Shown here piece after piece: positions 1 to 50,048 of a stretch of DNA of 50,048 nt. The notes under the pieces are model-generated. The model saw nothing but the letters and a program-made list of their open reading frames with translations. It was not told the origin of the DNA and did no database searches. Made by a program: the position numbers and the translations under genes. Source of the stretch: Escherichia phage vB_EcoS_IME347; sequence record MH051918; one strand, 5' to 3'. How positions within the stretch are numbered: position 1 is the first letter of the stretch; every line of letters begins with the position of its first letter.

Positions 1-450
1 CCTACCGACTTTTCCGTTTTTAGCAAAAAGTGCTATCGTGACAAGATTACATTGACTCGCTGTATATCACTGTCTACAATTTCCCGGATTTGTCGGCGTG
101 ACAAAATTACACCTCGCGCCCCTGAGAGTGAGATTACATAACTCTATGATATATATAATAATAATAGTTAAATTTTATCTTTTATATACATAAAATATTG
201 TATTGTCATTGTGGCGTATAGGGTGTACACAATGTATATCTCAGATTTCGTGAAAATGATAATTCATGGACATTTATACAGTACTCTATTTGCATATGCT
301 TATATAGGGAAAACACAGTGACATTGTATACAGTGTGTACACCGCAAAAAAATGCGCCGCGAGCCATTGTAAACGCTGGATTCTTATGTCAACATAGCCA
401 CTTATTGACGCCCCGATACGGGCATAGACACTGTAACTAAGGAGCACGTT
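1..450. promoter_or_regulatory. AT-rich divergent early control region A with operator-like inverted repeats
   Basis: No long ORF; AT-rich; copies of a GTGAC-N10-GTCAC-like 20-bp element at 37-56 and 95-113; a 40-bp block at 313-355 is nearly repeated in region B (31423-31465); lies immediately upstream of the first early ORF. Confidence 0.5.
17..37 (-). promoter_or_regulatory. intergenic motif copy (reverse variant) at the window start
   Basis: TTTTAGCAAAAAGTGCTATC; reverse complement matches the AATAGCACTTTTTGCTAAAA variant. Confidence 0.4.
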
Positions 451-972
451 ATGAGCAATACCAATCAGCAACCACAAATCACCGACATGATTCGCCTTGC
501 CTGTCAAAATCACTACGCCGCAGGTGAAGCCATGTTCAGCTTCGACGCGCAACAAATGGCCTTCCACACCGTCAAGAAGTATGCGGAGCAATCCGGGATG
601 GATATCACCGACGAGCAGATCGACGAGGAAGCCGCTCGTTGGGTGGGGCAGAATACCGAGAACATTGCGAAGCGGTTCAAGCCGTCATTTGCGCAGCCGA
701 TCATTAAGCGATTCTTTGCTCACATCGGAAAGGCCGTCGTGGTGAATACCGGGCGCAACGATGCCAACGAACCGATGATTACCGTGACCATTACGGACGA
801 GGAAGTCGTGAAGCCGCAGCGCAAGAGCCGGGCGAAGAAAAAGCAATCCATCGGGGACATTCTGGATTCGTTCGTCGTGGACGTGTCGAAGCTCGGGGAT
901 TCGGAGTTGATGGTTCGCGATGTGAATGAAATCGTTCGGCAAATGAAGGAGCACATCCTGAAAGGTGAATAG
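451..972 (+). CDS. hypothetical early protein (173 aa)
   Basis: ATG preceded by AAGGAG at 439-444; long ORF; stop TAG embedded in the downstream intergenic motif; no recognisable domain. Confidence 0.6.
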   Translation: MSNTNQQPQITDMIRLACQNHYAAGEAMFSFDAQQMAFHTVKKYAEQSGMDITDEQIDEEAARWVGQNTENIAKRFKPSFAQPIIKRFFAHIGKAVVVNTGRNDANEPMITVTITDEEVVKPQRKSRAKKKQSIGDILDSFVVDVSKLGDSELMVRDVNEIVRQMKEHILKGE

Positions 973-1012
973 CACGAATTGCTAAAACAGGCGGAAGGGA
1001 ATCCGCTATTAT
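968..1012 (+). promoter_or_regulatory. intergenic module: AATAGCACGAATTGCTAAAA motif + hairpin + TATTAT
   Basis: Motif at 968-987 overlaps the stop codon of the upstream ORF; inverted repeat gcgga..tccgc at 991-1006; -10-like hexamer at 1007-1012; followed by RBS and ATG at 1049. Confidence 0.55.
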
Positions 1013-1048
1013 ACATCCATCGAAACGAAACACGGAAAGGGCAGCGAA

Positions 1049-1234
1049 ATGAAAATCATCAAAGTGGGTTATGACATCGTTAACGGCAAAAACTTTGCAT
1101 ACGGCGAAAACTTCCAGTTTGAAATCACCGAAGCGGATCGCATTAATTGGAACTTCGACCTGCTCAACGGCTTTGATCTTGAAATCACTCGTGAAGATTT
1201 CGACGCGCTGACTTGCGAGAAATACGAATACTAA
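1049..1234 (+). CDS. small acidic hypothetical protein (61 aa)
   Basis: RBS GGAAAGG upstream; 13 Asp/Glu versus 6 Lys/Arg; flanked on both sides by the intergenic motif. Confidence 0.5.
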   Translation: MKIIKVGYDIVNGKNFAYGENFQFEITEADRINWNFDLLNGFDLEITREDFDALTCEKYEY

Positions 1235-1277
1235 TAGCACGAATTGCTAAAGCCCGGTCAATCGGATCGGGTATAGT
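1234..1277 (+). promoter_or_regulatory. intergenic motif module (AATAGCACGAATTGCTAAA + hairpin + TATAGT)
   Basis: Motif at 1234-1252 overlapping stop TAA at 1232-1234; inverted repeat at 1253-1271; TATAGT at 1272-1277. Confidence 0.55.
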
Positions 1278-1307
1278 AACCACATCGACAACAAAGAGGG
1301 TAGAGAA

Positions 1308-1556
1308 ATGAAAAAGGTCACGGTTAAGCTGTTAAATCACGGCGGGTATGACGGATTAAAGGGCGTTGAATTCCCGCAGGTAGTGGAAGGATTCGAACAT
1401 CCGACGCTGGATTACATTGACGTTCCGTTTGAGGAGTTGGAGCGCATCGGGTACGACAAGGCGAAAGGTCGCTGCTGTGGAAACCTGCCGGACTGCGCTG
1501 AAGGTAGCCCGTGCCTGACATTCTTCAAGTTTAGCGAAGCGGAGGTGATCGCATGA
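1308..1556 (+). CDS. hypothetical early protein (82 aa)
   Basis: RBS AGAGGG then ATG; ORF in six-frame track. Confidence 0.5.
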   Translation: MKKVTVKLLNHGGYDGLKGVEFPQVVEGFEHPTLDYIDVPFEELERIGYDKAKGRCCGNLPDCAEGSPCLTFFKFSEAEVIA

Positions 1557-1753
1557 AAAAGGTTCCAATGTTCATCGCTGGCGGCATCGCCAAATATTAC
1601 GCCGTAATTGGCAATAAATTCTATTACTGGAGCGAATTCCAAAAGTGCTGGTGTGGCTCAGTTAACGATCCGGGGCAAAATGAGCGACGCCTCGAAAGGG
1701 CGATCCGTGAGGGTAAAGTTTTCCTAGCCACCATCAAGGGGGAAATCCTATGA
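1553..1753 (+). CDS. hypothetical early protein (66 aa)
   Basis: ATGA start/stop overlap with the upstream ORF, suggesting translational coupling. Confidence 0.5.
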   Translation: MKKVPMFIAGGIAKYYAVIGNKFYYWSEFQKCWCGSVNDPGQNERRLERAIREGKVFLATIKGEIL

Positions 1754-1860
1754 ATCCACTCGCTTTCGGCACGGCGATTTTCTTTCTGGCGACGGGGCAT
1801 TTTTGGCTGTTCATCGTCACCATGATCTTAATTGGCGCGGGAGCCTTTGACGATGATTAA
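1750..1860 (+). CDS. small hydrophobic peptide (36 aa), putative membrane peptide
   Basis: ATG overlaps upstream TGA (ATGA); translation is strongly hydrophobic (MNPLAFGTAIFFLATGHFWLFIVTMILIGAGAFDDD); below the track size cutoff. Confidence 0.3.
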   Translation: MNPLAFGTAIFFLATGHFWLFIVTMILIGAGAFDDD

Positions 1861-2053
1861 GATGAAATGTGTGCGGTCAACCTACGCGCTGTTTTCGGCT
1901 GGTGAGGTTTACGACTTCAAACGGGCTGGTGAGGCCGGGCGCTTCACGGTGTACGAGTACGAGCGCGAGGGCGCACTGTATCGCTTCGGTCTTGATGATG
2001 CCGGAGCTAACGAAACTGACGGTAATTTTATGCAATTCGAAGAGGTGAAATAA
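1853..2053 (+). CDS. hypothetical early protein (about 66 aa)
   Basis: ORF in track (1832..2053); first in-frame ATG at 1853. Confidence 0.4.
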   Translation: MIKMKCVRSTYALFSAGEVYDFKRAGEAGRFTVYEYEREGALYRFGLDDAGANETDGNFMQFEEVK

Positions 2054-2250
2054 TGTACATTTTAACTGCTGTTCTGGTTCTGGTGATTCTGGTTCTGTAT
2101 GTGTGCGGCTGCTTCCTCATGCGGGCTTTCCTGCGGACGAATGACACAACCGATCAGGATAAGTGGAAGCCTGTCCTTACGTGGCCTGTCATCATGATTG
2201 ATGTTATTTGGGATTGTGCAATCAAAAACCACAAGAAATTTGAGTGGTAA
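2053..2250 (+). CDS. small membrane protein (65 aa)
   Basis: TAATG overlap with upstream ORF; N-terminal hydrophobic helix (ILTAVLVLVILVLYVCGCFLM). Confidence 0.5.
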   Translation: MYILTAVLVLVILVLYVCGCFLMRAFLRTNDTTDQDKWKPVLTWPVIMIDVIWDCAIKNHKKFEW

Positions 2251-2294
2251 ATAGCACGAATAGCTAAACATGCCGGGCGGCAATCCGGCATAAT
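2250..2294 (+). promoter_or_regulatory. intergenic motif module (AATAGCACGAATAGCTAAA + hairpin + CATAAT)
   Basis: Motif directly after stop TAA at 2248-2250; inverted repeat gccgg..ccggc; CATAAT at 2289-2294. Confidence 0.5.
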
Positions 2295-2326
2295 GCAACC
2301 ACACCAAACGAAACGAGGAAAACGAA

Positions 2327-2584
2327 ATGACTCTCAACGAAGTGATCGAAATCATCTGTGGCTATGGCCTCCGCGCAAAACGCGAACTGCTGACTTGCGG
2401 CGCAACGCACGTAGCGATTGACGATAACGGCTCAATCTTCGCCTACAAAGGCGAGCCGCGCAACGACGACCCGGACGGTCAAGAGTGGTTGCCGGGACAC
2501 GGAGAGGGTGATCGCACTGTGATGTACTGCGGCGTGACCGAATATCCGGGCAACTGGAAAAGCTGCGTCTGGAAACTCCCGTAA
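2327..2584 (+). CDS. hypothetical early protein (85 aa)
   Basis: RBS GAGGAA; ORF in track. Confidence 0.5.
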   Translation: MTLNEVIEIICGYGLRAKRELLTCGATHVAIDDNGSIFAYKGEPRNDDPDGQEWLPGHGEGDRTVMYCGVTEYPGNWKSCVWKLP

Positions 2585-2634
2585 ATAGCACTTTTTGTTA
2601 AAACTGAATCTCGGGGCTGCGATATAGTAGCCCT
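2584..2634 (+). promoter_or_regulatory. intergenic motif module (variant AATAGCACTTTTTGTTAAAA + hairpin + TATAGT)
   Basis: Variant motif at 2584-2603 after stop TAA; inverted repeat ggggctgc..gtagccc around TATAGT at 2623-2628. Confidence 0.5.
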
Positions 2635-2658
2635 ACACCAAACGAAGAGGGTAACACA

Positions 2659-2961
2659 ATGAAATTAGCACGTAGCGCAGTATTCGCAGTCGGCACGCAG
2701 GGCAATAAAAGCACTGCATTCCTGTACATTAACAGCAAGGGTGAAATCTCCCCGTTCTGGCGTAGCGAGTATCATGCGGACGGATGGAGCAAGCACGGCG
2801 AGCTTGACCTGATTTGCGGACAAAAGCCTATCAATCACGATCACTGGTACGGCATCGAACTTGACGGGGTGGAACGTGACATTACCATGATTCAATCGCA
2901 CGTTACCCGCGCTGAAGGTGTGGACTTTAAGCGAGCGCTGAAGTTCATCGGAAAGCACTAA
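2659..2961 (+). CDS. hypothetical early protein (100 aa)
   Basis: RBS AGAGGG; ORF in track. Confidence 0.5.
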   Translation: MKLARSAVFAVGTQGNKSTAFLYINSKGEISPFWRSEYHADGWSKHGELDLICGQKPINHDHWYGIELDGVERDITMIQSHVTRAEGVDFKRALKFIGKH

Positions 2962-3027
2962 TTGTTAAAAGGGGGATTCATCCTGACTGGTATAATCCCC
3001 ACATCAACCAAGCGAGAGGAAAGCAGA

Positions 3028-3492
3028 ATGTTACGCAAAGAAGATATCACCTACCCAATCAGCTTCGTTAGCTTCGGAGTTGGCACCTTTACATTCACCA
3101 ACGAGAAAGGCGGCCACATGGTGTGCGCCAATGGCTACGAGCAACGCGAAATCGAATGCAGGGTGGGGGAATTTATAGAAAAAGCGAACAAGCACAACCC
3201 GGACAACGATCCTAAGCGTGACTACAACTACACGATGCCGGGCGCGGCGGCTGAGGTTAAGTCTGGTGAGTGCAGGGCTGAGTATATGCCAATCGGATCA
3301 ACTCTAACGGGCGTCCGCATGGATGATGGAGATTGGGCTGAACTGAGAATCACTCCTCGCCGGATTGAGGTTGATTCCGAGGTGATTACCTTCCTGCTGC
3401 ATGCGCACTACAGCACCAACACCAAGCAGTCACGTTTTGCCGGGGAAGTGAGCATGAAGCGCGATGCGATTGTTCGTTGGGAGAAGGCATAA
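3028..3492 (+). CDS. hypothetical early protein (154 aa)
   Basis: In-frame ATG at 3028 preceded by GAGAGGAAAG; the track ORF begins further upstream but without an ATG. Confidence 0.5.
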   Translation: MLRKEDITYPISFVSFGVGTFTFTNEKGGHMVCANGYEQREIECRVGEFIEKANKHNPDNDPKRDYNYTMPGAAAEVKSGECRAEYMPIGSTLTGVRMDDGDWAELRITPRRIEVDSEVITFLLHAHYSTNTKQSRFAGEVSMKRDAIVRWEKA

Positions 3493-3644
3493 TGGCAACT
3501 TGGTACTTAATCGCGATCACCTATTACGCCGGGGTTCAGCCGATCCCGTTCGACTCGCACAAGGCTTGCATTGATGCGCGAGAGGTAATCAAGAGAAACA
3601 ACCCGACAACCGCAAGCTTGCAGGTTGTATGCGTTAAGAAATAG
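3492..3644 (+). CDS. small hydrophobic protein (50 aa)
   Basis: ATG overlaps upstream stop (TAATG); hydrophobic N-terminus (MATWYLIAITYYAGV); stop TAG lies inside the following motif; below track cutoff. Confidence 0.3.
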   Translation: MATWYLIAITYYAGVQPIPFDSHKACIDAREVIKRNNPTTASLQVVCVKK

Positions 3645-3690
3645 CACGAATTGCTAAACCTTCCGCAAGGCCATTTGATATAGTGGCCTT
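3640..3690 (+). promoter_or_regulatory. intergenic motif module (AATAGCACGAATTGCTAAA + hairpin carrying TGATATAGT)
   Basis: Motif at 3640-3658; inverted repeat aaggcca..tggcctt at 3667-3690 enclosing the extended -10-like TGATATAGT at 3676-3684. Confidence 0.55.
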
Positions 3691-3724
3691 ATTGAAGCAG
3701 AGCAACCAATCAGAGGCAATGACC

Positions 3725-3937
3725 ATGAAATTTTATCAAACGAGCCGTAACGCTGTTCTGAAATACTGGATTGAAAACGGCGTTGTGATGTGCAGCGGAA
3801 TGGCGGGCGAGCCGTTTAAGTCAGCAATGACCGTCGAAGATGTGGAATGGGCTGTCAGTCGCGGAATGATGGTTCCGGTTCAGAGCAACCCGTTCGACTA
3901 CTGGAATAAACTGAAGTCAGGGGATCTGTTTAAGTGA
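3725..3937 (+). CDS. hypothetical early protein (about 70 aa)
   Basis: ATG at 3725 with RBS CAGAGG about 7 nt upstream. Confidence 0.45.
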   Translation: MKFYQTSRNAVLKYWIENGVVMCSGMAGEPFKSAMTVEDVEWAVSRGMMVPVQSNPFDYWNKLKSGDLFK

Positions 3938-4167
3938 TTATCGTCAACACCGAAACGGGCGAGGTCATGGATAACTGCATCGTTATCGACGACAAGCCCA
4001 AGCCGAAGAGCAAGGCAGGAACTTACGTTAGGACGGTCTGCAAGGCTCCCGGATGCGGGAATATTTACGAGGCGAAAGCCTCAGACCTGAAGCGCGGTTG
4101 GGGATTGACCTGCTGTAAGTCATGCGCAGCCGTGGTTCGCGAACTTAAAAAGAAAGGGCGTTGGTAA
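3934..4167 (+). CDS. small Cys-rich, putative zinc-ribbon protein (77 aa)
   Basis: ATGA overlap; cysteine pattern CKAPGCG ... CCKSC. Confidence 0.5.
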   Translation: MIIVNTETGEVMDNCIVIDDKPKPKSKAGTYVRTVCKAPGCGNIYEAKASDLKRGWGLTCCKSCAAVVRELKKKGRW

Positions 4168-4355
4168 TGGAGCGTTTAAGCTACTGGCAGATACTGGATA
4201 AGGCCGGGCGACTGCGCGAGCAGCTTCGCGGGCTACCGGATAATGACCGAATGGAAATAATCGGTCGGGCGTTGCTGGATCTGGTTCACGGCGACGTGAC
4301 CTATCACTCATGCGGCAACGCACAATGGAACCTGACCTTTGAGGTGAAGAAATGA
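4161..4355 (+). CDS. hypothetical early protein (64 aa)
   Basis: Overlapping start; ORF in track. Confidence 0.45.
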   Translation: MVMERLSYWQILDKAGRLREQLRGLPDNDRMEIIGRALLDLVHGDVTYHSCGNAQWNLTFEVKK

Positions 4356-4654
4356 ACAACTTGCACGAACTGAAGATTTTCCCGCGCCACTTCTACGGCG
4401 TGAAGATGGGGCAGAAGAAAGCAGAATTCAGGGTTGACGATCGCGGATTCAAAACTGGCGACACGCTCCGCCTTCGCGAATGGCACGAGGGCGACTTTAC
4501 CGGGCGGGAAATCAGCGTTGTGGTGACTGACGTAACCGACGTGACCGAGTTCATCAATCGGGCGAACGCCGAACTGTACAACGGGAACCGCTTCGTAATG
4601 CTGTCGTTCTTCGTGGTTCACGCGAGCCTTTGCGATATCCCGTACATCCGATAG
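4352..4654 (+). CDS. ASCH-like (DUF3850-type) small protein (100 aa)
   Basis: N-terminal pattern HELKIFP..F..V..G.K..E.R..DR.F..GD.L.L.E...TGRE resembles the DUF3850/ASCH fold; judged by eye only. Confidence 0.45.
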   Translation: MNNLHELKIFPRHFYGVKMGQKKAEFRVDDRGFKTGDTLRLREWHEGDFTGREISVVVTDVTDVTEFINRANAELYNGNRFVMLSFFVVHASLCDIPYIR

Positions 4655-4702
4655 CACGAATTGCTAAAACAATAATCCGGGGCTATGCCATAATAGCCCC
4701 AC
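4650..4702 (+). promoter_or_regulatory. intergenic motif module (GATAGCACGAATTGCTAAAA + hairpin + CATAAT)
   Basis: Motif overlaps stop TAG; inverted repeat ggggctatg..catagcccc with TGCCATAAT-like element inside. Confidence 0.5.
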
Positions 4703-4725
4703 ACCAAACGAAAGAGGAAGTAGAT

Positions 4726-5106
4726 ATGAAATTCAAATGCACAACCGACACAACGAAGAAATTCACTCCGGGCAAAGTCTACGAGACTTCGGCGAGCAAC
4801 GCACTTCACAACGTGGCTATCCGTGACGACTCCGGGCGGACTCGCGTATTTCGTGTAACTCATAACGGCGAAGGTATTCGCTGGAATGTCGGCGGCAATA
4901 AGTCTGCGGTTATGAAAAAGCTTCATCCTACCTTCCGCATCGACGAGTTGGGTACTGTCCATATCAGCGACGGCGAAGTAACCCGAGTCAAGATCGGCGG
5001 TTGGTGCGAGACTGCGGAATCTAAGCGCGAACGAATCACGAAAATCGCTATCGCGGCAACTCTGGTGCTGGTGAGTGTGGCTGTATTCGTGGCGAATCAC
5101 TTCTGA
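4726..5106 (+). CDS. hypothetical protein with C-terminal transmembrane helix (126 aa)
   Basis: RBS AGAGGAAG then ATG at 4726; C-terminal hydrophobic segment IAIAATLVLVSVAVFVANHF; N-terminal MKFKCT...FTPGKVYE motif is shared with three other small ORFs. Confidence 0.5.
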   Translation: MKFKCTTDTTKKFTPGKVYETSASNALHNVAIRDDSGRTRVFRVTHNGEGIRWNVGGNKSAVMKKLHPTFRIDELGTVHISDGEVTRVKIGGWCETAESKRERITKIAIAATLVLVSVAVFVANHF

Positions 5107-5154
5107 TTTAAAAGGGGAATCTCTCTGAGCGGTTCCCCATAACAAGGAATTCAA

Positions 5155-5280
5155 ATGGTAGACGTGAATCACTGGAATGAACCGCCAAAGCATGACGTTC
5201 TGTTTTGGTTTCTCGGGTTGCTGATAACGCTCGTTATCATCTTGAAAGGCGTGATGGTGGCGGAATGGATTCTGACCTGA
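5155..5280 (+). CDS. possible small membrane peptide (41 aa)
   Basis: AAGGAA RBS about 7 nt before ATG at 5155; hydrophobic core; overlaps the start of the next ORF in another frame; speculative. Confidence 0.2.
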   Translation: MVDVNHWNEPPKHDVLFWFLGLLITLVIILKGVMVAEWILT

Positions 5281-5474
5281 TTAACTACGAAGATGCAGCG
5301 CGTGACGCTATCGATGGTATGCTGCCAAATTCGAAGCGTGTGGCTCACTATCGCGGTTTTAAGGGTTCACCTGTTAAACTGTATTGCGAGATTTTGAAGC
5401 TCTCAGAAGTCGATACAGCGCGTTTAGAGGCATACGATTTTAAGCGTTTTTCGATAACCATCGAAACCAAATAG
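5265..5474 (+). CDS. hypothetical early protein (69 aa)
   Basis: In-frame ATG at 5265 within track ORF 5205..5474. Confidence 0.4.
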   Translation: MDSDLINYEDAARDAIDGMLPNSKRVAHYRGFKGSPVKLYCEILKLSEVDTARLEAYDFKRFSITIETK

Positions 5475-5520
5475 CACGAATTGCTAAAAACCTATCAGGG
5501 GAATGCGCTATGATTCCCCT
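5470..5520 (+). promoter_or_regulatory. intergenic motif module (AATAGCACGAATTGCTAAAA + hairpin + TATGAT)
   Basis: Motif overlaps stop TAG; inverted repeat ggggaatgcgc..gattcccc. Confidence 0.5.
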
Positions 5521-5544
5521 ACACCAACAAGCGAGGACGACAAA

Positions 5545-5976
5545 ATGAAACATCTGGTATGCATTGTAGAAGGTTGCGGCCTGGAAGGAATCGGCGGTGA
5601 ACTCGGTCACTACATGATCGCGAAGAATGACCAAGACCGAAGCGGCGACGTTGAGATAACCTCCCGCCACGCACTCCCTTACATCATGGAGACTCTCGGT
5701 GATGGAATGTATCAGGGTTATGGCTCCAGCGCTATTTACAAGCAATACCCGATCCGCAAGCGTCTGGTTCGCGCATTCTTTAAGTACGCGCATCACGATT
5801 GCAAGCTTTCACGCAATGCGGCGAAAAGTTGGGCGCGAGCTATGGCTGACGGATATTTCTTCCGTGATGGTCAGGCGATCAGCGAAATGATTCAGACAAT
5901 CATGATCGACTATGACGGCGATTTCGGTCAAGAGTCATTCGATAGCTACGTTGCCGACGAGATCTCTTACTGGTAA
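5545..5976 (+). CDS. hypothetical early protein (143 aa)
   Basis: ATG at 5545 after GAGGACGA; ORF in track. Confidence 0.5.
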   Translation: MKHLVCIVEGCGLEGIGGELGHYMIAKNDQDRSGDVEITSRHALPYIMETLGDGMYQGYGSSAIYKQYPIRKRLVRAFFKYAHHDCKLSRNAAKSWARAMADGYFFRDGQAISEMIQTIMIDYDGDFGQESFDSYVADEISYW

Positions 5977-6026
5977 ATAGCACGAATTGCTAAAACTTGC
6001 TCAGGGGCATTTGTTATAGTGTCCCT
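5976..6026 (+). promoter_or_regulatory. intergenic motif module (AATAGCACGAATTGCTAAAA + hairpin with TGTTATAGT)
   Basis: Motif after stop TAA; inverted repeat ggggca..gtccc around TGTTATAGT. Confidence 0.5.
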
Positions 6027-6059
6027 CGTTGAGTTAAGCAACCAATAAAGGAAAAAGCG

Positions 6060-6590
6060 ATGATTATCAACGCATACGGTAAAGAGTTTCACACAAACGC
6101 GCCTTCCGGCCTTGTCTGTATTTTCGACTACGACGGGACGCTTTCGGACGGTTCGCACCGACTTCACCTCCTGCCGAAGAAGGATTTACACCTCACTGAA
6201 AGCTGGAGCGAATTCAACCTTGCATCGGTGGACGACGCCCCGATCGAATCAACTATCAAGGTAATGAATGCGATGTATGCAGCCGGGCATTGTGTCATTA
6301 TTTTGACCGGACGCAGCGATGAAGTTGAAGCGGAATCCCGAGTTTGGTTAGATCGTCACGGCGCGAAGTATGACTTCATGATCATGCGTCGCCACGACGA
6401 CAACCGCAAAGACACGGTTATCAAAGAGGAAGTTCTCCGCGAGATCGGGTTGGAGCGAATCCTCGCGGCTTGGGACGATAGCCCTTCAGTTATTCCACAC
6501 TTTAGGAATATTGGAATAACTACATATGCCGTAACTGACTACGGCGACAACGTTCACGATCACCTTAAATCACACGGAGTAGAAAAATAA
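6060..6590 (+). CDS. HAD-superfamily phosphatase-like protein (176 aa)
   Basis: HAD motif I DxDGT present as FDYDGTLSDGS near the N-terminus; the start of the next ORF overlaps its stop. Confidence 0.55.
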   Translation: MIINAYGKEFHTNAPSGLVCIFDYDGTLSDGSHRLHLLPKKDLHLTESWSEFNLASVDDAPIESTIKVMNAMYAAGHCVIILTGRSDEVEAESRVWLDRHGAKYDFMIMRRHDDNRKDTVIKEEVLREIGLERILAAWDDSPSVIPHFRNIGITTYAVTDYGDNVHDHLKSHGVEK

Positions 6591-7174
6591 TGAGCAAAGT
6601 AATCATTCTCAACGCGCCGCCAGCATGTGGCAAAGACACGATAGGTTCAATCATCGCGGATATGAATCAGATTTATGGCGTTCGCATGTTGAGCTTCAAA
6701 GCGCCGATGTTCGAGATCGCCCGAGCTATCCTCGGTGATGCGAACTTTGATTATTTCATGTTCCTTTATAACGATCGGCTCCATAAGGAAAAGCCCGATT
6801 CCATTCTGAACGGTAAAAGCCCGCGCGAGTTCATGATCTGGATTAGCGAGGCAATCATTAAGCCAGAATTCGGCAATGATTATTTCGGGCGTCGAATGGT
6901 TGAGGCTGTCAAGTCAGGCACTGCCCCGGCGATTATCACGGACGGCGGATTCACTGAAGAGACAATCGCACTAATTGAAGCTGGTATTCAGGTTCACGTC
7001 TGCCGACTGCACCGCGACGGATTCACGTTTGAAGGCGACTCGCGAAACTATCTTCACCTGCCTGTGGGCTGGCAAGGCGTAAACGGCTACACCGAAGAAG
7101 ATTTCCAGTTACGTGACGGTGATCCTGATTACACTGCCAGCGTGATTACCGGGAAATACCTGCGTCACTTCTAA
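6590..7174 (+). CDS. P-loop kinase, deoxynucleoside-monophosphate-kinase-like (194 aa)
   Basis: N-terminal IILNAPPACGKDT resembles the GKDT P-loop of phage dNMP kinases (T4 gp1 type); identified by eye, not by search. Confidence 0.5.
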   Translation: MSKVIILNAPPACGKDTIGSIIADMNQIYGVRMLSFKAPMFEIARAILGDANFDYFMFLYNDRLHKEKPDSILNGKSPREFMIWISEAIIKPEFGNDYFGRRMVEAVKSGTAPAIITDGGFTEETIALIEAGIQVHVCRLHRDGFTFEGDSRNYLHLPVGWQGVNGYTEEDFQLRDGDPDYTASVITGKYLRHF

Positions 7175-7224
7175 TAGCACGAATTGCTAAAAACTCGGCG
7201 GGGTAAGCTGTTATAGTTACCCCA
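7174..7224 (+). promoter_or_regulatory. intergenic motif module (AATAGCACGAATTGCTAAAA + hairpin with TGTTATAGT)
   Basis: Motif overlaps stop TAA at 7172-7174; inverted repeat ggggtaagctg..agttacccc. Confidence 0.5.
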
Positions 7225-7253
7225 TCGAAAACAACCAATCAGAGGAAACGCGA

Positions 7254-7439
7254 ATGATGCAAGTCACCAGCTACACCCAATCGACAGCCGAAGCAATCAG
7301 CGAACTTCGAAAGGTTGCCGACGCGCTGGAGAAAGGCGAGGCTATGCTTTATAGCGGATCAGTTACCAACACCAAGCGTTACGGCGAAGCCCGTGAATAC
7401 GCTATCGAAATCACAGTAGTCACCGATAAGGAGATGTAA
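7254..7439 (+). CDS. hypothetical early protein (61 aa)
   Basis: RBS CAGAGGAAA; ORF in track. Confidence 0.45.
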   Translation: MMQVTSYTQSTAEAISELRKVADALEKGEAMLYSGSVTNTKRYGEAREYAIEITVVTDKEM

Positions 7440-7441
7440 AA

Positions 7442-7645
7442 ATGAGCAACACAATCAAACTTCGCACGACTCACGCCGATTGCCCTTGGATTACTCCGGG
7501 CAAGATTTACGAGGCCGAATTGGTTGCGAAAGATGGATTTGACGGACTGTATCGGCTGAAGAATCCAGACTTCGGAGAGGTGCTCACTGCAATTGAGAAC
7601 TCCTGTCATTTGGGCGGGGAAAGTTGGGAAGTAGTCACCGAATAG
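7442..7645 (+). CDS. hypothetical early protein (67 aa)
   Basis: Closely follows the previous ORF; contains the ITPGKIYE motif shared with ORF 4726. Confidence 0.45.
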   Translation: MSNTIKLRTTHADCPWITPGKIYEAELVAKDGFDGLYRLKNPDFGEVLTAIENSCHLGGESWEVVTE

Positions 7646-7692
7646 CACGAATTGCTAAAAGTTCCGCAAGGGCATTTGATAGAATGCCCTTA
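7641..7692 (+). promoter_or_regulatory. intergenic motif module (AATAGCACGAATTGCTAAAA + hairpin with TGATAGAAT)
   Basis: Motif overlaps stop TAG; inverted repeat caagggca..tgccctt enclosing TGATAGAAT. Confidence 0.5.
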
Positions 7693-7718
7693 TTGAAACG
7701 AAGCAAAGGAAAATAGAA

Positions 7719-7928
7719 ATGAAACCAGCAATTTTCGAAGCACGTCGCACTTATGGCGCAATCCTCTCCGGGATTCAGTACGAAGTAATGAGCAGTGAGG
7801 ATGGTTACTATATTCAGGTGGACGACGACGGCACTTGCTACGAGGTTATTTTCGACAAGTACGATCCCGATGTTTGCATGTTGAAACATGCGCAGTTAAT
7901 CCGATTCGATCGAGTGGAGGAAGCATAA
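7719..7928 (+). CDS. hypothetical early protein (69 aa)
   Basis: RBS AAAGGAAA; ORF in track. Confidence 0.45.
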   Translation: MKPAIFEARRTYGAILSGIQYEVMSSEDGYYIQVDDDGTCYEVIFDKYDPDVCMLKHAQLIRFDRVEEA

Positions 7929-8260
7929 TGTTACAGGTCAACCTTTCAGAGAAACAGGCTCGCGAGTTTTACGACTTCTGCTTGCGCGTCGCTGGTGTGC
8001 AGGACAATCCAGTAATCCGGGAAATGTTCAGCGTTATTGAACGCCAGATCCTGCCGGACTCAACCAACAAGGCGGAGTTCGCAGCGTGGAGGAGCAAGCG
8101 AATCACTCCGGCAATTGTCGAAGCGTGGAAGCGCAAGAACGGATCGCCTCGCATCGTGTTTGCGAACGGTGAACCTCGTCGAAATATGGGTTGCGTCGTT
8201 CTCGGTGAATATGCTGATCTGGCAACCGGGCGAATGGTAACGGTGATGCATCATGATTAA
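7928..8260 (+). CDS. hypothetical early protein (110 aa)
   Basis: ATG at 7928 overlapping the upstream stop (TAATG), in frame with track ORF 7835..8260. Confidence 0.5.
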   Translation: MLQVNLSEKQAREFYDFCLRVAGVQDNPVIREMFSVIERQILPDSTNKAEFAAWRSKRITPAIVEAWKRKNGSPRIVFANGEPRRNMGCVVLGEYADLATGRMVTVMHHD

Positions 8261-8408
8261 GTTTATCCACACTTTCAAAGTGTCGTCCGGCAAAGAGCGG
8301 AAAGAGATCGTGAAGGTTTACGGGAGTCCGGTTAAGGCAAAAGAGCAATTGCGTTTGCTTGGTGGTCGGATTGATGTTGTTAAACATGTTGAATTCTGGA
8401 GTAAGTAA
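8253..8408 (+). CDS. small basic hypothetical protein (51 aa)
   Basis: ATG overlaps the end of the upstream ORF; the next ORF starts 2 nt after its stop; below track cutoff. Confidence 0.3.
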   Translation: MIKFIHTFKVSSGKERKEIVKVYGSPVKAKEQLRLLGGRIDVVKHVEFWSK

Positions 8409-8409
8409 G

Positions 8410-8640
8410 ATGTTTGGTTTAAGTGAAGCGCATTACAATATTGTCAAACGTGCGGCGCGCGGTCTGAACGACGCAATCAGCGAACTACCGAAGGCCGATC
8501 GAAAGAAGGAGCAAATCGTCATTAAGGTGATCGATAAGCATTACGAACCAGTTGCGACACTGATTAACCGGATGCGCTTCGTTTGGGTGGCGGGCTATCT
8601 CGCCGGGCGCGTAGGAAACAAAAATGGGGACTACGAATAA
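8410..8640 (+). CDS. hypothetical early protein (76 aa)
   Basis: In-frame ATG at 8410 within track ORF. Confidence 0.45.
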   Translation: MFGLSEAHYNIVKRAARGLNDAISELPKADRKKEQIVIKVIDKHYEPVATLINRMRFVWVAGYLAGRVGNKNGDYE

Positions 8641-8834
8641 TGATCGGGAAAGTGGATTGGGTGAAGTGCGAACGGGCATATCACGAAAGCGGGTTCACGG
8701 CGGGTTGCGAATATCAGGTTCTGAAGTTCGATTCCCGGCTCGGAGTCATGACGATCCAGAATGAGCGCGGCGAGCGTTGCTTGGTGAGTCACCCTCACGA
8801 CATAAATTACGGAGAGTTTCGAATTATCGATTGA
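8640..8834 (+). CDS. hypothetical early protein (64 aa)
   Basis: TAATG overlap with the upstream ORF. Confidence 0.45.
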   Translation: MIGKVDWVKCERAYHESGFTAGCEYQVLKFDSRLGVMTIQNERGERCLVSHPHDINYGEFRIID

Positions 8835-8990
8835 CTCGAATCTCTGAACGGTGATATCATTCTTTCCGTAGACAAAAGAGGCGCTTAGGCGCAACGCGCA
8901 TCGCGATAGATGCATAACCTTTGTAGTATCGGGGCGTAGTGGTAAGCCCGCCGCAGACCCGTAAGCGGCTCAAATTCACAGGAGCTTTAC

Positions 8991-9152
8991 ATGAAGCAAG
9001 ATATCAAAATCGAAATCAAAGTAACCCGAAACGGCGAAATCACTCGCTACAAAAAATCACTCAAGCCGGGCGAGGCTGTAATCGGTCGAATCGCTGGTGT
9101 GATGCTGAAGGCGCAGGAAGATGAAGCGATTCACGGTAAAGCTAACGATTAA
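8991..9152 (+). CDS. small hypothetical protein (53 aa)
   Basis: AGGAG 7 nt upstream of ATG 8991; partially overlaps the alternative track ORF 9121..9306, so only one of the two may be real. Confidence 0.3.
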   Translation: MKQDIKIEIKVTRNGEITRYKKSLKPGEAVIGRIAGVMLKAQEDEAIHGKAND

Positions 9153-9308
9153 GCGAATGGGGCGCAGGTGCTCAACCTGCCGCCAAAACTTCGAAACCGA
9201 AGTAAAAGCGAGTTCCGCAGAAGAAGCCGTAGCAAAGGCTAAACTCCAGTCAGGAGCCAATGCGGACACTCACCAGTTTTCAATCAACCTTGTAAGGGAA
9301 ATTTAACC

Positions 9309-9533
9309 ATGACAACTTTTTTATTCATTCTCGCCTTTATCGCTGTTTTCGTGCTTGGTATCGCGTCTGCTCTTCTGCTTATCGCCTTTATCGTGAAGCA
9401 CGACGCCGAAACTGACGAAGGCGTGTGGCTGACGTACAATCGCAGTGAGGATGTTTGGAAGTGCTTCGGTGATTTGCCAGCAGTCTACGCGAAGGCTCAA
9501 ACTCACAAAAAGCCGATACAAAAAATCTGCTAA
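9309..9533 (+). CDS. small membrane protein (74 aa)
   Basis: N-terminal transmembrane helix FLFILAFIAVFVLGIASALLLIAFIV; last ORF before the early-region terminator. Confidence 0.5.
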   Translation: MTTFLFILAFIAVFVLGIASALLLIAFIVKHDAETDEGVWLTYNRSEDVWKCFGDLPAVYAKAQTHKKPIQKIC

Positions 9534-9537
9534 AACT

Positions 9538-9561
9538 AAACCCGCCTCGGCGGGTTTTTTT
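9538..9561 (+). terminator. intrinsic terminator ending the early gene array
   Basis: GC stem cccgcc-tcg-gcggg followed by a T7 run. Confidence 0.7.
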
Positions 9562-9579
9562 ACGTCTGGAGTATGATAA

Positions 9580-9598
9580 AATAGCACGAAATGTTAAA
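9580..9598 (+). promoter_or_regulatory. intergenic motif copy (AATAGCACGAAATGTTAAA) upstream of terS
   Basis: Motif variant between the terminator and the RBS GGAGG at 9604-9608. Confidence 0.45.
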
Positions 9599-9614
9599 CA
9601 TCGGAGGACGTTTT

Positions 9615-10139
9615 ATGGAACGGAAAGAGAAAGCGCCCGTAGTGCAGGGCGGTAATTTTAAGGAGCTATACCGAAAGAAATTCGGAACGATTATCGGAAA
9701 ATCAGCCAGCTTCACGCCTGAACAGGTTTTCGATCTGGCGGTGAAGTATTTCACGTGGGCGGAGGACAACGCAATTAAAGCCTCTGAGACAGCGAGTTTT
9801 CAGGGTGAAGTGGAGGAGTCACTCGTTCATAAACCGCGCGTGTTTACTCACAACGGCTTCCGCCTGTTCCTTGGGATCAGCGAGTCGGCGGTCACGAAGT
9901 GGCGGCGACAGGAAGATTTCGCAGAGGTGATGGAGTTCGTTGATACGGTAATCAGCGAGCAGAAATTCCAGCTTGCAGCTAACGGCGTGATTAATGCCTC
10001 GTTCATCGGGAAAGACTTGGGGATCGACAAGCCAGCGACAATCAACATCGACAACCAAGCGAACGCCACGGCGGGCGCGATCGCCTCCACTGAGTCCGCG
10101 ATGCGCGATGCGGTAGAGAGTATTCTGGATAACCTTTAA
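9615..10139 (+). CDS. terS: terminase small subunit (putative)
   Basis: ATG at 9615 with GGAGG RBS; lies immediately upstream of the large terminase gene; HTH-like segment. Confidence 0.55.
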   Translation: MERKEKAPVVQGGNFKELYRKKFGTIIGKSASFTPEQVFDLAVKYFTWAEDNAIKASETASFQGEVEESLVHKPRVFTHNGFRLFLGISESAVTKWRRQEDFAEVMEFVDTVISEQKFQLAANGVINASFIGKDLGIDKPATINIDNQANATAGAIASTESAMRDAVESILDNL

Positions 10140-10172
10140 TCTTCGGGCGGTTCGCCGCCCTTTGGAGTTTTC

Positions 10173-11744
10173 ATGTTAGTGTGGGAAGAACTGGACGCAA
10201 CGCAAAAGCTTGCGATCAAGAAAATGAGCGAGGCAAGTTTCGAAAAGATGATTCGGATCTGGTTTCAGCTTATTCAGGCGCAGCAATTTAAACCTAACTG
10301 GCATCACCTTTACCTTTGTCACGAGGTGGAGGAAATCATCGCCGGGCGGCGCGGGAATACGATCTTCAACGTAACGCCGGGTTCCGGTAAAACCGAAGTG
10401 TTTTCGATTCACCTCCCTGTGTACGCGATGCTTCGCGTGAACAAGATCCGAAACCTGAACGTGTCGTTTGCCGATAGTCTCGTCAAGCGTAACAGCAAGC
10501 GAGTGCGAGAAATCATCGCATCGAAAGAGTTCCAAGAGTTATGGCCTTGCGGGTTCGCCACGTCCAAAGATGATGAAATTCAGGTTCTCAATCAGGCTGG
10601 CAAGGTGTGGTTCGAACTGATATCCAAGGCGGCTGGCGGACAAATTACGGGTTCTCGTGGTGGCTACATGAGCGACGGATTCTCCGGGATGGTGATGCTT
10701 GACGATATCGACAAGCCGGACGATATGTTTTCCAAGGTCAAGCGAGAGCGTACACACACGCTCCTGAAGAATACAATCCGAAGCCGAAGGATGCACAACG
10801 AAACGCCGATTATCGCCATACAGCAGCGCCTACACGCGCAGGATTCGACGTGGTTCATGATGTCGGGCGGAATGGGGATAGACTTCGAACAGATCTCAAT
10901 CCCGGCTCTCGTTACTGAGGAATACGGGCAATCGCTTCCTGAATGGTTACGCCCTCACTTCGAGAAGGATGTTCTCTCGTCCGAGTATGTGATGATAGAC
11001 GGAGTGAAGCATTACAGCTTCTGGCCTGACAAGGAATCTGTTCACGATCTGATTGCATTGCGAGAGGCAGACCAGTACACGTTCGACTCGCAGTACCAGC
11101 AGCGCCCGATCGCGCTTGGTGGCTCCGTGTTTAACTCGGAGTGGTGGACGTACTACGGAAACAGCCTTGAGGCTGACGAACCAGATCCCGGCAAGTTTGA
11201 CTATCGTTTCATTACGGCTGATACCGCTCAGAAAACAGGTGAGCTTAATGACTACACTGTATTCTGTCTTTGGGGTAAGAAAAACGATAAGGTGTACTTT
11301 ATCGACGGGGTTCGCGGAAAGTGGAAAGCGCCGGAAATGGAGACTCAGTTTAAATCATTCGTTAGCACGGCATGGCGTCACAATAAGTCGATGGGCGTAC
11401 TCAGAAAAATCTACGTGGAGGATAAAGCGAGCGGGACGGGCTTGATTCAGAATCTGGAGAAGAAAACTCCCGTCCCGATCACGCCATTGCAGCGAAATAA
11501 GGATAAGGTTACTCGCGCGATGGATGCGCAGCCAGTAATCAAGGCCGGGCGCGTTGTTCTGCCTGAATCGCATCCTATGCTTTCCGAAATCATCACGGAG
11601 CATAGCGCATTCACATACGACGACACGCACCCTCACGACGATATTGTCGATAACTTCATGGATGCGGCAAACATCGAACTTCTGACGATAGACGATCCTA
11701 TCGAACGAATGAAACGCCTTGCGGGAATGGCAAAGCGCAAGTAA
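10173..11744 (+). CDS. terL: terminase large subunit
   Basis: Walker A TPGSGKTE and acidic Walker B-like LDDIDKPDD in the N-terminal half, with a C-terminal nuclease-like half; 523 aa. Confidence 0.85.
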   Translation: MLVWEELDATQKLAIKKMSEASFEKMIRIWFQLIQAQQFKPNWHHLYLCHEVEEIIAGRRGNTIFNVTPGSGKTEVFSIHLPVYAMLRVNKIRNLNVSFADSLVKRNSKRVREIIASKEFQELWPCGFATSKDDEIQVLNQAGKVWFELISKAAGGQITGSRGGYMSDGFSGMVMLDDIDKPDDMFSKVKRERTHTLLKNTIRSRRMHNETPIIAIQQRLHAQDSTWFMMSGGMGIDFEQISIPALVTEEYGQSLPEWLRPHFEKDVLSSEYVMIDGVKHYSFWPDKESVHDLIALREADQYTFDSQYQQRPIALGGSVFNSEWWTYYGNSLEADEPDPGKFDYRFITADTAQKTGELNDYTVFCLWGKKNDKVYFIDGVRGKWKAPEMETQFKSFVSTAWRHNKSMGVLRKIYVEDKASGTGLIQNLEKKTPVPITPLQRNKDKVTRAMDAQPVIKAGRVVLPESHPMLSEIITEHSAFTYDDTHPHDDIVDNFMDAANIELLTIDDPIERMKRLAGMAKRK

Positions 11745-11750
11745 ACGAGG

Positions 11751-11797
11751 TATAATCAGGGCTGGATTTTTCCAGCCCTTTTTTATTGGAGGTAGTA
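11751..11797 (+). promoter_or_regulatory. late leader module: TATAAT + hairpin + UUUUUUAUU + GGAGG
   Basis: TATAAT at 11751-11756; stem cagggctgg..ccagccc; T-rich run then GGAGG immediately before the portal ATG; same architecture at 15474-15522 and 17154-17205. Confidence 0.5.
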
Positions 11798-13111
11798 ATG
11801 AAAATTGTTAAGCAAGATGGGTACAACGAGATCTTTAACGGCGGTGCTGAAGGCGCTCCAAAACCTTTCTACGTAAGCAATCCGCTTGCTTACGGGTTGG
11901 GTTATCTTTACGAGAATAACGGTCTTGCTCGTCGAATCATCGACGTTGTACCGGAAGAAATGGTAGCGCCCGGATTCAAGGTTTCTGGTGTGCAGGATGA
12001 AGCGGCCTTTCGCTCCTCGTGGGATGAACTGGAAATTGAAGGTCATATCGTTGATGCGCTTGCGTGGCGTCGCCTGTATGGTGGTTCAGCTATCGTGGCG
12101 ATCATCAATGACGGTCGGAAGCTAACCTCTCCGGCAAAACCCGAGGGTGTGCTGGAAGGCGTCCGAGTGTACGATCGGGATCAGGTTCAAGTGGAGAAGA
12201 AAGAAACCAACGCGCGAAACATTCGCTACGGCGAGCCTGTTTTGTACAAGATTTCCCCCGGCGACGGGCTGACCCCTTATCTTGTTCACCACACCCGAAT
12301 CAAGATTCTGGACGGCGAACGCCTTCCCCTTCAGCAGCGAAAGATGAATGACGGATGGGGCGCTTCAGTCCTGAATAAGTCTCTGATTGAAGCGATTTAC
12401 GATTACGAGTATTGCGAGGAGCTTGCGACTCAATTACTACGCCGTAAGCAGCAAGCAGTTTGGAAGGTTAAAGGGTTGGCGGAAATGTGTGACGACGACG
12501 AAGCGCAATTCGCTGCACGAATCCGATTGGCTCAGGTGGATGATAATTCCGGTGTCGGTAAGGCGGTTGGTATCGATGCGGAAACGGAGGAATACGAGAT
12601 CCTAAACTCCGACGTTAACGGTGTGTCTGAATTCCTTCAGGGCAAATTCGATCGCATCGTGTCGCTATCCGGGATTCACGAAATCATCCTGAAGAATAAG
12701 AACGTCGGCGGCGTAAGCGCAAGCCAGAATACGGCGCTTGAGACTTTCTATAAGTTGATTGACCGCCAGCGCGCGGAGCATTACCTCCCGATTCTGGAAT
12801 TTCTGCTCCCGTACATGCTGCACGAAAATGAATGGTCTGTGGAGTTCGAACCGCTCTCCATGCCTTCGGAAAAGGAAGCGTCGGAAACAACGAAGAATCA
12901 CGTTGAGGCTATTCGCGGTGCTCTGGAAGATCAGATGATTGACTTAGAAGAGGCTCGCGATACATTGCAATCCGTTGCGCCAATGTTTAAGCTGAAAGAC
13001 CTGAACCACAAAGAGCTTGAGAGCCGTATGCAGGAACAACAGCAGCAAGAGCAGGAACCGGGCGTTAGCGAAGTAATCAGCGAATCGGAGGGAGAAGAGG
13101 GTGAAGATTAA
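11798..13111 (+). CDS. portal protein
   Basis: 437-aa ORF directly downstream of terL; acidic C-terminal tail; position conserved in siphovirus head modules. Confidence 0.75.
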   Translation: MKIVKQDGYNEIFNGGAEGAPKPFYVSNPLAYGLGYLYENNGLARRIIDVVPEEMVAPGFKVSGVQDEAAFRSSWDELEIEGHIVDALAWRRLYGGSAIVAIINDGRKLTSPAKPEGVLEGVRVYDRDQVQVEKKETNARNIRYGEPVLYKISPGDGLTPYLVHHTRIKILDGERLPLQQRKMNDGWGASVLNKSLIEAIYDYEYCEELATQLLRRKQQAVWKVKGLAEMCDDDEAQFAARIRLAQVDDNSGVGKAVGIDAETEEYEILNSDVNGVSEFLQGKFDRIVSLSGIHEIILKNKNVGGVSASQNTALETFYKLIDRQRAEHYLPILEFLLPYMLHENEWSVEFEPLSMPSEKEASETTKNHVEAIRGALEDQMIDLEEARDTLQSVAPMFKLKDLNHKELESRMQEQQQQEQEPGVSEVISESEGEEGED

Positions 13112-13865
13112 CGGGATCGCTAAGAAATGGCGCTTTCCTGAATCCAGCGAGCGGCAACTGAGCCGCTCAATGGAGCAATTTACGGGCGCGATCGTCGCCC
13201 GTATGCAGGAGAGTTTTAAGCCGATGAAGTGGGATGCTGACGAAGAGCAGATCGATCAGACTGAACGTGACTTGCTGGATTATGCTGAAGAGCTAATCGC
13301 CGCTCTGTTCGTATCTCTCCCGGCGTTGGCGTACACCATCTACAAGTTCAACTCAAAGCAGTTTTTGAAGGTGGCGCGTAGTGCTGGAGGGGGAAAGAAC
13401 GAGTCCGTAATGTTGCTTGCTCTGATTGGTGCAAACGGCTCCGAGCCGTGGTATTCGCCTCAGTACAAACTGTGGGAGTCTCAGGCCAAAACATCGATCA
13501 GGAAGTTCGCTGCGAATGCGATTACTGACTTCACGGACAGGCTTCGCAATGCTGCGGCTAACGGGTACGATCGCGAACGTGCTTACGAGGAAACCAATCA
13601 GAGATATAAGGTTTATTCATCTTGGGCGCGTAACCGTGCATCAGGGATCGTGACCACTTGGAACAGCAGAATGATGCGCCAACGTCTGAAGGATGCTCAA
13701 GTTACGCATTACTTTTGGCGTGGAATGATGGATTTACGCGAACGCGAGAAACATGTAAGATGGGAGGGAAAACGCATCCCTATCGACAGTAATCACATAT
13801 TCCCCGGCGAGGAATACAACTGCCGTTGTTGGGCTGTCCCTGACTTCTCAAAAATTGGAGATTAA
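13101..13865 (+). CDS. head morphogenesis protein (minor head protein, putative)
   Basis: Synteny between portal and scaffold; probable GTG start after GGAGAAGAGG; start and product uncertain. Confidence 0.5.
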   Translation: MKINGIAKKWRFPESSERQLSRSMEQFTGAIVARMQESFKPMKWDADEEQIDQTERDLLDYAEELIAALFVSLPALAYTIYKFNSKQFLKVARSAGGGKNESVMLLALIGANGSEPWYSPQYKLWESQAKTSIRKFAANAITDFTDRLRNAAANGYDRERAYEETNQRYKVYSSWARNRASGIVTTWNSRMMRQRLKDAQVTHYFWRGMMDLREREKHVRWEGKRIPIDSNHIFPGEEYNCRCWAVPDFSKIGD

Positions 13866-13868
13866 ATA

Positions 13869-14975
13869 ATGAAGGCAAAGCAAAGGTTCGACAGTGTAAA
13901 AATCAAGGCGCACTTTGATGAACATGGTTTCTTGGTTGACCGTCCGATCGTGGCGCGAATCGGCGCTCAAACGTACCGCACCCCGCATGGGGATCGAGTT
14001 GAGTTCCGCCCGGCCTCGGAGGTTTTCAAGGCTGAATCTCTGGAGACTTATGCGGGCAAGCCCGTAACTATCGGTCACGTAACCGTAAATCCAGACAATG
14101 CGGAAAGCGTGGTTGTGGGATCTTGCGCTGGCTCTGGAATCCCGTCCGGGATCGGGGTTGAGGTTCCAATGTCAATCTACAGCCAGCGAGCGATCGACAA
14201 AGCGAAGTCGAAGGCGGCGGCGGAAATCTCCGTGGGCTACACGTCCGAAGATATCGAAAAGCCGGGTTGGGGTTCCAATGAAACTGGCGAATACATCTTC
14301 GAAGAGGATATGAAGCAGGACGAAGCGCCCCCGGCTGGATGGGTTCACTTTGACGCCCTGCAAACGAACATCAAAGTTAATCACGTCGCGCTTGTGTTTA
14401 AAGGCCGTGCGGGAATCGCTAAATTGAACCTTGATAGCGAGCAGGAATTCCCGTATGATAACGACGTTGACACAAACAAAGAGGATAATGAAATGACTGT
14501 AAAAATTAAGATCGACTCCGCAGAAGTGGAAGTGACCAAGGATGTTGCCGCACACATCGAAAAGCTGAATGCTGAAATCGCAACTGTTCAGGGCAAGGCC
14601 GATGGTCTGGAAGCTGAACGCGATAACCTGAAAGAGAAGGTTGACGGCATCCCGGCGCAAATCGAAGCGGCTGTAGCTCAGGCGAAAGCTGACGCTGAAG
14701 CAATGACCGCGCTTATCGCTCTCGCCTCCGAAGCTGGCGTGAAGTGTGACGGTCTGGACGCTAAAGGAATCAAGGTAGCATTCATCAAAGAAACTACCGG
14801 GAAAGATGTTTCCACCAAATCAGACGCCTATATCGAAACAGCTTTCGACTTTGCGAAAGATTGTGATAACATGGCCTCACAGCGTCAAAGCATTAAAGGC
14901 GATGCCGCGAAAGAAAAAGAGGACGAAAAGCCGGAACTGACTCCGAACTCTCGCCTCGCTAAACTCAACAAGTAA
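13869..14975 (+). CDS. head scaffolding / prohead-protease-like protein (putative)
   Basis: Globular N-terminal domain followed by a long Ala/Glu/Lys-rich predicted coiled-coil C-terminal half; position between portal/morphogenesis genes and capsid genes. Confidence 0.45.
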   Translation: MKAKQRFDSVKIKAHFDEHGFLVDRPIVARIGAQTYRTPHGDRVEFRPASEVFKAESLETYAGKPVTIGHVTVNPDNAESVVVGSCAGSGIPSGIGVEVPMSIYSQRAIDKAKSKAAAEISVGYTSEDIEKPGWGSNETGEYIFEEDMKQDEAPPAGWVHFDALQTNIKVNHVALVFKGRAGIAKLNLDSEQEFPYDNDVDTNKEDNEMTVKIKIDSAEVEVTKDVAAHIEKLNAEIATVQGKADGLEAERDNLKEKVDGIPAQIEAAVAQAKADAEAMTALIALASEAGVKCDGLDAKGIKVAFIKETTGKDVSTKSDAYIETAFDFAKDCDNMASQRQSIKGDAAKEKEDEKPELTPNSRLAKLNK

Positions 14976-14987
14976 GGAGAAGAAATT

Positions 14988-15464
14988 ATGGCAATTGCAG
15001 CAAGCTATCAGAAAGATATGTCTATCGCCGTTCCGGGTATGGTGGCAGACACCTCCCGTTACAACATCGACGGCGCTTGCGTACTGAGCGGTGACGTTGA
15101 TATCCTCGTCGGCGTTGCGGTTCAGGTTGACAACGTTCAGGCCGTTGACGGTCACAAAGTCATGAAGCCTATGGCATCCGGCGGCAAGGCTTATGGTGTG
15201 GCGATTCGCTCCCACTTCCAGACTAAAGGCAAAGATGGTCAGATGTACTATGAAGCGGGCGGCGGCATTAACGTAATGACCTCCGGGCGCGTTTGGGTTA
15301 TCTCCAAAGATTCCACCGCTCCGGCGTTTGGTGAAACTGTCAACTTTGACGTTGACGGACAGCAGAAAGCAGACGGCGCGATCGAAACCGCATGGACTTA
15401 TGCGGGCGGCTTCACTACCTATCAGGATTTGAAGCTGGTTGAAATCCAATTGCATCAACTGTAA
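14988..15464 (+). CDS. capsid-associated protein, paralog 1 (decoration/cement-like, putative)
   Basis: RBS AAGGAG; shares YNIDGACV..GVAVQV..YGV..RS..GRVWV motifs with the next ORF. Confidence 0.5.
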   Translation: MAIAASYQKDMSIAVPGMVADTSRYNIDGACVLSGDVDILVGVAVQVDNVQAVDGHKVMKPMASGGKAYGVAIRSHFQTKGKDGQMYYEAGGGINVMTSGRVWVISKDSTAPAFGETVNFDVDGQQKADGAIETAWTYAGGFTTYQDLKLVEIQLHQL

Positions 15465-15473
15465 TAAGTAGCT

Positions 15474-15522
15474 AATATAGGGATTACCTTTTGGTAGTCC
15501 CTTTTTTATTGGAGGTAATAAA
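15474..15522 (+). promoter_or_regulatory. late leader module: TAATATAG + hairpin + UUUUUUAUU + GGAGG
   Basis: Hairpin gggattacc..ggtagtccc at 15480-15502, T run at 15503-15510, GGAGG at 15511-15515. Confidence 0.5.
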
Positions 15523-16017
15523 ATGTCTGATTATGGTAATTTGTCTTTGGGGGTTAGCTGTCCCGGCCTCCTGTCCGATACGTCGGACTATAATATCGAC
15601 GGCGCTTGTGTGGCTCGTGGGGAAATTCCTTTTGGTGTCGCTGTTCAGGTTGTCGAGATCGTGGATGGTGTCAAGGTTGTCTCCGCGCTGAGTGACGGCA
15701 AGCCGTATGGTGTGTCGATGCGATCGCAATACGAAAACTTGTCGGGCGTGGTTCAGGACGGCGAACCTGTGAGCGTTATCTCTCATGGTCGAGTTTGGGT
15801 TCGCACCTCTCTGGAGGATTCGCCCGCTTTCGGTGAGAAGTTATCCTTCGAATCTGGCGGAGAAGTATCTGAGGCCGGGGAGGCTGGCTGGCCTTTCGCT
15901 GGAGGTTTCGTTAAGTTTGGTGAGGGCTGGATTGTAGAGGTTCAGGTTTTGCAAAACCGATACTACATCCCACCTGAGCCGGAACCTGAACCAGAACAAG
16001 ACCCGGAAGAGCCGTAG
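15523..16017 (+). CDS. capsid-associated protein, paralog 2, with Pro/Glu-rich C-terminus ending at an amber codon
   Basis: Paralogous to 14988..15464; the C-terminal PEPEPEPEQDPEEP is followed by TAG and then 20 further in-frame Pro/Glu-rich codons up to TAA at 16078-16080. Confidence 0.5.
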   Translation: MSDYGNLSLGVSCPGLLSDTSDYNIDGACVARGEIPFGVAVQVVEIVDGVKVVSALSDGKPYGVSMRSQYENLSGVVQDGEPVSVISHGRVWVRTSLEDSPAFGEKLSFESGGEVSEAGEAGWPFAGGFVKFGEGWIVEVQVLQNRYYIPPEPEPEPEQDPEEP

Positions 16018-16100
16018 CCGGAAGATCCTGAACCGGAAGAGGGAGGCGAAACTGACCCGGAAGAAGGTTCAGAGGGTTAACACAAAAACAGTTTGACGCT

Positions 16101-16118
16101 TTAACAAAAAGTGCTATC
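16101..16118 (-). promoter_or_regulatory. intergenic motif copy (TTAACAAAAAGTGCTATC, reverse variant) upstream of the capsid gene
   Basis: Reverse complement matches the AATAGCACTTTTTGTTAA variant; followed by a hairpin plus T run at 16121-16147. Confidence 0.4.
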
Positions 16119-16167
16119 ATAAAGCCGTTATCACTTAACGGCTTTTTTCACAAAAGAGGATGTAAAC

Positions 16168-17145
16168 ATGACTAAGAAATATGACGAATTCGAAGCAACC
16201 GTAGTTGGCTCCCACCTGAAGATGCGCGGTGAAAAAGCCGATGCTGATACTCTCGGTATCTGGACTGCTCAGGAGCTTCACAAGCTGAAAAATCAGTCTT
16301 ACGAAAAAGACTATCCGGCAGGTTCCGCTCTGCGAGTATTCCCGGTAACTAACGATCTGTCCCCGGTTGATAAGACCTTCGAATATCAGACCTTTGATAA
16401 GGTTGGTATCGCGCAGATTATCACCGACTACACCGATGATCTTCCTCTGGTTGATGCTATGTCGTCCAGCGAGTTTGGCAAAGTTTTCCGCCTCGGTAAC
16501 GCATACCTGATTTCAATTGACGAAATCAAAGCAGGTCAAGCAACTGGCAAGTCGCTGTCTAATCGCAAGGTTAACGCCGCGCAACTGGCACACGATCAGT
16601 TAGTCAACCGCCTGGTGTTTAAAGGTTCTGTTCCTCACAAAATTGTGAGCGTGTTTAATCACCCGAACATTACCAAGATCACCTCCAAAGGCTGGACGTC
16701 AACCGCTGGTAGCGTAGTAACCAAAAACCCGGAAACCGCAGAAGAAGAACTGACGGCGGCTATTGAGTCGATCCAGACTCTGACGATGGGCGCACACCGT
16801 GCAACGCACATCCTGATCCCGCCGTCAATGCGCAAGGTTCTGACTGTTCGTATGCCTGACTCCACTGAAAGCTATCTGGATTACTTCATGAAGCAGAACG
16901 GCGGAATCACCATCGAATCAATCGCGGAACTGGAGGATATCGACGGCGCTGGCACGAAGGGTGCTCTGGTTTACGAGTACGACCCGATGAATATGTCCAT
17001 CGAAATTCCTGAAGCGTTCAACATGCTTCCTGCGCAGCCGAAAGACCTGCACTTCAAAGTGCCTTGCACCTCTAAGTGTACTGGTCTTACGATTTACCGC
17101 CCACTAACGATTGTCCTGATTACAGGACTTGCAGTAAGCGAGTAA
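16168..17145 (+). CDS. major capsid protein
   Basis: 325-aa ORF with AAGAGGA RBS in the canonical position after scaffold and accessory capsid genes. Confidence 0.7.
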   Translation: MTKKYDEFEATVVGSHLKMRGEKADADTLGIWTAQELHKLKNQSYEKDYPAGSALRVFPVTNDLSPVDKTFEYQTFDKVGIAQIITDYTDDLPLVDAMSSSEFGKVFRLGNAYLISIDEIKAGQATGKSLSNRKVNAAQLAHDQLVNRLVFKGSVPHKIVSVFNHPNITKITSKGWTSTAGSVVTKNPETAEEELTAAIESIQTLTMGAHRATHILIPPSMRKVLTVRMPDSTESYLDYFMKQNGGITIESIAELEDIDGAGTKGALVYEYDPMNMSIEIPEAFNMLPAQPKDLHFKVPCTSKCTGLTIYRPLTIVLITGLAVSE

Positions 17146-17153
17146 ATTGATTA

Positions 17154-17205
17154 CTATAGGGACTCATTAATTTGAGTCCCTTTTTTATTATCTGGAGAAA
17201 CCAAA
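17154..17205 (+). promoter_or_regulatory. late leader module: TACTATAG + hairpin + UUUUUUAUU + GGAG
   Basis: Hairpin gggactcattaatttgagtccc at 17158-17180 followed by a T run and RBS. Confidence 0.5.
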
Positions 17206-17499
17206 ATGGCTAAAGAACAAAAAACCAAAGCAACCGAAGAGCGCGTAGCGATTGTGAACGTCGGAACGGCGCTGATTTTCATCAACGGTGAAAAGCTGAT
17301 GCCGGATCAGGAAATTGAAATTGATGTGGCTCAACTGAAAACCTCCGGCGTTGAATACCTGTTCGGGCAGGGCGTGGTTATTGTCAAAGATAACTCCGCA
17401 TTAACCAATGAAGTGCGAGCACGAATTGAAGCGCGTCGCAAAGAAGATCCTACCGCTGGCAAGTCCCAAAAAGAACTTGAGGACGGCGGCGAGTTCTAA
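17206..17499 (+). CDS. hypothetical head-associated protein (97 aa)
   Basis: ORF directly after the capsid gene. Confidence 0.45.
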   Translation: MAKEQKTKATEERVAIVNVGTALIFINGEKLMPDQEIEIDVAQLKTSGVEYLFGQGVVIVKDNSALTNEVRARIEARRKEDPTAGKSQKELEDGGEF

Positions 17500-17546
17500 A
17501 ACCGGGGCGCTATATGCGCCCTTAATTGTATCTGGAGGAAAGCAAA

Positions 17547-17960
17547 ATGACTGAGCAGGAAACCCAAGAAACTTACAACATCCTCGTTGCACTGGCTCCG
17601 CCTATGCAGAATCTAAACCCCGAGCAGATTAAGATCTGGATTGATTTAGCTAGCGACTACGTTTGCAAGAAGAAGTTCAAAAGTAAATACCTGAAGGCGG
17701 TTGCTCTGTACGCTCTTCACCTGATGGTGCTTGATGGTGCAATGAAGCAATCAACGGAAAGTGTAGAGTCAATGGGGCGGCGTGTAACGTCATTCTCTCT
17801 GAGCGGTGAATTCTCTCAGACGTTCGGTGATGTGTCGAAAACAACCTCCGCTGACGTTTTGGAGCAAACACCTTGGGGCAAGATGTATCGCGCATTGCTT
17901 CGCAAGAGTGGCGGCGGGATGGGTTTATTAACTGGATATCGTGCGGGGTGCAGACGATGA
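17547..17960 (+). CDS. head-tail connector/adaptor protein (putative)
   Basis: ATG at 17547 after GGAGGA; position between capsid and tail genes. Confidence 0.4.
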
Positions 17961-18334
17961 ATTACGATTCTGTGAGAAAGCTGGCAAAGGACGGGATTGA
18001 TTTCTTTGCCGATCCTATGCTGGGTGGTGGCGATTGTACGCTTATTCGCGGCGGCGGCGTGAAGATGGTTAACGGGGTTGAGGTTGTTCAGCCTCATGAA
18101 ACCTTCGTCATTCGCGGGGTTATTCGTGATGTAAATTCCCGTGACGTTAACGGCGACACTATCCGGGCTGAAGATAAGCGAGGGATTTTCACCTATCAGG
18201 TAGATATCGCCAAGGGGAACTGGATGCTTATCGAAGGCGTGAAATATGAAGTTGTCGATCCTCGCCCTATAAAACCTTGCGGTGCGGTTGTCGCCTATCG
18301 CCCAATCCTTCGGAGGGTTGCAGTCTATGGCTAA
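17957..18334 (+). CDS. head-tail joining protein (putative)
   Basis: Overlapping ATGA start; synteny. Confidence 0.4.
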
Positions 18335-18767
18335 CTACGTGATCAGACAATTTCACGGTTCGATTGACGCATGGATAAAGGCCGCACAAAGCGGCCTAGA
18401 AGATGCTGTAGAAATGATGTTGATGGATGTACACAAGGCGTTAGTTATGGGCTCCCCGGTTGATACAGGGCGCTTCCGTGCCAACTGGCAGATAACATTT
18501 AACACCTACCCACTTCATTCACTCAATGCATATGACAAGCAGGGGCAGGACACAATCGCAGAAGGTCAGGCGAAAATCTCCGGGATGTTCCGGCGTGGTG
18601 GCGCTATAACTTCCGTCCACTTCTCCAACCTGTTAATATATGCCAATGCGCTGGAGTACGGGCATTCAAAACAGGCTCCGGCTGGCGTGGTTGGTATTGT
18701 GGCGGTTAGGTTGCGTTCCTTTATGGCTGACGCGATCAGGAAAGCGAGGGCTAAAAATGCACTATGA
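18327..18767 (+). CDS. neck/tail completion protein (putative)
   Basis: Overlapping start; synteny. Confidence 0.4.
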   Translation: MANYVIRQFHGSIDAWIKAAQSGLEDAVEMMLMDVHKALVMGSPVDTGRFRANWQITFNTYPLHSLNAYDKQGQDTIAEGQAKISGMFRRGGAITSVHFSNLLIYANALEYGHSKQAPAGVVGIVAVRLRSFMADAIRKARAKNAL

Positions 18768-19170
18768 ATTATCAGTGGCGGCGCGAGCCGCCCTTGGGGA
18801 ATGGCTGGAGATCCCCGGAAACGAATATCCAGTGGCTTACGAGAGCGTTCCTTTTGAGCCTCCTTCGGACGGTTCCAGTTGGTTAAAATTCGACTACGTG
18901 GAGGCGGAAACCGTTCGAGTCGGACTGTCCCGCAAGTGCTCGTATTATGTGGGGATGGTTCAGGTTGGCATACACTTTGCGCCGGGGTTAGGTATGGACT
19001 CAACCCGGCTACTCGCGAAAAACCTTGCTGATTTTTTCGCAGATGGTAAAATGCTGATTAACGGTTGTTATATCGTGGAGGGTGGAGAGGTTCGCCCTGT
19101 TCAAAAATCTGTGGGCGGATGGTTCTATCCTGTTCGCTTTTATGTTCGTTATGACTCAAAGGGAGTATAA
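18757..19170 (+). CDS. tail terminator-like protein (putative)
   Basis: ATG at 18757 after GCGAGGG; immediately upstream of the major tail gene. Confidence 0.4.
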   Translation: MHYELSVAARAALGEWLEIPGNEYPVAYESVPFEPPSDGSSWLKFDYVEAETVRVGLSRKCSYYVGMVQVGIHFAPGLGMDSTRLLAKNLADFFADGKMLINGCYIVEGGEVRPVQKSVGGWFYPVRFYVRYDSKGV

Positions 19171-19173
19171 ATT

Positions 19174-19836
19174 ATGCATTTACCTAACGGTTCTCAAATT
19201 TTCATCGGCTCCACCGTCGCTAATGCTGTAGATGTAACCAACGTTAGCAACGCTGTCGATCCGGTTTTCTCAATGGCTGACACCTCCGGCTTTTCCGAAA
19301 ATGACTACGTTATCGTAACGTCTGCCGCTTGGGGCAAACTTCAGGATCGAGTCCTGCGCGTTAAGTCCGTAGCTGAGGGCGTAAGCGTAACTCTGGAGGG
19401 TATCGATACAACCGATACTAACGTTTTCCCAACTGGCACCAACCCGGCGAAGATTGCGAAGATTACCGCATGGACTGAAATCCCTTGCGTTCAAGATCTT
19501 TCTCAGGACGGCGGCGAGCAGCAGTTTTACACGTATCAGTGTCTGTCCGACGATCAGGAGCAGCAGTTACCGACGTTTAAGTCTGCCGTGTCTCTGACTT
19601 ACACCTTTGCGCACGAATTTGATAACGCGATTTATCCGATCCTGCGCAAACTGGACGAGTCCGGCGACGTTACCCCGCTGCGAATGTTCATCCCTAAAGC
19701 GCGAGAAATGCGCCTGTGGGCTGGTATCTTGTCTTTCAACGAGATTCCGCAGACCAGCGTTAACGAAATGGAAACTGTTTCTTTGTCCGTTTCCCTGAAA
19801 GGTAAATTCACCTTCCTTTCTTCCGAAACTGAATAA
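19174..19836 (+). CDS. major tail protein (putative, V-like position)
   Basis: 220-aa ORF directly upstream of the chaperone/tape-measure block; followed by an intrinsic terminator. Confidence 0.6.
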   Translation: MHLPNGSQIFIGSTVANAVDVTNVSNAVDPVFSMADTSGFSENDYVIVTSAAWGKLQDRVLRVKSVAEGVSVTLEGIDTTDTNVFPTGTNPAKIAKITAWTEIPCVQDLSQDGGEQQFYTYQCLSDDQEQQLPTFKSAVSLTYTFAHEFDNAIYPILRKLDESGDVTPLRMFIPKAREMRLWAGILSFNEIPQTSVNEMETVSLSVSLKGKFTFLSSETE

Positions 19837-19843
19837 TCCCAAT

Positions 19844-19868
19844 GGGGGCGCTTGCGCTCCCTTTTTTG
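19844..19868 (+). terminator. intrinsic terminator after the major tail gene
   Basis: GC stem gggggcgc-ttgc-gcgctccc followed by a T6 run; an extended -10-like TGTAGAAT lies just downstream. Confidence 0.6.
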
Positions 19869-19948
19869 TTTCTGTAGAATCACTGTATCAAATCAATACG
19901 GCGCTGTTTTAACAAAAAGTGCTATCACACCAATCAGGAGAAATGACA

Positions 19949-20263
19949 ATGGCTAAATTCAAGTTCACTCTGGGCGCACTGCCTGACTTCAAACTTCCAG
20001 TATCGTTCAACATGCCGAACGGCGAAGAAGGTCGAATCGTGTTTACCGTTAAGCACAAGACCGCCGCAGAGATTCAGGAGTTATTCCAGAAAGGTGCGGG
20101 CGATAAAGATTTCGTGATGGAATTGGCTGTGGGTTGGGATATCGCGGACGACGAGTTTAACGAAGAGAACGTAGAGCGACTGATCAACTATTACCCCGGC
20201 TCAATGCTCGCACTGACTCAGGCATACATGAAGGCTCTTGCAGGTCAGCGCGTAAAAAACTAA
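19949..20263 (+). CDS. tail assembly chaperone (G-like)
   Basis: ATG 8 nt after CAGGAG; 104 aa; located between the major tail and tape-measure genes; ends at a slippery A AAA AAC site. Confidence 0.6.
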   Translation: MAKFKFTLGALPDFKLPVSFNMPNGEEGRIVFTVKHKTAAEIQELFQKGAGDKDFVMELAVGWDIADDEFNEENVERLINYYPGSMLALTQAYMKALAGQRVKN

Positions 20264-20580
20264 AACGGGCGGTTTATCTGATGTATCAGAAGCCGCCCAC
20301 GGATGAAGAATTACGATCGGCTGGCTTATCCAGATCTGACTATGAAGGCGAGGAGCCGGAAGAGGTTATCGGCTCCGAAGATATGCTGAAGTCATGGGAC
20401 GTGTTTTGCGCTATGCAAACACAGTGGAGAAGCGCGGGAGCCGGGGCTTATGGCCTTGATTACAATGTCTTGCCGATGCTGTTCAAAATCTATAAAATAG
20501 ACGATGAAGAGCTAACGTTAAATGACGTGCGAGTTATGGAACAGAAAGCATTAGAAATGATGCACCATAACGCAAAATAA
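19949..20580 (+). CDS. tail assembly chaperone G-T fusion via putative -1 frameshift near 20254-20260
   Basis: Heptamer A AAA AAC at 20254-20260 in the G frame; the -1 frame is open from there through ORF 20281..20580; lambda G/GT paradigm. Confidence 0.45.
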
Positions 20581-20584
20581 CAAG

Positions 20585-20606
20585 CCGCCTTCGGGCGGTT
20601 TTTTTG
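20585..20606 (+). terminator. intrinsic terminator-like hairpin before the tape-measure gene
   Basis: gccgcc-ttc-gggcgg followed by a T7 run, then GGAGGA RBS. Confidence 0.5.
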
Positions 20607-20623
20607 TATCTGGAGGAATAATT

Positions 20624-23533
20624 ATGGTCGATAAAGTAGCGGGCTTGTCGCTTGATGTTGACGTGTCGCAAGTCGATCGCGCGGTGAAGTCCCTGAATCA
20701 ATTCGCCACGGCGAACGATAAGGCTGCGGACGCAACCCACGAGTTTTTGAACCAGACCGAGATTGCGAAGCAGAAGGCGAAGGCACACGCAAGCGAGCTT
20801 GCGAAACAGTCTCGCGAGTATGCATCAATCCAAAAGGCGATTGACCCGACGATCAGCAAAATGAACCAGCTTCGTGATACAGCGAAGTCCCTTGATTCTC
20901 TGTGGCAAAAGGGATTCATCCCGGACGATGAATTTTTCCGGCTGAGTGCAATCCTTGAGCAGCAGGAAAACGCGCTGAATAAGAATAAGCTTGCACTGAC
21001 TGAAGAGGGCAGGGCGGCGATCGAAGAGGGGAAGGCTAAAGACCGTGCGGCGGCGGCTGGCGACAAGTTCATAAAACAGTTGCAGGAGCAGGCTGCGGCG
21101 GCTGGCAAAACCTCAACGGAAATGCTGGAGCTAAAAGCGGCTCAGTTGGGCGTGTCCCAACAAGCAGCGCCATTCATCGCGCAGCTTAACGCTCAGTCAA
21201 AAGGGATGAAGCTTGCCGGGTTGTCTGCGGGGCAATACTCGCAAGCGATGCGAATGCTTCCGGCTCAGATTACGGACGTGGTGACTTCCCTTGCATCCGG
21301 TATGCCTGTTTGGTTGGTTGCAATCCAGCAGGGCGGGCAGATTAAGGACTCATTCGGCGGGATCGGTAATACGTTCAAGGTTCTGACTTCGTACATTACA
21401 CCGATGCGAATTGCTCTTGCTGGCACGGTTGGAGTTCTGCTCGGACTCGGTAAAGCGGCGTGGGATTCCTACGAGGCGAACAAGGCTCTGTCCGATTCGC
21501 TTATCCTGACTGGTAATTACGCCGGGAAAACTACAGGGGAGATTCGGGAAATGTCTGAGGCGATCGCGGACGGCACTAGCGCTACCGTTTCAACCGTTCG
21601 ACAGATTGCAACCGATTTGGTTAAGTCCGGGAAGTACACTGGCGATCAGATTAAAATCATCACGGCGGCAACTGCTCAGTGGTCTACGGTTACGGGTGAA
21701 TCCGCTGAGGAAGTGACGGGCTATTTCAAGAAGATTGCAGATGATCCGGTTCAAGGTCTTGCGAAGCTTAACGAACAGTTTAACTTCCTTGAAAAAGGTC
21801 AGTTAACCTACATTTCCGGTCTTGAAAAGACTCAAGGGACGACGGCGGCTGTTACTGCGGCGACGAAGCTTTTCGCTGACACGATGGAAACTCGGTTACA
21901 GAAGATTGCGGACTCCGCAACGCCTCTTGAAAAGATGTGGGCGAACATCAAGAAGTGGGCTTCCGACGCTTGGGGTTGGGTTGGAGATCACACTCGTGGC
22001 GCGTTGAACTTGATCATTGACGTTGTAGCCGGGACGGTTGAGCAGGTTCAGCTAATCCTGAACAAAGGCGACATTGTAATCGGTCAATTCATCGTTAGCG
22101 CTACGAAGGCGATGCAGAAAATTCCGGGGATGGGTGATGTTGGCAACGACATTATCAAGAATCAGGAAAAAGTGATTAACGACGCGATCGCCAACAACAA
22201 GGAGCTTGAGAAGTCCATCATTGAGCGTGACAAGCGGATTCGTCAAGGCGAAATGGGTTACATCAACTCCGAAGGGAAGGAAAACTTAGGCAAGAAGTAC
22301 GCCGATGAAACCAAGGAAGCCGTAGAGAAAGAGGCCGAAGCGCTCAAGAAGAAAGGGAAGGCTCAGAAGGTCATTGTAGATCAGGGCGACAAGATCACGG
22401 AGCAGTACAACGCCGATATCATCGCGCTACAGTCTCAGTTGGAAGTCCTGAAAGAGCACAAGACGATTAACGACTCAATTAGCCAGCAGCGCAAGACGCT
22501 ATGGAACGAGCAAGCGAAAGTTAAGGTTCTGGAGGAGGCTGCAACTCAGCGTGTACTGACGAAGGAAGAGAAATCCTATCTCGCCAACAAGGATAAAATC
22601 CTCGCGCTGGCTGAACAGAAAGCAATTCTCGGTGATCAGATTGTTGCTCAGCAGAAGCTTAACGCCCTGCAAGACGAGTCAACAAAGTACGTACTGAAGA
22701 TGGAGGCGCAGTCGAAATCAATTCGCGAAACGTCCGGCCTCGGTGATATCGCTGCGAAGCGACAAAGGGAACTGGATGAACTGAAGGCGTCATGGCAGGG
22801 CAAAGGCGGAAGTGAAGATGATCCGGCATTGCAGAAGATGATTGAAGCCCGGCAGAAAGTCTACGCCGATGAAGATGCGCAGCGTCAAGATTGGCTGGCT
22901 GGAGCGGAGGCGGCGTTTAACAACTACGGCGAAGCGGCAACCAACATGTATGACAATGTTGGTCAGGTTGCAAGCGAGGCGTTAAACGGAATGTCCACGA
23001 TGATGGCAGATTTTCTCATGACCGGGAAGGCCAACTTCGGAGACTTCGCGAAGAGCATTATCAGCATGATCATTAACATGATCACGAAGATGGTTCTGTT
23101 TAACTCAATCGCTGGCCTGATGGGTGGAAATACGTGGAGTTTTGCAGGTGGCATGGGTGGATTCGCTAACGGCGGTTACACTGGCGACGGCGGGAAGTAC
23201 GAACCTAAAGGCGTTGTTCACGGCGGTGAATTCGTATTCACCAAAGAGGCGACGAGCCGGATCGGGGTTGGAAACCTGACTAAGCTGATGCGCGGCTACG
23301 CTAACGGCGGCTCGGTTGGTAATGCCTCTCGCGGCACGGGGTTAACCCTTTCATCTTCATCCGGTCAGGGAACCTACGTCGATGTTAGCGGGATGAAGGT
23401 TGACGTTAATAACGGAAATGACCCTCGCGGCATGGAGCATGGGATCCGAATGATTTTCAACGAAATGATTAACGACGCTTGCTCTCAGGGTGGTAAAGTG
23501 TACAACTATATCAATGAGAAAACGGGAGGTTAA
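20624..23533 (+). CDS. tail tape measure protein
   Basis: 969-aa ORF, largely Ala/Lys/Glu/Gln-rich predicted coiled coil, with a Gly-rich C-terminal region (GGMGGFANGGYTGDGG). Confidence 0.85.
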   Translation: MVDKVAGLSLDVDVSQVDRAVKSLNQFATANDKAADATHEFLNQTEIAKQKAKAHASELAKQSREYASIQKAIDPTISKMNQLRDTAKSLDSLWQKGFIPDDEFFRLSAILEQQENALNKNKLALTEEGRAAIEEGKAKDRAAAAGDKFIKQLQEQAAAAGKTSTEMLELKAAQLGVSQQAAPFIAQLNAQSKGMKLAGLSAGQYSQAMRMLPAQITDVVTSLASGMPVWLVAIQQGGQIKDSFGGIGNTFKVLTSYITPMRIALAGTVGVLLGLGKAAWDSYEANKALSDSLILTGNYAGKTTGEIREMSEAIADGTSATVSTVRQIATDLVKSGKYTGDQIKIITAATAQWSTVTGESAEEVTGYFKKIADDPVQGLAKLNEQFNFLEKGQLTYISGLEKTQGTTAAVTAATKLFADTMETRLQKIADSATPLEKMWANIKKWASDAWGWVGDHTRGALNLIIDVVAGTVEQVQLILNKGDIVIGQFIVSATKAMQKIPGMGDVGNDIIKNQEKVINDAIANNKELEKSIIERDKRIRQGEMGYINSEGKENLGKKYADETKEAVEKEAEALKKKGKAQKVIVDQGDKITEQYNADIIALQSQLEVLKEHKTINDSISQQRKTLWNEQAKVKVLEEAATQRVLTKEEKSYLANKDKILALAEQKAILGDQIVAQQKLNALQDESTKYVLKMEAQSKSIRETSGLGDIAAKRQRELDELKASWQGKGGSEDDPALQKMIEARQKVYADEDAQRQDWLAGAEAAFNNYGEAATNMYDNVGQVASEALNGMSTMMADFLMTGKANFGDFAKSIISMIINMITKMVLFNSIAGLMGGNTWSFAGGMGGFANGGYTGDGGKYEPKGVVHGGEFVFTKEATSRIGVGNLTKLMRGYANGGSVGNASRGTGLTLSSSSGQGTYVDVSGMKVDVNNGNDPRGMEHGIRMIFNEMINDACSQGGKVYNYINEKTGG

Positions 23534-23536
23534 GTA

Positions 23537-23890
23537 ATGGCAATTGTCGATCGCTTTACGTGGTGTACTCAGGTACAAAGCAACGGCGGCGCAATGACGA
23601 CGGAGAATAACGATCGTGAAGTTGTATTCGGGAACGGCTACCGACAGGTAGCCTCTTCCGGGTTCAATACGGAGCGGAGAATTTTCACCATCGTGTACGT
23701 CGGGGAGGATTGGAAGGACGTGAAAGAGTTTTTGACCGGGCATCGCCTGAAGCCGTTTATCTGGCTCCCTCCAGATGGTGAACTAGGGTTGTTCCTCACT
23801 AAAACCAACACGGTTGCAACCAAGCCGATCGCGCCGGGAGTGCAGGAAGTCACCGCCACTATAACGGAGCAGTTTACATCAATGCAGTAA
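23537..23890 (+). CDS. minor tail protein (lambda M-like)
   Basis: 117-aa ORF immediately after the tape measure; lambda-like gene order. Confidence 0.65.
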   Translation: MAIVDRFTWCTQVQSNGGAMTTENNDREVVFGNGYRQVASSGFNTERRIFTIVYVGEDWKDVKEFLTGHRLKPFIWLPPDGELGLFLTKTNTVATKPIAPGVQEVTATITEQFTSMQ

Positions 23891-23893
23891 CCA

Positions 23894-23920
23894 AAAGCCC
23901 GCCTTGCGCGGGTTTTTTTA
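23894..23920 (+). terminator. intrinsic terminator (cccgccttgcgcggg + T run), twin of 26029-26053
   Basis: GC hairpin followed by a T8 run; the same 22-bp sequence recurs at 26029; an extended -10-like CTGTAGAAT follows. Confidence 0.6.
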
Positions 23921-23962
23921 TAGCTGTAGAATAGATGAACATTTATAGAGGAGGTCAGGAAA

Positions 23963-24715
23963 ATGGCTACAGGAAAAGAGAAGTTTGATAACTGTCTGCA
24001 ATCGCTTTATCCCGGCGAGATTATCACGCTGGTAGAAATTGACGGAACGAAATTCGGGGCGCAGGTCTACCGATTCCATGCGGAGAATATCGCATACTCC
24101 CCGGCTGAATTGCTTCAGGCTGCGGAAACTGGAGTTCTCCCTCCGAAGGAAATCACGTTTCAGGGTGAACAGTACGGCGCTCGCCCGTTCGGGATTTCCG
24201 GGATCTCGTTCACCAGTAACGGCAAGGCCGGGAAACCAAAACTCAGCCTGTCTAACCTTGATTCTCAGGTTTCCGCGCTAATCCGATCCTACAACGGCAT
24301 GATGCAAGCGAAGGTTACAATTTGGGTTGCACCAAAAGACCTGATGGACGACGACGGCAATATTGAGGACGGAGCGTTTCGCAAGCTGGTATACTACATC
24401 GAAAGGCCGGACTATGCAGATCGTAACGTCGCCCGATTCGACTTGACCTCTCCATATGATATGGATGGGTTGATGATTCCGCCGCGCACTTCTCAGAGTG
24501 TTTGCTATTGGGCGCAACGTGGTTGGTATCGTTCCGGCAAGGGTTGCTCGTACAACGGGAGTAACTATTTCGATAAGGACAATAACCCGGTTTCCGATCC
24601 GTCATTGGACGTTTGCGCAGGTACTGTCACGGCCTGTAAACTTCGATTCGGACCCGATGCCCCGCTTGATTTTGGTGGCTGCGCGGTTGCTTCACTACAG
24701 AGGAAATATCAATGA
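23963..24715 (+). CDS. minor tail protein (lambda L-like)
   Basis: 250 aa; C-terminal cysteine cluster (CYWAQ ... GCSYNG ... CAGTVTAC); synteny. Confidence 0.65.
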   Translation: MATGKEKFDNCLQSLYPGEIITLVEIDGTKFGAQVYRFHAENIAYSPAELLQAAETGVLPPKEITFQGEQYGARPFGISGISFTSNGKAGKPKLSLSNLDSQVSALIRSYNGMMQAKVTIWVAPKDLMDDDGNIEDGAFRKLVYYIERPDYADRNVARFDLTSPYDMDGLMIPPRTSQSVCYWAQRGWYRSGKGCSYNGSNYFDKDNNPVSDPSLDVCAGTVTACKLRFGPDAPLDFGGCAVASLQRKYQ

Positions 24716-25425
24716 TTCAGGCAAAGATTAAGATCGAAATCATGAGACACGCGCGGGATGTTTATCCCGCTGAATGCTGCGGCATTGTCACGCAAAAGAG
24801 CCGGGTTCAGCGTTATCACCGGATCGATAACGTCCACAAGGAGCCGGAGAAGCATTTCGAAATGGATGCACAACAATATGCCGATGCTCTGGAGGCTGGC
24901 GAACTGGTGAGTGTGGTTCACTCCCATACGGGCGATGGAGCTACTACTCTTCCTTCGGCGCATGATACTTGTGTCTGTAACGAAATGGGCGTGATGTGGA
25001 CAATCGTTAGTTTGCCGGAGGGTGATATGAGATTCGTTGAGCCGTCGCAGCTTCCTCTGATTGGTCGCCCTTGGTCGCTCGGTTCGTTCGATTGTTGGGG
25101 GCTTGTCATGTCGTGGCATAAGGAGCATGGGATCGAGCTTAACGATTTCCGCAAGCCTTACGAGTGGTGGAAGCCGGAATTCGGGGAGAATCTTTATCAG
25201 GAAAACTATCTGATCGAGGGATTCGTTCCAACCAATCAGGAGCCGAAGCCGGGAGACATGATTATCATGCAATTGCAGTCTCCAGTTTGGAACCACGCCG
25301 GAATCTACGTCGGAGACAATCAAATTCTACATCACGCATTCGGCAAGTTATCGCGCAACGATATCTATTCTGGATGGTATCGGGATCATACCGTAATGGT
25401 GTGCAGACATAAGGAGCTTAAATAA
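24712..25425 (+). CDS. tail assembly protein (lambda K-like; JAMM/MPN + NlpC/P60 domains)
   Basis: JAMM-like HSHTGDG...SAHD motif and NlpC/P60-like Cys/His (DCWGLV ... H); ATGA overlap with the upstream gene. Confidence 0.75.
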   Translation: MIQAKIKIEIMRHARDVYPAECCGIVTQKSRVQRYHRIDNVHKEPEKHFEMDAQQYADALEAGELVSVVHSHTGDGATTLPSAHDTCVCNEMGVMWTIVSLPEGDMRFVEPSQLPLIGRPWSLGSFDCWGLVMSWHKEHGIELNDFRKPYEWWKPEFGENLYQENYLIEGFVPTNQEPKPGDMIIMQLQSPVWNHAGIYVGDNQILHHAFGKLSRNDIYSGWYRDHTVMVCRHKELK

Positions 25426-26024
25426 TGAGCGAGTTAAAAAAAATCAAGCTGTCCGGCTCTCTCGGGAAACGCTTCGGCGTTTTCCATTACCTTGCGGTTG
25501 ACAGTTACCCGGAAGCTATCCGGGCGCTGTCCTCGCAGGTGGAGGGGTTTAAGGACTACATGCAAAGCGAGGTTGGCTCGCGAATGAAGTACGCTGTATT
25601 TGTGGACGGGAAGAACATTGGACACAATAATGAGAAGGCTTTCCAGTGTGCGGACGAGGTTCGAATCCTCCCGATCCCAACTGGCTCAAAATCTGGTGGG
25701 TTGTTTCAGGTTGTCCTCGGTGCAGCAATTATGGCTACTGCATTCTTTACGGGCGGTGCTTCTCTCGCTGCAATGGGCGCTCTCGCATCCTCCGCTTTTA
25801 TGATGGGCGGCGCGATGGTTCTCGGTGGAGTAATGCAGATGATTTCACCGCAGCAGGGCGGGCAAAACTTCGAGGTTCAGTCGAGCAAAAATAAACCGTC
25901 GTATGCTTTCGGCGGCGCAGTGAATACCACGGCGGCAGGATATCCGATCCCGCTCCCGTATGGTGAAAGAACGTGCGGCGGAGCGACATTCTCCGCAGGT
26001 TCCTACGCTGAAGATATGGCATAA
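25425..26024 (+). CDS. tail assembly protein (lambda I-like)
   Basis: 199 aa with Gly/Ala-rich hydrophobic C-terminal part; position between the K-like and J-like genes. Confidence 0.65.
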   Translation: MSELKKIKLSGSLGKRFGVFHYLAVDSYPEAIRALSSQVEGFKDYMQSEVGSRMKYAVFVDGKNIGHNNEKAFQCADEVRILPIPTGSKSGGLFQVVLGAAIMATAFFTGGASLAAMGALASSAFMMGGAMVLGGVMQMISPQQGGQNFEVQSSKNKPSYAFGGAVNTTAAGYPIPLPYGERTCGGATFSAGSYAEDMA

Positions 26025-26028
26025 ATAA

Positions 26029-26053
26029 GACCCGCCTTGCGCGGGTTTTTTTT
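26029..26053 (+). terminator. intrinsic terminator (twin of 23894-23920) followed by TGTATAAT
   Basis: Identical cccgccttgcgcggg hairpin plus T run; extended -10-like TGTATAAT at 26058-26065; motif copy at 26079-26099. Confidence 0.6.
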
Positions 26054-26101
26054 CGCCTGTATAATGGCATCACCGATAAATAGCACAAAAGGTTAAACAT
26101 C

Positions 26102-29100
26102 ATGAATCAAAAAGTGATAAGCGGCTCAAAGGGTGGCGGCGGAAGTCCGCACAAGCCCGTTGAAATGGAAGATAACCTGATCTCCATCAACAAAATCAGA
26201 GTTCTACTCGCTGTGTCTGACGGTGAAGTAGATCCCGATTTCGATATGTCCATGTTGTACTTGGACAACGTTCCAGTGATGAACAAAGACGGAACTTACA
26301 ACTACGAAGGAATCAAGGCGGAGTTCCGCCCCGGCACTCAGACGCAGGATTACATTCAGGGGTTCACCGACAGCGCAAGCGAAGTCACTATGAACCGGGT
26401 AATCAAAACTGACACCCCGTTTAGCATCAACGTTACGAACCGGAACCTTTCGGCAATCCGAATCAAGATGTTCATGGCTCGCGGCGTAAAGGTTGAGAGC
26501 AACGGCGACAAGAACGGCGTTCGCGTTGAATACAAGGTTGAAATGGCTGTGGATGGTGGAGCTTTCGAACCTGCACTCACTGACGTGATTGACGGAAAAA
26601 CAATGTCAGGATATGACCGTAGCCGCCGCATTAATCTGCCCTCGTTCAACTCTCAGGTGATCTTGCGAGTGTCTCGCGTAACGCCGGACTCCGACGATTC
26701 CAACCTGATTGACGAGATCCAGTTGCGCAGCTATGCGGAGGTTATTGACGCGAAGTTTCGTTATCCGCTGACCGGGCTACTGTTCGTTGAGTTCGATTCG
26801 CAGATGTTCCCGAACCAGATCCCGAACATTTCAATCAAAAAGAAATGGAAGGTTGTCAATGTACCGACGAACTACAACCCGGTAACTCGTGATTACTCTG
26901 GCACTTGGGACGGAACGTTTAAAAAGGCGTGGACGAACAACCCGGCTTGGGTTCTGTACGACATTATCACCAACCAACGTTACGGGCTTGACCAACGCGA
27001 GCTTGGGATTGATGTTGATAAGTGGTCGCTTTACGACGCCGGGCGCTATTGTGATCAGATGGTTCCAGACGGAAAGGGCGGAACCGAGCCGCGATATCTA
27101 TGCGACGTGGTTATTCAATCGCAGGTTGAGGCGTTTAAACTGGTGCGCGATATCTGCTCAATCTTCCGGGGTATGAGCTTTTGGAACGGCGAAAGCCTGT
27201 CTATTGTGATCGACAAGCCGCGCGAGCCGTCTTACATCTTCACGAACGAGAACGTTGTGAACGGTAATTTCTCATACGCTTTCGCGAGTGAGAAAAGCAT
27301 GTATACGGTGTGCAATGTCCAGTTTGATGATGAAGAGAACCTTTATCAACAGGACGTGGAGCCTGTTTTCGATACTGATGCGGCTCGCAGATTCGGCAAC
27401 AACCCGACGAGCATTACAGCGATCGGATGTACCCGGCGCAGTGAGGCTAATCGCCGGGGGCGCTGGATTCTCAGAACCAATTTACGAAGCACTACGATCA
27501 GTTTTGCTACCGGATTGGAAGGAATGATTCCGCAGATTGGCGATGTTATCGCGGTGGCGGATAACTCATTCTCAAGCAACCTCACGCTTAACCTTTCTGG
27601 TCGCGTGATGGAAGTTTCGGGATTGCAGGTTTTCACCGCCTTTAAGGTTGACGCTCGCGCAGGTGATTTTATTGTCGTAAATAAGCCGGATGGGAAGCCC
27701 GAGAAGAGGACTATCGCATCGGTATCGCCTGACGGCAAGACTATACAGTTAAACGTCGCATTCAGCTTCTCTGTGGCTCCTAACACTATCTTTGCAATTG
27801 ACCGCACGGACGTAGCGTTACAGCAATTCGTTGTTACGGATATTTCCAAGGGCGACAATGAAGAAGAGTTTGTGTTTAGCATTACTGCGGTTGAGTATGA
27901 CCCGAACAAGTACGACGCGATCGACTACGGAGTAAACGTTGACGAAAGGCCTACAAGCATTGTCGATCCTGACAAGCTTCCTCAGCCGCAAAACGTGCAG
28001 ATTGAGTCCTTCTCTCGTGTGGTTCAGGGCGTAAGCGTTGAAACGATGGTTATCAGTTGGGATAAGGTTCAGTATGCGGCTCAGTACGAAATCCAATGGC
28101 GAAAGGGTAATGGCAACTGGATTAACACGACACCAACGGCGAACAATGAAACGTTTATCGAAGGCATTTACGCCGGGCAATACTTCGTTCGGGTTCGCGC
28201 TGTATCGTCGGCGGGCAATGCTTCAATGTGGTCTGAAGTTGTCAGCGCATCACTGACGGGTAAAGTCGGAGAGCCGGGTTCGCCAATTAACTTCACGGCG
28301 TCCGATGATGTTGTTTTTGGCATTCGCCTGAAATGGGGCATGCCGGAAGGGACTGAAGATACCGCATATATTGAGGTTCAGCAGTCACCAAACAACAGCA
28401 TTGAAAATGCATCACTGCTAACGCTCGTTCCATACCCTCAACATGAGTATTTCCATACTCCACTTGAGGCCGGGAAGATGATCTTCTACCGCATTCGTGC
28501 GATAGACAGGATCGGAAATGTGTCCGGGTGGACTGACCTGATTCCGGGGATTGCCTCAACTGACGTTGAGAGCATTATCGGGGAAATCAAGGTTGATATC
28601 GAAAACTCCGAGGGGTTCAAGTGGTTGCAGGAAAATGCGGTAGATGCAAACTCGAAGATTCACGGGGCGGCTGAAGCGATAATCGAAACCACGCTGGCTA
28701 ACGATCGTGATGTTCGTATTCAGCGCAAGCGGAACGGGAAGTTCACTGCTCAGTTTAAGCAGTCATTCCAGTTAATCGCAGATGAAACGCAAGCAAGAGT
28801 TGAGCAGTATCAGGAGTTACAGGCCGACTTTGACGGAAAGATAACCGCAACTTCAACTCAGCTTAACCAGGCGATCGCTAACGAAAGGGAGGCGAGAACA
28901 ACTCAGGTAAACCAGATTAGCGCAACGTTCGGCGGAAACCTTGACGATCTTAGCGATAGGGTTGATGGTGATATCGGGGATCTTAATGGAAGGGTTGATG
29001 GTGAGGTTCGGGCTCGTCAAGCTGCGATCTCAAACGTAAACCAAGCCATTGCGAACGAAACCGAGGCGCGAGTTCAGGCTATCAATGATTTGAAAGCGCA

Positions 29101-29683
29101 GGTTGGCAGCGACATTCAAGGCCAGCTAACGCAGTTGAATCAGGCGATCGCCAATGAGACTTCGGCGCGAGTTTCGGCTGATACGGCTCTTAGCACAAGG
29201 ATCGGGAATAACACTGCGGCTCTGAACCAGAAACTTGATTCATGGGCTAACGCAACATCGGTTGGCGCTATGTACGGCGTCAAGCTTGGGTTGAGGTATA
29301 ACGGGGTTGACTACTCCGCAGGGTTGGCAATGTCTCTGGTTGGATCTGGTAATACTGTCAAGTCTCAGCTTTTGCTACAGGCCGACAGGTTCGCAGTTTT
29401 CAACGGGGCAAACAACCAATACCGATATCCGTTCGTTGTTGAGGGCGGGCAGGTTATACTCAGCAGCACGGTTATTAAGGACGGTTTCATTACGAACGCG
29501 ATGATCGGGAACGAGATCAAGTCAAACAACTATGTTGCAGGTCAGACAGGATGGAGGATTGATAAGAACGGTAACTTTGAGATTAACGGCAAGACGGGAA
29601 CCGGAAGGTTGACCATCAACAATAACACTGTGAGCGTTTACGACGCGAACAACCGCCTACGCGTTCGCATGGGCTTGTGGTAA
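26102..29683 (+). CDS. central tail fiber / host specificity protein (lambda J-like)
   Basis: 1193-aa ORF at the end of the lambda-like tail cluster; C-terminal region contains degenerate QLNQAIANE-type repeats. Confidence 0.85.
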   Translation: MNQKVISGSKGGGGSPHKPVEMEDNLISINKIRVLLAVSDGEVDPDFDMSMLYLDNVPVMNKDGTYNYEGIKAEFRPGTQTQDYIQGFTDSASEVTMNRVIKTDTPFSINVTNRNLSAIRIKMFMARGVKVESNGDKNGVRVEYKVEMAVDGGAFEPALTDVIDGKTMSGYDRSRRINLPSFNSQVILRVSRVTPDSDDSNLIDEIQLRSYAEVIDAKFRYPLTGLLFVEFDSQMFPNQIPNISIKKKWKVVNVPTNYNPVTRDYSGTWDGTFKKAWTNNPAWVLYDIITNQRYGLDQRELGIDVDKWSLYDAGRYCDQMVPDGKGGTEPRYLCDVVIQSQVEAFKLVRDICSIFRGMSFWNGESLSIVIDKPREPSYIFTNENVVNGNFSYAFASEKSMYTVCNVQFDDEENLYQQDVEPVFDTDAARRFGNNPTSITAIGCTRRSEANRRGRWILRTNLRSTTISFATGLEGMIPQIGDVIAVADNSFSSNLTLNLSGRVMEVSGLQVFTAFKVDARAGDFIVVNKPDGKPEKRTIASVSPDGKTIQLNVAFSFSVAPNTIFAIDRTDVALQQFVVTDISKGDNEEEFVFSITAVEYDPNKYDAIDYGVNVDERPTSIVDPDKLPQPQNVQIESFSRVVQGVSVETMVISWDKVQYAAQYEIQWRKGNGNWINTTPTANNETFIEGIYAGQYFVRVRAVSSAGNASMWSEVVSASLTGKVGEPGSPINFTASDDVVFGIRLKWGMPEGTEDTAYIEVQQSPNNSIENASLLTLVPYPQHEYFHTPLEAGKMIFYRIRAIDRIGNVSGWTDLIPGIASTDVESIIGEIKVDIENSEGFKWLQENAVDANSKIHGAAEAIIETTLANDRDVRIQRKRNGKFTAQFKQSFQLIADETQARVEQYQELQADFDGKITATSTQLNQAIANEREARTTQVNQISATFGGNLDDLSDRVDGDIGDLNGRVDGEVRARQAAISNVNQAIANETEARVQAINDLKAQVGSDIQGQLTQLNQAIANETSARVSADTALSTRIGNNTAALNQKLDSWANATSVGAMYGVKLGLRYNGVDYSAGLAMSLVGSGNTVKSQLLLQADRFAVFNGANNQYRYPFVVEGGQVILSSTVIKDGFITNAMIGNEIKSNNYVAGQTGWRIDKNGNFEINGKTGTGRLTINNNTVSVYDANNRLRVRMGLW

Positions 29684-29684
29684 T

Positions 29685-29716
29685 AAAAAAGGCTCCTTAT
29701 TGGAGCCTTTTCTTTT
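29685..29716. terminator. bidirectional intrinsic terminator
   Basis: aaaaaaggctcc-ttat-tggagcctttt hairpin flanked by A and T runs, between convergent genes. Confidence 0.65.
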
Positions 29717-30053
29717 ACATGATGGTTACTTTGTTGTCGTCTTTCATTTTTCGTGAAGTCTGTGTAGCGATCAGGTCGTCATATCCCATCTTTCCTTTGT
29801 TCCAGTGAAAGACGGTATTGTAGACGCCGGAATCTTTATAGCACATTACATGTACGTTCTTACGCAGGTGCTTGTCGAAAATCACGTTGTCTGATTGGTT
29901 GATCGTCACGGTCTTTTCGGCGCAGTTGATTGTAGCATGAGTCGAACCGTTCAGAGAGAGGCGGCTGGCGTCAACCGGATATCCGATATTTGCATTGAAT
30001 GCCATAGCGTTAAAAGAAGCTGTGAACATGATAGCGGCGATGATTTTTTTCAT
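29715..30053 (-). CDS. secreted hypothetical protein (112 aa) with cleavable signal peptide
   Basis: N-terminus MKKIIAAIMFTASFNAMA-F is typical of a Sec signal peptide with an AXA site and no lipobox Cys; has its own upstream motif module at 30076-30129. Confidence 0.5.
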   Translation of the reverse strand: MKKIIAAIMFTASFNAMAFNANIGYPVDASRLSLNGSTHATINCAEKTVTINQSDNVIFDKHLRKNVHVMCYKDSGVYNTVFHWNKGKMGYDDLIATQTSRKMKDDNKVTIM

Positions 30054-30109
30054 TGGTGTTTCCTCGTTTCGTTTTGATGAATGCAGTATAGCCCCGTTTC
30101 CGGGGCTTG

Positions 30110-30129
30110 TTTTAGCAATTCGTGCTGTC
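30110..30129 (-). promoter_or_regulatory. intergenic motif copy (reverse orientation) with hairpin and TATACT
   Basis: Reverse complement reads TGACAGCACGAATTGCTAAAA and includes the stop codon of the 216-aa gene, followed on the - strand by hairpin ccccggaaacgggg and TATACT. Confidence 0.5.
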
Positions 30130-30778
30130 AGTTGTAACCTTGGAATCTGGCATAAGGAATCTTGAGCCGTCCACGGCCTGAGAATATCTCAGCGAAAGAC
30201 TTCTGGTTATTCCTTATCCATGTTGTTTGCAACTGCGATCCCGTCCATCTCATTAGGTTCCCCGAGTAGCCAACGGCGAAACCGTCGTCACTCCACTGCC
30301 CGAAGCAGTTATTCCATAGGAAAAACGGGTTGAATCCCGGCGTCACCGACACGACCCGACCCTCAAGGTTTACGTTTCCGGCAACGTCAAGGAATCCCAT
30401 AATTCGAGGCATTGTCGCAGCGCTCGCGGCAGACCAGACAAGATTCCCGCTGGCGTCGAAAACGTCCAAGTAGCCCGACACGTTGGGCTTGTTTCTTGAC
30501 GTCCTAATTACCCTGATCGAGTTCGGAACGAACAGGTTCGCGCCGGGATATCCCCAACCGTTATTGGCGGTGAACTGAATCCAGTATAGATAACCATCCT
30601 CCCGCTTGAAATTGTAGTTCAGATAAGCGAGGGAGCTTACATTTCCAAATGGAGTTGACACGTTGTAATCGCCTGTATTCAACATTCCGGGCGTAACGAT
30701 GGAATCGAAAATCGTGTGTTTCTGATCGGAGTTGATCAGGACTACCCCGGCGTCATTCAAAACCTCAAAACCTGACAT
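30128..30778 (-). CDS. hypothetical beta-rich protein (216 aa), paralog of the 30788..31096 product
   Basis: Shares DASGNLV and N-terminal G-hydrophobic-x-hydrophobic-(W/L)-(N)DA motifs with the adjacent ORF; Gly/Asn/Ser/Val-rich. Confidence 0.5.
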   Translation of the reverse strand: MSGFEVLNDAGVVLINSDQKHTIFDSIVTPGMLNTGDYNVSTPFGNVSSLAYLNYNFKREDGYLYWIQFTANNGWGYPGANLFVPNSIRVIRTSRNKPNVSGYLDVFDASGNLVWSAASAATMPRIMGFLDVAGNVNLEGRVVSVTPGFNPFFLWNNCFGQWSDDGFAVGYSGNLMRWTGSQLQTTWIRNNQKSFAEIFSGRGRLKIPYARFQGYN

Positions 30779-30787
30779 AATTCCCCC

Positions 30788-31096
30788 TTAGTTGAACATG
30801 TAGACTTCTACGTATAGCGTGAGATCCACCGATGGATTTCTCCCCGGAACGTAGATGATATCAATGCCTCCCGATCTGCACACGGGGGCGTAATCGGTAA
30901 CGTATGTCGCTCCGAGGTTCGCACCCATCACGGAGGCGAACGAATTCGAATCCGTCACTCCCGCGATATTTAGCTGAACCCTGTCAACCGATCGCGGAAA
31001 GCTGACATTATACCGCCCGACAAATCGGGTGCTGTAATCACCGAGATCGACAACGAGATTTCCCGAAGCGTCCCAACATTGCAAGCCAGCCGCCAT
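30788..31096 (-). CDS. hypothetical protein (102 aa), paralog of the N-terminal part of the 216-aa protein
   Basis: MAAGLQCWDASGNLVVDLGDY motif; first gene leftward of control region B. Confidence 0.5.
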   Translation of the reverse strand: MAAGLQCWDASGNLVVDLGDYSTRFVGRYNVSFPRSVDRVQLNIAGVTDSNSFASVMGANLGATYVTDYAPVCRSGGIDIIYVPGRNPSVDLTLYVEVYMFN

Positions 31097-31609
31097 AGCA
31101 TTTTCCTCCCAAAATTAATGAATACACATATTAGCTTTTTGCCCTCGGGGAGTCAAAGTTACAGATTTTGCGGTGTAACATCTGTCTACTTTTGTAACCA
31201 AAATGAGGCGTGACAAAATTCGCTCATTTTTTAATCAGCATGACGCACCTTAAGATATAGAAAACTCCTTATAATATATATAGATAGATATAAATTGTTA
31301 TTTTACCTTTTATATATAAATTAGAGGTGTAACCGTTGTATATATTGTCACGGTGTATTTTGTGATGCGCTCAATTTTCTACATCATAATCATGTGAATT
31401 CTGTATTGCGGTATTTTTCTATAAACACAGTTACATTGTATACAGTGGTTACGCCGCAATAAAACACGCCTCAAACGCTTGATATTTATGGACTCGCATT
31501 GTCACGGGTAATTTTGTGACGCCCGAATACACTCATTGACATCGTTACAGGTTGACTAAATGCCGGGAATGGTTATACTGTCCACATCATCAACGAAGGA
31601 GATAAACGA
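31097..31609. promoter_or_regulatory. AT-rich divergent control region B with operator-like inverted repeats
   Basis: 513-bp non-coding region; GTCAC-N10-GTGAC-type elements at 31207-31223, 31345-31370 and 31498-31524; conserved block at 31423-31465 shared with region A. Confidence 0.5.
31552..31579 (+). promoter_or_regulatory. sigma70-like promoter (TTGACT-N16-TATACT) for the recombination operon
   Basis: TTGACT at 31552-31557 and TATACT at 31574-31579, 16-nt spacer, about 30 nt upstream of the RBS of ORF 31610. Confidence 0.5.
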
Positions 31610-32686
31610 ATGTTCAAGGTATTCACGAATGACCAGCTTTCTAACGACGCATATCACGATCCTGAAGGTTGGGCGGCGGAGTACGTAAGCGGCTCAAGCC
31701 TCGCAGAAATCTTCAATACCTGCCCTGCGAACTGGCGGTTCAAGAAGAACGAGATCACAAAGGCTCTTGAGTTCGGTACTCAGTCACATACGAACTTCGA
31801 AAGCAAGGCTCTGTTTGAGGCGTCATATAAGCGCTGCCCTCACCCGAAAGAGTTTAAGGATCTGATTACGTCACAGTCGGCTCTCGCTGCGAAATTAAAA
31901 TCATTCGGCCTGAAAGGTACGAGCGGCAAGCAATATCCCGATCTGATTCGCATGATGGTTGATTGCGGTGAAATGCTCAACGTGCAATGGCTAATTGAAA
32001 TGATCGCGGAAGCGGAAGCGCGAGCGGAAGGAAAGAAACTTGTGGACGCCGAAGCATACGACGCTTGCGTAACAATGCGCCAAGTTCTGGAGAACATCCC
32101 CGAGCACAACGCTTGCATTAACAGCCCAACGGCGATGCATGAGGTTTCAATCTTCGGGGTGATTTCAGGAGTCAAAGTCAAGGTTCGCTTAGACCATCTG
32201 GATTTCGCGGAGAACGTTCAGGCGCGTGTCCTGACTGGTTTCAACAACGAAGGCGAACCAGAATACGAAGATGTGATTTACCCTGAAGCTCTCGTGATTA
32301 CCGATTTCAAGACAACCCAAAGCGCTAACCCGATGGAGTTCCCGAGGCTCGCGTTCAACCACGGCTACTACCTGAAAATGTCACTACAACATGACCTGCT
32401 CAAGCGAGCGATTCAGGCCGGAGCGTTCGAAGGGGTGAGCAAGGACATTCCTATTATCGTTCGCCTACTCGCTCAGGAGAAGAAAGAGCCTTATCTGCCT
32501 CTTGCGTACCGCATGACGATGGAGCAGATCAGGATCGGGCGTCAACAATATATCAGCGTTGTCCACACGTTTAAAGAGTGCTTGGAGTCAGACGTTTGGC
32601 CTTCATACGCTAACGGAGCGGCAGAGGTTGAACTGGAAACTCCGAAGTTCGTTCGCTACCAGTATGATTCACGTTGCAGCATGTAA
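31610..32686 (+). CDS. recombination exonuclease (PD-(D/E)XK-type, putative)
   Basis: 358 aa; D...(I)TDFKT-like PD-(D/E)XK signature; located upstream of the annealing-protein and SSB genes. Confidence 0.55.
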   Translation: MFKVFTNDQLSNDAYHDPEGWAAEYVSGSSLAEIFNTCPANWRFKKNEITKALEFGTQSHTNFESKALFEASYKRCPHPKEFKDLITSQSALAAKLKSFGLKGTSGKQYPDLIRMMVDCGEMLNVQWLIEMIAEAEARAEGKKLVDAEAYDACVTMRQVLENIPEHNACINSPTAMHEVSIFGVISGVKVKVRLDHLDFAENVQARVLTGFNNEGEPEYEDVIYPEALVITDFKTTQSANPMEFPRLAFNHGYYLKMSLQHDLLKRAIQAGAFEGVSKDIPIIVRLLAQEKKEPYLPLAYRMTMEQIRIGRQQYISVVHTFKECLESDVWPSYANGAAEVELETPKFVRYQYDSRCSM

Positions 32687-32767
32687 ACAGCACAAATAGC
32701 TAAACATGTAATTCTCGGGGTGTTATAATGCACCCCGTAGACAAGAAACCAATCAGGAGATAACGAA

Positions 32768-33421
32768 ATGATTCTTTCCCCACAGTCTGACCAAATCCTC
32801 CCGGCTCTGTTCAAGGCTCGCGGTAAATTCGTGAAGGCGAAGAAAGACCGACAAAACACCCACCTGAAAAACAAGTATGCAACGCTTGATTCCATGATGG
32901 ACGCCGTTACCCCGGCACTTACGGAAAACGGTATTATGATCATGCAATCCATGCTCGACACGAGCACGGACACAACCTTCCATCTGGAAACGATGCTGAT
33001 TCATGCGGAGAGCGGACAGTTTGCCCGGTTCTTTATGTCAATGCCGATCGCGAAGCGTGACCCTCAAGGCGTAGGCTCCGCAATGACTTATGCACGGCGA
33101 TACGGGTTGGCGGCGGCTCTCGGTATCAGTCAGGCGGACGACGACGCGCAGCTTGCCGTTAAGTCAGCGTCGGACTGGAAAAAGGATCTCGACGATTGCG
33201 AAACGTTCGACGAACTGAAAGACGTTTGGGCGAATGCCTTCCGCCAGTGTGACGCAGCGAACAGAACCATCGTTCAAGATCACTACAACCAACTGAAGGC
33301 GAAATTCGAAGTCGGCAAGGCTCGTCCGTTCGCCCCGGCGCAAAAGCCGAAGGTTGAAAAACAGGTTGAACCTGAGCAGCGCAAGCCTGTACAATCTCAA
33401 TCAATCGAAGGTTTCGAATAA
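32768..33421 (+). CDS. single-strand annealing protein (Erf-like, putative)
   Basis: 217 aa; YARRYGL-type motif; position between the exonuclease and SSB genes. Confidence 0.55.
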   Translation: MILSPQSDQILPALFKARGKFVKAKKDRQNTHLKNKYATLDSMMDAVTPALTENGIMIMQSMLDTSTDTTFHLETMLIHAESGQFARFFMSMPIAKRDPQGVGSAMTYARRYGLAAALGISQADDDAQLAVKSASDWKKDLDDCETFDELKDVWANAFRQCDAANRTIVQDHYNQLKAKFEVGKARPFAPAQKPKVEKQVEPEQRKPVQSQSIEGFE

Positions 33422-33468
33422 TATCAACCGGGCGGGTAACACCGCCCTTTATCATGAGGTGAAAAAAT

Positions 33469-33885
33469 ATGCACGTTATCACAGGCGAGATCCGAAAAGC
33501 TCCATTCGTAAAGCAGCAACCAAACGGAAATCTGTATATCATCGAACTGTCCGAGCGATACAAGCCGGGACGCGATGCGGCTGCGGAGTACACGAACTAT
33601 AAGTTCTTCTTCAATGACGGCGGCAGACAAGCGATCGCAGATTGGTACGCCGAAGCATTCCAGCAGGGCAAGGTTATTTCAGTGTCGTGTGAAGTCCTGA
33701 AAGCCGAAGTTCGCGATCACGAAGGCAAGACCTACGTTACCCTTATGCCGGGCGACTTCCCGAAATTGCTCTTCAGTCAGCGAGGCGGTAGCGCTCCGCA
33801 GCAATCACAACAACGCCAGCAGTCGCAGCCTCAGCAACGACAGCCGCAGCAACAACAAAACTTCGACGACGATATCCCGTTCTAA
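33469..33885 (+). CDS. ssb: single-stranded DNA-binding protein
   Basis: 138 aa with Gln/Pro-rich linker and the canonical acidic C-terminal tail DDDIPF. Confidence 0.75.
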   Translation: MHVITGEIRKAPFVKQQPNGNLYIIELSERYKPGRDAAAEYTNYKFFFNDGGRQAIADWYAEAFQQGKVISVSCEVLKAEVRDHEGKTYVTLMPGDFPKLLFSQRGGSAPQQSQQRQQSQPQQRQPQQQQNFDDDIPF

Positions 33886-33886
33886 T

Positions 33887-33914
33887 AAAAAAGCCCCCAA
33901 TCGGGGGCTTTCTG
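33887..33914. terminator. bidirectional intrinsic terminator
   Basis: aaaaaagccccc-aatc-gggggcttt hairpin flanked by A and T runs, between convergent ssb and tail-fiber genes. Confidence 0.65.
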
Positions 33915-35780
33915 CTATCTCGCCTTCAGTAAGTCAGCGACAAGTGTTTTAAGATCCTCAACCTCACTTTCAAGCTTGCTGATTCTCTCCTTGTTTTCAA
34001 CGTCACGCGCACGAAGCGCCTTGATTGCAGCCATGCTATCAGTTACTAACGGGTTGAGATCTAAGCACATCATCCCAGGCGTGTTACCGTTAATGTGAAC
34101 ATATTCTTTATCGATCTTCATTACCTGCTGTGCGATAACACCTCTACGGGCAGACCTTTCAGGCGAATCAAAGGTGTATTTGAACAGCTTGAAATCCATG
34201 CGATTGATATTGTCAAGCGCCGACTCAATGTTCATACTGCCTTTGATATCCTTGACTCGCTCGTCAGAAGTTCCCGCTATCTGAAGCTGATTCCAAGGAA
34301 CTTGTGATTTTGGGGTTTGCGGGTTTCCAGTTTGCAGCCAACGACAATATGCGTTCCCCGATGGGTTTACCATAAATTGCGCCAATCTTGCAGGATCATA
34401 ACATGCTTGAAATCCAGCACCATTTGACGCAGCCCACAAAGTCCCGCCGTCATTCTCGGAAAAGAAGGAGTTTGCTGAAACGGTCGGCCTCGCGGCGTAC
34501 TGATATCCAACTCCATAATCCCCCTCAATTACCGATTTATTCCAATTACCCCACCCTAAACTAGGCGTGTAGAATCTAGCAACCCACCTGCCGTTATCGT
34601 CAAGCTGAGCCTGATAAACATCATTAACTCGCCTCATTACAATTCCGGGAGCATACGGCCTTGCATAGTTAACTCCGGGTATGCCAGCACCAGCGAAAAA
34701 TCCGTTTCTTTGAAGGTCGTTTGCGTTGTTTGGCGCGATCACTCCAGTGGTATTCAATCCGAATTCGTCTAATTTGTTGCTGATTCGATTGTCGACTTGA
34801 TTTGATGATTCAAATTTAACCCACGAAGTCCAGTTTACAGTAGAGCCTGACGGCATGCCTCGCCGCTTGTAAAATTCATCGGCGTTGTACGGGTGATAAA
34901 TTTGCGTCGCCTCATTCGCCCCGTTCGCGCCACTATAAAGCACAACGAGAACACCAGCCGCTTGCACTGGATAGTTATTCGCTGGAGTGGCGTTAGCCGT
35001 TGCCGCATTCAAGTGAAACCCTACGTTAGCATAACCAACTTTTGTGTTTAGATTTTCGCTTGCCGTCAGACTTTCGCGCGGCACGAATGGCACTTCAAGG
35101 TTATACCTTGCCGTAACCTTATTTAGCAGATCTGCAAGGTTCTGATCCTTCTTCATGAACGTGTTTGGCTGAAGTGAGTCAGCGTAACCTTTCGCGCGAT
35201 TGGCCTCGTTAGTTGCAGCCGTCGCCTTCTGGCTCGCCGTTGTCGCACTTCCAGATGCAGCCTGCGCTGATGATGCTGCGGCTTGCTGTGCAGATTGAGC
35301 CTGATTCCTTGCTGTTTCCGCACCTGTCTTTGCGTTGTTCGCTGCCGTTGCGCTTGATGCGGCGTTGTTCTTAAAGCCTTCCGCATCGTTTCGGAATTTC
35401 TGAGTCTGATTTTTCAGATCGATTAATTGCTGAAGATCGAAGTTTTCAAAGAATTCCAAAGCCTCTTCGATCTGTGTTTCTTTGCCCTGATAGTAACGCA
35501 AGGTTTCCGCAACGTCCTGCGCCATTCCGTCAACCGTCAGCGAATCACTGAGCAGGATCACATAATTCCCGTTCGGAACCGCCGAGCCGTCAGTTGAAAT
35601 AGCCGTCATTGAAGTGTCGCTTACGATCGTGTTAATCACCGCCAGCTTAATTGGACTCGTAAGGAATACGATCGTTGCACCAGTGCGAATCAAGGAAAGA
35701 GGCTCTTTCCACTTCGTCCCGGTGCCTGTAATGTTGCCTTGAGCGTCCATCGACGCCGTTCCATTTCTGTATAAAGCCAT
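33915..35780 (-). CDS. lateral tail fiber protein with C-terminal intramolecular chaperone (S74-like) domain
   Basis: 621 aa; C-terminal segment ...[11 protein letters not shown]... carries the SDxRxK signature of auto-cleaving chaperone domains of tail fibers/endosialidases; ends in a coiled-coil-like tail. Confidence 0.75.
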
Positions 35781-35797
35781 GGTAAATCCTCCAAGTA

Positions 35798-35817
35798 AAT
35801 AGCACTAATTGCTAAGC
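35798..35817. promoter_or_regulatory. intergenic motif copy (AAATAGCACTAATTGCTAAG) upstream of the tail fiber gene
   Basis: Palindromic motif variant between the primase terminator and the tail-fiber start. Confidence 0.4.
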
Positions 35818-35857
35818 ACCGATTTTATCATTGTGGTATGCGCCCGGCAATAGGGCA

Positions 35858-35881
35858 ATAAAAAACCCGCCGAAGCGGGTT
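35858..35881 (-). terminator. intrinsic terminator (- strand) after the primase gene
   Basis: Reverse complement gives aacccgc-ttcg-gcgggtt followed by a T run. Confidence 0.55.
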
Positions 35882-36824
35882 AGATTAAATCCGATGCCTG
35901 ATAAAGCTTGCGTTCCATTCCTGACCGGAAACCTCCCGGATTCGGGATTATCACCTTCAACTCCCGATCGTCCGCCATATACAGAGCTTCCTTATCATCC
36001 GGCGAACATGCAACGCGCAACTCCCTTCCTCCTCTGTACCTGTATGCAACCATTTCCAGATTGGCAGGGGTGAAGCACGTCCACACCTCCTGCCCCGTCG
36101 CAAGGTGTACTCGCTGCGAGTCAATCCAATCAACGCAAAGGTAAATCGCCTTCTCAGTAGAACCTGTCACGGCAACCGATCCGGCAGTGTGCTTCCTTGC
36201 ATAGAACGACTGCTCCCCCTCCTCATTAATGAATAGGATATTGCAAAACTCGTCGTCCAATTCATCTTCATGAACAAGGTGGCATGGAATGGCATGAATT
36301 ACCGATTCTCCGCCATTCTCCAGCGACTTCACGCCTACGGAGTACATCTTATCATCTGGTAGGAAGATCCCCTCATACGTGCTCAGTGGCGTCGTAGGGC
36401 GTAGTTCTGTCCTTTCCATTACAGCCGCGCAAGCCTCATGCTCTGCGATCGCAGCATTCACTACGGCAACCGGAGTGCGGCGAGCCTTTTTATTCGCCTT
36501 GACAATATACTCCTGCGGAACTTTACCCAAGAATCTCCCGGCAATATTGATTGCTTCGCTGTAGTCAGACCCGGAGAGTTTCATTAGCCAGCCGATACCC
36601 GTGTCGTTACCGCACGAGTTGCACACCGCGCCGCCGTCGCCCGGCTCATTTAGTTTATCAGTCCAGCGAAATCGATCTTTACCTCCGCAGTTTGGGCAAG
36701 GCTGGTGTTTCTTGTTAAAAACGTCGTTAGGTAGTCCGCAAACACTCTGCAAGATCTCACGCCACAGCCCTTTCATGTACGGAAGAACATCTTCTTTCTG
36801 GTACTGCATAAAGTTCTCGTTCAC
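35880..36824 (-). CDS. DNA primase (zinc-ribbon + TOPRIM-like)
   Basis: N-terminal zinc ribbon CPNCGG...CNSCGN and downstream acidic TOPRIM-like motifs; 314 aa. Confidence 0.7.
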   Translation of the reverse strand: MNENFMQYQKEDVLPYMKGLWREILQSVCGLPNDVFNKKHQPCPNCGGKDRFRWTDKLNEPGDGGAVCNSCGNDTGIGWLMKLSGSDYSEAINIAGRFLGKVPQEYIVKANKKARRTPVAVVNAAIAEHEACAAVMERTELRPTTPLSTYEGIFLPDDKMYSVGVKSLENGGESVIHAIPCHLVHEDELDDEFCNILFINEEGEQSFYARKHTAGSVAVTGSTEKAIYLCVDWIDSQRVHLATGQEVWTCFTPANLEMVAYRYRGGRELRVACSPDDKEALYMADDRELKVIIPNPGGFRSGMERKLYQASDLI

Positions 36825-36845
36825 TGAATTATCTCCAATAAAAAA

Positions 36846-36900
36846 CGCGTAACAGGAGTTTACCCGCTACGCGCTTTTGTGTTTTAGCTATTTGTGCTCT
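36846..36900 (-). promoter_or_regulatory. hairpin plus reverse-orientation motif copy at the end of the HTH gene
   Basis: On the - strand: motif GAGCACAAATAGCTAAAA (36883-36900, overlapping the stop of gene 36884..37327) followed by stem cgcgta..tacgcg and a T run. Confidence 0.45.
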
Positions 36901-37327
36901 CGACTTCATCCTTTCGAACTACGCGCATGAACTTGCGGTTCTTGCATCGTTTTTCAAGGCACTTTCCGTTAGAGTCGAACTTGAGATCGAATCGCAGCCA
37001 GCTTGCGCGATACCCGGTACAACCCTGACGACGATACGCGCGATGCGCCGCCTCCGCTCCCTGCCAAGAAATCATGCCGCGAACTTTCCATTCGTTCACA
37101 TTCTGATTTGTTACCTTCAGGGCTTTCGCCGTGGCGGAGGGGGAGCCGTAGAATTCGATCAGGGCGTCAAGTCTGGCGCGTAGTCCGGCGCGAACCTCAT
37201 CTTTCAGGATGTAGAATCCGCATCGCTTGCGAGGCTTTACATCTTTGCCCCGTCGTGTACCATTGTTCCCGTTCAGGTGACGACGATCGATTTCCCCGGT
37301 TGATTCTGCAATACGCTTGATTGTCAT
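36884..37327 (-). CDS. HTH-domain protein (YdaS/Cro-like), putative regulator
   Basis: Central segment GSPSATAKALKVTNQNVNEWKVRGMIS resembles a YdaS/Cro-type helix-turn-helix; divergent from the helicase gene. Confidence 0.4.
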   Translation of the reverse strand: MTIKRIAESTGEIDRRHLNGNNGTRRGKDVKPRKRCGFYILKDEVRAGLRARLDALIEFYGSPSATAKALKVTNQNVNEWKVRGMISWQGAEAAHRAYRRQGCTGYRASWLRFDLKFDSNGKCLEKRCKNRKFMRVVRKDEVESTNS

Positions 37328-37339
37328 AATAAATTCCTC

Positions 37340-37359
37340 AATAGCACTTTTTGTTAAAA
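37340..37359 (+). promoter_or_regulatory. intergenic motif copy (AATAGCACTTTTTGTTAAAA) upstream of the helicase gene
   Basis: Variant motif followed by inverted repeat gcgtg..cacgc enclosing TATTATAC. Confidence 0.45.
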
Positions 37360-37420
37360 CTAACTAATCGATGCGTGTATTATACAGTCAACGCACGAGT
37401 AACGCAAAGGATTAAGAACA

Positions 37421-39472
37421 GTGAAAATCACCCAAGAGACACGAGAGTATTTCCGCACTCAAAACATTAAAAAACAGATCGCAATGCTCGGGGAGGATTA
37501 CATCCGACGCACTCAGGAGCGCTTCCGGGTTGGCGATATCACCCCTTACGAATATCAGGTTGCGGCATACTTTGAGATCGCGAAGCGACTCGGGAAAGAG
37601 TACGAACATCCATTTTACGTAAAAGCCTCAGTATCTGCGGGCAAGACGATTATCTTCGCGATGGTGGCGAAACAATGTCAGGCGATGGGGCTGAAAATGC
37701 TCGTTCTCGCTCGTCAAGGTGAGATTGTGGATCAGGACAGTGAGGAGATTGACAACTTCGGAGTTCCGAATTCCATCTTCTCCGCATCGCTCGGAATCAA
37801 GTCCTGCCACTTCCCGATCGTGGTTGGCTCCGAAGGTACTGTAGGCAATGGCCTGTTCAATGAGTTATCCGATTTTGTCCCGCACGTAATCGGGATCGAT
37901 GAATGTCACCAAGTCGATTGGGAGGACGTGGCGAAGGCGATCGAAGGCAAAGAGTCCTATGCGCAAATGACCACGGATAAGGGATCTATCGTAATGGACG
38001 GCGATATTCCTCTGATTGGTGATGATGGATTGCCAGTTACCGGAACGAAGCGTTCTCAGTACACCGTAATCATCGTCGAAATGATGCGCCGTTGCCGGGA
38101 GAGATACGGGCATGAGTTGCGCGTGTTTGGCATGACGGGATCGGAGTATCGCGGCGTCGTTCCAATTCTCGTTGAGAACAAAAAGCTCGTTGGCTTCTGG
38201 CGTGAGCAGGTGACGAACATTGACACGAACTACCTGATTGAGTTCGGCTCAGTTGTCCCAACCGTGTTTGGCTCAACCGAGGGGGTTCATTACGATCTCG
38301 ACAAGTTCAAGGCGAGCGCCGAAGATGGTGTGTCGGACTTCTCAGAGAAAGAAATGAAGGCGATGGAGGCCGAAATCGTCAAGGATAAATCCTTGACCGA
38401 GAAGATTATGAAGATGGTTGCGAAGGAGGCGGAGAAGCGCAACGCCGTGCTTATCACCTGCGCCGGGCAGCGCCATTGCAAAGAAGCTGCGGCGGCATTG
38501 CCGCCGGGAAGCACTTACGCGATCATTACGGACAAGACAAGCCCGAAAGCACGACAGAAGATTTTGGACGACGTTCGCGCCGGGAAAATCAAGTACACCT
38601 TTCAGGTAATGGCGTTAACGACGGGCGTAAACGTTCCGAATTGGGACTTCTCCGTTATCCTACGCAAGATCGGCTCGCTGACATTGCTGATTCAGCTTTT
38701 AGGGCGCGGAATGCGACTGCTGAAGAAATGGCAAATTGAGCAGGGAATGGTTAAGACTGACCATCTTGTATGGGACTTCGCCGGAACTATGGACGAGTTG
38801 GGGCAGCTTTATTTCGATCCAATTTTGGAACAAGCTCAATATCAGCGCCGTTTCGAAAACGGGAAAGACCCGAAGAAATGCGAATTATGCGGTCACGAAA
38901 ACAGCTTCTATGCGCGTCGTTGCGTGAACGTTATCAACGGCCAGCGCTGTGAGCACTTCTGGACATATCAGACCTGTGAAGATCAGGTAGACGAGAAAAC
39001 AAACAAGGTTCTCGTTAAGGGCTGCGGGGCGAAAAACGACGTGGTAGCGCGTGTTTGCCGTTGCTGTGACGTATCGCTTGTCGATCCTAACCTGAAGTTA
39101 TCCGGCAAGGCGTACACGAAAAACGATTGGTACGACGTGAAACACTTCGAAGTTAAGTTGACGAAAAACCAAAAGGGGATAATATTCCATTACGTCCTTG
39201 ATAATGGCGAGGGTGAATTTAATGCATACGAAAAATTCTTCCCGGAGTCCGATGCGAAAGTGTGCGGGACGCTGTGGAAAACGAAAGGTGTATTGCCGCA
39301 CGTATTCGATCCGAAGATGCGCAAATACTTCATTGGGATGAAGAAAGCAATCAAGATCCTGCAATACGCACACCACATTAAAGCGCCTGTTAGAGTCACT
39401 CACCGCCGCAACGCGAAGAAAGAGGACTTAATCAGCCGCAAAGATTTCGGAATGGAGGAAATTCCAGAATGA
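37421..39472 (+). CDS. superfamily II DNA helicase (DExH-box)
   Basis: Walker A VSAGKTIIF and DExH motif GIDECHQ; C-terminal Cys-rich zinc-finger-like region; GTG start as in the track. Confidence 0.75.
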   Translation: MKITQETREYFRTQNIKKQIAMLGEDYIRRTQERFRVGDITPYEYQVAAYFEIAKRLGKEYEHPFYVKASVSAGKTIIFAMVAKQCQAMGLKMLVLARQGEIVDQDSEEIDNFGVPNSIFSASLGIKSCHFPIVVGSEGTVGNGLFNELSDFVPHVIGIDECHQVDWEDVAKAIEGKESYAQMTTDKGSIVMDGDIPLIGDDGLPVTGTKRSQYTVIIVEMMRRCRERYGHELRVFGMTGSEYRGVVPILVENKKLVGFWREQVTNIDTNYLIEFGSVVPTVFGSTEGVHYDLDKFKASAEDGVSDFSEKEMKAMEAEIVKDKSLTEKIMKMVAKEAEKRNAVLITCAGQRHCKEAAAALPPGSTYAIITDKTSPKARQKILDDVRAGKIKYTFQVMALTTGVNVPNWDFSVILRKIGSLTLLIQLLGRGMRLLKKWQIEQGMVKTDHLVWDFAGTMDELGQLYFDPILEQAQYQRRFENGKDPKKCELCGHENSFYARRCVNVINGQRCEHFWTYQTCEDQVDEKTNKVLVKGCGAKNDVVARVCRCCDVSLVDPNLKLSGKAYTKNDWYDVKHFEVKLTKNQKGIIFHYVLDNGEGEFNAYEKFFPESDAKVCGTLWKTKGVLPHVFDPKMRKYFIGMKKAIKILQYAHHIKAPVRVTHRRNAKKEDLISRKDFGMEEIPE

Positions 39473-39894
39473 TTACAGATAAGGGCGATTATTTAGAGTT
39501 TTACGAGCGCGACCCGAGCGACACGAGAAAGGAGGTAGTTCACCAAATTGAGAGCACTTCCTTTTTGAAAGTTCGACACCCTGACTTGCTGTTTTGGCAT
39601 AGTGTCAACGAGAACGAGAAGAGCAAGGCGACCGCAATGATTGATCAGCAATCCGGCTTATTGAAGGGAGTTAGTGACTTCGTTTTCCTGATTGGTTTCA
39701 ATCACCGATACCCGTTCGCCGCAATCGAACTTAAGCGCGTGAATAAGTCCGGCAAAGGCAAGGCGTCACCCGTAAGCGATGAACAGAAAGCCTTCTTGCG
39801 GAAGGTCAGGGAGCGAGGCGGGTTCGCCGCAGTAGCCTACGGGGTGGAGCAGTTAAAACTCGCAGTAGCTGAAATGCTCAAACAGCACGAATAG
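39469..39894 (+). CDS. VRR-NUC domain nuclease
   Basis: 141 aa; GVSDFV...AIELKRVN...EQKAF pattern typical of VRR-NUC; ATGA overlap with the helicase gene. Confidence 0.6.
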   Translation: MITDKGDYLEFYERDPSDTRKEVVHQIESTSFLKVRHPDLLFWHSVNENEKSKATAMIDQQSGLLKGVSDFVFLIGFNHRYPFAAIELKRVNKSGKGKASPVSDEQKAFLRKVRERGGFAAVAYGVEQLKLAVAEMLKQHE

Positions 39895-39954
39895 CTAAAA
39901 CAGCCGGAAAGGAATCCGGCATAATCACCACATCGAAACAACGGAGAGAAACAA

Positions 39955-40668
39955 ATGAAAGATATCGAAGATATTTCAACGATCGACTTTGCGGAAACTG
40001 GATGTTCATTTACTCGCGAAGCGCTGGCGGTTTCCGGGTATTATTCAGCGGTTAAAACTCCAACCTGCAAAGAAATCTCAGGCCGCAGATACAAGGGAAC
40101 CAATACGCCGGACGCCGTTCGCGATCTGTGGAGCACTTCTCGCGAGGTCATTGCGTACATGGAAGGCAGATATGGGAAATATGATCTTGACGCTGCGGCG
40201 AGCGAAGATAATAAGGTCTGTGAGAAATTCTACTCACAGGAAACTAACTGCCTAAAAAGATGGTGGGGCAAGAACAAGCACGTTTGGCTGAATCCGCCAT
40301 ACAGCCGCCCGGACGCCTTCGTTAAAAAGGCTATTGAGCAAATGGAGCACGGAAACCAAATTGACATGCTTCTGCCCGCCGATAATTCTACGGCATGGTT
40401 TACTGAGGCTCGCCGTAACGCTGCGGAAATCATCTGGATTGAAGGCGATCTTTATCAGGATCTTGACGGTACGGAATACTCCCGTTCAGGACGTTTGGCC
40501 TTCATTTCTGGTGAAACCGGAAAGCCAGTTGACGGCAACAATAAAGGCTCTGTTATCTTTATCATGCGCCAACTCGCGGAAGGTGAGAAGCAGAAAACCC
40601 ACTATGTCAGCATTGCGGATATTTGCCCGTCCGTTAAAAACAAACGCGCAAGAGCGAGGAATATCTAA
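39955..40668 (+). CDS. dam: DNA N6-adenine methyltransferase (phage Dam-type)
   Basis: Catalytic NPPY motif (WLNPPYS); 237 aa; follows replication genes as in T1-like phages. Confidence 0.75.
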   Translation: MKDIEDISTIDFAETGCSFTREALAVSGYYSAVKTPTCKEISGRRYKGTNTPDAVRDLWSTSREVIAYMEGRYGKYDLDAAASEDNKVCEKFYSQETNCLKRWWGKNKHVWLNPPYSRPDAFVKKAIEQMEHGNQIDMLLPADNSTAWFTEARRNAAEIIWIEGDLYQDLDGTEYSRSGRLAFISGETGKPVDGNNKGSVIFIMRQLAEGEKQKTHYVSIADICPSVKNKRARARNI

Positions 40669-40910
40669 TGAATGAGAAAACTGTTTGCCTGAATGAATTT
40701 GGTCAATGGATGCTGTTCCGTGGGCTGGCGTGTTATGCGCTGGAGCGTCACGGCTTGACGGAAAAGGAATTGGGTTGCTCCCTTTGGGAATTCACGGAGT
40801 CGCTTGATATGTCATTCGAGGAAATTCGAAGTCTTGATTTGGCTCAGTGGGCTACAAAAGTAATGGCGGACGCCGAAGAGCTTAGAAACGAGATCGTGAA
40901 AAAGCACTAA
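40668..40910 (+). CDS. hypothetical protein (80 aa)
   Basis: ATGA overlap with dam; stop adjacent to a motif copy at 40901-40918. Confidence 0.45.
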   Translation: MNEKTVCLNEFGQWMLFRGLACYALERHGLTEKELGCSLWEFTESLDMSFEEIRSLDLAQWATKVMADAEELRNEIVKKH

Positions 40911-40975
40911 TTGCTAAACGTACCCGGCGCAAGTCGGGTATTATTGTTTTATTGAAACGAAACGGAGAATCACAA

Positions 40976-41173
40976 ATGACTCGCATCAATGAAGCTTTCT
41001 TTAAAATGGCTCAGTCCTCCGCTAAGACGGCGACGGAATTAACCTCGTATCACGCCGGGCAATTTGATTGGGCTATCGCAATGGACTTCCTGAAAATGGC
41101 TTACTACCGTTGCACCGTTGAGGATATGGAAGGTTTCATTCGTGACGTTGAGAAGGTACTGAATAGTGATTAA
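40976..41173 (+). CDS. hypothetical protein (65 aa)
   Basis: ATG at 40976 after ACGGAGAA; in frame with track ORF 40952..41173. Confidence 0.4.
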   Translation: MTRINEAFFKMAQSSAKTATELTSYHAGQFDWAIAMDFLKMAYYRCTVEDMEGFIRDVEKVLNSD

Positions 41174-41438
41174 AGAATCTGGAAGGCAAGCCGTTTGGAG
41201 TCACGCAAAAGAAACGGGGCTGGCGGACGGGATCGCACTAATTGCTAAATACTTCGATATAAAAGACGTTAGTATTATCGGCAACGGGAAGATAACCTTC
41301 ATCGAAGAGCTTCCCCGGAAGTGCCACCGAGTCCCGGCAACTCCCGGACTTGAGTTTTACCGGGAGGAGGGTAAGCGAATCATGCAAGAATTTAAGGCGA
41401 GCAAAAATGACAAGAGAACTTCCCGGCTTAAACGGTAA
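41166..41438 (+). CDS. hypothetical protein (90 aa)
   Basis: Overlapping start; ORF in track. Confidence 0.4.
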   Translation: MIKESGRQAVWSHAKETGLADGIALIAKYFDIKDVSIIGNGKITFIEELPRKCHRVPATPGLEFYREEGKRIMQEFKASKNDKRTSRLKR

Positions 41439-41737
41439 CTTTGACGGCTACCCGATCGTTGAGTTCGAAGGGGAGAAATATCGGGAGATTCCATTCTCTG
41501 ATTGGTTGCCTTCGGATTTCGAAACAGTTCCATGCAGCAGGGGGGGCGGTCTTATCCCGATGTGGTATAGCCCGGCTCGAAACCTTATGGTGTTTGATAA
41601 CGGCTGCGGAATGAAACCCTCCGATCTCAAAGTCTGGTTGAGGAAACTGTAGAATGTTCGGTTACTTTGGTGTAGTATTCACCCCCGTAATAGCTTTCAC
41701 TCTCATTTATTTAATTGTAATGTAAGGAATTAGAAAT

Positions 41738-42877
41738 ATGTCAATGTCAAAAATCACAACCGAACAGCTTATCGAAGAGCGCGAAAACGGCCTGACCCTT
41801 CGCGAGATCGCGGAGAAGTACGGGATGCATATCCGCACGGTTGAGGCTCGACACGCGAAGCTTGCAAAGGAAGGTCACTTCCACGGCAACAAGCACGTAG
41901 CCGCCAACGTTCCGACCGGGTTCGCCGTAAAAGGTACGTCCGTCATGATTGACGCCGAAGGCAACGAAAAGGTTCGCTGGGTTAAGACCGATCAGGACAA
42001 AGAGAAGATTTACCAACTCATGCAAGCGGCGCAGGTTGCATTTTGCGAAGAGTTGCCGCGCGAAGCCCCAACCCCGATCGAAATAAACAAGCGATTCGAC
42101 GAGGATTCGCTGGCGCTTTACCCGGTATTCGATCTTCATATCGGCGCACTGGCGCACAAGCACGAGTCCGGCGAGAACTACTCCACCGATATCGCGGAAG
42201 ATGTTCTGAACAAGTATTTCGGCTATGCAGTCGGCAAGGCTCCTAACGCACAAAAAGCCGTCCTGTTAATCGGCGGTGACTTCCTGCACTCTGACGGCCT
42301 TGACGCTGTTACCCCGGCAAGCGGTCATGTTCTGGATCAGGACTCGCGTTATGCCAAACTGGTTTACGTCGCAATCCGCGCTACTCGCCGGGCGATCGCT
42401 AAGATGCTGGAGAAACATGCTGAGGTTGAGGTTCAGATTATCGAAGGCAACCACGATCAGGCAGGTATGATTTGGCTACGCGCTGCAATGGCGGCATACT
42501 ACGAGGACGAGCCGCGCGTGAACGTTGACGTTAGCCCGATGATTCTGCACAAAACCCGTTGGGGCAAAACGCTGTTAGGCTACACTCACGGTCACACGAT
42601 GAAGAAAGCGGACACTCGCCTTGCAGCAATGGCGGCAGACTTCCGCGATGATTTCGGCGCGAGCAAGTACGTTTACACTCACAGCGGTCATTGGCATCAC
42701 CAGACGATCACCGAGCATACGTTGGGTATCGACGAGGTTCACGGTCAACTCGGGGCGAAGGATGCTTATGCGGCTCGCGGCGGCTGGCGAGCGTACCGTC
42801 AAGCGGCTGTTATCGTGTACTCAAAAGAGTTTGGCGAGATCGGGCGCTTTATCTACCGTCCAGAAATGACGGCGTAA
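41738..42877 (+). CDS. HTH-fused calcineurin-like metallophosphoesterase
   Basis: N-terminal HTH-like LTLREIAEKYGMHIRTV; phosphoesterase motifs DLHIG, GGDFLHSD, GNHD, GHTH/GHWH in canonical order; RBS AAGGAA. Confidence 0.65.
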   Translation: MSMSKITTEQLIEERENGLTLREIAEKYGMHIRTVEARHAKLAKEGHFHGNKHVAANVPTGFAVKGTSVMIDAEGNEKVRWVKTDQDKEKIYQLMQAAQVAFCEELPREAPTPIEINKRFDEDSLALYPVFDLHIGALAHKHESGENYSTDIAEDVLNKYFGYAVGKAPNAQKAVLLIGGDFLHSDGLDAVTPASGHVLDQDSRYAKLVYVAIRATRRAIAKMLEKHAEVEVQIIEGNHDQAGMIWLRAAMAAYYEDEPRVNVDVSPMILHKTRWGKTLLGYTHGHTMKKADTRLAAMAADFRDDFGASKYVYTHSGHWHHQTITEHTLGIDEVHGQLGAKDAYAARGGWRAYRQAAVIVYSKEFGEIGRFIYRPEMTA

Positions 42878-42896
42878 ATAGCACAAATAGCTAAAG
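42876..42896 (+). promoter_or_regulatory. intergenic motif copy (AAATAGCACAAATAGCTAAAG) with hairpin + TTATAGT
   Basis: Motif overlaps stop TAA; followed by inverted repeat ggggtaacg..gttacccc. Confidence 0.45.
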
Positions 42897-42951
42897 ACAA
42901 ATCAGGGGTAACGAGTTATAGTTACCCCACACAAACAAAGGAGATTTAGCA

Positions 42952-43059
42952 ATGAAAGAGTTCATCTTGAAAACTGTAATCCCATTCGTTGCCGGAGCAG
43001 CAGTAACGGGCTTCTTTATTTGGGTTTTGTCTTTGGCTGGAGACTTCAACGGTTTCTGA
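42952..43059 (+). CDS. small membrane peptide (35 aa)
   Basis: AAGGAG RBS; hydrophobic translation MKEFILKTVIPFVAGAAVTGFFIWVLSLAGDFNGF; below track cutoff. Confidence 0.25.
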   Translation: MKEFILKTVIPFVAGAAVTGFFIWVLSLAGDFNGF

Positions 43060-43069
43060 GGAAAAATAA

Positions 43070-43246
43070 ATGACTCGTGTAAAGTGCATTCGCAATGATT
43101 CCAAATCGCTCCCGTTCCAAGTGAACCAGATCTACTCTGTGGGCTACCATCACGGCGGCGGGATTTACGAGATCTACGACGGGCAAGGCTCTGCAATCCA
43201 AGCGCCTCTGAACGGATTCTATCTCGAATTCATTGCCGTAAAATAA
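43070..43246 (+). CDS. small hypothetical protein (58 aa)
   Basis: ATG at 43070; followed by an intrinsic terminator; N-terminal motif related to ORF 4726 and 7442. Confidence 0.3.
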   Translation: MTRVKCIRNDSKSLPFQVNQIYSVGYHHGGGIYEIYDGQGSAIQAPLNGFYLEFIAVK

Positions 43247-43271
43247 ACCATGCAAATCAATCAAATAACCT

Positions 43272-43297
43272 AAAGGGGGCTTTATGCCTCCTTTTTG
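43272..43297 (+). terminator. intrinsic terminator upstream of the lysis cassette
   Basis: gggggc-ttta-tgcctcc hairpin followed by a T5 run. Confidence 0.5.
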
Positions 43298-43367
43298 TGC
43301 TGTTCCTTTTCTGACCCCCTTCCTATATTATATCCCCACTACATTTTTTAACTTTGGGGAATAATCC

Positions 43368-43583
43368 ATGAAAGACTTTATTAACGCTGCAATGTCCGGC
43401 ACGGGCGGAGCAACCCTCACGAGTGCGGCAACCGGGCAGTTGATGATCGCCGCGCTGACCTTCGTTTTCTTTATGTCCTTTGGTGTTTGGGGCGCTTACT
43501 GGAAGTACCGAGACAGCAAAGCGATCCGGGAAGCTATCGACGCCGGGGATCTGAAAACAGCAATCTCAATCAGGAATAAATAA
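43368..43583 (+). CDS. holin (pinholin-like, two predicted TMDs)
   Basis: 71 aa; weakly hydrophobic Gly/Ala/Thr-rich TMD1 and hydrophobic TMD2, charged C-terminus; immediately upstream of the endolysin. Confidence 0.55.
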
Positions 43584-43585
43584 TT

Positions 43586-44083
43586 ATGGGCGCAATCAAA
43601 AATACATTGGTTGCGGCTGGCGTTTCTTCTGCGCTTGTCCTCATGCCGCAACTGATCGAGAAGTACGAGGATGTGAAGTTTGAAGTCTACTACGATATCG
43701 CGGGCGTCCCAACTGTATGCGCTGGCATTACCGGGAAAGACGTGATTATCGGCAAGAAGTACACGAAGCGGGAGTGTGACGCTCTGCTCATTAAGCATAT
43801 CAATTATGCTGCGTCGCAGGTTGATAAAGCCGTCACCTATCCGATCCCGGTAACGATGCGGGCGGCGATGTACAGCTTCGCCTACAATGCCGGAACCGGA
43901 GCGTTTCGCAAATCAACCATGCTCAAACTGATTAATAAGGGTGAGCTTAAAGCGGCCTGTAACGAGCTATGGAAGTGGACTTACTTCTATAACCCCAAGA
44001 CAGGCAAGAAAGAGAAATCGCGCGGCCTGAAGAACCGCAGGGCTTCAGAATTTGAATATTGCATGAAGGAGTTGCCGAAATGA
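43586..44083 (+). CDS. SAR-type endolysin (GH24 lysozyme, phage 21 R / P1 Lyz-like)
   Basis: N-terminal signal-anchor-release-like segment; catalytic region [25 protein letters not shown] and downstream [16 protein letters not shown]...WTY resemble SAR lysozymes. Confidence 0.8.
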
Positions 44084-44463
44084 AAAGAACAATCTTAGCT
44101 TGCTGCATTGCATTCGCTATCAGCACAATGACGGGCTGCGCTTTAAATCCGCTGGATGCGCTGACAGGTAAACCCGAAGTATCTGCGCAGGTTGGCGCGG
44201 AGAACGTAAAGCAGGGGATCGGCGTCACAGCAAAGAACGAGCAGAAGAGCGAAACCAACGTGAAGGATTCGCAGATCGGGAAGGTTGACTCCTCCACCAA
44301 GAAAACGGAGAGCATTAAGGCGGGAACCATTCAGGCCGAACGCATCGAAGTAAACAATGGTGGCGGTTGGGACTATTTCGGATTCGGCTTTATCGTGGCG
44401 TGGGTACTGGCGGCGCTGTTAGTGTGGGCTGTGGAATACCGGAAAAAACACAAGGAGGCTTAG
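44080..44463 (+). CDS. unimolecular spanin (lipoprotein signal + C-terminal TMD)
   Basis: ATGA overlap with the endolysin; lipobox-like MTGC near the N-terminus and C-terminal [23 protein letters not shown], as in the T1 gp11-type u-spanin. Confidence 0.6.
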
Positions 44464-44478
44464 GCCTCCTTTTTTTAT
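44445..44478. terminator. bidirectional intrinsic terminator
   Basis: aaaaaacacaaggaggc-ttag-gcctcc followed by a T7 run, between the lysis cassette and the - strand array. Confidence 0.65.
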
Positions 44479-44598
44479 TCGTACCGGGTAGCGCTCAGAA
44501 TGCAAATTCCGTCGTCGTCTGCGAGGTTGTGACACTTCGCGCCTGATGCCCGCATAGACGACAGGAGGAGCGAAAGTATCGCTGTATTAAACTCCTCC

Positions 44599-44994
44599 TC
44601 ACTGAGCTTGTGCCTTGCGCACAATTCTACGTTCGAATCTATCAACATTTCTATTCTTGCCGAAGAGTTCTTCATCACTCAATTCCTCAATATGCATCAT
44701 TTCCCACGTATAGCGATTGCGATATCCCTCAAGGCAAGCGAATTGCATCATCACCGGGCGCTTACGCTTCCCTTTGCAGAAGTATTCCTGACCAACCCGA
44801 TCCAGATACCCCTCAGTCATGCAGCGAGCGCAAAACTCCTTTGACAACGCACTCGTGAAAGTGCGCTTATCAAGATCTGCATTTCGTGCCATACGCTCAG
44901 TTTCTGGATGCCCGTAAATGAACCGGGCAATATGCTGACGTGTGTACTTGTCGTAACCCTCACAGAATTTGAACAGGTCAAGCAGAATCATCAC
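44599..44994 (-). CDS. hypothetical Cys-containing protein (131 aa)
   Basis: ORF in track directly downstream of the ATPase gene; the alternative overlapping ORF 44475..44678 (-) cannot be excluded. Confidence 0.4.
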   Translation of the reverse strand: MMILLDLFKFCEGYDKYTRQHIARFIYGHPETERMARNADLDKRTFTSALSKEFCARCMTEGYLDRVGQEYFCKGKRKRPVMMQFACLEGYRNRYTWEMMHIEELSDEELFGKNRNVDRFERRIVRKAQAQ

Positions 44995-45003
44995 TTCATC
45001 ACC

Positions 45004-46566
45004 TTACATTAAGCGCGGATTGATATAAATGTTGTCGTCCACACGGCAAACGTAATTCATGCTTTCCAGCGTTTCCAGCAACGTTTCGATACGCTCCGCA
45101 ACCTTTTGCTGCCCGTTAAACGGAGTGACGTTCCGGCACTTCGCGATCACGCTCTGAATCTGCGCCCGGCCTTTGTTCTTTTTGGCGATCTCACTAACCA
45201 CGTCGATAAGCTTGCGTGATTCAGCTTCATCACCTGCGAAACCTGCGGCGTTTGCAGACGAGAGATAAGTTTTTGACAACTCGTTAAACGTCATGATCGC
45301 TTCCTGCATTGTGTCCAAGTCGATCTCACGATTCGCCCGGTTCGGCTTCTCACCAGCCCAATTCTTGATCGTGTGAATCACGGACGCGATACGAATTACG
45401 TGTTTATCGAATTTCCCCAAGTGACCGCGCAACATGGAGTGTGAGTATTTCCCGCCCGCCGCGAAGCTGGCTTCCATATCCTGACGAGCAAGGTTCAGCG
45501 CTCGGGTTGCGTGAAGGCTCAGGCTGAAAACTACCTTCTCTTCGTTCATGACGTTATGAACGAGGCGGTAATATTTGCTCACGAGCGCCTTGTCAACTGG
45601 CTTGTAAACTGCGTCGCCGTTCTCGTCACACAATACGCGAGTACCCAAACGAGGCTCTTCGCGAACCAGTAAGAAACGCTCGGAAACACCGATACCGCGC
45701 TGACCTGCATCCATGATGCCCTTGATTGTTTCGTCCTGCGCGATTACGCAAATTGCACCAACCGGACGTAAAGAAAGGTTGTTGTCCTGATTGGATCGAG
45801 CTACTTCCATATGGTTCATATCCCAAGCCTTCAGGATTAGCTCGCTGTTCGACTTCTTATCAGTCCCGCCATACGTCAAACCGAGAAGTGTATTGATTGC
45901 CGTCGCTTCGTCCGAGATAACGGAGAAGTTACCCTGAATCGCCGCAACCTTAGCCAAACCCTCTGGAGTAGGATCGGAAACCGCAAACACAACGTTAGCA
46001 GCCTTTTTGAGCTTCTCTTCGATTTTCTCCTTCTCTTCGTACAGGGCAACCATTGAGTTTCCTTTTACGTCGTTCTTGATCTCCTTTTCGATCTTGCGGA
46101 GTTCCCCGGCGAGGCGTGAACGTTCGGCCTTACGCTTCTCGTTGATGCGGTCAATCTCTGCTCGCATCGGGTTAATGGCTGCGGAGTTGATCGCAGATTT
46201 ACCCGTTGACGGCGGCTGGCTGATTACCATGTAAAGTGCGGTTGGCTGCTCTTCACCGTGATAGTCAACCCAAAAGCGACCGAGCATCGCGGCGGACATA
46301 CATCCGATAAAGTGAGCGTATGCGGACGAAACCGGGAATTGCACTGATTCAGCTTTAGCCTTTGCGTATTCGTAAACGAGGTTATCGCCACCGAGGGAAA
46401 TCAACGGAAAACGATCGTTGCCGCTGTTAATCTCTTCGGGCTTATCCCAAAAAGCAAATGAATCCGAGAAGCCGTTTTCGCGAATAGCGATCGCCACCGG
46501 ATTTACTCCAGTAGCTGCGGCGATTTCTTGGATCTGATTGATGGAAAGTTTATTTTGGAAGAACAT
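45004..46566 (-). CDS. P-loop ATPase, putative replicative helicase/primase-associated (DUF3987-like)
   Basis: Walker A ISQPPSTGKSA and Walker B-like VISDEAT; 520 aa; preceded by a motif module at 46585-46637. Confidence 0.55.
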   Translation of the reverse strand: MFFQNKLSINQIQEIAAATGVNPVAIAIRENGFSDSFAFWDKPEEINSGNDRFPLISLGGDNLVYEYAKAKAESVQFPVSSAYAHFIGCMSAAMLGRFWVDYHGEEQPTALYMVISQPPSTGKSAINSAAINPMRAEIDRINEKRKAERSRLAGELRKIEKEIKNDVKGNSMVALYEEKEKIEEKLKKAANVVFAVSDPTPEGLAKVAAIQGNFSVISDEATAINTLLGLTYGGTDKKSNSELILKAWDMNHMEVARSNQDNNLSLRPVGAICVIAQDETIKGIMDAGQRGIGVSERFLLVREEPRLGTRVLCDENGDAVYKPVDKALVSKYYRLVHNVMNEEKVVFSLSLHATRALNLARQDMEASFAAGGKYSHSMLRGHLGKFDKHVIRIASVIHTIKNWAGEKPNRANREIDLDTMQEAIMTFNELSKTYLSSANAAGFAGDEAESRKLIDVVSEIAKKNKGRAQIQSVIAKCRNVTPFNGQQKVAERIETLLETLESMNYVCRVDDNIYINPRLM

Positions 46567-46619
46567 CGTTTTAACTCCTTATTGGACGGGGTAAATTATA
46601 CCCCGCCCATACTACACGC

Positions 46620-46637
46620 TTTTAGCTATTTGTGCCA
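46620..46637 (-). promoter_or_regulatory. intergenic motif copy (reverse) with hairpin carrying TATAAT
   Basis: On the - strand: TGGCACAAATAGCTAAAA overlapping stop of gene 46642..47058, then stem ggggtataatttacccc. Confidence 0.5.
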
Positions 46638-46641
46638 TTCG

Positions 46642-47058
46642 TTACAAGTATTTCGCTTCGAACGTTGTCCCGTCCGCGATGGAGAATCCCACCTCTTCGC
46701 GGAACAGAGTCCAGCGACATCCTTCGCTATCGAAGATGTACCCGGCGACGCCACCGAGCGCCCGACCACTTTCAACCTGATAGCGCTTGCCTACTTTGAA
46801 GGACTTCTTCATCGGATTCTTGTGATCAAGCCCGGTACACTTCAGGGTTTTCGTTTTCAACTCGGTGAACTTCGCAAAGTGTATTTCATCGACGTTGTGG
46901 ATCTGGAATTCGTCATGCTTTCCGAGCGGGTAAAACTTTCCGTCAGGGTGCTTTACTTCTCGCGTACCGTCGTCATGCTCGCGGCCTTTATACAGGTTGT
47001 TTGTTGTGAATCCGGTAACTGATTCCGCTGAAGTGCATTTCAGTTTGATAGTTTTCAT
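46642..47058 (-). CDS. hypothetical protein (138 aa)
   Basis: RBS AGAAGGAA on the - strand; N-terminal MKTIKLKCT...FTTNNLYKG motif is related to ORF 4726/7442/43070. Confidence 0.5.
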   Translation of the reverse strand: MKTIKLKCTSAESVTGFTTNNLYKGREHDDGTREVKHPDGKFYPLGKHDEFQIHNVDEIHFAKFTELKTKTLKCTGLDHKNPMKKSFKVGKRYQVESGRALGGVAGYIFDSEGCRWTLFREEVGFSIADGTTFEAKYL

Positions 47059-47124
47059 CGATTCATTCCTTCTGATTGGTTATCTTGAATAAGGCCACTA
47101 TATCAAATGGCCTTACGGCAATAT

Positions 47125-47143
47125 TAACAAATCGTGCTATTTA
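47125..47143 (-). promoter_or_regulatory. intergenic motif copy (reverse) with hairpin carrying TGATATAGT
   Basis: On the - strand: AAATAGCACGATTTGTTAA overlapping the stop of gene 47141..47386, followed by aaggcca..tggcctt around TGATATAGT, nearly identical to the module at 3640-3690. Confidence 0.5.
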
Positions 47144-47386
47144 CCAAGGAATATAATCCTTTCCCGGCTCCGAATCATCTTCGGCGGTCATAACGAAATT
47201 TGGATCGAATTCGCTTTCTGCATCCATATCCATTTCACCAAGAGCCTGTTCCAAGGTTAAATCCTGATACGCAACTTTGATACAATATTCGCGATTCAGT
47301 CCGGCATCCTGCGCAGTTAAAAAACGATGCCAGAAGTTATCATCATTATTTTTGCAAGGTGCATTGGTCATTTCGATTAACTCCAC
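47141..47386 (-). CDS. hypothetical acidic protein (81 aa)
   Basis: ORF in track; overlapping start of the downstream gene. Confidence 0.45.
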   Translation of the reverse strand: MELIEMTNAPCKNNDDNFWHRFLTAQDAGLNREYCIKVAYQDLTLEQALGEMDMDAESEFDPNFVMTAEDDSEPGKDYIPW

Positions 47387-47601
47387 GCATTGATGTAGAT
47401 TGAGTTTTCGACAAGCATCGCGCGGATATCCGGCATTGATGCATTTACCAGCTTTCCGCCCGGAATGGTCCCGACGATGTTATTTCCACGGGAACCTTTC
47501 GTTACGGTAATAACATTAAAGCCTGAAGCGCGATCCAGTTTGATGGTCACTTTGCCTTTTGCTTCGTAGTGCTTGATAATGCTATTTGCTTTAGAGTTCA
47601 T
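47377..47601 (-). CDS. hypothetical protein (74 aa)
   Basis: ORF in track preceded on the - strand by a motif module (47640-47687). Confidence 0.45.
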   Translation of the reverse strand: MNSKANSIIKHYEAKGKVTIKLDRASGFNVITVTKGSRGNNIVGTIPGGKLVNASMPDIRAMLVENSIYINAWS

Positions 47602-47666
47602 CTTTATTTCCTTGTTTTGTCGTTTCGTTTCGATGGGGTGATAATATCAAATCACCCCGAGGTTGT

Positions 47667-47686
47667 TTTAGCAATTCGTGCTATTT
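47667..47686 (-). promoter_or_regulatory. intergenic motif copy (reverse; AAAATAGCACGAATTGCTAAAA on - strand)
   Basis: Exact consensus in reverse orientation, followed on the - strand by hairpin ggggtgat..atcacccc. Confidence 0.5.
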
Positions 47687-47827
47687 TGAAATGCGATATT
47701 GCATTCCGCTCAAGTCCTCAGGCGACACCGAATAACACGGCTCCCAAGTTCCGTTGACCTTATTGTATTTGCGCACACCTCCAGCGATGCGATACATGCC
47801 GCCGTTATTGTCGTAATAAGTAATCAT
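47681..47827 (-). CDS. small hypothetical protein (48 aa)
   Basis: ATGA overlap with the stop of gene 47824..48147; stop TAG inside the motif copy; below track cutoff. Confidence 0.3.
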   Translation of the reverse strand: MITYYDNNGGMYRIAGGVRKYNKVNGTWEPCYSVSPEDLSGMQYRISK

Positions 47828-48147
47828 TGCTTTCCGTCCCACGTCGTGTACATGGTGGACAATCGAACCTTATTCCGTTTCTTCATGTCCTCGTAGCCGT
47901 TGCTCTGCATTTCACGGAATCGAATGATTTCCTCTTTCGTTTCACGATCCGCAATTACGCGAGAGCTTGCACCATTCAGGAAAGCAACCCGGCTTAAATA
48001 GTCGGATCCGTACTTACGAACGCAAGCGGCAACGGTTCTCTCCATGATGTGGACTTGCAGATCCTTCGCGGCCTTCTCTACAGTATCCCCGATACTGCCG
48101 CCCCAGTGAACATCATGATTGACGCGCAACTCATAAACCTTGCTCAT
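47824..48147 (-). CDS. hypothetical protein (107 aa)
   Basis: ORF in track; overlapping start/stop with neighbours. Confidence 0.45.
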   Translation of the reverse strand: MSKVYELRVNHDVHWGGSIGDTVEKAAKDLQVHIMERTVAACVRKYGSDYLSRVAFLNGASSRVIADRETKEEIIRFREMQSNGYEDMKKRNKVRLSTMYTTWDGKQ

Positions 48148-48368
48148 AATTTAACCTCATTGAATTCGATGAAATCTTGGACATAGGCGCATTCTTTCGC
48201 GTCCTCTTGCCCGGTTAACACTTCACACCCGCCATTGAAGAGCAAGCAACCCGAGCACAAATTGCCGGGGAAATGCTCCTCAACAATCGCAATCCCGGTA
48301 CAACGTCCGCCGCCGAAACGGTGCGGGAAGTCATACGCGCGACAATTGCAGGTTACTTGCTTTCGCAT
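48144..48368 (-). CDS. small Cys-rich protein (74 aa), possible metal-binding
   Basis: Eight cysteines including CNC, CSGC and GGC clusters; ORF in track. Confidence 0.45.
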   Translation of the reverse strand: MRKQVTCNCRAYDFPHRFGGGRCTGIAIVEEHFPGNLCSGCLLFNGGCEVLTGQEDAKECAYVQDFIEFNEVKL

Positions 48369-48556
48369 TATTCCGCCTCAGACACAATCACAGGCTCCAG
48401 CTTTTCAAGGCGAACCCGAAAGCTTTCCATGAAAGACTTGCGCTTGATTAAATCTTCGAAAGTCTCAACGGCGATTGATGCGCGATCTCCGCAATAACAG
48501 ACATTCTCTTTCCCGCTTTCTTTGCTGCGGGCAACTACCCGGTAAATTTTGCTCAC
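48368..48556 (-). CDS. small hypothetical protein (about 62 aa)
   Basis: Track ORF 48368..48604 would overlap the upstream gene; a GTG at 48556 overlapping that gene's TGA gives a non-overlapping start; uncertain. Confidence 0.3.
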   Translation of the reverse strand: MSKIYRVVARSKESGKENVCYCGDRASIAVETFEDLIKRKSFMESFRVRLEKLEPVIVSEAE

Positions 48557-48798
48557 TGCACTGGCTCCCCGTCTAACAAGATGAATACCGCTTCGATGAT
48601 GCATTGCGCTTTGGTCAGTGGCTGAACATCACGCCCGGCAATCTGCCACTTTTTGCCAGCGACGTGATTCACGGTTAAGCTTTTCCCGCCCCTGCACACG
48701 ATGAAATACTTCTGCTCCATCATGCCTTTGGTGTTTACCTCACCGACGACAACGCCATTATCCGTTGCGAAGTCGATCGCGTCAGTTACCTTGTTCAT
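48553..48798 (-). CDS. hypothetical protein (81 aa)
   Basis: ORF in track preceded on the - strand by a motif module (48858-48879). Confidence 0.45.
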   Translation of the reverse strand: MNKVTDAIDFATDNGVVVGEVNTKGMMEQKYFIVCRGGKSLTVNHVAGKKWQIAGRDVQPLTKAQCIIEAVFILLDGEPVQ

Positions 48799-48857
48799 TG
48801 CCTTAATCTCCGTGATTCGTTTCGATGGGGTAATTATGCCAAACTACCCCGATCGCG

Positions 48858-48879
48858 TTTTAACAAAAAGTGCTATTTA
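48858..48879 (-). promoter_or_regulatory. intergenic motif copy (reverse variant) with hairpin
   Basis: On the - strand: AAATAGCACTTTTTGTTAAAA overlapping stop of gene 48877..49194, followed by ggggtagtttggcataattacccc. Confidence 0.5.
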
Positions 48880-49194
48880 GAGCGACTCTTCCAGAATTTG
48901 ACGGATGCGGTTGATTGCCTGTAACTTCATGAGATCCCACGAGTGAGATCCGGCGTTCGGTAATTCGTCAAACAGGTTGCTCACCATATCCGTGACCTGC
49001 TCAATACCGGCCTCTTTTGCAGCCTGTTCCAGTGTCGGCTCGGTGACGTCAATCCAGATACCGTCCTTAATGAATTTCGCGACAGGCGGACGATAGGCCA
49101 GTTCCATTTCGATCCCGTCCGCGCCCATAAGGAAGAAAGTCCCGTTGCGTTCGATGAAGTACATTTTCAGTTTGGTGTGGAAATACTTTTTCAT
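48877..49194 (-). CDS. hypothetical protein (105 aa)
   Basis: ORF in track. Confidence 0.45.
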   Translation of the reverse strand: MKKYFHTKLKMYFIERNGTFFLMGADGIEMELAYRPPVAKFIKDGIWIDVTEPTLEQAAKEAGIEQVTDMVSNLFDELPNAGSHSWDLMKLQAINRIRQILEESL

Positions 49195-49206
49195 GGTTAT
49201 TATTCC

Positions 49207-49437
49207 TTATGCAATGATGAATTTGAAAAGGTCTGCGCCGTAAGCCGTGCGAACAACACAACTCCACGCTGCGCGGCCTTCATGTCCGGAGTCAAGATTA
49301 ACCTGAATCTTAAAGCCAATGCGATCGGTCACGAATACTTTTCCGTCCTCGCGGGTTGCGGTGTACTGATTGCCGGAAACGAAAGCGGCATCACCGAGGG
49401 AGTTAGAAGCAAACACACAAATCATTTTCTTGGTCAT
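49207..49437 (-). CDS. hypothetical protein (76 aa)
   Basis: ORF in track; RBS on the - strand. Confidence 0.45.
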   Translation of the reverse strand: MTKKMICVFASNSLGDAAFVSGNQYTATREDGKVFVTDRIGFKIQVNLDSGHEGRAAWSCVVRTAYGADLFKFIIA

Positions 49438-49497
49438 TTTTGGGAAATCTCTCTGATTGGTTGATGTGTTAAGTATGCCCCGAATCCGATCAGGGCG

Positions 49498-49515
49498 TTT
49501 AGCAATTCGTGCGGT
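49498..49515 (-). promoter_or_regulatory. intergenic motif copy (reverse) with hairpin
   Basis: On the - strand: CCGCACGAATTGCTAAAC immediately after the stop of gene 49516..49794, followed by hairpin gccctgatcggattcggggc. Confidence 0.45.
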
Positions 49516-49794
49516 TTAGATAGATTTCTTCGCAACCTTGTATGCTTCCTTGAAAGCCGGAACATCTTCGATTTCAATCCAGAAGCCGGAGCCATAACCA
49601 TCCTCATAGCAAGGGCACTGATCGCAATAGTCGCCCCAAGTTTTCTCAACGCCACCGATAGAAAACCCTGTGGACATTTCGCAAAGCGCTTCCTCTACAG
49701 CTTCGATCTTGTCGGCGTCGTTGTCCATGATTACAAAGTTCCACTTGCCGTTGTATTCAGTACCGAGTTTGATAGATTCGCGCTTGAGTTTCAT
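49516..49794 (-). CDS. hypothetical acidic protein (92 aa)
   Basis: ORF in track; first gene of the leftward array. Confidence 0.45.
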   Translation of the reverse strand: MKLKRESIKLGTEYNGKWNFVIMDNDADKIEAVEEALCEMSTGFSIGGVEKTWGDYCDQCPCYEDGYGSGFWIEIEDVPAFKEAYKVAKKSI

Positions 49795-49860
49795 GAGTTG
49801 CTCCGTTGTTTTGTGTGCTTCGTTTCGATGAGTGTATTATGCCAAACCAAGCCGATCGAT

Positions 49861-49880
49861 GTTTAGCAAAAAGTGCTATT
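49861..49880 (-). promoter_or_regulatory. intergenic motif copy (reverse variant) at the head of the leftward array
   Basis: On the - strand: AATAGCACTTTTTGCTAAAC, upstream of gene 49516..49794. Confidence 0.45.
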
Positions 49881-50048
49881 CCTGAAATTGTCGATTATTC
49901 CACCGATTCTGGAATAACTGGAATACTTGATGATTACTCATGATTGCAAATGACAAGTTGTGATTATTGCGTGATGTGGAATGATTGCTGTGATTGTTGC
50001 TTGTAATGCAATGAATGTGGAGGGGAGATTATTATGATGCGCTCCTCG

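Follow-up and report, generated by a model that had tools for sequence, protein, structure and literature searches.

The probable lysis cassette of Escherichia phage vB_EcoS_IME347, a sequence variant of the T1-type holin, SAR-like endolysin and unimolecular spanin array

The window analysed here is a stretch of 50,048 nucleotides of DNA from Escherichia phage vB_EcoS_IME347 (sequence record MH051918), and its plus strand carries at 43368-44463 a lysis cassette of three close-packed genes with products of 71, 165 and 127 aa, the holin gene lying directly upstream of the endolysin gene. The genes and their immediate surroundings, in window coordinates, are as follows.

42952..43059, plus strand: a 35-aa ORF with one hydrophobic helix, conserved beside the lysis module
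43070..43246, plus strand: DUF7244 (SH3-like) gene, 58 aa, a homologue of T1 gp14, immediately upstream of the cassette
43272..43299, plus strand: intrinsic-terminator-like hairpin with a T-run (9-bp stem, 5-nt loop), between the DUF7244 and holin genes
43368..43583, plus strand: holin gene, 71 aa, T1 gp13 family (PF27028 Phage_T1_holin)
43586..44083, plus strand: endolysin gene, 165 aa, GH24 (T4-lysozyme-type) muramidase of the R21/RrrD subgroup with a putative N-terminal SAR-like domain
44080..44463, plus strand: unimolecular spanin gene, 127 aa from its ATG, T1 gp11 family
44452..44478, both strands: bidirectional intrinsic terminator, overlapping the spanin stop codon

The hairpin that precedes the holin gene folds at -15.5 kcal/mol (z = -3.6 against shuffles), recurs in phage BrunoManser and has an equivalent at the corresponding T1 position; it delimits the lysis transcription unit on the upstream side. 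At the other end the terminator at 44452..44478 was detected on both strands by the scan and folds at -16.9 kcal/mol (z = -3.9), and T1 has a terminator annotated at the equivalent position. It is predicted to terminate the cassette and to act for the convergent genes on the minus strand as well. A sigma-70 promoter scan of the stretch from the upstream terminator to the holin gene found nothing convincing. By eye, a conserved TATTAT-like element can be made out between the same two points. A few antisense ORFs of 100-127 aa, without any support, overlap the cassette.

The DUF7244 protein matches PF23896 at 1.6e-28 and PHROG 4788 at 2e-32, and its gene occupies the position of T1 gp14 and of BrunoManser bas12_0042. 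For codon comparison, here and below, the partner was Logan contig L004, a relative at 85-90% nucleotide identity; against it the DUF7244 gene has 13 synonymous and 2 non-synonymous codon differences. The protein has been proposed as an auxiliary element within the lysis module in a 2026 paper (PMC13164509). The adjoining 35-aa ORF is conserved in BrunoManser (bas12_0041) and in L004, from which it differs by 11 synonymous and 4 non-synonymous codons, and searches of Pfam, NCBIfam and PHROG gave no family match for it.

In gene order the window follows T1 genes 16-14-13-12-11-10-9 and also BrunoManser, and the structural half of the window has about 78% nucleotide identity to Sertoctavirus phages over 56% of that half. 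The T1-like lineage that had been proposed in a first-pass annotation is confirmed by these two results, which identify the phage as a T1-like siphophage (Drexlerviridae, Tunavirinae); with nucleotide identity to Sertoctavirus only at that level and over that extent, it is therefore a different species from them and probably belongs to a different genus. The kinship of the structural genes is seen at the nucleotide level too, that of the cassette at the protein level only, and cassette DNA gave no megablast match among 50,697 phage records. Synonymous differences from L004 outnumber non-synonymous ones in each lysis gene (18:8 in the holin gene, 49:12 in the endolysin gene and 29:8 in the spanin gene), and judged by this measure all three are under purifying selection. 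Shine-Dalgarno sequences and coupled starts are present in the cassette. The presence of a three-gene lysis cassette, also proposed in the first pass, is thus borne out by the ORFs, the PHROG and Pfam matches, synteny with T1 and purifying selection, and it is very probably the late lysis cassette of a T1-like siphophage, gene-for-gene homologous to T1 genes 13, 12 and 11. Cassettes of the T1 gp11 family have been described as consisting of a pinholin, a SAR endolysin and a u-spanin (PMC6139136, a survey from the Young laboratory; PMC11447400; PMC13164509). The present one is a sequence variant of this well-described T1-type system and has nothing unusual about it.

The endolysin matches PF00959 at profile positions 2-125 of 125 with 116.3 bits (the cut-off is 22.3; E = 1.4e-33) and PHROG 7 at 1.4e-50. 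Its best relatives of solved structure are R21 (3HDE/3HDF) and RrrD, with 3HDE at 1.3e-35; identity is 47% to R21, as taken from the phage 21 genome, and 65% to T1 gp12, and its relatives are annotated as SAR endolysins. Two features of the protein matter for its assignment.

43601..43657, plus strand: putative signal-anchor-release (SAR) domain, endolysin residues 6-24, with Lys5 before it, Glu25 after it and no Cys
43667..43714, plus strand: catalytic motif E28-x8-D37-x5-T43, a regular-expression match at residue 28

The published description of a SAR domain is of one to three basic residues and, after them, some 20 uncharged residues, many of them weakly hydrophobic, and that of the GH24 catalytic triad is E-x8-D/C-x5-T (both PMC9239132). 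In the endolysin a single Lys5 is followed by a 19-residue charge-free run, residues 6-24, of which 10 are weakly or non-hydrophobic (Kyte-Doolittle 1.49, Hessa sum +6.1, GES 1.31), so that its N-terminus agrees with that description. E28, D37 and T43 align without a gap, at an offset of +7, to E35, D44 and T50 of R21, and the alignment with R21 reaches into the SAR region, endolysin residues 11-24 being matched to R21 residues 18-31. The content of Gly, Ala, Ser and Thr in the SAR segment is 37%, as against 63% in R21. That the endolysin is a homologue of R21, an experimentally established SAR endolysin, and has a SAR-like N-terminus is supported by these comparisons, and the SAR-like segment and GH24 motifs recognised in the first pass are both upheld by residues 6-24, PF00959 and the E/D/T triad. 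The likeness then drawn to phage 21 R and to P1 Lyz stands for the former, on 47% identity and the triad, and for the latter is not seen in the sequence: phmmer found no similarity at E <= 1 between the endolysin and P1 Lyz chains in the PDB. As the SAR segment contains no Cys, any regulation would be of the R21 type rather than the P1 type. Sec dependence of the enzyme would follow from its family. What finally defines a SAR endolysin is that signal peptidase leaves it uncut, that it is tethered to the membrane by way of Sec and that depolarisation or a pinholin sets it free (PMC9239132).

For the spanin the choice of initiation codon comes first. The mechanical ORF list began it at TTG 44059 (134 aa); ATG 44080 (127 aa) is preferred because AGGAG lies 8 nt upstream of it and it overlaps the endolysin stop codon as ATGA. 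The family alignment, in addition to this Shine-Dalgarno sequence and the coupling, favours the ATG, and the TTG was rejected on these grounds. The 127-aa protein matches PHROG 1804 'Rz-like spanin' at 4.4e-33, found no match in Pfam or NCBIfam scans, and has 64% identity to the BrunoManser 'u-spanin'. Its identity to T1 gp11 is 41.5% over 126 of 127 residues, which is only just over the threshold for the T1 gp11 family of at least 40% identity over at least 40% of length (Kongari et al. 2018, PMC6139136). The two ends of the protein carry its predicted membrane attachments.

44080..44139, plus strand: lipoprotein signal peptide (residues 1-19) and lipobox M17-T18-G19-C20, with the invariant Cys20
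44377..44433, plus strand: C-terminal transmembrane helix at about residues 100-118, followed by the basic tail YRKKHKEA

Cys20 is invariant among 28 family members and aligns to Cys22 in the lipobox LSGC of T1 gp11. With Ala at +2 the protein lacks the Asp signal for inner-membrane retention. The Met at -3 is unusual, occurring only in the present spanin and, as MSGC, in its closest relative; the family accepts lipobox variants, of which AWAC is an example shown to be functional (PMC6139136). Should the assignment be right, MTGC, with its Met at -3, would count as a non-canonical lipoprotein signal that works. A second candidate lipobox, ILAC at Cys8, was rejected: it would leave a signal peptide of an implausible 7 residues, and the invariant Cys of the family is Cys20. 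The protein has Cys at positions 8, 9 and 20 only, two in the signal peptide and one where the lipid is attached, and none in its periplasmic part. At the other end the best 19-residue window of the transmembrane helix scores 2.41 on the Kyte-Doolittle scale, 2.23 on GES and a Hessa sum of -1.93. AlphaFold2 places helices at 2-17 and 97-124 (the latter at a pLDDT of about 85). The periplasmic domain of the T1 gp11 family is described as a short helix followed by beta-strand elements (PMC6139136), and AlphaFold2 gives for this part a short helix at 24-28 and a low-confidence coil at 30-88 (pLDDT below 50) with no strands predicted. Only for T1 gp11 has it been shown that the lysis defect of lambda Rz/Rz1 is complemented (PMC6139136). 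That the protein fits the T1 gp11 u-spanin family as that family was defined in the literature is supported by Cys20 of the lipobox, the C-terminal transmembrane helix and the identity to T1 gp11, which between them bear out its initial designation as a u-spanin.

The holin matches PHROG 2877 'holin' at 5.1e-35 with all of its positions, 1-71 of 71, covered, and has 63% identity to T1 gp13 and 84.5% to the BrunoManser holin; by homology it belongs to the T1 gp13 family. PF27028 Phage_T1_holin is the precomputed label on its homologues, including an 89%-identical one in L004, and there was no match in Pfam or NCBIfam scans, the Pfam set scanned being one that lacks the PF27028 model. F38, G39 and G42 are invariant in the family alignment. 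Residues 4-45 form a 42-residue run without charge that is clearly hydrophobic only at 25-45, and across 25 homologues this charge-free run stands behind a conserved N-terminal M-[KR]-[DE]. It falls into two segments.

43377..43433, plus strand: holin residues 4-22, charge-free, rich in Gly, Ala, Ser and Thr and weakly hydrophobic, a candidate releasable TMD1 or else a periplasmic N-terminus
43440..43502, plus strand: holin residues 25-45, one robust predicted transmembrane helix, followed by a basic C-terminal tail that begins KYRDSK

The best 19-residue window of the protein is 25-43, with a Kyte-Doolittle mean of 1.98 and a Hessa sum of -0.33, and the GES peak is 2.36. Residues 4-22, which are charge-free in 25 of 25 family members, have a Kyte-Doolittle mean of 0.68, 74% Gly, Ala, Ser and Thr, a GES trapezoid score of 1.24 and a Hessa sum of +7.0; they are under the threshold on the Kyte-Doolittle and Hessa scales and over it only on GES. 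For comparison TMD1 of S21-68, whose reference sequence was confirmed at 100% identity in the phage 21 genome, has a Kyte-Doolittle mean of 0.64, 63% Gly, Ala, Ser and Thr and a GES trapezoid score of 1.11. The holin is not a member of the S21 family, for which a BLASTP E of 2.5 and an hhalign probability of 0.1% show no homology, and the likeness of the two is analogous only. A dual-start antiholin motif was not found in the holin: the second Met, at residue 9, lacks an upstream Shine-Dalgarno sequence, and neither T1 nor most relatives keep it. Dual starts that yield an antiholin are common among pinholins and not obligatory.

The assignments have to be weighed against other readings. It is hardly credible that the three ORFs are chance frames or degraded remnants and that the lysis genes lie elsewhere in the genome: the family matches have E-values of 1e-33 to 1e-50, the ORFs are of intact length in an order kept from T1, the codon differences from L004 show a synonymous excess, and there are Shine-Dalgarno sequences and coupled starts, so that the family matches, the synteny and the synonymous excess refute it. 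More deserving of attention is that the endolysin might have a cleavable Sec signal peptide in place of a SAR domain and be a soluble periplasmic enzyme held in check in some other way. The basic residue, the short hydrophobic core and Ser14-Ser15-Ala16, a weak motif that could fit the -3/-1 rule, are compatible with cleavage, as is the lower Gly, Ala, Ser and Thr content than in R21; yet a cut after residue 16 would make an unusually short signal peptide, and homology to R21, an established uncleaved SAR endolysin, runs along the length of the protein and takes in some of the SAR region. The host would moreover be killed too early by a lysozyme freely active in the periplasm, and specialists in phage lysis annotate the relatives as SAR endolysins (PMC6139136). 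Signal peptide cleavage is consequently regarded as improbable and the SAR reading of residues 6-24 is kept.

The topology of the holin is the more evenly argued matter. The two-TMD pinholin layout put forward in the first pass, which in a class II holin is N-in and C-in, is predicted and plausible: the first segment is as weak as TMD1 of S21, and the predicted partner of a pinholin is present, as the adjacent gene encodes, to judge from its sequence, a SAR endolysin of the R21 type. What tells against that layout is the lack of homology to S21, the sub-threshold scores on two scales and the AlphaFold2 model, one uninterrupted helix from residue 2 to 58 with a pLDDT below 60 at 4-22 and of 89-96 at 25-45. 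Instead the holin may be single-pass, N-out and C-in, with residues 1-24 periplasmic from the start and with small or large lesions possible, a reading that seems rather unlikely and still has to be taken seriously. On the Kyte-Doolittle and Hessa scales just one stretch, 25-45, scores as transmembrane; the putative helices are joined by an invariant T-G-Q, with no loop; the continuous AlphaFold2 helix, of low confidence at the N-terminus (residues 1-20), is compatible with a single pass; and the note in the T1 GenBank record says 'single transmembrane domain'. The N-terminal M-K-D is without net charge and the C-terminal flank is strongly basic, which favours N-out, C-in. However, TMD1 of S21-68 is equally weakly hydrophobic and nevertheless inserts first and leaves later (PMC9636201), and a strict lack of charge over 19-20 residues throughout the family suits a segment that crosses or resides in the bilayer. 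In the literature, too, such proteins are called two-TMD pinholins (PMC11447400, PMC6139136), and in the literature examined the pinholin and SAR assignments of T1's own gp13 and gp12 are apparently bioinformatic. A more specific proposal, and a somewhat more doubtful one, is that T1-type holins, the present one included, are 'pre-released' analogues of pinholins, single-pass with N-out and C-in, free of antiholin control and evolved independently of S21.

A course of lysis can be put together in which every step is drawn from characterised families. The 165-aa GH24 lysozyme would be exported by host Sec and tethered, inactive, to the inner membrane by its SAR domain (residues 6-24), while the 71-aa holin would build up within the inner membrane and trigger at a set time. 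The lesions it makes would probably be small, of the pinholin type, and would be formed by way of helix 25-45 after the N-terminal segment had left the bilayer or had stayed outside it. Lesions of the pinholin prototype measure about 2 nm, depolarise the membrane and do not let a cytoplasmic endolysin out. Such lesions would collapse the proton motive force, and depolarisation would free the SAR domain and allow the enzyme to refold in the manner of R21, without disulfide caging since its SAR segment has no Cys; the refolded endolysin would then cleave peptidoglycan with its E28/D37/T43 triad. The 127-aa u-spanin is expected to be anchored by lipid in the outer membrane via Cys20 and fixed in the inner one through its C-terminal helix, and with the murein meshwork gone it would be free to disrupt or fuse the outer membrane, upon which progeny would be released.

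The significance of the cassette is mainly for annotation: its three genes receive lysis functions, the DUF7244 gene probably has an auxiliary one, and the lineage is confirmed. The endolysin and holin could serve as additional sequence variants for engineering, with nothing unexpected in either. From the holin perspective, predictors disagree on the T1 family, the first segment being no more and no less marginal than TMD1, the releasable helix of the pinholin from phage 21, and the topology and hole size of this very widespread holin family are apparently predictions so far. If T1-type holins are indeed 'pre-released', they would be a topology class of holin not yet characterised experimentally.

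Among known systems P1 Lyz has a GH24-type fold in common with the endolysin and is in concept also a SAR endolysin. Thiol-disulfide isomerisation of the P1 type, or disulfide caging, needs a Cys in the SAR domain; residues 1-24 of the endolysin, in contrast, contain none.

R21 of phage 21 is a true homologue of the endolysin, with the same E/D/T triad and a SAR-type segment without Cys. S21 resembles the holin in being likewise of 71 aa and in its succession, from a 3-residue net-neutral N-terminus through some 19 residues rich in Gly, Ala, Ser and Thr and a hydrophobic helix to a basic tail. Unlike R21 and the endolysin, however, S21 and the holin have no detectable sequence kinship, and the present holin differs in being without the dual-start antiholin and without a charged loop between its segments. 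Phage 21 further has a two-component embedded spanin (Rz/Rz1) where the present phage has a u-spanin.

With T1 (NC_005833, 42878-43982; genes 13, 12 and 11) the cassette has order, orientation and neighbours in common, the neighbours being the exonuclease and gp14/DUF7244 genes upstream and the convergent gp10 and helicase genes downstream. The proteins are of 71, 162 and 133 aa in T1 and 71, 165 and 127 aa here, at identities of 63%, 65% and 41.5% respectively, and in both phages terminators flank the cassette, one ahead of the holin gene and one behind the spanin gene. The differences are that HNH endonuclease gene 15 of T1 is missing here, with the 35-aa membrane ORF in its place, and that the spanin lipobox is LSGC in T1 and MTGC here.

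The closest isolates are those of Sertoctavirus, namely Escherichia phages SRT8 and BrunoManser and Citrobacter phage IME-JL8, with identities of 83-85% for the holin and about 64% for the spanin, and 63% for the BrunoManser endolysin. The present endolysin is slightly nearer to that of other Drexlerviridae (NBD2 and YP10S2, about 68%). The layout itself, from the 35-aa ORF through the DUF7244, holin, endolysin and u-spanin genes and including the pre-holin hairpin, is the same in these Sertoctavirus phages.

The three ORFs on one strand in 43368-44463 (71, 165 and 127 aa) are real genes. That they form a lysis cassette of holin, endolysin and unimolecular spanin (u-spanin), as the first-pass annotation had it, is borne out by the ORFs themselves, by PHROG matches for the holin (5e-35), endolysin (1e-50; Pfam PF00959, 1.4e-33) and spanin ('Rz-like spanin', 4e-33), and by an excess of synonymous codon differences from L004, a Logan-assembled relative (50,094-bp contig) with 85-90% nucleotide identity across the cassette.

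Features of the lysis region, with codon differences from L004 (synonymous/non-synonymous)
42952-43059, + strand, ORF of 35 aa, one hydrophobic helix (MKEFILKTVIPFVAGAAVTGFFIWVLSLAGDFNGF), kept in the Sertoctavirus isolate BrunoManser (bas12_0041) and in L004; 11/4
43070-43246, + strand, DUF7244 (SH3-like; family match 1.6e-28) gene, 58 aa, T1 gp14 homologue, directly 5′ of the holin gene
43272-43299, + strand, hairpin with T-run, intrinsic-terminator type, folding -15.5 kcal/mol, z = -3.6
43368-43583, + strand, holin gene; 18/8
43586-44083, + strand, endolysin gene; 49/12
44080-44463, + strand, spanin gene; 29/8
44452-44478, both strands, bidirectional terminator over the spanin stop codon, folding -16.9 kcal/mol, z = -3.9

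The holin stop and the endolysin ATG are 2 nt apart, and the endolysin stop shares ATGA with the spanin start. Because of this overlap and of an AGGAG 8 nt 5′ of it, ATG 44080 is taken as the spanin start and the TTG at 44059, a mechanical ORF call, is set aside. The hairpin between the DUF7244 and holin genes is the same in BrunoManser (L001 2906-2930) and has an equivalent in T1 (L002 42781-42815), its position being kept, so that the lysis genes would need either their own promoter within the next ~70 nt or read-through; a sigma-70 scan of the ~70 nt between terminator and holin gene found no promoter. A TATTAT-like element 3′ of this terminator is common to the window, BrunoManser and L004. 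The terminator at the other end serves both the spanin gene and convergent minus-strand genes at 44475-44678 (PHROG 9539) and 44599-44994 (PHROG 2794), both families being of unknown function; as listed these two overlap by ~80 nt, and probably one start codon was mis-set by the mechanical call.

A 2026 paper describes the DUF7244 SH3-like protein as commonly accompanying the lysis cassettes of Drexlerviridae and proposes that its role is auxiliary (PMC13164509). Inspection of the protein for a signal peptide, TMD or export signal revealed none, and a conserved terminator stands between its gene and that of the holin, so that binding to the cell wall in the periplasm is not an obvious role for it. 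The product of the 35-aa ORF, which has no family match in Pfam, NCBIfam or PHROG, could be a small membrane protein regulating lysis.

The holin is 63% identical to T1 gp13 and 84.5% to that of BrunoManser, and its homologues bear the label PF27028 'Phage_T1_holin'. An M-K-D start is followed by 42 charge-free residues (4-45) and a basic tail, a charge pattern kept in 25 of 25 aligned homologues, among which the mid-run A-T-G-Q (residues 21-24) is nearly invariant and G23 invariant. The two-TMD pinholin layout first attributed to it is a plausible prediction. Residues 25-45 alone are clearly transmembrane (Kyte-Doolittle ~2.0, Hessa sum -0.3, GES 2.36, pLDDT 89-96). Residues 4-22 (Gly/Ala/Ser/Thr 74%, Kyte-Doolittle 0.68, Hessa sum +7.0) are nearly equal to TMD1, the segment that leaves the membrane, of the pinholin prototype S21-68 (63%, 0.64, +6.4; sequence matching that in the phage 21 record at 100%), and the GES score of the first segment in a TopPred-style profile exceeds the 'certain' cut-off in all three of window (1.24), T1 (1.34) and S21 (1.11). 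An AlphaFold2 model has a single continuous helix, its N-terminus of low confidence, and does not decide between one TMD and two. Such an S21-like marginal first segment explains why the GenBank note on the T1 holin has a 'single transmembrane domain' whereas later papers have two TMDs and a class II pinholin (PMC11447400; PMC6139136; PMC13164509). No sequence relationship to S21 was found. The protein belongs to the T1 holin family and not to that of S21; the chance that it acts as a pinholin appears somewhat better than even.

The best solved relatives of the endolysin are the phage 21 SAR endolysin R21 (3HDE, 1.3e-35; 3HDF) and E. coli RrrD (4ZPU). Identity to the R21 sequence encoded by the phage 21 genome is 47%, and the alignment is ungapped over the N-terminal half with an offset of +7, putting E28/D37/T43 on R21 E35/D44/T50, the E-x8-D-x5-T catalytic motif as defined in PMC9239132. 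The N-terminus runs M-G-A-I-K5, 19 charge-free residues (10 of them weakly or non-hydrophobic) and E25. With a Kyte-Doolittle value of 1.49 and a crude Hessa sum of +6.1 this stretch would be marginal for stable insertion; SAR domains are frequently missed by hydropathy programs, and the segment fits the published description of such domains (PMC9239132). The likeness of this GH24 enzyme, a putative SAR endolysin, is to R21 and not, as had also been suggested, to the disulfide-caged P1 Lyz, since the candidate SAR segment has no Cys and no Lyz chain was retrieved among PDB chains even at E <= 1. From its family, Sec-dependent export, tethering and depolarisation-triggered release would be expected.

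The assignment of the third gene to the T1 gp11 type of u-spanin agrees with 41.5% identity to gp11 over essentially the full length, only slightly over the 40%/40% limit that Kongari et al. set for the family (PMC6139136), and with 64% identity to the BrunoManser 'u-spanin'. Cys20 does not vary among 28 spanin sequences; it is followed by Ala at +2, and its counterpart in the T1 lipobox LSGC is the Cys. The lipobox here (44128-44139, + strand) is MTGC with Met at -3; the nearest relative has MSGC, and other members mostly L[SAT]GC, some with V or I at -3. An AWAC lipobox is functional in the family (PMC6139136), and MTGC is a minor departure. Residues 100-118 make up a C-terminal helix of strong hydrophobicity, and the periplasmic part lacks Cys; AlphaFold gives a signal helix, a short helix at 24-28, the C-terminal helix and a periplasmic domain of low-confidence coil.

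The window is a complete-looking genome whose ORF map is collinear with that of T1, and megablast of 1-25000 gave ~78% identity over 56% to SRT8, IME-JL8 and BrunoManser (Drexlerviridae, Tunavirinae, Sertoctavirus), in keeping with the T1-like lineage originally proposed; megablast with the cassette DNA gave no match. A close relative of the entire module (85-90% nucleotide identity) occurs only as the assembly of a public sequencing run, L004 (Logan SRR33299908, locus 158-2884). As the nearest isolates are far more distant, the window probably comes from a species, possibly a genus, that has yet to be described and stands beside Sertoctavirus. The holin is 83-85% identical to Sertoctavirus holins, as befits a module otherwise Sertoctavirus-like, unlike the endolysin, for which Sertoctavirus (63%) is no nearer a relative than T1 (65%) or the pair NBD2 and YP10S2 (~68%), a contrast that hints at gene-level mosaicism within the cassette.

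Lysis is proposed to follow the standard pathway in which a pinholin, a SAR endolysin and a u-spanin act together. The window itself shows homology, motifs, signals of topology and the arrangement of the genes; each dynamic step would be as in work on phages 21, P1 and T1 (PMC9636201, PMC9239132, PMC6139136). The interpretation of the first-pass annotation is supported, its weak points being the two-TMD pinholin and the P1 Lyz likeness. This cassette type is already thoroughly described, and what is new is one more sequence member. The order, exonuclease (T1 gp16 homologue), 35-aa ORF, DUF7244 gene, holin, endolysin and spanin, with convergent gp10-like and helicase genes 3′ of the spanin, is that of BrunoManser and of T1, the sole difference being an HNH endonuclease in T1 in place of the 35-aa ORF.

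Follow-up and report, generated by a model that had tools for sequence, protein, structure and literature searches.

Marbox-like elements as part of predicted promoter modules at the gene-cassette junctions of a T1-like phage

The class II marboxes of the MarA/SoxS/Rob system lie in forward orientation, overlap the -35 region and cluster near -41, and their promoters have a canonical -10 element and no recognisable -35 (PMC10268841, PMC12052159). The two helix-turn-helix motifs of MarA make their contacts in a layout of CACG/CACT, 7 nt and AAA (PMC8811837). In T1-like phages, a 21-nt intergenic repeat has already been reported for TLS, T1 and Rtp, with its function left open (PMC11447400). Here we analyzed a stretch of 50,048 nucleotides from Escherichia phage vB_EcoS_IME347 (MH051918; referred to as the window), which is the circularly closed genome of a T1-like phage (Drexlerviridae). 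A first-pass annotation had proposed that a single motif family with about 30 copies marks isolated sites as well as two divergent small-gene arrays, and this holds. The motif, TAGCAC-N3-TTGYTAAA, is the published repeat of TLS, T1 and Rtp and as such not new; beyond the earlier report (PMC11447400), the promoter module, the marbox match with its geometry and the compensated hairpin are the three added results.

The window contains ~29 copies of the motif, whereas less than one would be expected by chance. At ≤3 mismatches we found 25 matches against 0.11 expected, a number reached in 0/100 shuffles, and a marbox consensus taken from PMC6900184 (GCAHWWWWTGYYAAA), which served as an independent query, returned the same sites: 29 at ≤1 mismatch, 10 of them perfect, against 0.88 expected. 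Neither of the two counter-tests named in the first-pass annotation speaks against the motif: chance does not account for it, and the equivalent junctions of IME-JL8, T1, TLS, Rtp and Sushi carry it as well. Two extra weak matches at 42009 and 34366, both intragenic, are probably due to chance. Every position listed in the first-pass annotation holds a copy, namely those on the minus strand at 46621-46637, 47123-47139, 47667-47683, 48859-48875, 49498-49514 and 49862-49878 and the further ones at 19-35, 16100-16116, 19908-19924, 26081-26097, 30111-30127, 32688-32704, 35800-35816, 36883-36899, 37342-37358, 39883-39899, 40902-40918 and 42879-42895.

What had been missed is that a promoter module extends beyond the motif, which makes up only its upstream third and lies at a rigid distance of 22 nt from a -10 hexamer. 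Among 127 copies in six Drexlerviridae genomes, the best -10 hexamer lies exactly 22 nt past TTGNTA in 86 and at 21-23 nt in 100, compared to 1.1% of random positions. In a position matrix of the aligned modules (n=86, numbered from the predicted start site), A-11 and T-7 are invariant (86/86 each), followed by a pyrimidine at -1 (82/86), G-14 and A at +1 (77/86 each). The -35 region reads AAAACn and lacks a -35 hexamer, and a standard sigma-70 scan did not call the module sites as promoters. The fixed distance of 22 nt and the conserved positions in modules lacking a -35 indicate that each module is a promoter. We assume that each copy in the arrays and in the replication region is the upstream element of a promoter cassette complete in itself. 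Such a cassette would consist of the preceding gene's stop codon (TAG and TAA are offered by the motif in two reading frames), the 20-nt marbox ATAGCAC-KWW-TTGYTAAAAC from -50 to -31, an 18-nt spacer, an extended -10 (G at -14, TAnnnT), a C-rich discriminator, an A at +1 with an unstructured CA-rich leader, and a Shine-Dalgarno sequence with the start codon. A literature search on T1-like phages found no report of binding, transcription or start-site mapping.

A promoter with G-14 and a good -10 can function without a -35. The element might contact RNA polymerase in an UP-like manner (alpha-CTD, phased A-tracts) and boost such extended -10 promoters with no accessory protein involved, which we regard as very unlikely. 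Its position at -51 to -31 overlaps the UP-element zone, short A-runs recur roughly in phase with the helix (~-51, -42 and -34), and the resemblance to an UP element was noted by the TLS authors (PMC11447400). However, this would leave the exact match to a transcription-factor consensus, degenerate positions included, unexplained, and the most conserved positions contain G or C (G-47, C-46, C-44, G-38; 1.6-2.0 bits). UP elements are A/T tracts that are read through the minor groove.

The phage element has forward orientation with its centre near -40, and it varies at the positions (-43 to -41; C/T at -37) that are degenerate, as W and Y, in the marbox consensus. The motif has the same layout as the contacts of the two MarA helix-turn-helix motifs (PMC8811837), and, as far as the sequence can tell, the module layout is the class II geometry of MarA/SoxS/Rob promoters. 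At E. coli micF the marbox GCACTGAATGTCAAA spans -48 to -34 and the gap from AAA to TAGAAT is 20 nt, identical to that of the phage modules; at fumC the marbox is centred on -39 with a gap of 19 nt. The reversed copy at the start of the rightward arm (19..80, +) appears to form a mar-like class I promoter: after the marbox TTTAGCAAAAAGTGC (19-33) come 18 nt, TTGACT (52-57), a 17-nt spacer and TACAAT (75-80), with the marbox centre ~-61 from the predicted start, and the E. coli mar operon has TTTAGCAAAACGTGG, 19 nt and TTGACT. T1 shows the same arrangement as the window.

The best explanation for the modules is probably a host activator of the MarA/SoxS/Rob type, with binding, activation and start sites all predicted. 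Host sigma-70 RNA polymerase would be recruited by a monomeric member of this family (RamA in Klebsiella) bound to the forward, -35-overlapping class II marbox, as at micF and fumC. A search for a MarA homologue in six phage genomes gave none (phmmer --max, best E 0.63), and no AraC-type domain was found among ~25 window proteins. In the other phages compared, the marbox consensus returns 15-24 sites per genome compared to 0.3-1.4 in shuffles, and module-like DNA is present in 683 phage records, the hosts being almost all Enterobacterales.

In the leftward arm, each minus-strand copy abuts the stop codon of the preceding gene, as previously described, and the next start codon lies ~60-80 nt downstream. 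The module of the first gene (49795..49879, -) has its marbox at 49879-49860 (ATAGCACTTTTTGCTAAACA), a weak hairpin, the -10 CATAAT at 49841-49836 preceded by TGg and a predicted start at the A at 49829, and would serve a DUF5417 gene (49516-49794; Pfam assignment). Directly after the stop of this gene follows the module 49438..49515 (-; marbox 49515-49496, spacer hairpin 49496-49477, -10 CATACT 49477-49472, predicted start 49465, start codon 49437). The module 48799..48876 (-) has a perfect consensus match at 48876-48857 and a hairpin (48850-48827) around the -10 CATAAT (48838-48833; predicted start 48826, start codon 48798). At 47602..47684 (-; marbox 47684-47665) the hairpin at 47658-47635 also surrounds the -10, TATTAT at 47646-47641 with TGa (predicted start 47634, start codon 47601), and the motif's own TAG in the copy at 47667 is the stop codon of ORF 47681-47842. 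A degenerate marbox (47140-47121, ATAGCACGATTTGTTAATAT) characterizes the module 47059..47140 (-), in which the hairpin aaggccatttgatatagtggcctt (47115-47090) encloses the -10 TATAGT (47102-47097) and the start codon is at 47058; it is the look-alike of module 3641-3718 in the other arm. The helicase-like gene 45004-46566 is preceded by the module 46567..46638 (-; marbox 46638-46619, ATGGCACAAATAGCTAAAAG; -10 TATAAT 46600-46595), where the hairpin ends at the predicted start, 46588. Over the whole genome, the stop codon of the preceding gene lies inside the motif or ≤5 nt away in all 22 of the 22 complete modules having a gene before them. The location of the motif at gene-cassette junctions, as had been claimed, is supported.

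Eleven complete modules make up the rightward array (969..7718, +), with marbox 20-mers starting at 969, 1234, 2251, 2585, 2952, 3641, 4651, 5471, 5977, 7174 and 7642; the -10 hexamer is 22 nt (once 23 nt) past TTGNTA and the predicted start 7 nt past the -10. In the middle region, a complete module at 30054..30128 (-) has its marbox at 30128-30109, a spacer hairpin at 30107-30090 and the -10 TATACT at 30090-30085, and another one (32687..32767, +; TGtTATAAT with the -10 at 32724-32729, spacing 21 nt) stands before the Erf-like recombinase gene 32768-33421. Three more lie within 39882..42951 (+; marboxes 39882-39901, 40901-40920 and 42878-42897), with a U-rich tract after the hairpin in the 40901 module, and an intragenic copy at 41233-41249 (+) is off spacing (25 nt). 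The module 36825..36900 (-) is located between a gene for an HTH regulator and the primase gene: its marbox (36900-36881) holds the stop codon of the regulator, and its hairpin is a true intrinsic terminator (gcgcgtagcggg...cgcg, then T6) with the -10 TAAACT in the loop. The module 37341..37420 (+) precedes the helicase gene (GTG 37421), and its -10 TATTAT (37378-37383; marbox 37341-37360) overlaps an opposing canonical promoter, TTGCGT-17-TATAAT (37409-37379, -), which serves the regulator gene.

A further point missed in the first-pass annotation is that the late-region copies are not equivalent to those of the arrays: three of them (16100, 19908 and 35800) have the opposite orientation to the adjacent gene, and those at 9582 and 26081 have no -10 at module spacing, each being downstream of a -10 that follows a terminator. 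The copy before the small terminase gene (9582..9598, +) ends 16 nt before the ATG at 9615, just past the terminator 9540-9563 and TATGAT at 9572-9577. At the junction before the J gene (26058..26101, +; ATG 26102), the terminator 26031-26053 is followed by cTGTATAAT (26058-26065) and a forward marbox-like copy (26081-26097) that contains the ribosome-binding site. The promoter of the capsid gene, TTGACG-N16-TATCAT (16093..16144, +), has its spacer filled by a reversed marbox (16100-16114) and its predicted start inside the 5' arm of a terminator hairpin (16122-16144), an arrangement that is the same in IME-JL8, T1 and TLS. Upstream of the gene for the tape-measure chaperone, an antisense class II module (19875..19925, -; marbox 19925-19906, -10 TACAGT 19887-19882) with no gene to serve faces TAGAAT on the plus strand (19875-19880). 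The copy at 35800..35816 (+) is reversed relative to the tail-fibre gene on the minus strand (start 35780), and 12 nt separate it from the ribosome-binding site of that gene.

Both orientations next to late genes (~five reversed copies) would suit a DNA-binding protein of the phage itself, for which the motif would be an operator, 'stoperator' or enhancer site, the marbox resemblance then being coincidence or mimicry. Candidates are the Cro/YdaS-like HTH regulator 36884-37327 (T1 gp23 family) or an unrecognised early protein. The regulator counts among the core genes shared by all six Drexlerviridae genomes examined and is flanked by copies, one of them between its promoter and ribosome-binding site; the pseudo-palindrome TAGCA-N5-TGCTA with half-sites 10 bp apart would fit a dimeric phage protein, and stoperator or enhancer-binding roles were put forward by the TLS authors (PMC11447400). 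Nevertheless, we consider this unlikely, since the putative recognition helix of the regulator differs among genera (TNQNVNEW, NLKTVWGW, SIQVVQQW, TPQAVEEW) and the motif is invariant. Furthermore, the right half-site allows TGTTA and AGCTA, which breaks the palindrome and still fits the Y positions of the marbox. Modules with the same 20-nt gap also occur in phages having no regulator in common with T1, namely Skarpretter (9 sites; only replication enzymes in common), the Murrayvirus Lumpael and 175-178 kb Pseudotevenvirus phages; Skarpretter, Lumpael-type and T4-like phages carry modules without a gp23 homologue or another common small protein.

The modules also contain a GC-rich inverted repeat of variable sequence in which the pairing is kept. 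It fills the spacer or spans -24 to -1, and usually overlaps the -10 and ends at -1. The minimum free energy is ≤-5 kcal/mol in 85/100 modules (mean z-score -2.95), and the pairing of 0.60 exceeds that of slid partners (0.39-0.47) and of column shuffles (0.52 +/- 0.01), with 0/1000 shuffles reaching 0.60. Moreover, the sense RNA folds more stably than its antisense counterpart in 83/100 modules (p = 2e-11), and one pair shows a compensatory path from C-G (window) via U.G (T1) to U-A (IME-JL8). Since the module's own start is downstream of the hairpin, only read-through transcripts from the preceding gene contain it, and the variable, compensated hairpin probably acts on this RNA. It may attenuate or terminate such transcripts or stabilise their 3' ends and would thereby insulate each cassette, by analogy to the PeSL elements of T4-type phages, for which insulation has been shown; a terminator role is putative because most hairpins have no U-tract. 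In some modules the hairpin is dispensable: 11/100 have only a weak one, and in Rtp 9/15 reach ≤-5 kcal/mol.

These features raise the question of whether motif and hairpin act mainly as RNA, as a processing, termination or anti-termination signal between cistrons formed by two consecutive stem-loops (UAGCA-N5-UGCUA, then the GC hairpin), with the -10-like hexamer being incidental. Besides the sense-strand bias and the compensatory changes, 93.5% of the motif positions pair as RNA, the TGTTA variant pairs via G.U, and the copies before terS and J are in the leader right at the ribosome-binding site. The same hairpins are marked as terminators by other annotators. On the other hand, A-11, T-7, G-14, the A at +1 and the distance between motif and hexamer, precise to one nucleotide, would be unexplained; the conserved promoter positions and the spacing are independent of the hairpin position, hairpin-less modules of Rtp, Skarpretter and Lumpael keep the spacing, reversed copies would give a different RNA, and an Rfam search gave no match. 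A mainly RNA-based function is therefore most improbable.

The first-pass annotation had further suggested recent duplication or recombination between junctions, based on near-identical modules across the arms. The similarity is strong, although the wording was overstated (77% over 74 nt): no other module pair is as similar as 3642(+)/47123(-) (75% over 53 variable nt vs a median of 40%), which also shares an identical 29-nt core including the hairpin, and the proteins downstream are unrelated. The idea of a recent event did not stand, as 3642 is orthologous to plus-arm copies in T1, TLS and IME-JL8, and 47123 to minus-arm copies in T1 and IME-JL8. Each copy has its own diagnostic differences, so that the paralogy predates these genera; the cross-arm similarity is thus an old paralogy. 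The role as possible recombination linkers found more support. What the arms have in common with relatives by BLAST lies largely in the modules, and ~18/43 arm ORFs have no homologue in five relatives. The junction modules thus form islands of nucleotide similarity among genes that are otherwise unrelated; with a much higher conservation than the intervening genes, the ~80-nt modules offer homology for cassette exchange. Of the long homology blocks, 5/8 end inside a module, and module 49498 bounds the DUF5417 cassette 49446-49948, which only the distant Klebsiella phage Sushi shares. This phage genome codes for recombination proteins of the RecE-like and Erf-like types, and PeSL elements provide a precedent (PMC2839356). 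That the modules are chiefly linkers and the cross-arm similarity a recent exchange within the genome is nonetheless highly improbable, because intergenic breakpoints are expected anyway when gene-disrupting recombinants are selected against, and neither the fixed -10 spacing nor the marbox consensus is needed for a pure linker.

Returning to the host activator, the element is stricter than a marbox needs to be (A-51, A-50, A-48, T-40, A-32, C-31); part of the extra constraint may stem from the use as a stop codon, and there may be a second reader besides the activator. Rob has been reported to be largely sequestered in aggregates when laboratory cultures are unstressed, a state in which MarA and SoxS are not induced (PMC10268841). 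T1-like phages grow well in such cultures, which counts against these activators and implies that the dependence is partial or that a different factor is involved; extended -10 promoters with G-14 have basal activity, in line with the first option. T1-resistance screens yield receptor genes and are not known to have yielded rob. Rob would be the likeliest candidate because it is made constitutively, and ~25 promoters of this phage may require a stress regulator of the host.

The window comprises the whole genome of a T1-like siphophage of the Drexlerviridae (50,048 bp), whose nearest relatives, Citrobacter phage IME-JL8 and Escherichia phage SRT8, share just about 76-78% nucleotide identity with it over part of the length. 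The small genes at 44599-49880 form a leftward arm that is divergent from the rightward arm at 450-9600, with a large intergenic region between the two, and position 50048 joins position 1, as T1 1-65 aligns with window 49967-50029 and the T1 copy of the repeat at 103 is the counterpart of the window copy at 19. The sequence TAGCACGAATTGCTAAA has 25 matches in the window at up to three mismatches, compared with 0.11 expected. The first-pass annotation had counted about 30 copies of this motif family, six of them in the leftward arm (46620, 47125, 47667, 48858, 49498 and 49861) and others at 17-37, 16101, 19907, 26079, 30110, 32686, 35798, 36883, 37340, 39883, 40901 and 42876, and a copy is indeed present at every one of these positions. 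Each of the six leftward copies adjoins the stop codon of the gene before, the next start codon following 60-80 nt on, and at 47667 the stop of the preceding gene is the TAG of the motif itself; stop codons are supplied by the motif in two of the three reading frames. In all 22 complete modules (cassettes of about 80 nt with motif, spacer, -10 element, predicted start and leader) that have a gene before them, this gene stops within the motif or no more than 5 nt away. All 24 complete modules lie in forward orientation, facing the downstream gene or, at 19908, their own -10 element.

The existence of the repeat was already known. A re-annotation of phage TLS in 2024 described 18 intergenic 21-nt direct repeats (DR1-DR18) with the consensus aaATAGCACnnnTTGnTAAAA, stated that the same repeats are present in T1, Rtp and Rogue1, listed only three sigma-70 promoters in TLS and proposed stoperators, enhancer sites or UP elements as possible roles, with the function posed as an open question (PMC11447400). 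The motif of the window is a TLS-type element in a new genome: it has the identical consensus with the same G, T and A subgroups, is intergenic and oriented with transcription, lies about 76 nt ahead of start codons and includes the same conserved odd copies ahead of the capsid and J genes (PMC11447400). In contrast to the analysis presented here, the TLS paper draws no link between the repeat and a -10 element, hairpins or the marbox, the binding site of the host activators MarA, SoxS and Rob (PMC11447400). A literature search with the motif strings retrieved no other paper containing the motif, and beyond the TLS paper it found neither transcriptomes of T1-like phages nor a link between the marbox and phages, these phages included.

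A spacing scan of 127 copies in six genomes from five genera (the window, IME-JL8, T1, TLS, Sushi and Rtp) revealed that the best -10-like hexamer lies exactly 22 nt after TTGNTA in 86 copies and 21-23 nt after it in 100, compared with only 1.1% of random positions for the -10 spacing. When these 86 modules were aligned on the 22-nt spacing, with positions counted from the predicted start sites, A-11 and T-7 were present in all of them, G-14 in 77 and T-17 in 57, and the predicted start itself was an A in 77 modules with a pyrimidine at -1 in 82. Positions -51 to -31 make up the conserved upstream element, and the region from -35 to -30 reads AAAACn. The module thus has the hallmarks of an extended -10 promoter for sigma-70 without a -35 element and with predicted start sites, and therefore it is missed by consensus scans: a standard scan for sigma-70 promoters and terminators across 44000-50048 yielded no more hits than shuffled sequences and did not call the modules. 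A role of TTGCTA as -35 hexamer is ruled out: it would imply a 22-nt spacer, and the sequence at a distance of 17 nt does not resemble a -10 hexamer (second position A in 5/86). All copies also resemble a compressed sigma-54 promoter, and the copy at 46621 actually reads TGGCAC. The sigma-54 consensus has GG at -24 and GC at -12 in exact spacing (TGGCAC-N5-TTGC). In the phage motif (TAGCAC-N3-TTGC) AG stands in place of GG and the spacing is 2 bp short, which excludes a sigma-54 promoter, and because of this spacing the resemblance is probably a coincidence. None of the consensus sequences of sigma-28, IHF, Fis, CRP and NtrC fits the motif in a comparison by hand, and a search of Rfam at gathering thresholds found no family. 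One further copy (41233-41249) is intragenic, inside the ORF 41166-41438, and conserved in IME-JL8 and T1, with a -10-like hexamer at 25 nt in the window versus 22 nt in T1. This copy may be an internal promoter for a 379-aa metallophosphatase-like gene (41738-42877), the product of which has a weak HTH_23 match at its N-terminus.

We identify the feature here as an array of putative marbox-type promoters joined to presumably insulating hairpins, for which the evidence from sequence and geometry is strong. The binding-site consensus of MarA, SoxS and Rob is 5'-GCAHWWWWTGYYAAA-3' (PMC6900184) and its GCAC and AAA elements, 7 nt apart, are contacted by two helix-turn-helix motifs (PMC8811837); the variable positions of the phage consensus GCAC-KWW-TTG-Y-TAAA are the degenerate positions of the marbox. 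Using the published consensus as an independent query, we found 29 sites in the window at up to one mismatch, 10 of them perfect, versus 0.88 expected, and these sites are the same as those of the phage motif. The same query gave 15-24 sites in each of five relatives versus about 0.3-1.4 in shuffled sequences.

The geometry points to class II marbox promoters, in which a forward site lies over the -35 position, clustered near -41, and a canonical -10 is kept without a recognisable -35 (PMC10268841, PMC12052159). The phage modules agree with this class in sequence, orientation, position and the -10 element without -35: the 15-mer marbox spans -47 to -33, centred at -40 from the predicted start, and the gap from AAA to the -10 is 20 nt in 86 of the 127 copies. 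The marbox of E. coli micF (ACAGCACTGAATGTCAAAAC) spans -48 to -34 with its centre at -41 and has the same gap of 20 nt, from AAA to TAGAAT, while the fumC marbox is centred at -39 with a gap of 19 nt. The same 15-nt consensus in forward orientation, centred around -40, is also shared with lpxC P2, lpxL and rfaY, further promoters of the E. coli/Salmonella mar-sox-rob(-ram) regulon. Unlike these host promoters, the modules reside in a virulent phage outside the host regulon, where they are candidate activator sites, and are joined with a stop codon, an RNA hairpin and a leader that is conserved. Furthermore, near-consensus copies number about 22 in the 50 kb of the window; host marboxes, in contrast, are described as degenerate (PMC10268841).

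A single predicted promoter, situated where the rightward arm begins, has the layout of class I, that is a reversed marbox at about -62 before a good -35 and -10. Here the reversed marbox (19-33, centre near -61) is followed after 18 nt by TTGACT-17-TACAAT. In marRAB, the reversed marbox TTTAGCAAAACGTGG is separated by 19 nt from TTGACT, and in the window TTTAGCAAAAAGTGC is separated by 18 nt from the same hexamer, a difference of 1 bp. T1 keeps the class I layout, but in the phage this marRAB-like promoter occurs in one copy only. It is flanked by direct repeats of GTGACAARATTACAY at 38-52 and 98-112 with a degenerate copy at 128-139. Two exact copies of GTGACAARATTACAY and one with two mismatches at 31506 were detected versus 0.25 expected, and these repeats may represent an operator or a packaging or replication signal.

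At late genes the marbox is found in other arrangements, which are conserved in relatives. In the capsid promoter (TTGACG-N16-TATCAT, 16093-16144) the reversed marbox forms the spacer and the predicted start lies in the 5' arm of a terminator hairpin, so that the promoter's own transcripts would escape the terminator that stops read-through; this arrangement is conserved in IME-JL8, T1 and TLS. The junctions ahead of the small terminase gene (terS, 9540-9615) and the J gene (26031-26102) both have the order terminator, -10 (TATGAT and cTGTATAAT, respectively), marbox and start codon, and this order is found in IME-JL8 and T1 at both junctions and in TLS at J only. As the marbox is located downstream of the predicted start, it occupies a repressing or roadblock position. 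In addition, there are two pairs of facing promoters with overlapping or adjoining -10 hexamers on opposite strands: an antisense class II module against the promoter of the late tape-measure chaperone (G gene) at 19875-19925, and the helicase module against the canonical promoter of an HTH regulator gene at 37341-37409. The latter pair is kept in T1 (TTGAAT-17-TATAAT), and both look like a mutually exclusive switch. With marboxes filling the capsid spacer, following the -10 elements of terS and J and driving promoters that face those of the G and HTH genes, the arrangements suggest possible repression or competition by the same factor at late promoters.

The second component of the modules is a hairpin between the marbox and the start, with a minimum free energy of -5 kcal/mol or lower in 85 of 100 modules and a mean z-score of -2.95. 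It encloses the -10 (-24 to -1) in 58 modules, lies in the spacer in 22 and overlaps the -10 in nine. Pairing exceeds the slid-partner and column-shuffle controls, and in 83/100 modules the sense RNA folds more stably than its antisense counterpart. In orthologous copies a pair that is C-G in the window is U.G in T1 and U-A in IME-JL8, a compensatory change. As the stem ends at -1, the hairpin would be present in read-through transcripts only. The same stems have been marked as terminators by other annotators, and a U-tract follows the stem in just two window modules (36883 and 40902). What comes after most hairpins is AUCGAAAC or ACACCAAAC and not the U-tract of an intrinsic terminator, and a terminator scan of the sense strand found none of the hairpins of the leftward arm. 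Modules of Rtp, Skarpretter and Lumpael often have no hairpin and yet keep the spacing; therefore, the hairpin appears not to be essential to the predicted promoter.

The closest precedent for the hairpin are the PeSLs (promoter-early stem-loops) of T4-type phages, which have the same G-run/C-run stem-loop placement (PMC2839356) and in which a stem-loop is situated between -35 and -10 or over the -10, with a proposed role as insulators and shufflers of gene cassettes (PMC2839356, PMC4122927). Both PeSLs and modules flank small orphan genes in hyperplastic regions and are better conserved than the genes they flank (PMC2839356, PMC4122927). In the window, too, the stem-loops are intergenic and close to the -10, and the arms are rich in genes without homologues. 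The modules differ in the upstream part: a canonical -35 preceded by AT-rich DNA is typical of PeSLs (PMC2839356, PMC4122927), whereas the modules have the marbox, and their -10 is not accompanied by a recognisable -35 at 16-18 nt spacing. Moreover, promoter and terminator activity and mini-circles were shown experimentally for PeSLs (PMC2839356, PMC4122927), while the modules described here are predicted elements.

The first-pass annotation had also reported near-identity across the arms (3640-3690 and the reverse complement of 47085-47143) and had attributed it to recent duplication or recombination at the junctions. The modules 3642(+) and 47123(-) are in fact the most similar pair (75% versus a median of 40%, with an identical core of 29 nt), and the proteins encoded downstream of them are unrelated. 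However, each is orthologous to same-arm copies among T1, IME-JL8 and TLS, which argues against a recent duplication and for old paralogy. Nucleotide similarity of the arms to relatives is mostly limited to the modules, and five relatives lack homologues of about 18 of the 43 ORFs in the arms. Homology blocks often end within modules, as expected for any intergenic junction. The pattern of module similarity fits a PeSL-like exchange of cassettes, but it does not prove such an exchange because intergenic breakpoints are expected anyway. The DUF5417 cassette (49446-49948), a gene with its flanking modules, has 77% nucleotide identity to Klebsiella phage Sushi 40516-41015 (protein 87%). Only Sushi shares this cassette, which ends in a module and is absent from IME-JL8, T1, TLS and Rtp, so that it looks like an exchange between genera.

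Concerning the factor that might read the motif, phmmer detected no MarA homologue in any of the six phage genomes (best E 0.63), and about 25 proteins of the window showed no AraC-type domain. Rtp gp1 (DUF7174) gave a weak pairwise match as a MarA-like protein, but the full search was not significant (E 0.63) and Pfam had no match. Another candidate was a conserved 147-aa protein of the T1 gp23 family (36884-37327, - strand) with a weak Cro/YdaS-type HTH. Its recognition helix is variable and the regulator is absent from Skarpretter, Lumpael and the Pseudotevenvirus phages bearing the unit of marbox, 20 nt and -10, both of which weaken it as reader. The protein has an invariant basic N-terminal segment (DxRxxNGNNGxxRxxDxKxR), and its gene has the stop codon within one marbox and the ribosome-binding site adjoining another.

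Repeated asymmetric sites across a phage genome are also known from the T4 middle promoters (MotA box with sigma appropriation by AsiA) and from the stoperators of mycobacteriophage L5, and both systems need phage-encoded proteins, no homologue of which was seen in the phage of the window. The MotA site takes the place of the -35; a MotA box is excluded for the window motif by its position (-30 versus -40 here) and the missing homologue. L5 stoperators punctuate transcription units, being scattered within them in no fixed relation to a promoter and bound by the phage repressor. The window motif does not behave in this way, with 86 of 127 copies at one fixed distance from the -10, and no candidate repressor common to all motif-bearing phages was found among the phages compared.

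Phages outside the Drexlerviridae also carry the unit of marbox, 20 nt and -10: Escherichia phage Skarpretter, which has a P22-like virion and has only replication enzymes in common with the window, Salmonella phage Lumpael (Murrayvirus) and Pseudotevenvirus phages of 175-178 kb. In these T4-like phages it is located among small hypothetical genes, the type of region where PeSLs were defined. In total, module-like DNA was detected in 683 phage records, with hosts that are almost all Enterobacterales. A Skarpretter relative, 'Stutzerimonas phage STP9' (OR754315.1), has seven marbox sites with class II spacing, but its attribution to a non-enteric host is doubtful as the record is flagged UNVERIFIED_ORG. 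Because the six phage genomes encode no MarA homologue, the gp23-like regulator is variable or absent elsewhere and the modules extend across phages of Enterobacterales, the simplest reader of the motif would be a factor that these hosts have in common. Among the host activators, Rob is constitutive, and MarA and SoxS are induced by stress.

Taken together, these observations allow a far-reaching reading, which as a whole we regard as rather unlikely: early and middle promoters wired to host activators, combined with late repression and a switch timed by titration. T1-like phages, Skarpretter, Murrayvirus and some enterobacterial T4-like phages would use MarA, SoxS, Rob or RamA at nearly all early and middle promoters, and infection would be coupled to the antibiotic, bile and oxidative-stress state of the host. 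The same host protein would act as repressor or competitor at late promoters, and phage DNA, which carries about 25-30 high-affinity sites per genome on this view, would gradually titrate the activator as it replicates. This titration would time the switch from early to late transcription and would incidentally deprive the host of its stress regulon.

The combination of a class II marbox with an extended -10 would account for about 20 missing promoters per genome and bears on how T1-like phages, which have neither their own polymerase nor their own sigma factor, program transcription. Furthermore, the modules would be an example of PeSL-like insulated, portable promoter cassettes beyond the T4-type phages. 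Should the repeat indeed act as a class II marbox, multidrug-resistance regulators would determine how productive a very common group of phages of E. coli and Klebsiella is, a group which includes the Webervirus phages used in therapy and T1 as a notorious laboratory contaminant, and this would bear on phage-antibiotic synergy, on infection in the bile-rich gut and on strains with constitutive MarA or RamA.

Follow-up and report, generated by a model that had tools for sequence, protein, structure and literature searches.

The last ~170 bp and the first bases of the genome record of Escherichia phage vB_EcoS_IME347 (MH051918) probably constitute the pac (packaging initiation) region of a T1-like headful phage. 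The window that we analyzed is the entire record, 50,048 bp of a T1-like phage (Drexlerviridae), and near its right edge stands a cluster of TGATT repeats that is not random, despite an unremarkable raw count. What appears to be a truncated gene at the record edge is almost certainly not a gene, and the edge would instead be a meaningful genome end.

The open end of the genome record

IME347 follows the usual T1 map, in which a run of small plus-strand genes begins at 451 and a run of small minus-strand genes ends with a DUF5417 gene starting at 49794. The features near the opening, together with the portal gene, are:

11786-13111, + strand: portal gene
49516-49794, − strand: first leftward gene, DUF5417 protein (Pfam E 4e-47)
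50015-50048, + strand: purine-rich spacer (GGAGGGGAGA), the zone of the mapped packaging cut in relatives, which holds the supposed “Shine-Dalgarno plus ATG”
50034-50048 joined to 1-141, + strand: edge ORF of 51 aa, MMRSSPTDFSVF...EIT*, with its stop at 139-141; judged spurious
1-6, + strand: first record bases CCTACC, homologous to the first packaged bases of MSK, CTA|CCATAC, at PhageTerm position 36,862

Between the two gene runs lies a 704-bp intergenic region, made up of 254 bp at the end of the record and 450 bp at its start, that holds no convincing gene. Once the two ends are joined, the DNA of relatives aligns across them gap-free (in the multiple alignment, no bases are missing relative to T1 or SH2): BrunoManser matches junction positions 24-455 and LHE71 positions 64-567, and both BrunoManser and SRT8 have an intergenic region of ~710 bp at the equivalent place. 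A terminal direct repeat was not found inside the record, where only dispersed promoter modules match one another. Because relatives read through the junction and the record has no internal terminal repeat, we take it to be a complete, unit-length genome opened in the intergenic region; as part of the packaging explanation as a whole, it is likely to be a circular permutation opened at, or within a few bases of, the first terminase cut on the concatemer. The preliminary description of this DNA, which had an ORF running off the right edge and took this to mean that the terminus of the window is not gene-free, was wrong on this point, since the edge frame is not a conserved gene and the record opens in a gene-free region.

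Database matches to the last 2.5 kb and the first 6 kb of IME347 are confined to Drexlerviridae and are patchy, and the phage collection searched held no near-identical record. The DUF5417 gene (49516-49794) has 83% DNA identity to Enterobacter phage Ec_L1 alone, and most small genes near it have no DNA-level relatives, a pattern that suggests mosaic exchange in the early region. Among Tunavirus relatives, the homologous intergenic region of ADB-2, Eco_BIFF, LeonhardEuler, SH6 and DELF2 is interrupted by ~750 bp that include a gene for a DNA methyltransferase, which in LeonhardEuler is Dcm-like; the insertion sits to the right of the candidate pac region and is absent from IME347.

The signals from which the edge gene had been read are present as described, namely GGAGGGGA at 50019-50026 and an ATG at 50034-50036, joined by a second ATG at 50037; the frame from 50034 stays open to base 50048, only 5 codons within the record. 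That these signals mark the real start of a small protein gene continuing past the record end draws some support from relatives, as a purine-rich stretch followed 7 nt on by ATG or GTG recurs in IME347, T1, SH2, IME167, BrunoManser and SRT8, but the frame itself is not kept. It spans 51, 12 or 20 aa depending on the phage: in T1, SH2 and IME167 it has a GTG start and 12 aa, with its stop in the TAG of the neighboring repeat element, in BrunoManser it has 20 aa, and the alignment contains nothing comparable in MSK, UDF157lw and mtp10. Nor is its translation conserved, as tblastn of the 51-aa product returned E values of at least 0.04, mainly against homologous DNA of relatives with no annotated gene, in matches that begin at residue 10, where the repeat element begins. 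The frame further overruns an orphan repeat element and a promoter at 52-80 (both described below), and the mapped DNA end cuts through it. A genuine gene start here is thus extremely improbable, and within the packaging explanation GGAGGGGA and the ATG are more plausibly part of the spacer than a translation start.

Two roles had been suggested for the repeats. That of a promoter or operator for the truncated gene falls with the gene, and no sigma-70-like site lies inside the array, the nearest predicted promoters being those at 49865-49836 (− strand) and 52-80 (+ strand); that of a packaging or terminal region has fared well, with the ends of seven relatives nearby. The adjoining sequence, which is the start of the record, gives a matching split: continuation of the ORF is not conserved, while the repeats are strongly so.

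A helically phased repeat array with a conserved core

All of the TGATT repeats first listed are present on the plus strand, at 49931, 49941, 49961, 49982 and 49991, as confirmed by reading and by script. They form part of a larger arrangement:

49877-49925, no strand assigned: TATTCC/GGAATA inverted and direct repeats, between the leftward promoter and the array
49931-50014, + strand: helically phased TGAT[TG] array, with units at 49931, 49941, 49961, 49972, 49982 and 49991
49991-50014, + strand: core TGATTGTTGC-N7-GCAATGA, the end of the array, defined from alignments

Weaker units, TGACA at 49951 and TGAAT at 50011, lie within the array, which also contains two TGATTRTTGC 10-mers 30 bp apart (49961-49970 and 49991-50000). 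By raw count alone the cluster is at chance level, as 79 of 100 block shuffles of the genome reach five copies of some 5-mer within 70 bp, and Tandem Repeats Finder reported no tandem repeat in the array. The case therefore rests on uniqueness, phasing and conservation.

First, the array occurs once per genome. No second 90-bp stretch, whichever strand is read, carries four or more TGATT, and the exact TGATT[AG]TTGC has only its two copies here (49961 and 49991) in 50,048 bp. A single copy per genome is what would be expected of a pac site.

Second, its units keep one helical register. The TGATT spacings are 10, 20, 21 and 9 bp in IME347, and unit spacings are 10, 20, 11 and 19 bp in BrunoManser and 10, 11, 20, 10 and 21 bp in Klebsiella phage mtp10. 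Measuring distances from an anchor, the G of GCAATGA at 50008, we find TGAT[TG] units at the following offsets:

IME347: −77, −67, −47, −36, −26, −17
IME167: −77, −67, −57, −47, −18, +4
mtp10: −68, −58, −47, −27, −17, +4
T1: −57, −47, −17, +4

The four phages share a register (in IME347, an offset mod 10 of 3-4) and differ in which slots are filled, such that the array amounts to some eight or nine sites, one helical turn apart, from about −77 to +4 relative to GCAATGA.

Third, the array and above all its core are conserved. The best-conserved stretch of the 704-bp intergenic region is 49855-50014, where the identity of 20-nt bins to T1, IME167 and BrunoManser is 0.55-0.83, mostly at least 0.67, as against about 0.4-0.65 elsewhere, and the peak of 0.83 falls on the bin 49995-50014, that is, on the core. 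The core, which encloses the palindrome TTGC-N7-GCAA (49997-50011) and leads into a purine-rich stretch, is found in IME347, T1, SH2 and IME167 (Tunavirinae), MSK and Rtp (Braunvirinae), UDF157lw (Rogunavirinae) and mtp10 (Webervirus), as well as in two metagenome contigs, L080 and L082; GCAATGA reads GCAATTA in MSK. SU57 (Braunvirinae) has a diverged copy of the core, and in TLS (Tempevirinae) a TGATT cluster occurs along with a purine tract, though GCAATGA is absent. In a megablast search with the last 2.5 kb, the array block alone matches Sertoctavirus phages and Citrobacter phage IME-JL8, whereas the neighboring genes do not. A strict pattern scan of IMG/VR recovered T1 and Sfin-3 only, and a loose pattern returned 120 loci, nearly all of them chance matches, with 4 T1-like loci that include two new contigs keeping core and purine tract. 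On these sequence grounds the stretch 49931-50014 is a candidate for the recognition part of pac.

The repeats to its left are more variable. In IME347, TATTCC occurs at 49877 and 49896 and GGAATA at 49911 and 49920, with longer arms TTATTCCA (49895-49902) and TGGAATAA (49910-49917). They are kept in Tunavirinae and Webervirus, while MSK, Rtp, UDF157lw and TLS have other palindromes, and they may be part of pac or of promoter control. Between the leftward promoter element and the array, TLS has, near the end of its record, two copies of TAGACCGATTGGTCTA, and the same stretch in MSK (L005 880-960), Rtp, SU57 and UDF157lw carries ATTGC-N7-GCAAT units.

DNA ends in relatives

The array coincides with the place where genomes of this family begin and end. 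The ends and record openings, relative to the anchor, are:

MSK (Braunvirinae): +42, terminus 42 nt past the G of GCAATTA (record position 36,862)
UDF157lw (Rogunavirinae): +36, record break 36 nt after GCAATGA
SU57: +60 from the core, record break
IME347: +41, record break
IME167: +47, record break
SH2: +26, record break
T1: −42, position 1, inside the array and the start of an annotated 2800-bp terminal repeat_region
Rtp: −48, record opening
TLS: position 1 inside the TGATT cluster, followed by the purine tract GAGTAGTGAGTGAG
mtp10: +196, record break, in reversed orientation

Several of these positions go back to measurement. For MSK, PhageTerm placed a forward-strand terminus at 36,862 (PMC8421802); the deposited UDF157lw sequence is the version re-organized by PhageTerm, whose call was pac-type headful packaging (PMC10838988); the SU57 end was picked from PhageTerm candidates at an abrupt change of read frequency, in a study stating that the pac site “was not identified” (PMC7718038); and position 1 of TLS was set by restriction mapping of a sub-molar pac fragment (PMC11447400). 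Taken together, seven relatives have a mapped end or a record end no further than about 100 bp from the array, and the three PhageTerm-based ends lie 36-60 nt downstream of the core. The chance that a random break in a 50-kb genome falls in such a span is roughly 1 in 1000 per record, which argues that the record breaks are real ends or end-driven assembly breaks. The forward-strand terminus of MSK and the position of the T1 repeat at the left end further indicate that packaging proceeds rightward.

The precision of the cut is less clear. Around the core, the ends in relatives vary between −48 and +60, and the break in the mtp10 record, probably not a mapped pac end, was treated as uninformative. 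Several studies of T1-like phages ran PhageTerm and obtained no clear terminus (KanT1; 7WV; four Webervirus phages), so any pac cut may be weak or imprecise. The end assigned to IME347 itself is its record break (+41), the PhageTerm-based ends being those of MSK, UDF157lw and SU57, and this break could reflect convention rather than measurement. By homology with these relatives, the DNA of IME347 would end at 50048|1, with bases 1-6 as the presumptive left physical end of the first headful.

Promoters around the array and competing roles

The array sits amid early-gene control elements, which invite other explanations of its function:

49862-49879, − strand: exact copy of the 18-21-nt family-wide element ATAGCACnnnTTGnTAAA, 68-85 nt upstream of the start at 49794
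49865-49836, − strand: predicted leftward promoter
969-986 (+), 4651-4668 (+), 5471-5488 (+), 7174-7191 (+), 47667-47684 (−), 48859-48876 (−) and 49862-49879 (−): examples of the 31 ATAGCACnnnTTGnTAAA sites
19-36, − strand: orphan ATAGCACnnnTTGnTAAA copy that points left to the cut and the array, with neither a gene nor a properly spaced −10
52-80, + strand: sigma-70-like promoter TTGACT-17-TACAAT (10/12 matches), the first rightward promoter past the inferred DNA end
38-51, 98-111, 128-138: repeats GTGACAAGATTACA, GTGACAAAATTACA and GTGAGATTACA, just right of the cut
~147-210: AT-only tract (TA)n(AAT)n, tgatatatataataataatagttaaatttta...

The element ATAGCACnnnTTGnTAAA has 31 copies in IME347, and the copy at 49862-49879 combines with a −10-like CATAAT into the promoter module of the first leftward gene. 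An intergenic 21-nt repeat of T1-like phages, aaATAGCACnnnTTGnTAAAA, has been described for phage TLS, in a report whose accessible part gives the repeat and makes no mention of a hairpin (PMC11447400). Judged by consensus, position upstream of a start and orientation with transcription, 49862-49879 is a repeat of this type and the TGATT units are not.

The ATAGCACnnnTTGnTAAA modules have a structure of their own. Each spans ~95 nt and starts with the element; an inverted repeat comes next, then a conserved CAyCGAAACGAA leader, and a Shine-Dalgarno sequence and ATG close the module. The inverted repeat surrounds the −10-like hexamer, and its two arms vary from copy to copy yet remain complementary (GGGGCTAT/ATAGCCCC, GGGGAAT/ATTCCCC, GGGGTAA/TTACCCC, GGGGTGAT/ATCACCCC). 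Such compensatory arms around a −10 suggest a promoter that might form a hairpin or cruciform.

One competing explanation is that the array consists of operators at which a phage regulator controls the divergent early promoters 49865-49836 and 52-80, the nearness of the cut being incidental. The array does lie between these promoters, the TATTCC/GGAATA repeats abut the leftward promoter module, the units of MSK, Rtp, SU57 and UDF157lw are 17-bp palindromes (ATTGC-N7-GCAAT) typical of sites for dimeric helix-turn-helix proteins, and these phages encode an HTH “transcriptional regulator” (Rtp52). Yet the array overlaps neither promoter, being at least 65 bp from the leftward −35 and about 85 bp from the rightward promoter; its motif is found nowhere else in the genome and is absent from the other 30 of the 31 promoter modules; and a strict 10-bp phasing over about 80 bp would be unusual for operators. 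We consider it unlikely that the array serves as a set of operators instead of a packaging signal. Right of the cut, the first RATTAC-type repeat (38-51) overlaps the −35 of promoter 52-80. T1 and BrunoManser have GATTAC/AATTAC repeats at the equivalent place, and hexamers equivalent to those of the promoter can be picked out by eye in T1 (TTGATT-17-TATGAT) and in SH2 and IME167 (TTGTCA-17-TAGAAT). The three repeats at 38-51, 98-111 and 128-138 could be operators of promoter 52-80 or the right-hand half of pac.

A second, still less likely explanation takes the units as iterons of a replication origin, with the AT tract at ~147-210 as the unwinding element. The array is a single-copy repeat cluster near an AT-rich tract that is present in IME347, T1, MSK, UDF157lw, TLS, SU57 and mtp10, no defined T1-like origin was found in the literature, and 3.2 kb to the left is a gene of DUF3987 helicase type. 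On the other side, the functional data at this spot concern DNA ends only, units 10 bp apart are more closely spaced than typical iterons (four of 18 bp are annotated in the lambda record), and the AT tract is ~130-150 bp off, with a promoter and the cut site in between. The AT-only tract, present at the same relative place in T1, MSK, SU57, UDF157lw, TLS and mtp10, could serve for unwinding, as a strong promoter region or for the binding of a protein. Given the position of the array between divergent promoters and near this tract, packaging could go together with a role in regulation or replication.

The orphan ATAGCACnnnTTGnTAAA copy at 19-36 raises a further idea, namely that a leftward transcript starts from a module at this element and that its AAUCA-rich RNA acts as a leader or small RNA. 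The element points left, is conserved in Tunavirinae and is kept at the same place in T1, SH2, IME167 and BrunoManser, and the sequence that follows it, AGGAG...CATAAT...CTCCCCTCCACA, loosely resembles the inverted-repeat-plus-−10 layout of other modules. However, the −10-like hexamer stands 30 nt past the element, not about 20, with no fitting −35, and no promoter is predicted at the equivalent place in BrunoManser. The putative RNA folds no better than shuffles (z = −1.3 and −0.7), the homologous BrunoManser region has no Rfam match at E <= 1, and the palindrome arms keep the same sequence between units and show no covariation, so that we regard an RNA role as quite improbable. Within the array, a search for a promoter, a terminator, an Rfam family and a significant RNA fold found none of these. 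The inferred cut lies between the orphan element and the nearest −10-like CATAAT, which is the reverse complement of 50031-50036 and contains the edge ATG.

Terminases and a model for packaging initiation

IME347 encodes both a small and a large terminase of headful type, as expected of a phage with a pac site:

9591-10139, + strand: TerS, small terminase of the P22 gp3 family (Pfam PF16677 GP3_package, E 4e-12; PDB 3p9a, P22 gp3, E 1.5e-15)
10173-11744, + strand: TerL, large terminase (Pfam PF17289 Terminase_6C, E 2e-15)

The TerS homologues of relatives are annotated as terminase small subunit, ST64T gp3 is among the matches, and no relative has a TerS more than 71% identical to that of IME347. 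Small terminases of this kind form rings, and DNA wrapped around such a ring is believed to be contacted by its outward-facing DNA-binding parts. The PDB 3p9a entry has 9 chains, a number compatible with about nine sites at 10-bp spacing. Relatives of IME347 are documented as headful packagers (PMC8421802; PMC10838988; PMC11447400).

We therefore favor packaging initiation as the role of the array and envisage the following course. A TerS ring would bind the units of the array from a single face of the DNA and probably wrap some 80-90 bp; bound TerS would then position TerL, whose cut would come 3-4 helical turns downstream, within the purine-rich stretch at about 50048|1; and from there DNA would be packaged rightward by headful, starting with promoter 52-80 and the plus-strand genes. 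Both the identity of the binding protein as TerS and the geometry of wrapping are what we infer from the arrangement of sites: some nine of them, one per turn over ~80 bp, fit a ring-shaped TerS, and a cut 3-4 turns past the last site fits a nuclease held beside the ring.

A more specific proposal, to which we give somewhat less than even credence, is that the hitherto undefined recognition site of T1-type packaging consists of about nine TGAT(T/G) sites, one per turn, read by the ring subunits of a P22-gp3-like TerS that wraps about 80-90 bp, with a cut 3-4 turns past the last site, and that this site, displaced by 9.6 kb from the terminase genes, now lies in the region of the divergent early promoters, where the cut also splits an orphan promoter-like element. 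With the site in the early-promoter region and the cut splitting that element, packaging initiation and early transcription could be physically coupled. Two further observations speak against the packaging explanation: the site lies 9.6 kb from terS on the circular map, and the palindromes of the Rtp group, ATTGC-N7-GCAAT, resemble classical operators for dimers.

Comparison with known pac systems

For T1 and its relatives (Drexlerviridae), genetics and restriction mapping have put the pac site at the left end of the map. It is in the same place as that proposed for IME347, the large intergenic region between the leftward and rightward arrays of small genes, and the T1, Rtp and TLS records open in that region. 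T1-like phages, which are frequent contaminants in the laboratory and in industry, also carry out generalized transduction and are candidates for therapy; until now, the map position of their packaging signal has been only approximate. Their packaging is described as headful from pac (PMC7718038 and PMC11447400); for TLS, the latter assigns pac as AGATTT by analogy with P22. In the literature searched, outside of which the T1 and Rtp genome papers fall, we found no sequence-level description of T1-like pac recognition elements, and a text search for the core 10-mer gave no phage paper among the matches listed. A pac site is an ordinary kind of feature, and it is the repeat pattern for which no description was found. 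A concrete, conserved and testable pac sequence would allow the genome records of the family to be opened consistently, could explain the frequent unclear PhageTerm answers in T1-like phages and could permit transduction and packaging specificity to be engineered; the array would also offer a repeat-array substrate for P22-gp3-type small terminases, whose DNA recognition is debated.

Packaging by T1 reportedly can begin on lambda DNA as well, in the interval between genes P and Q (Drexler, 1984). Scanning lambda with a profile of the Tunavirus pac core gave no significant match (best E 1.7), and four of the nine top weak matches, none of them significant, lie between P and Q. One of these four, TGCGTGGTGTGCAAC at 42840-42854, matches 14 of 15 bases of T1 TGCATGGTGTGCAAC, with an E of 2.9 that is not significant alone. 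The surrounding stretch 42823-42854, inside ninG, reads GCAATATTCACAAGCAATGCGTGGTGTGCAAC and holds this match to the T1 pac palindrome together with two GCAAT. As pac-like sites, the P-Q matches are suggestive at most.

With P22, IME347 shares a homologous small terminase (TerS and gp3) and headful packaging initiated at pac. P22 pac consists of one asymmetric 22-bp sequence within gene 3, and in P22, Sf6 and SPP1 alike pac lies in or next to the terS gene, whereas the IME347 site is an intergenic repeat array 9.6 kb upstream of terS. A pac of the P22/Sf6 type in or near terS, the assumption made for TLS, was considered for IME347 and rejected: the best match to the P22 22-mer, as quoted in the TLS report (PMC11447400), is 15/22, equal to shuffles, and is not in terS.

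The resemblance to P1 is one of repeat design. The P1 pac covers about 160 bp, with seven TGATC(A/G) hexamers flanking the cut and control by Dam methylation; in IME347, too, many short TGAT-type units stand by the cut, and TGATT(A/G) is one base off the P1 hexamer. In contrast to P1, the IME347 units contain no GATC, the nearest being at 49705 and 49854 and none occurring from 49855 to the end of the window or in 1-300, which makes Dam control of these units impossible. IME347 further has a clear array on one side of the cut only, and its terminase proteins are unrelated to those of P1, no PacA-type match having been seen by Pfam.

In SPP1, finally, the TerS-binding boxes pacL and pacR flank the cleavage site pacC. 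SPP1 pac differs in overlapping the start of the terS gene region, and the right-hand boxes have in IME347 only candidate counterparts, the RATTAC repeats at 38-51, 98-111 and 128-138. What the two have in common is the plan itself, with repeated boxes spread over about 100 bp, proposed in IME347 to be bound by TerS, and a cut that falls outside them at a fixed distance.
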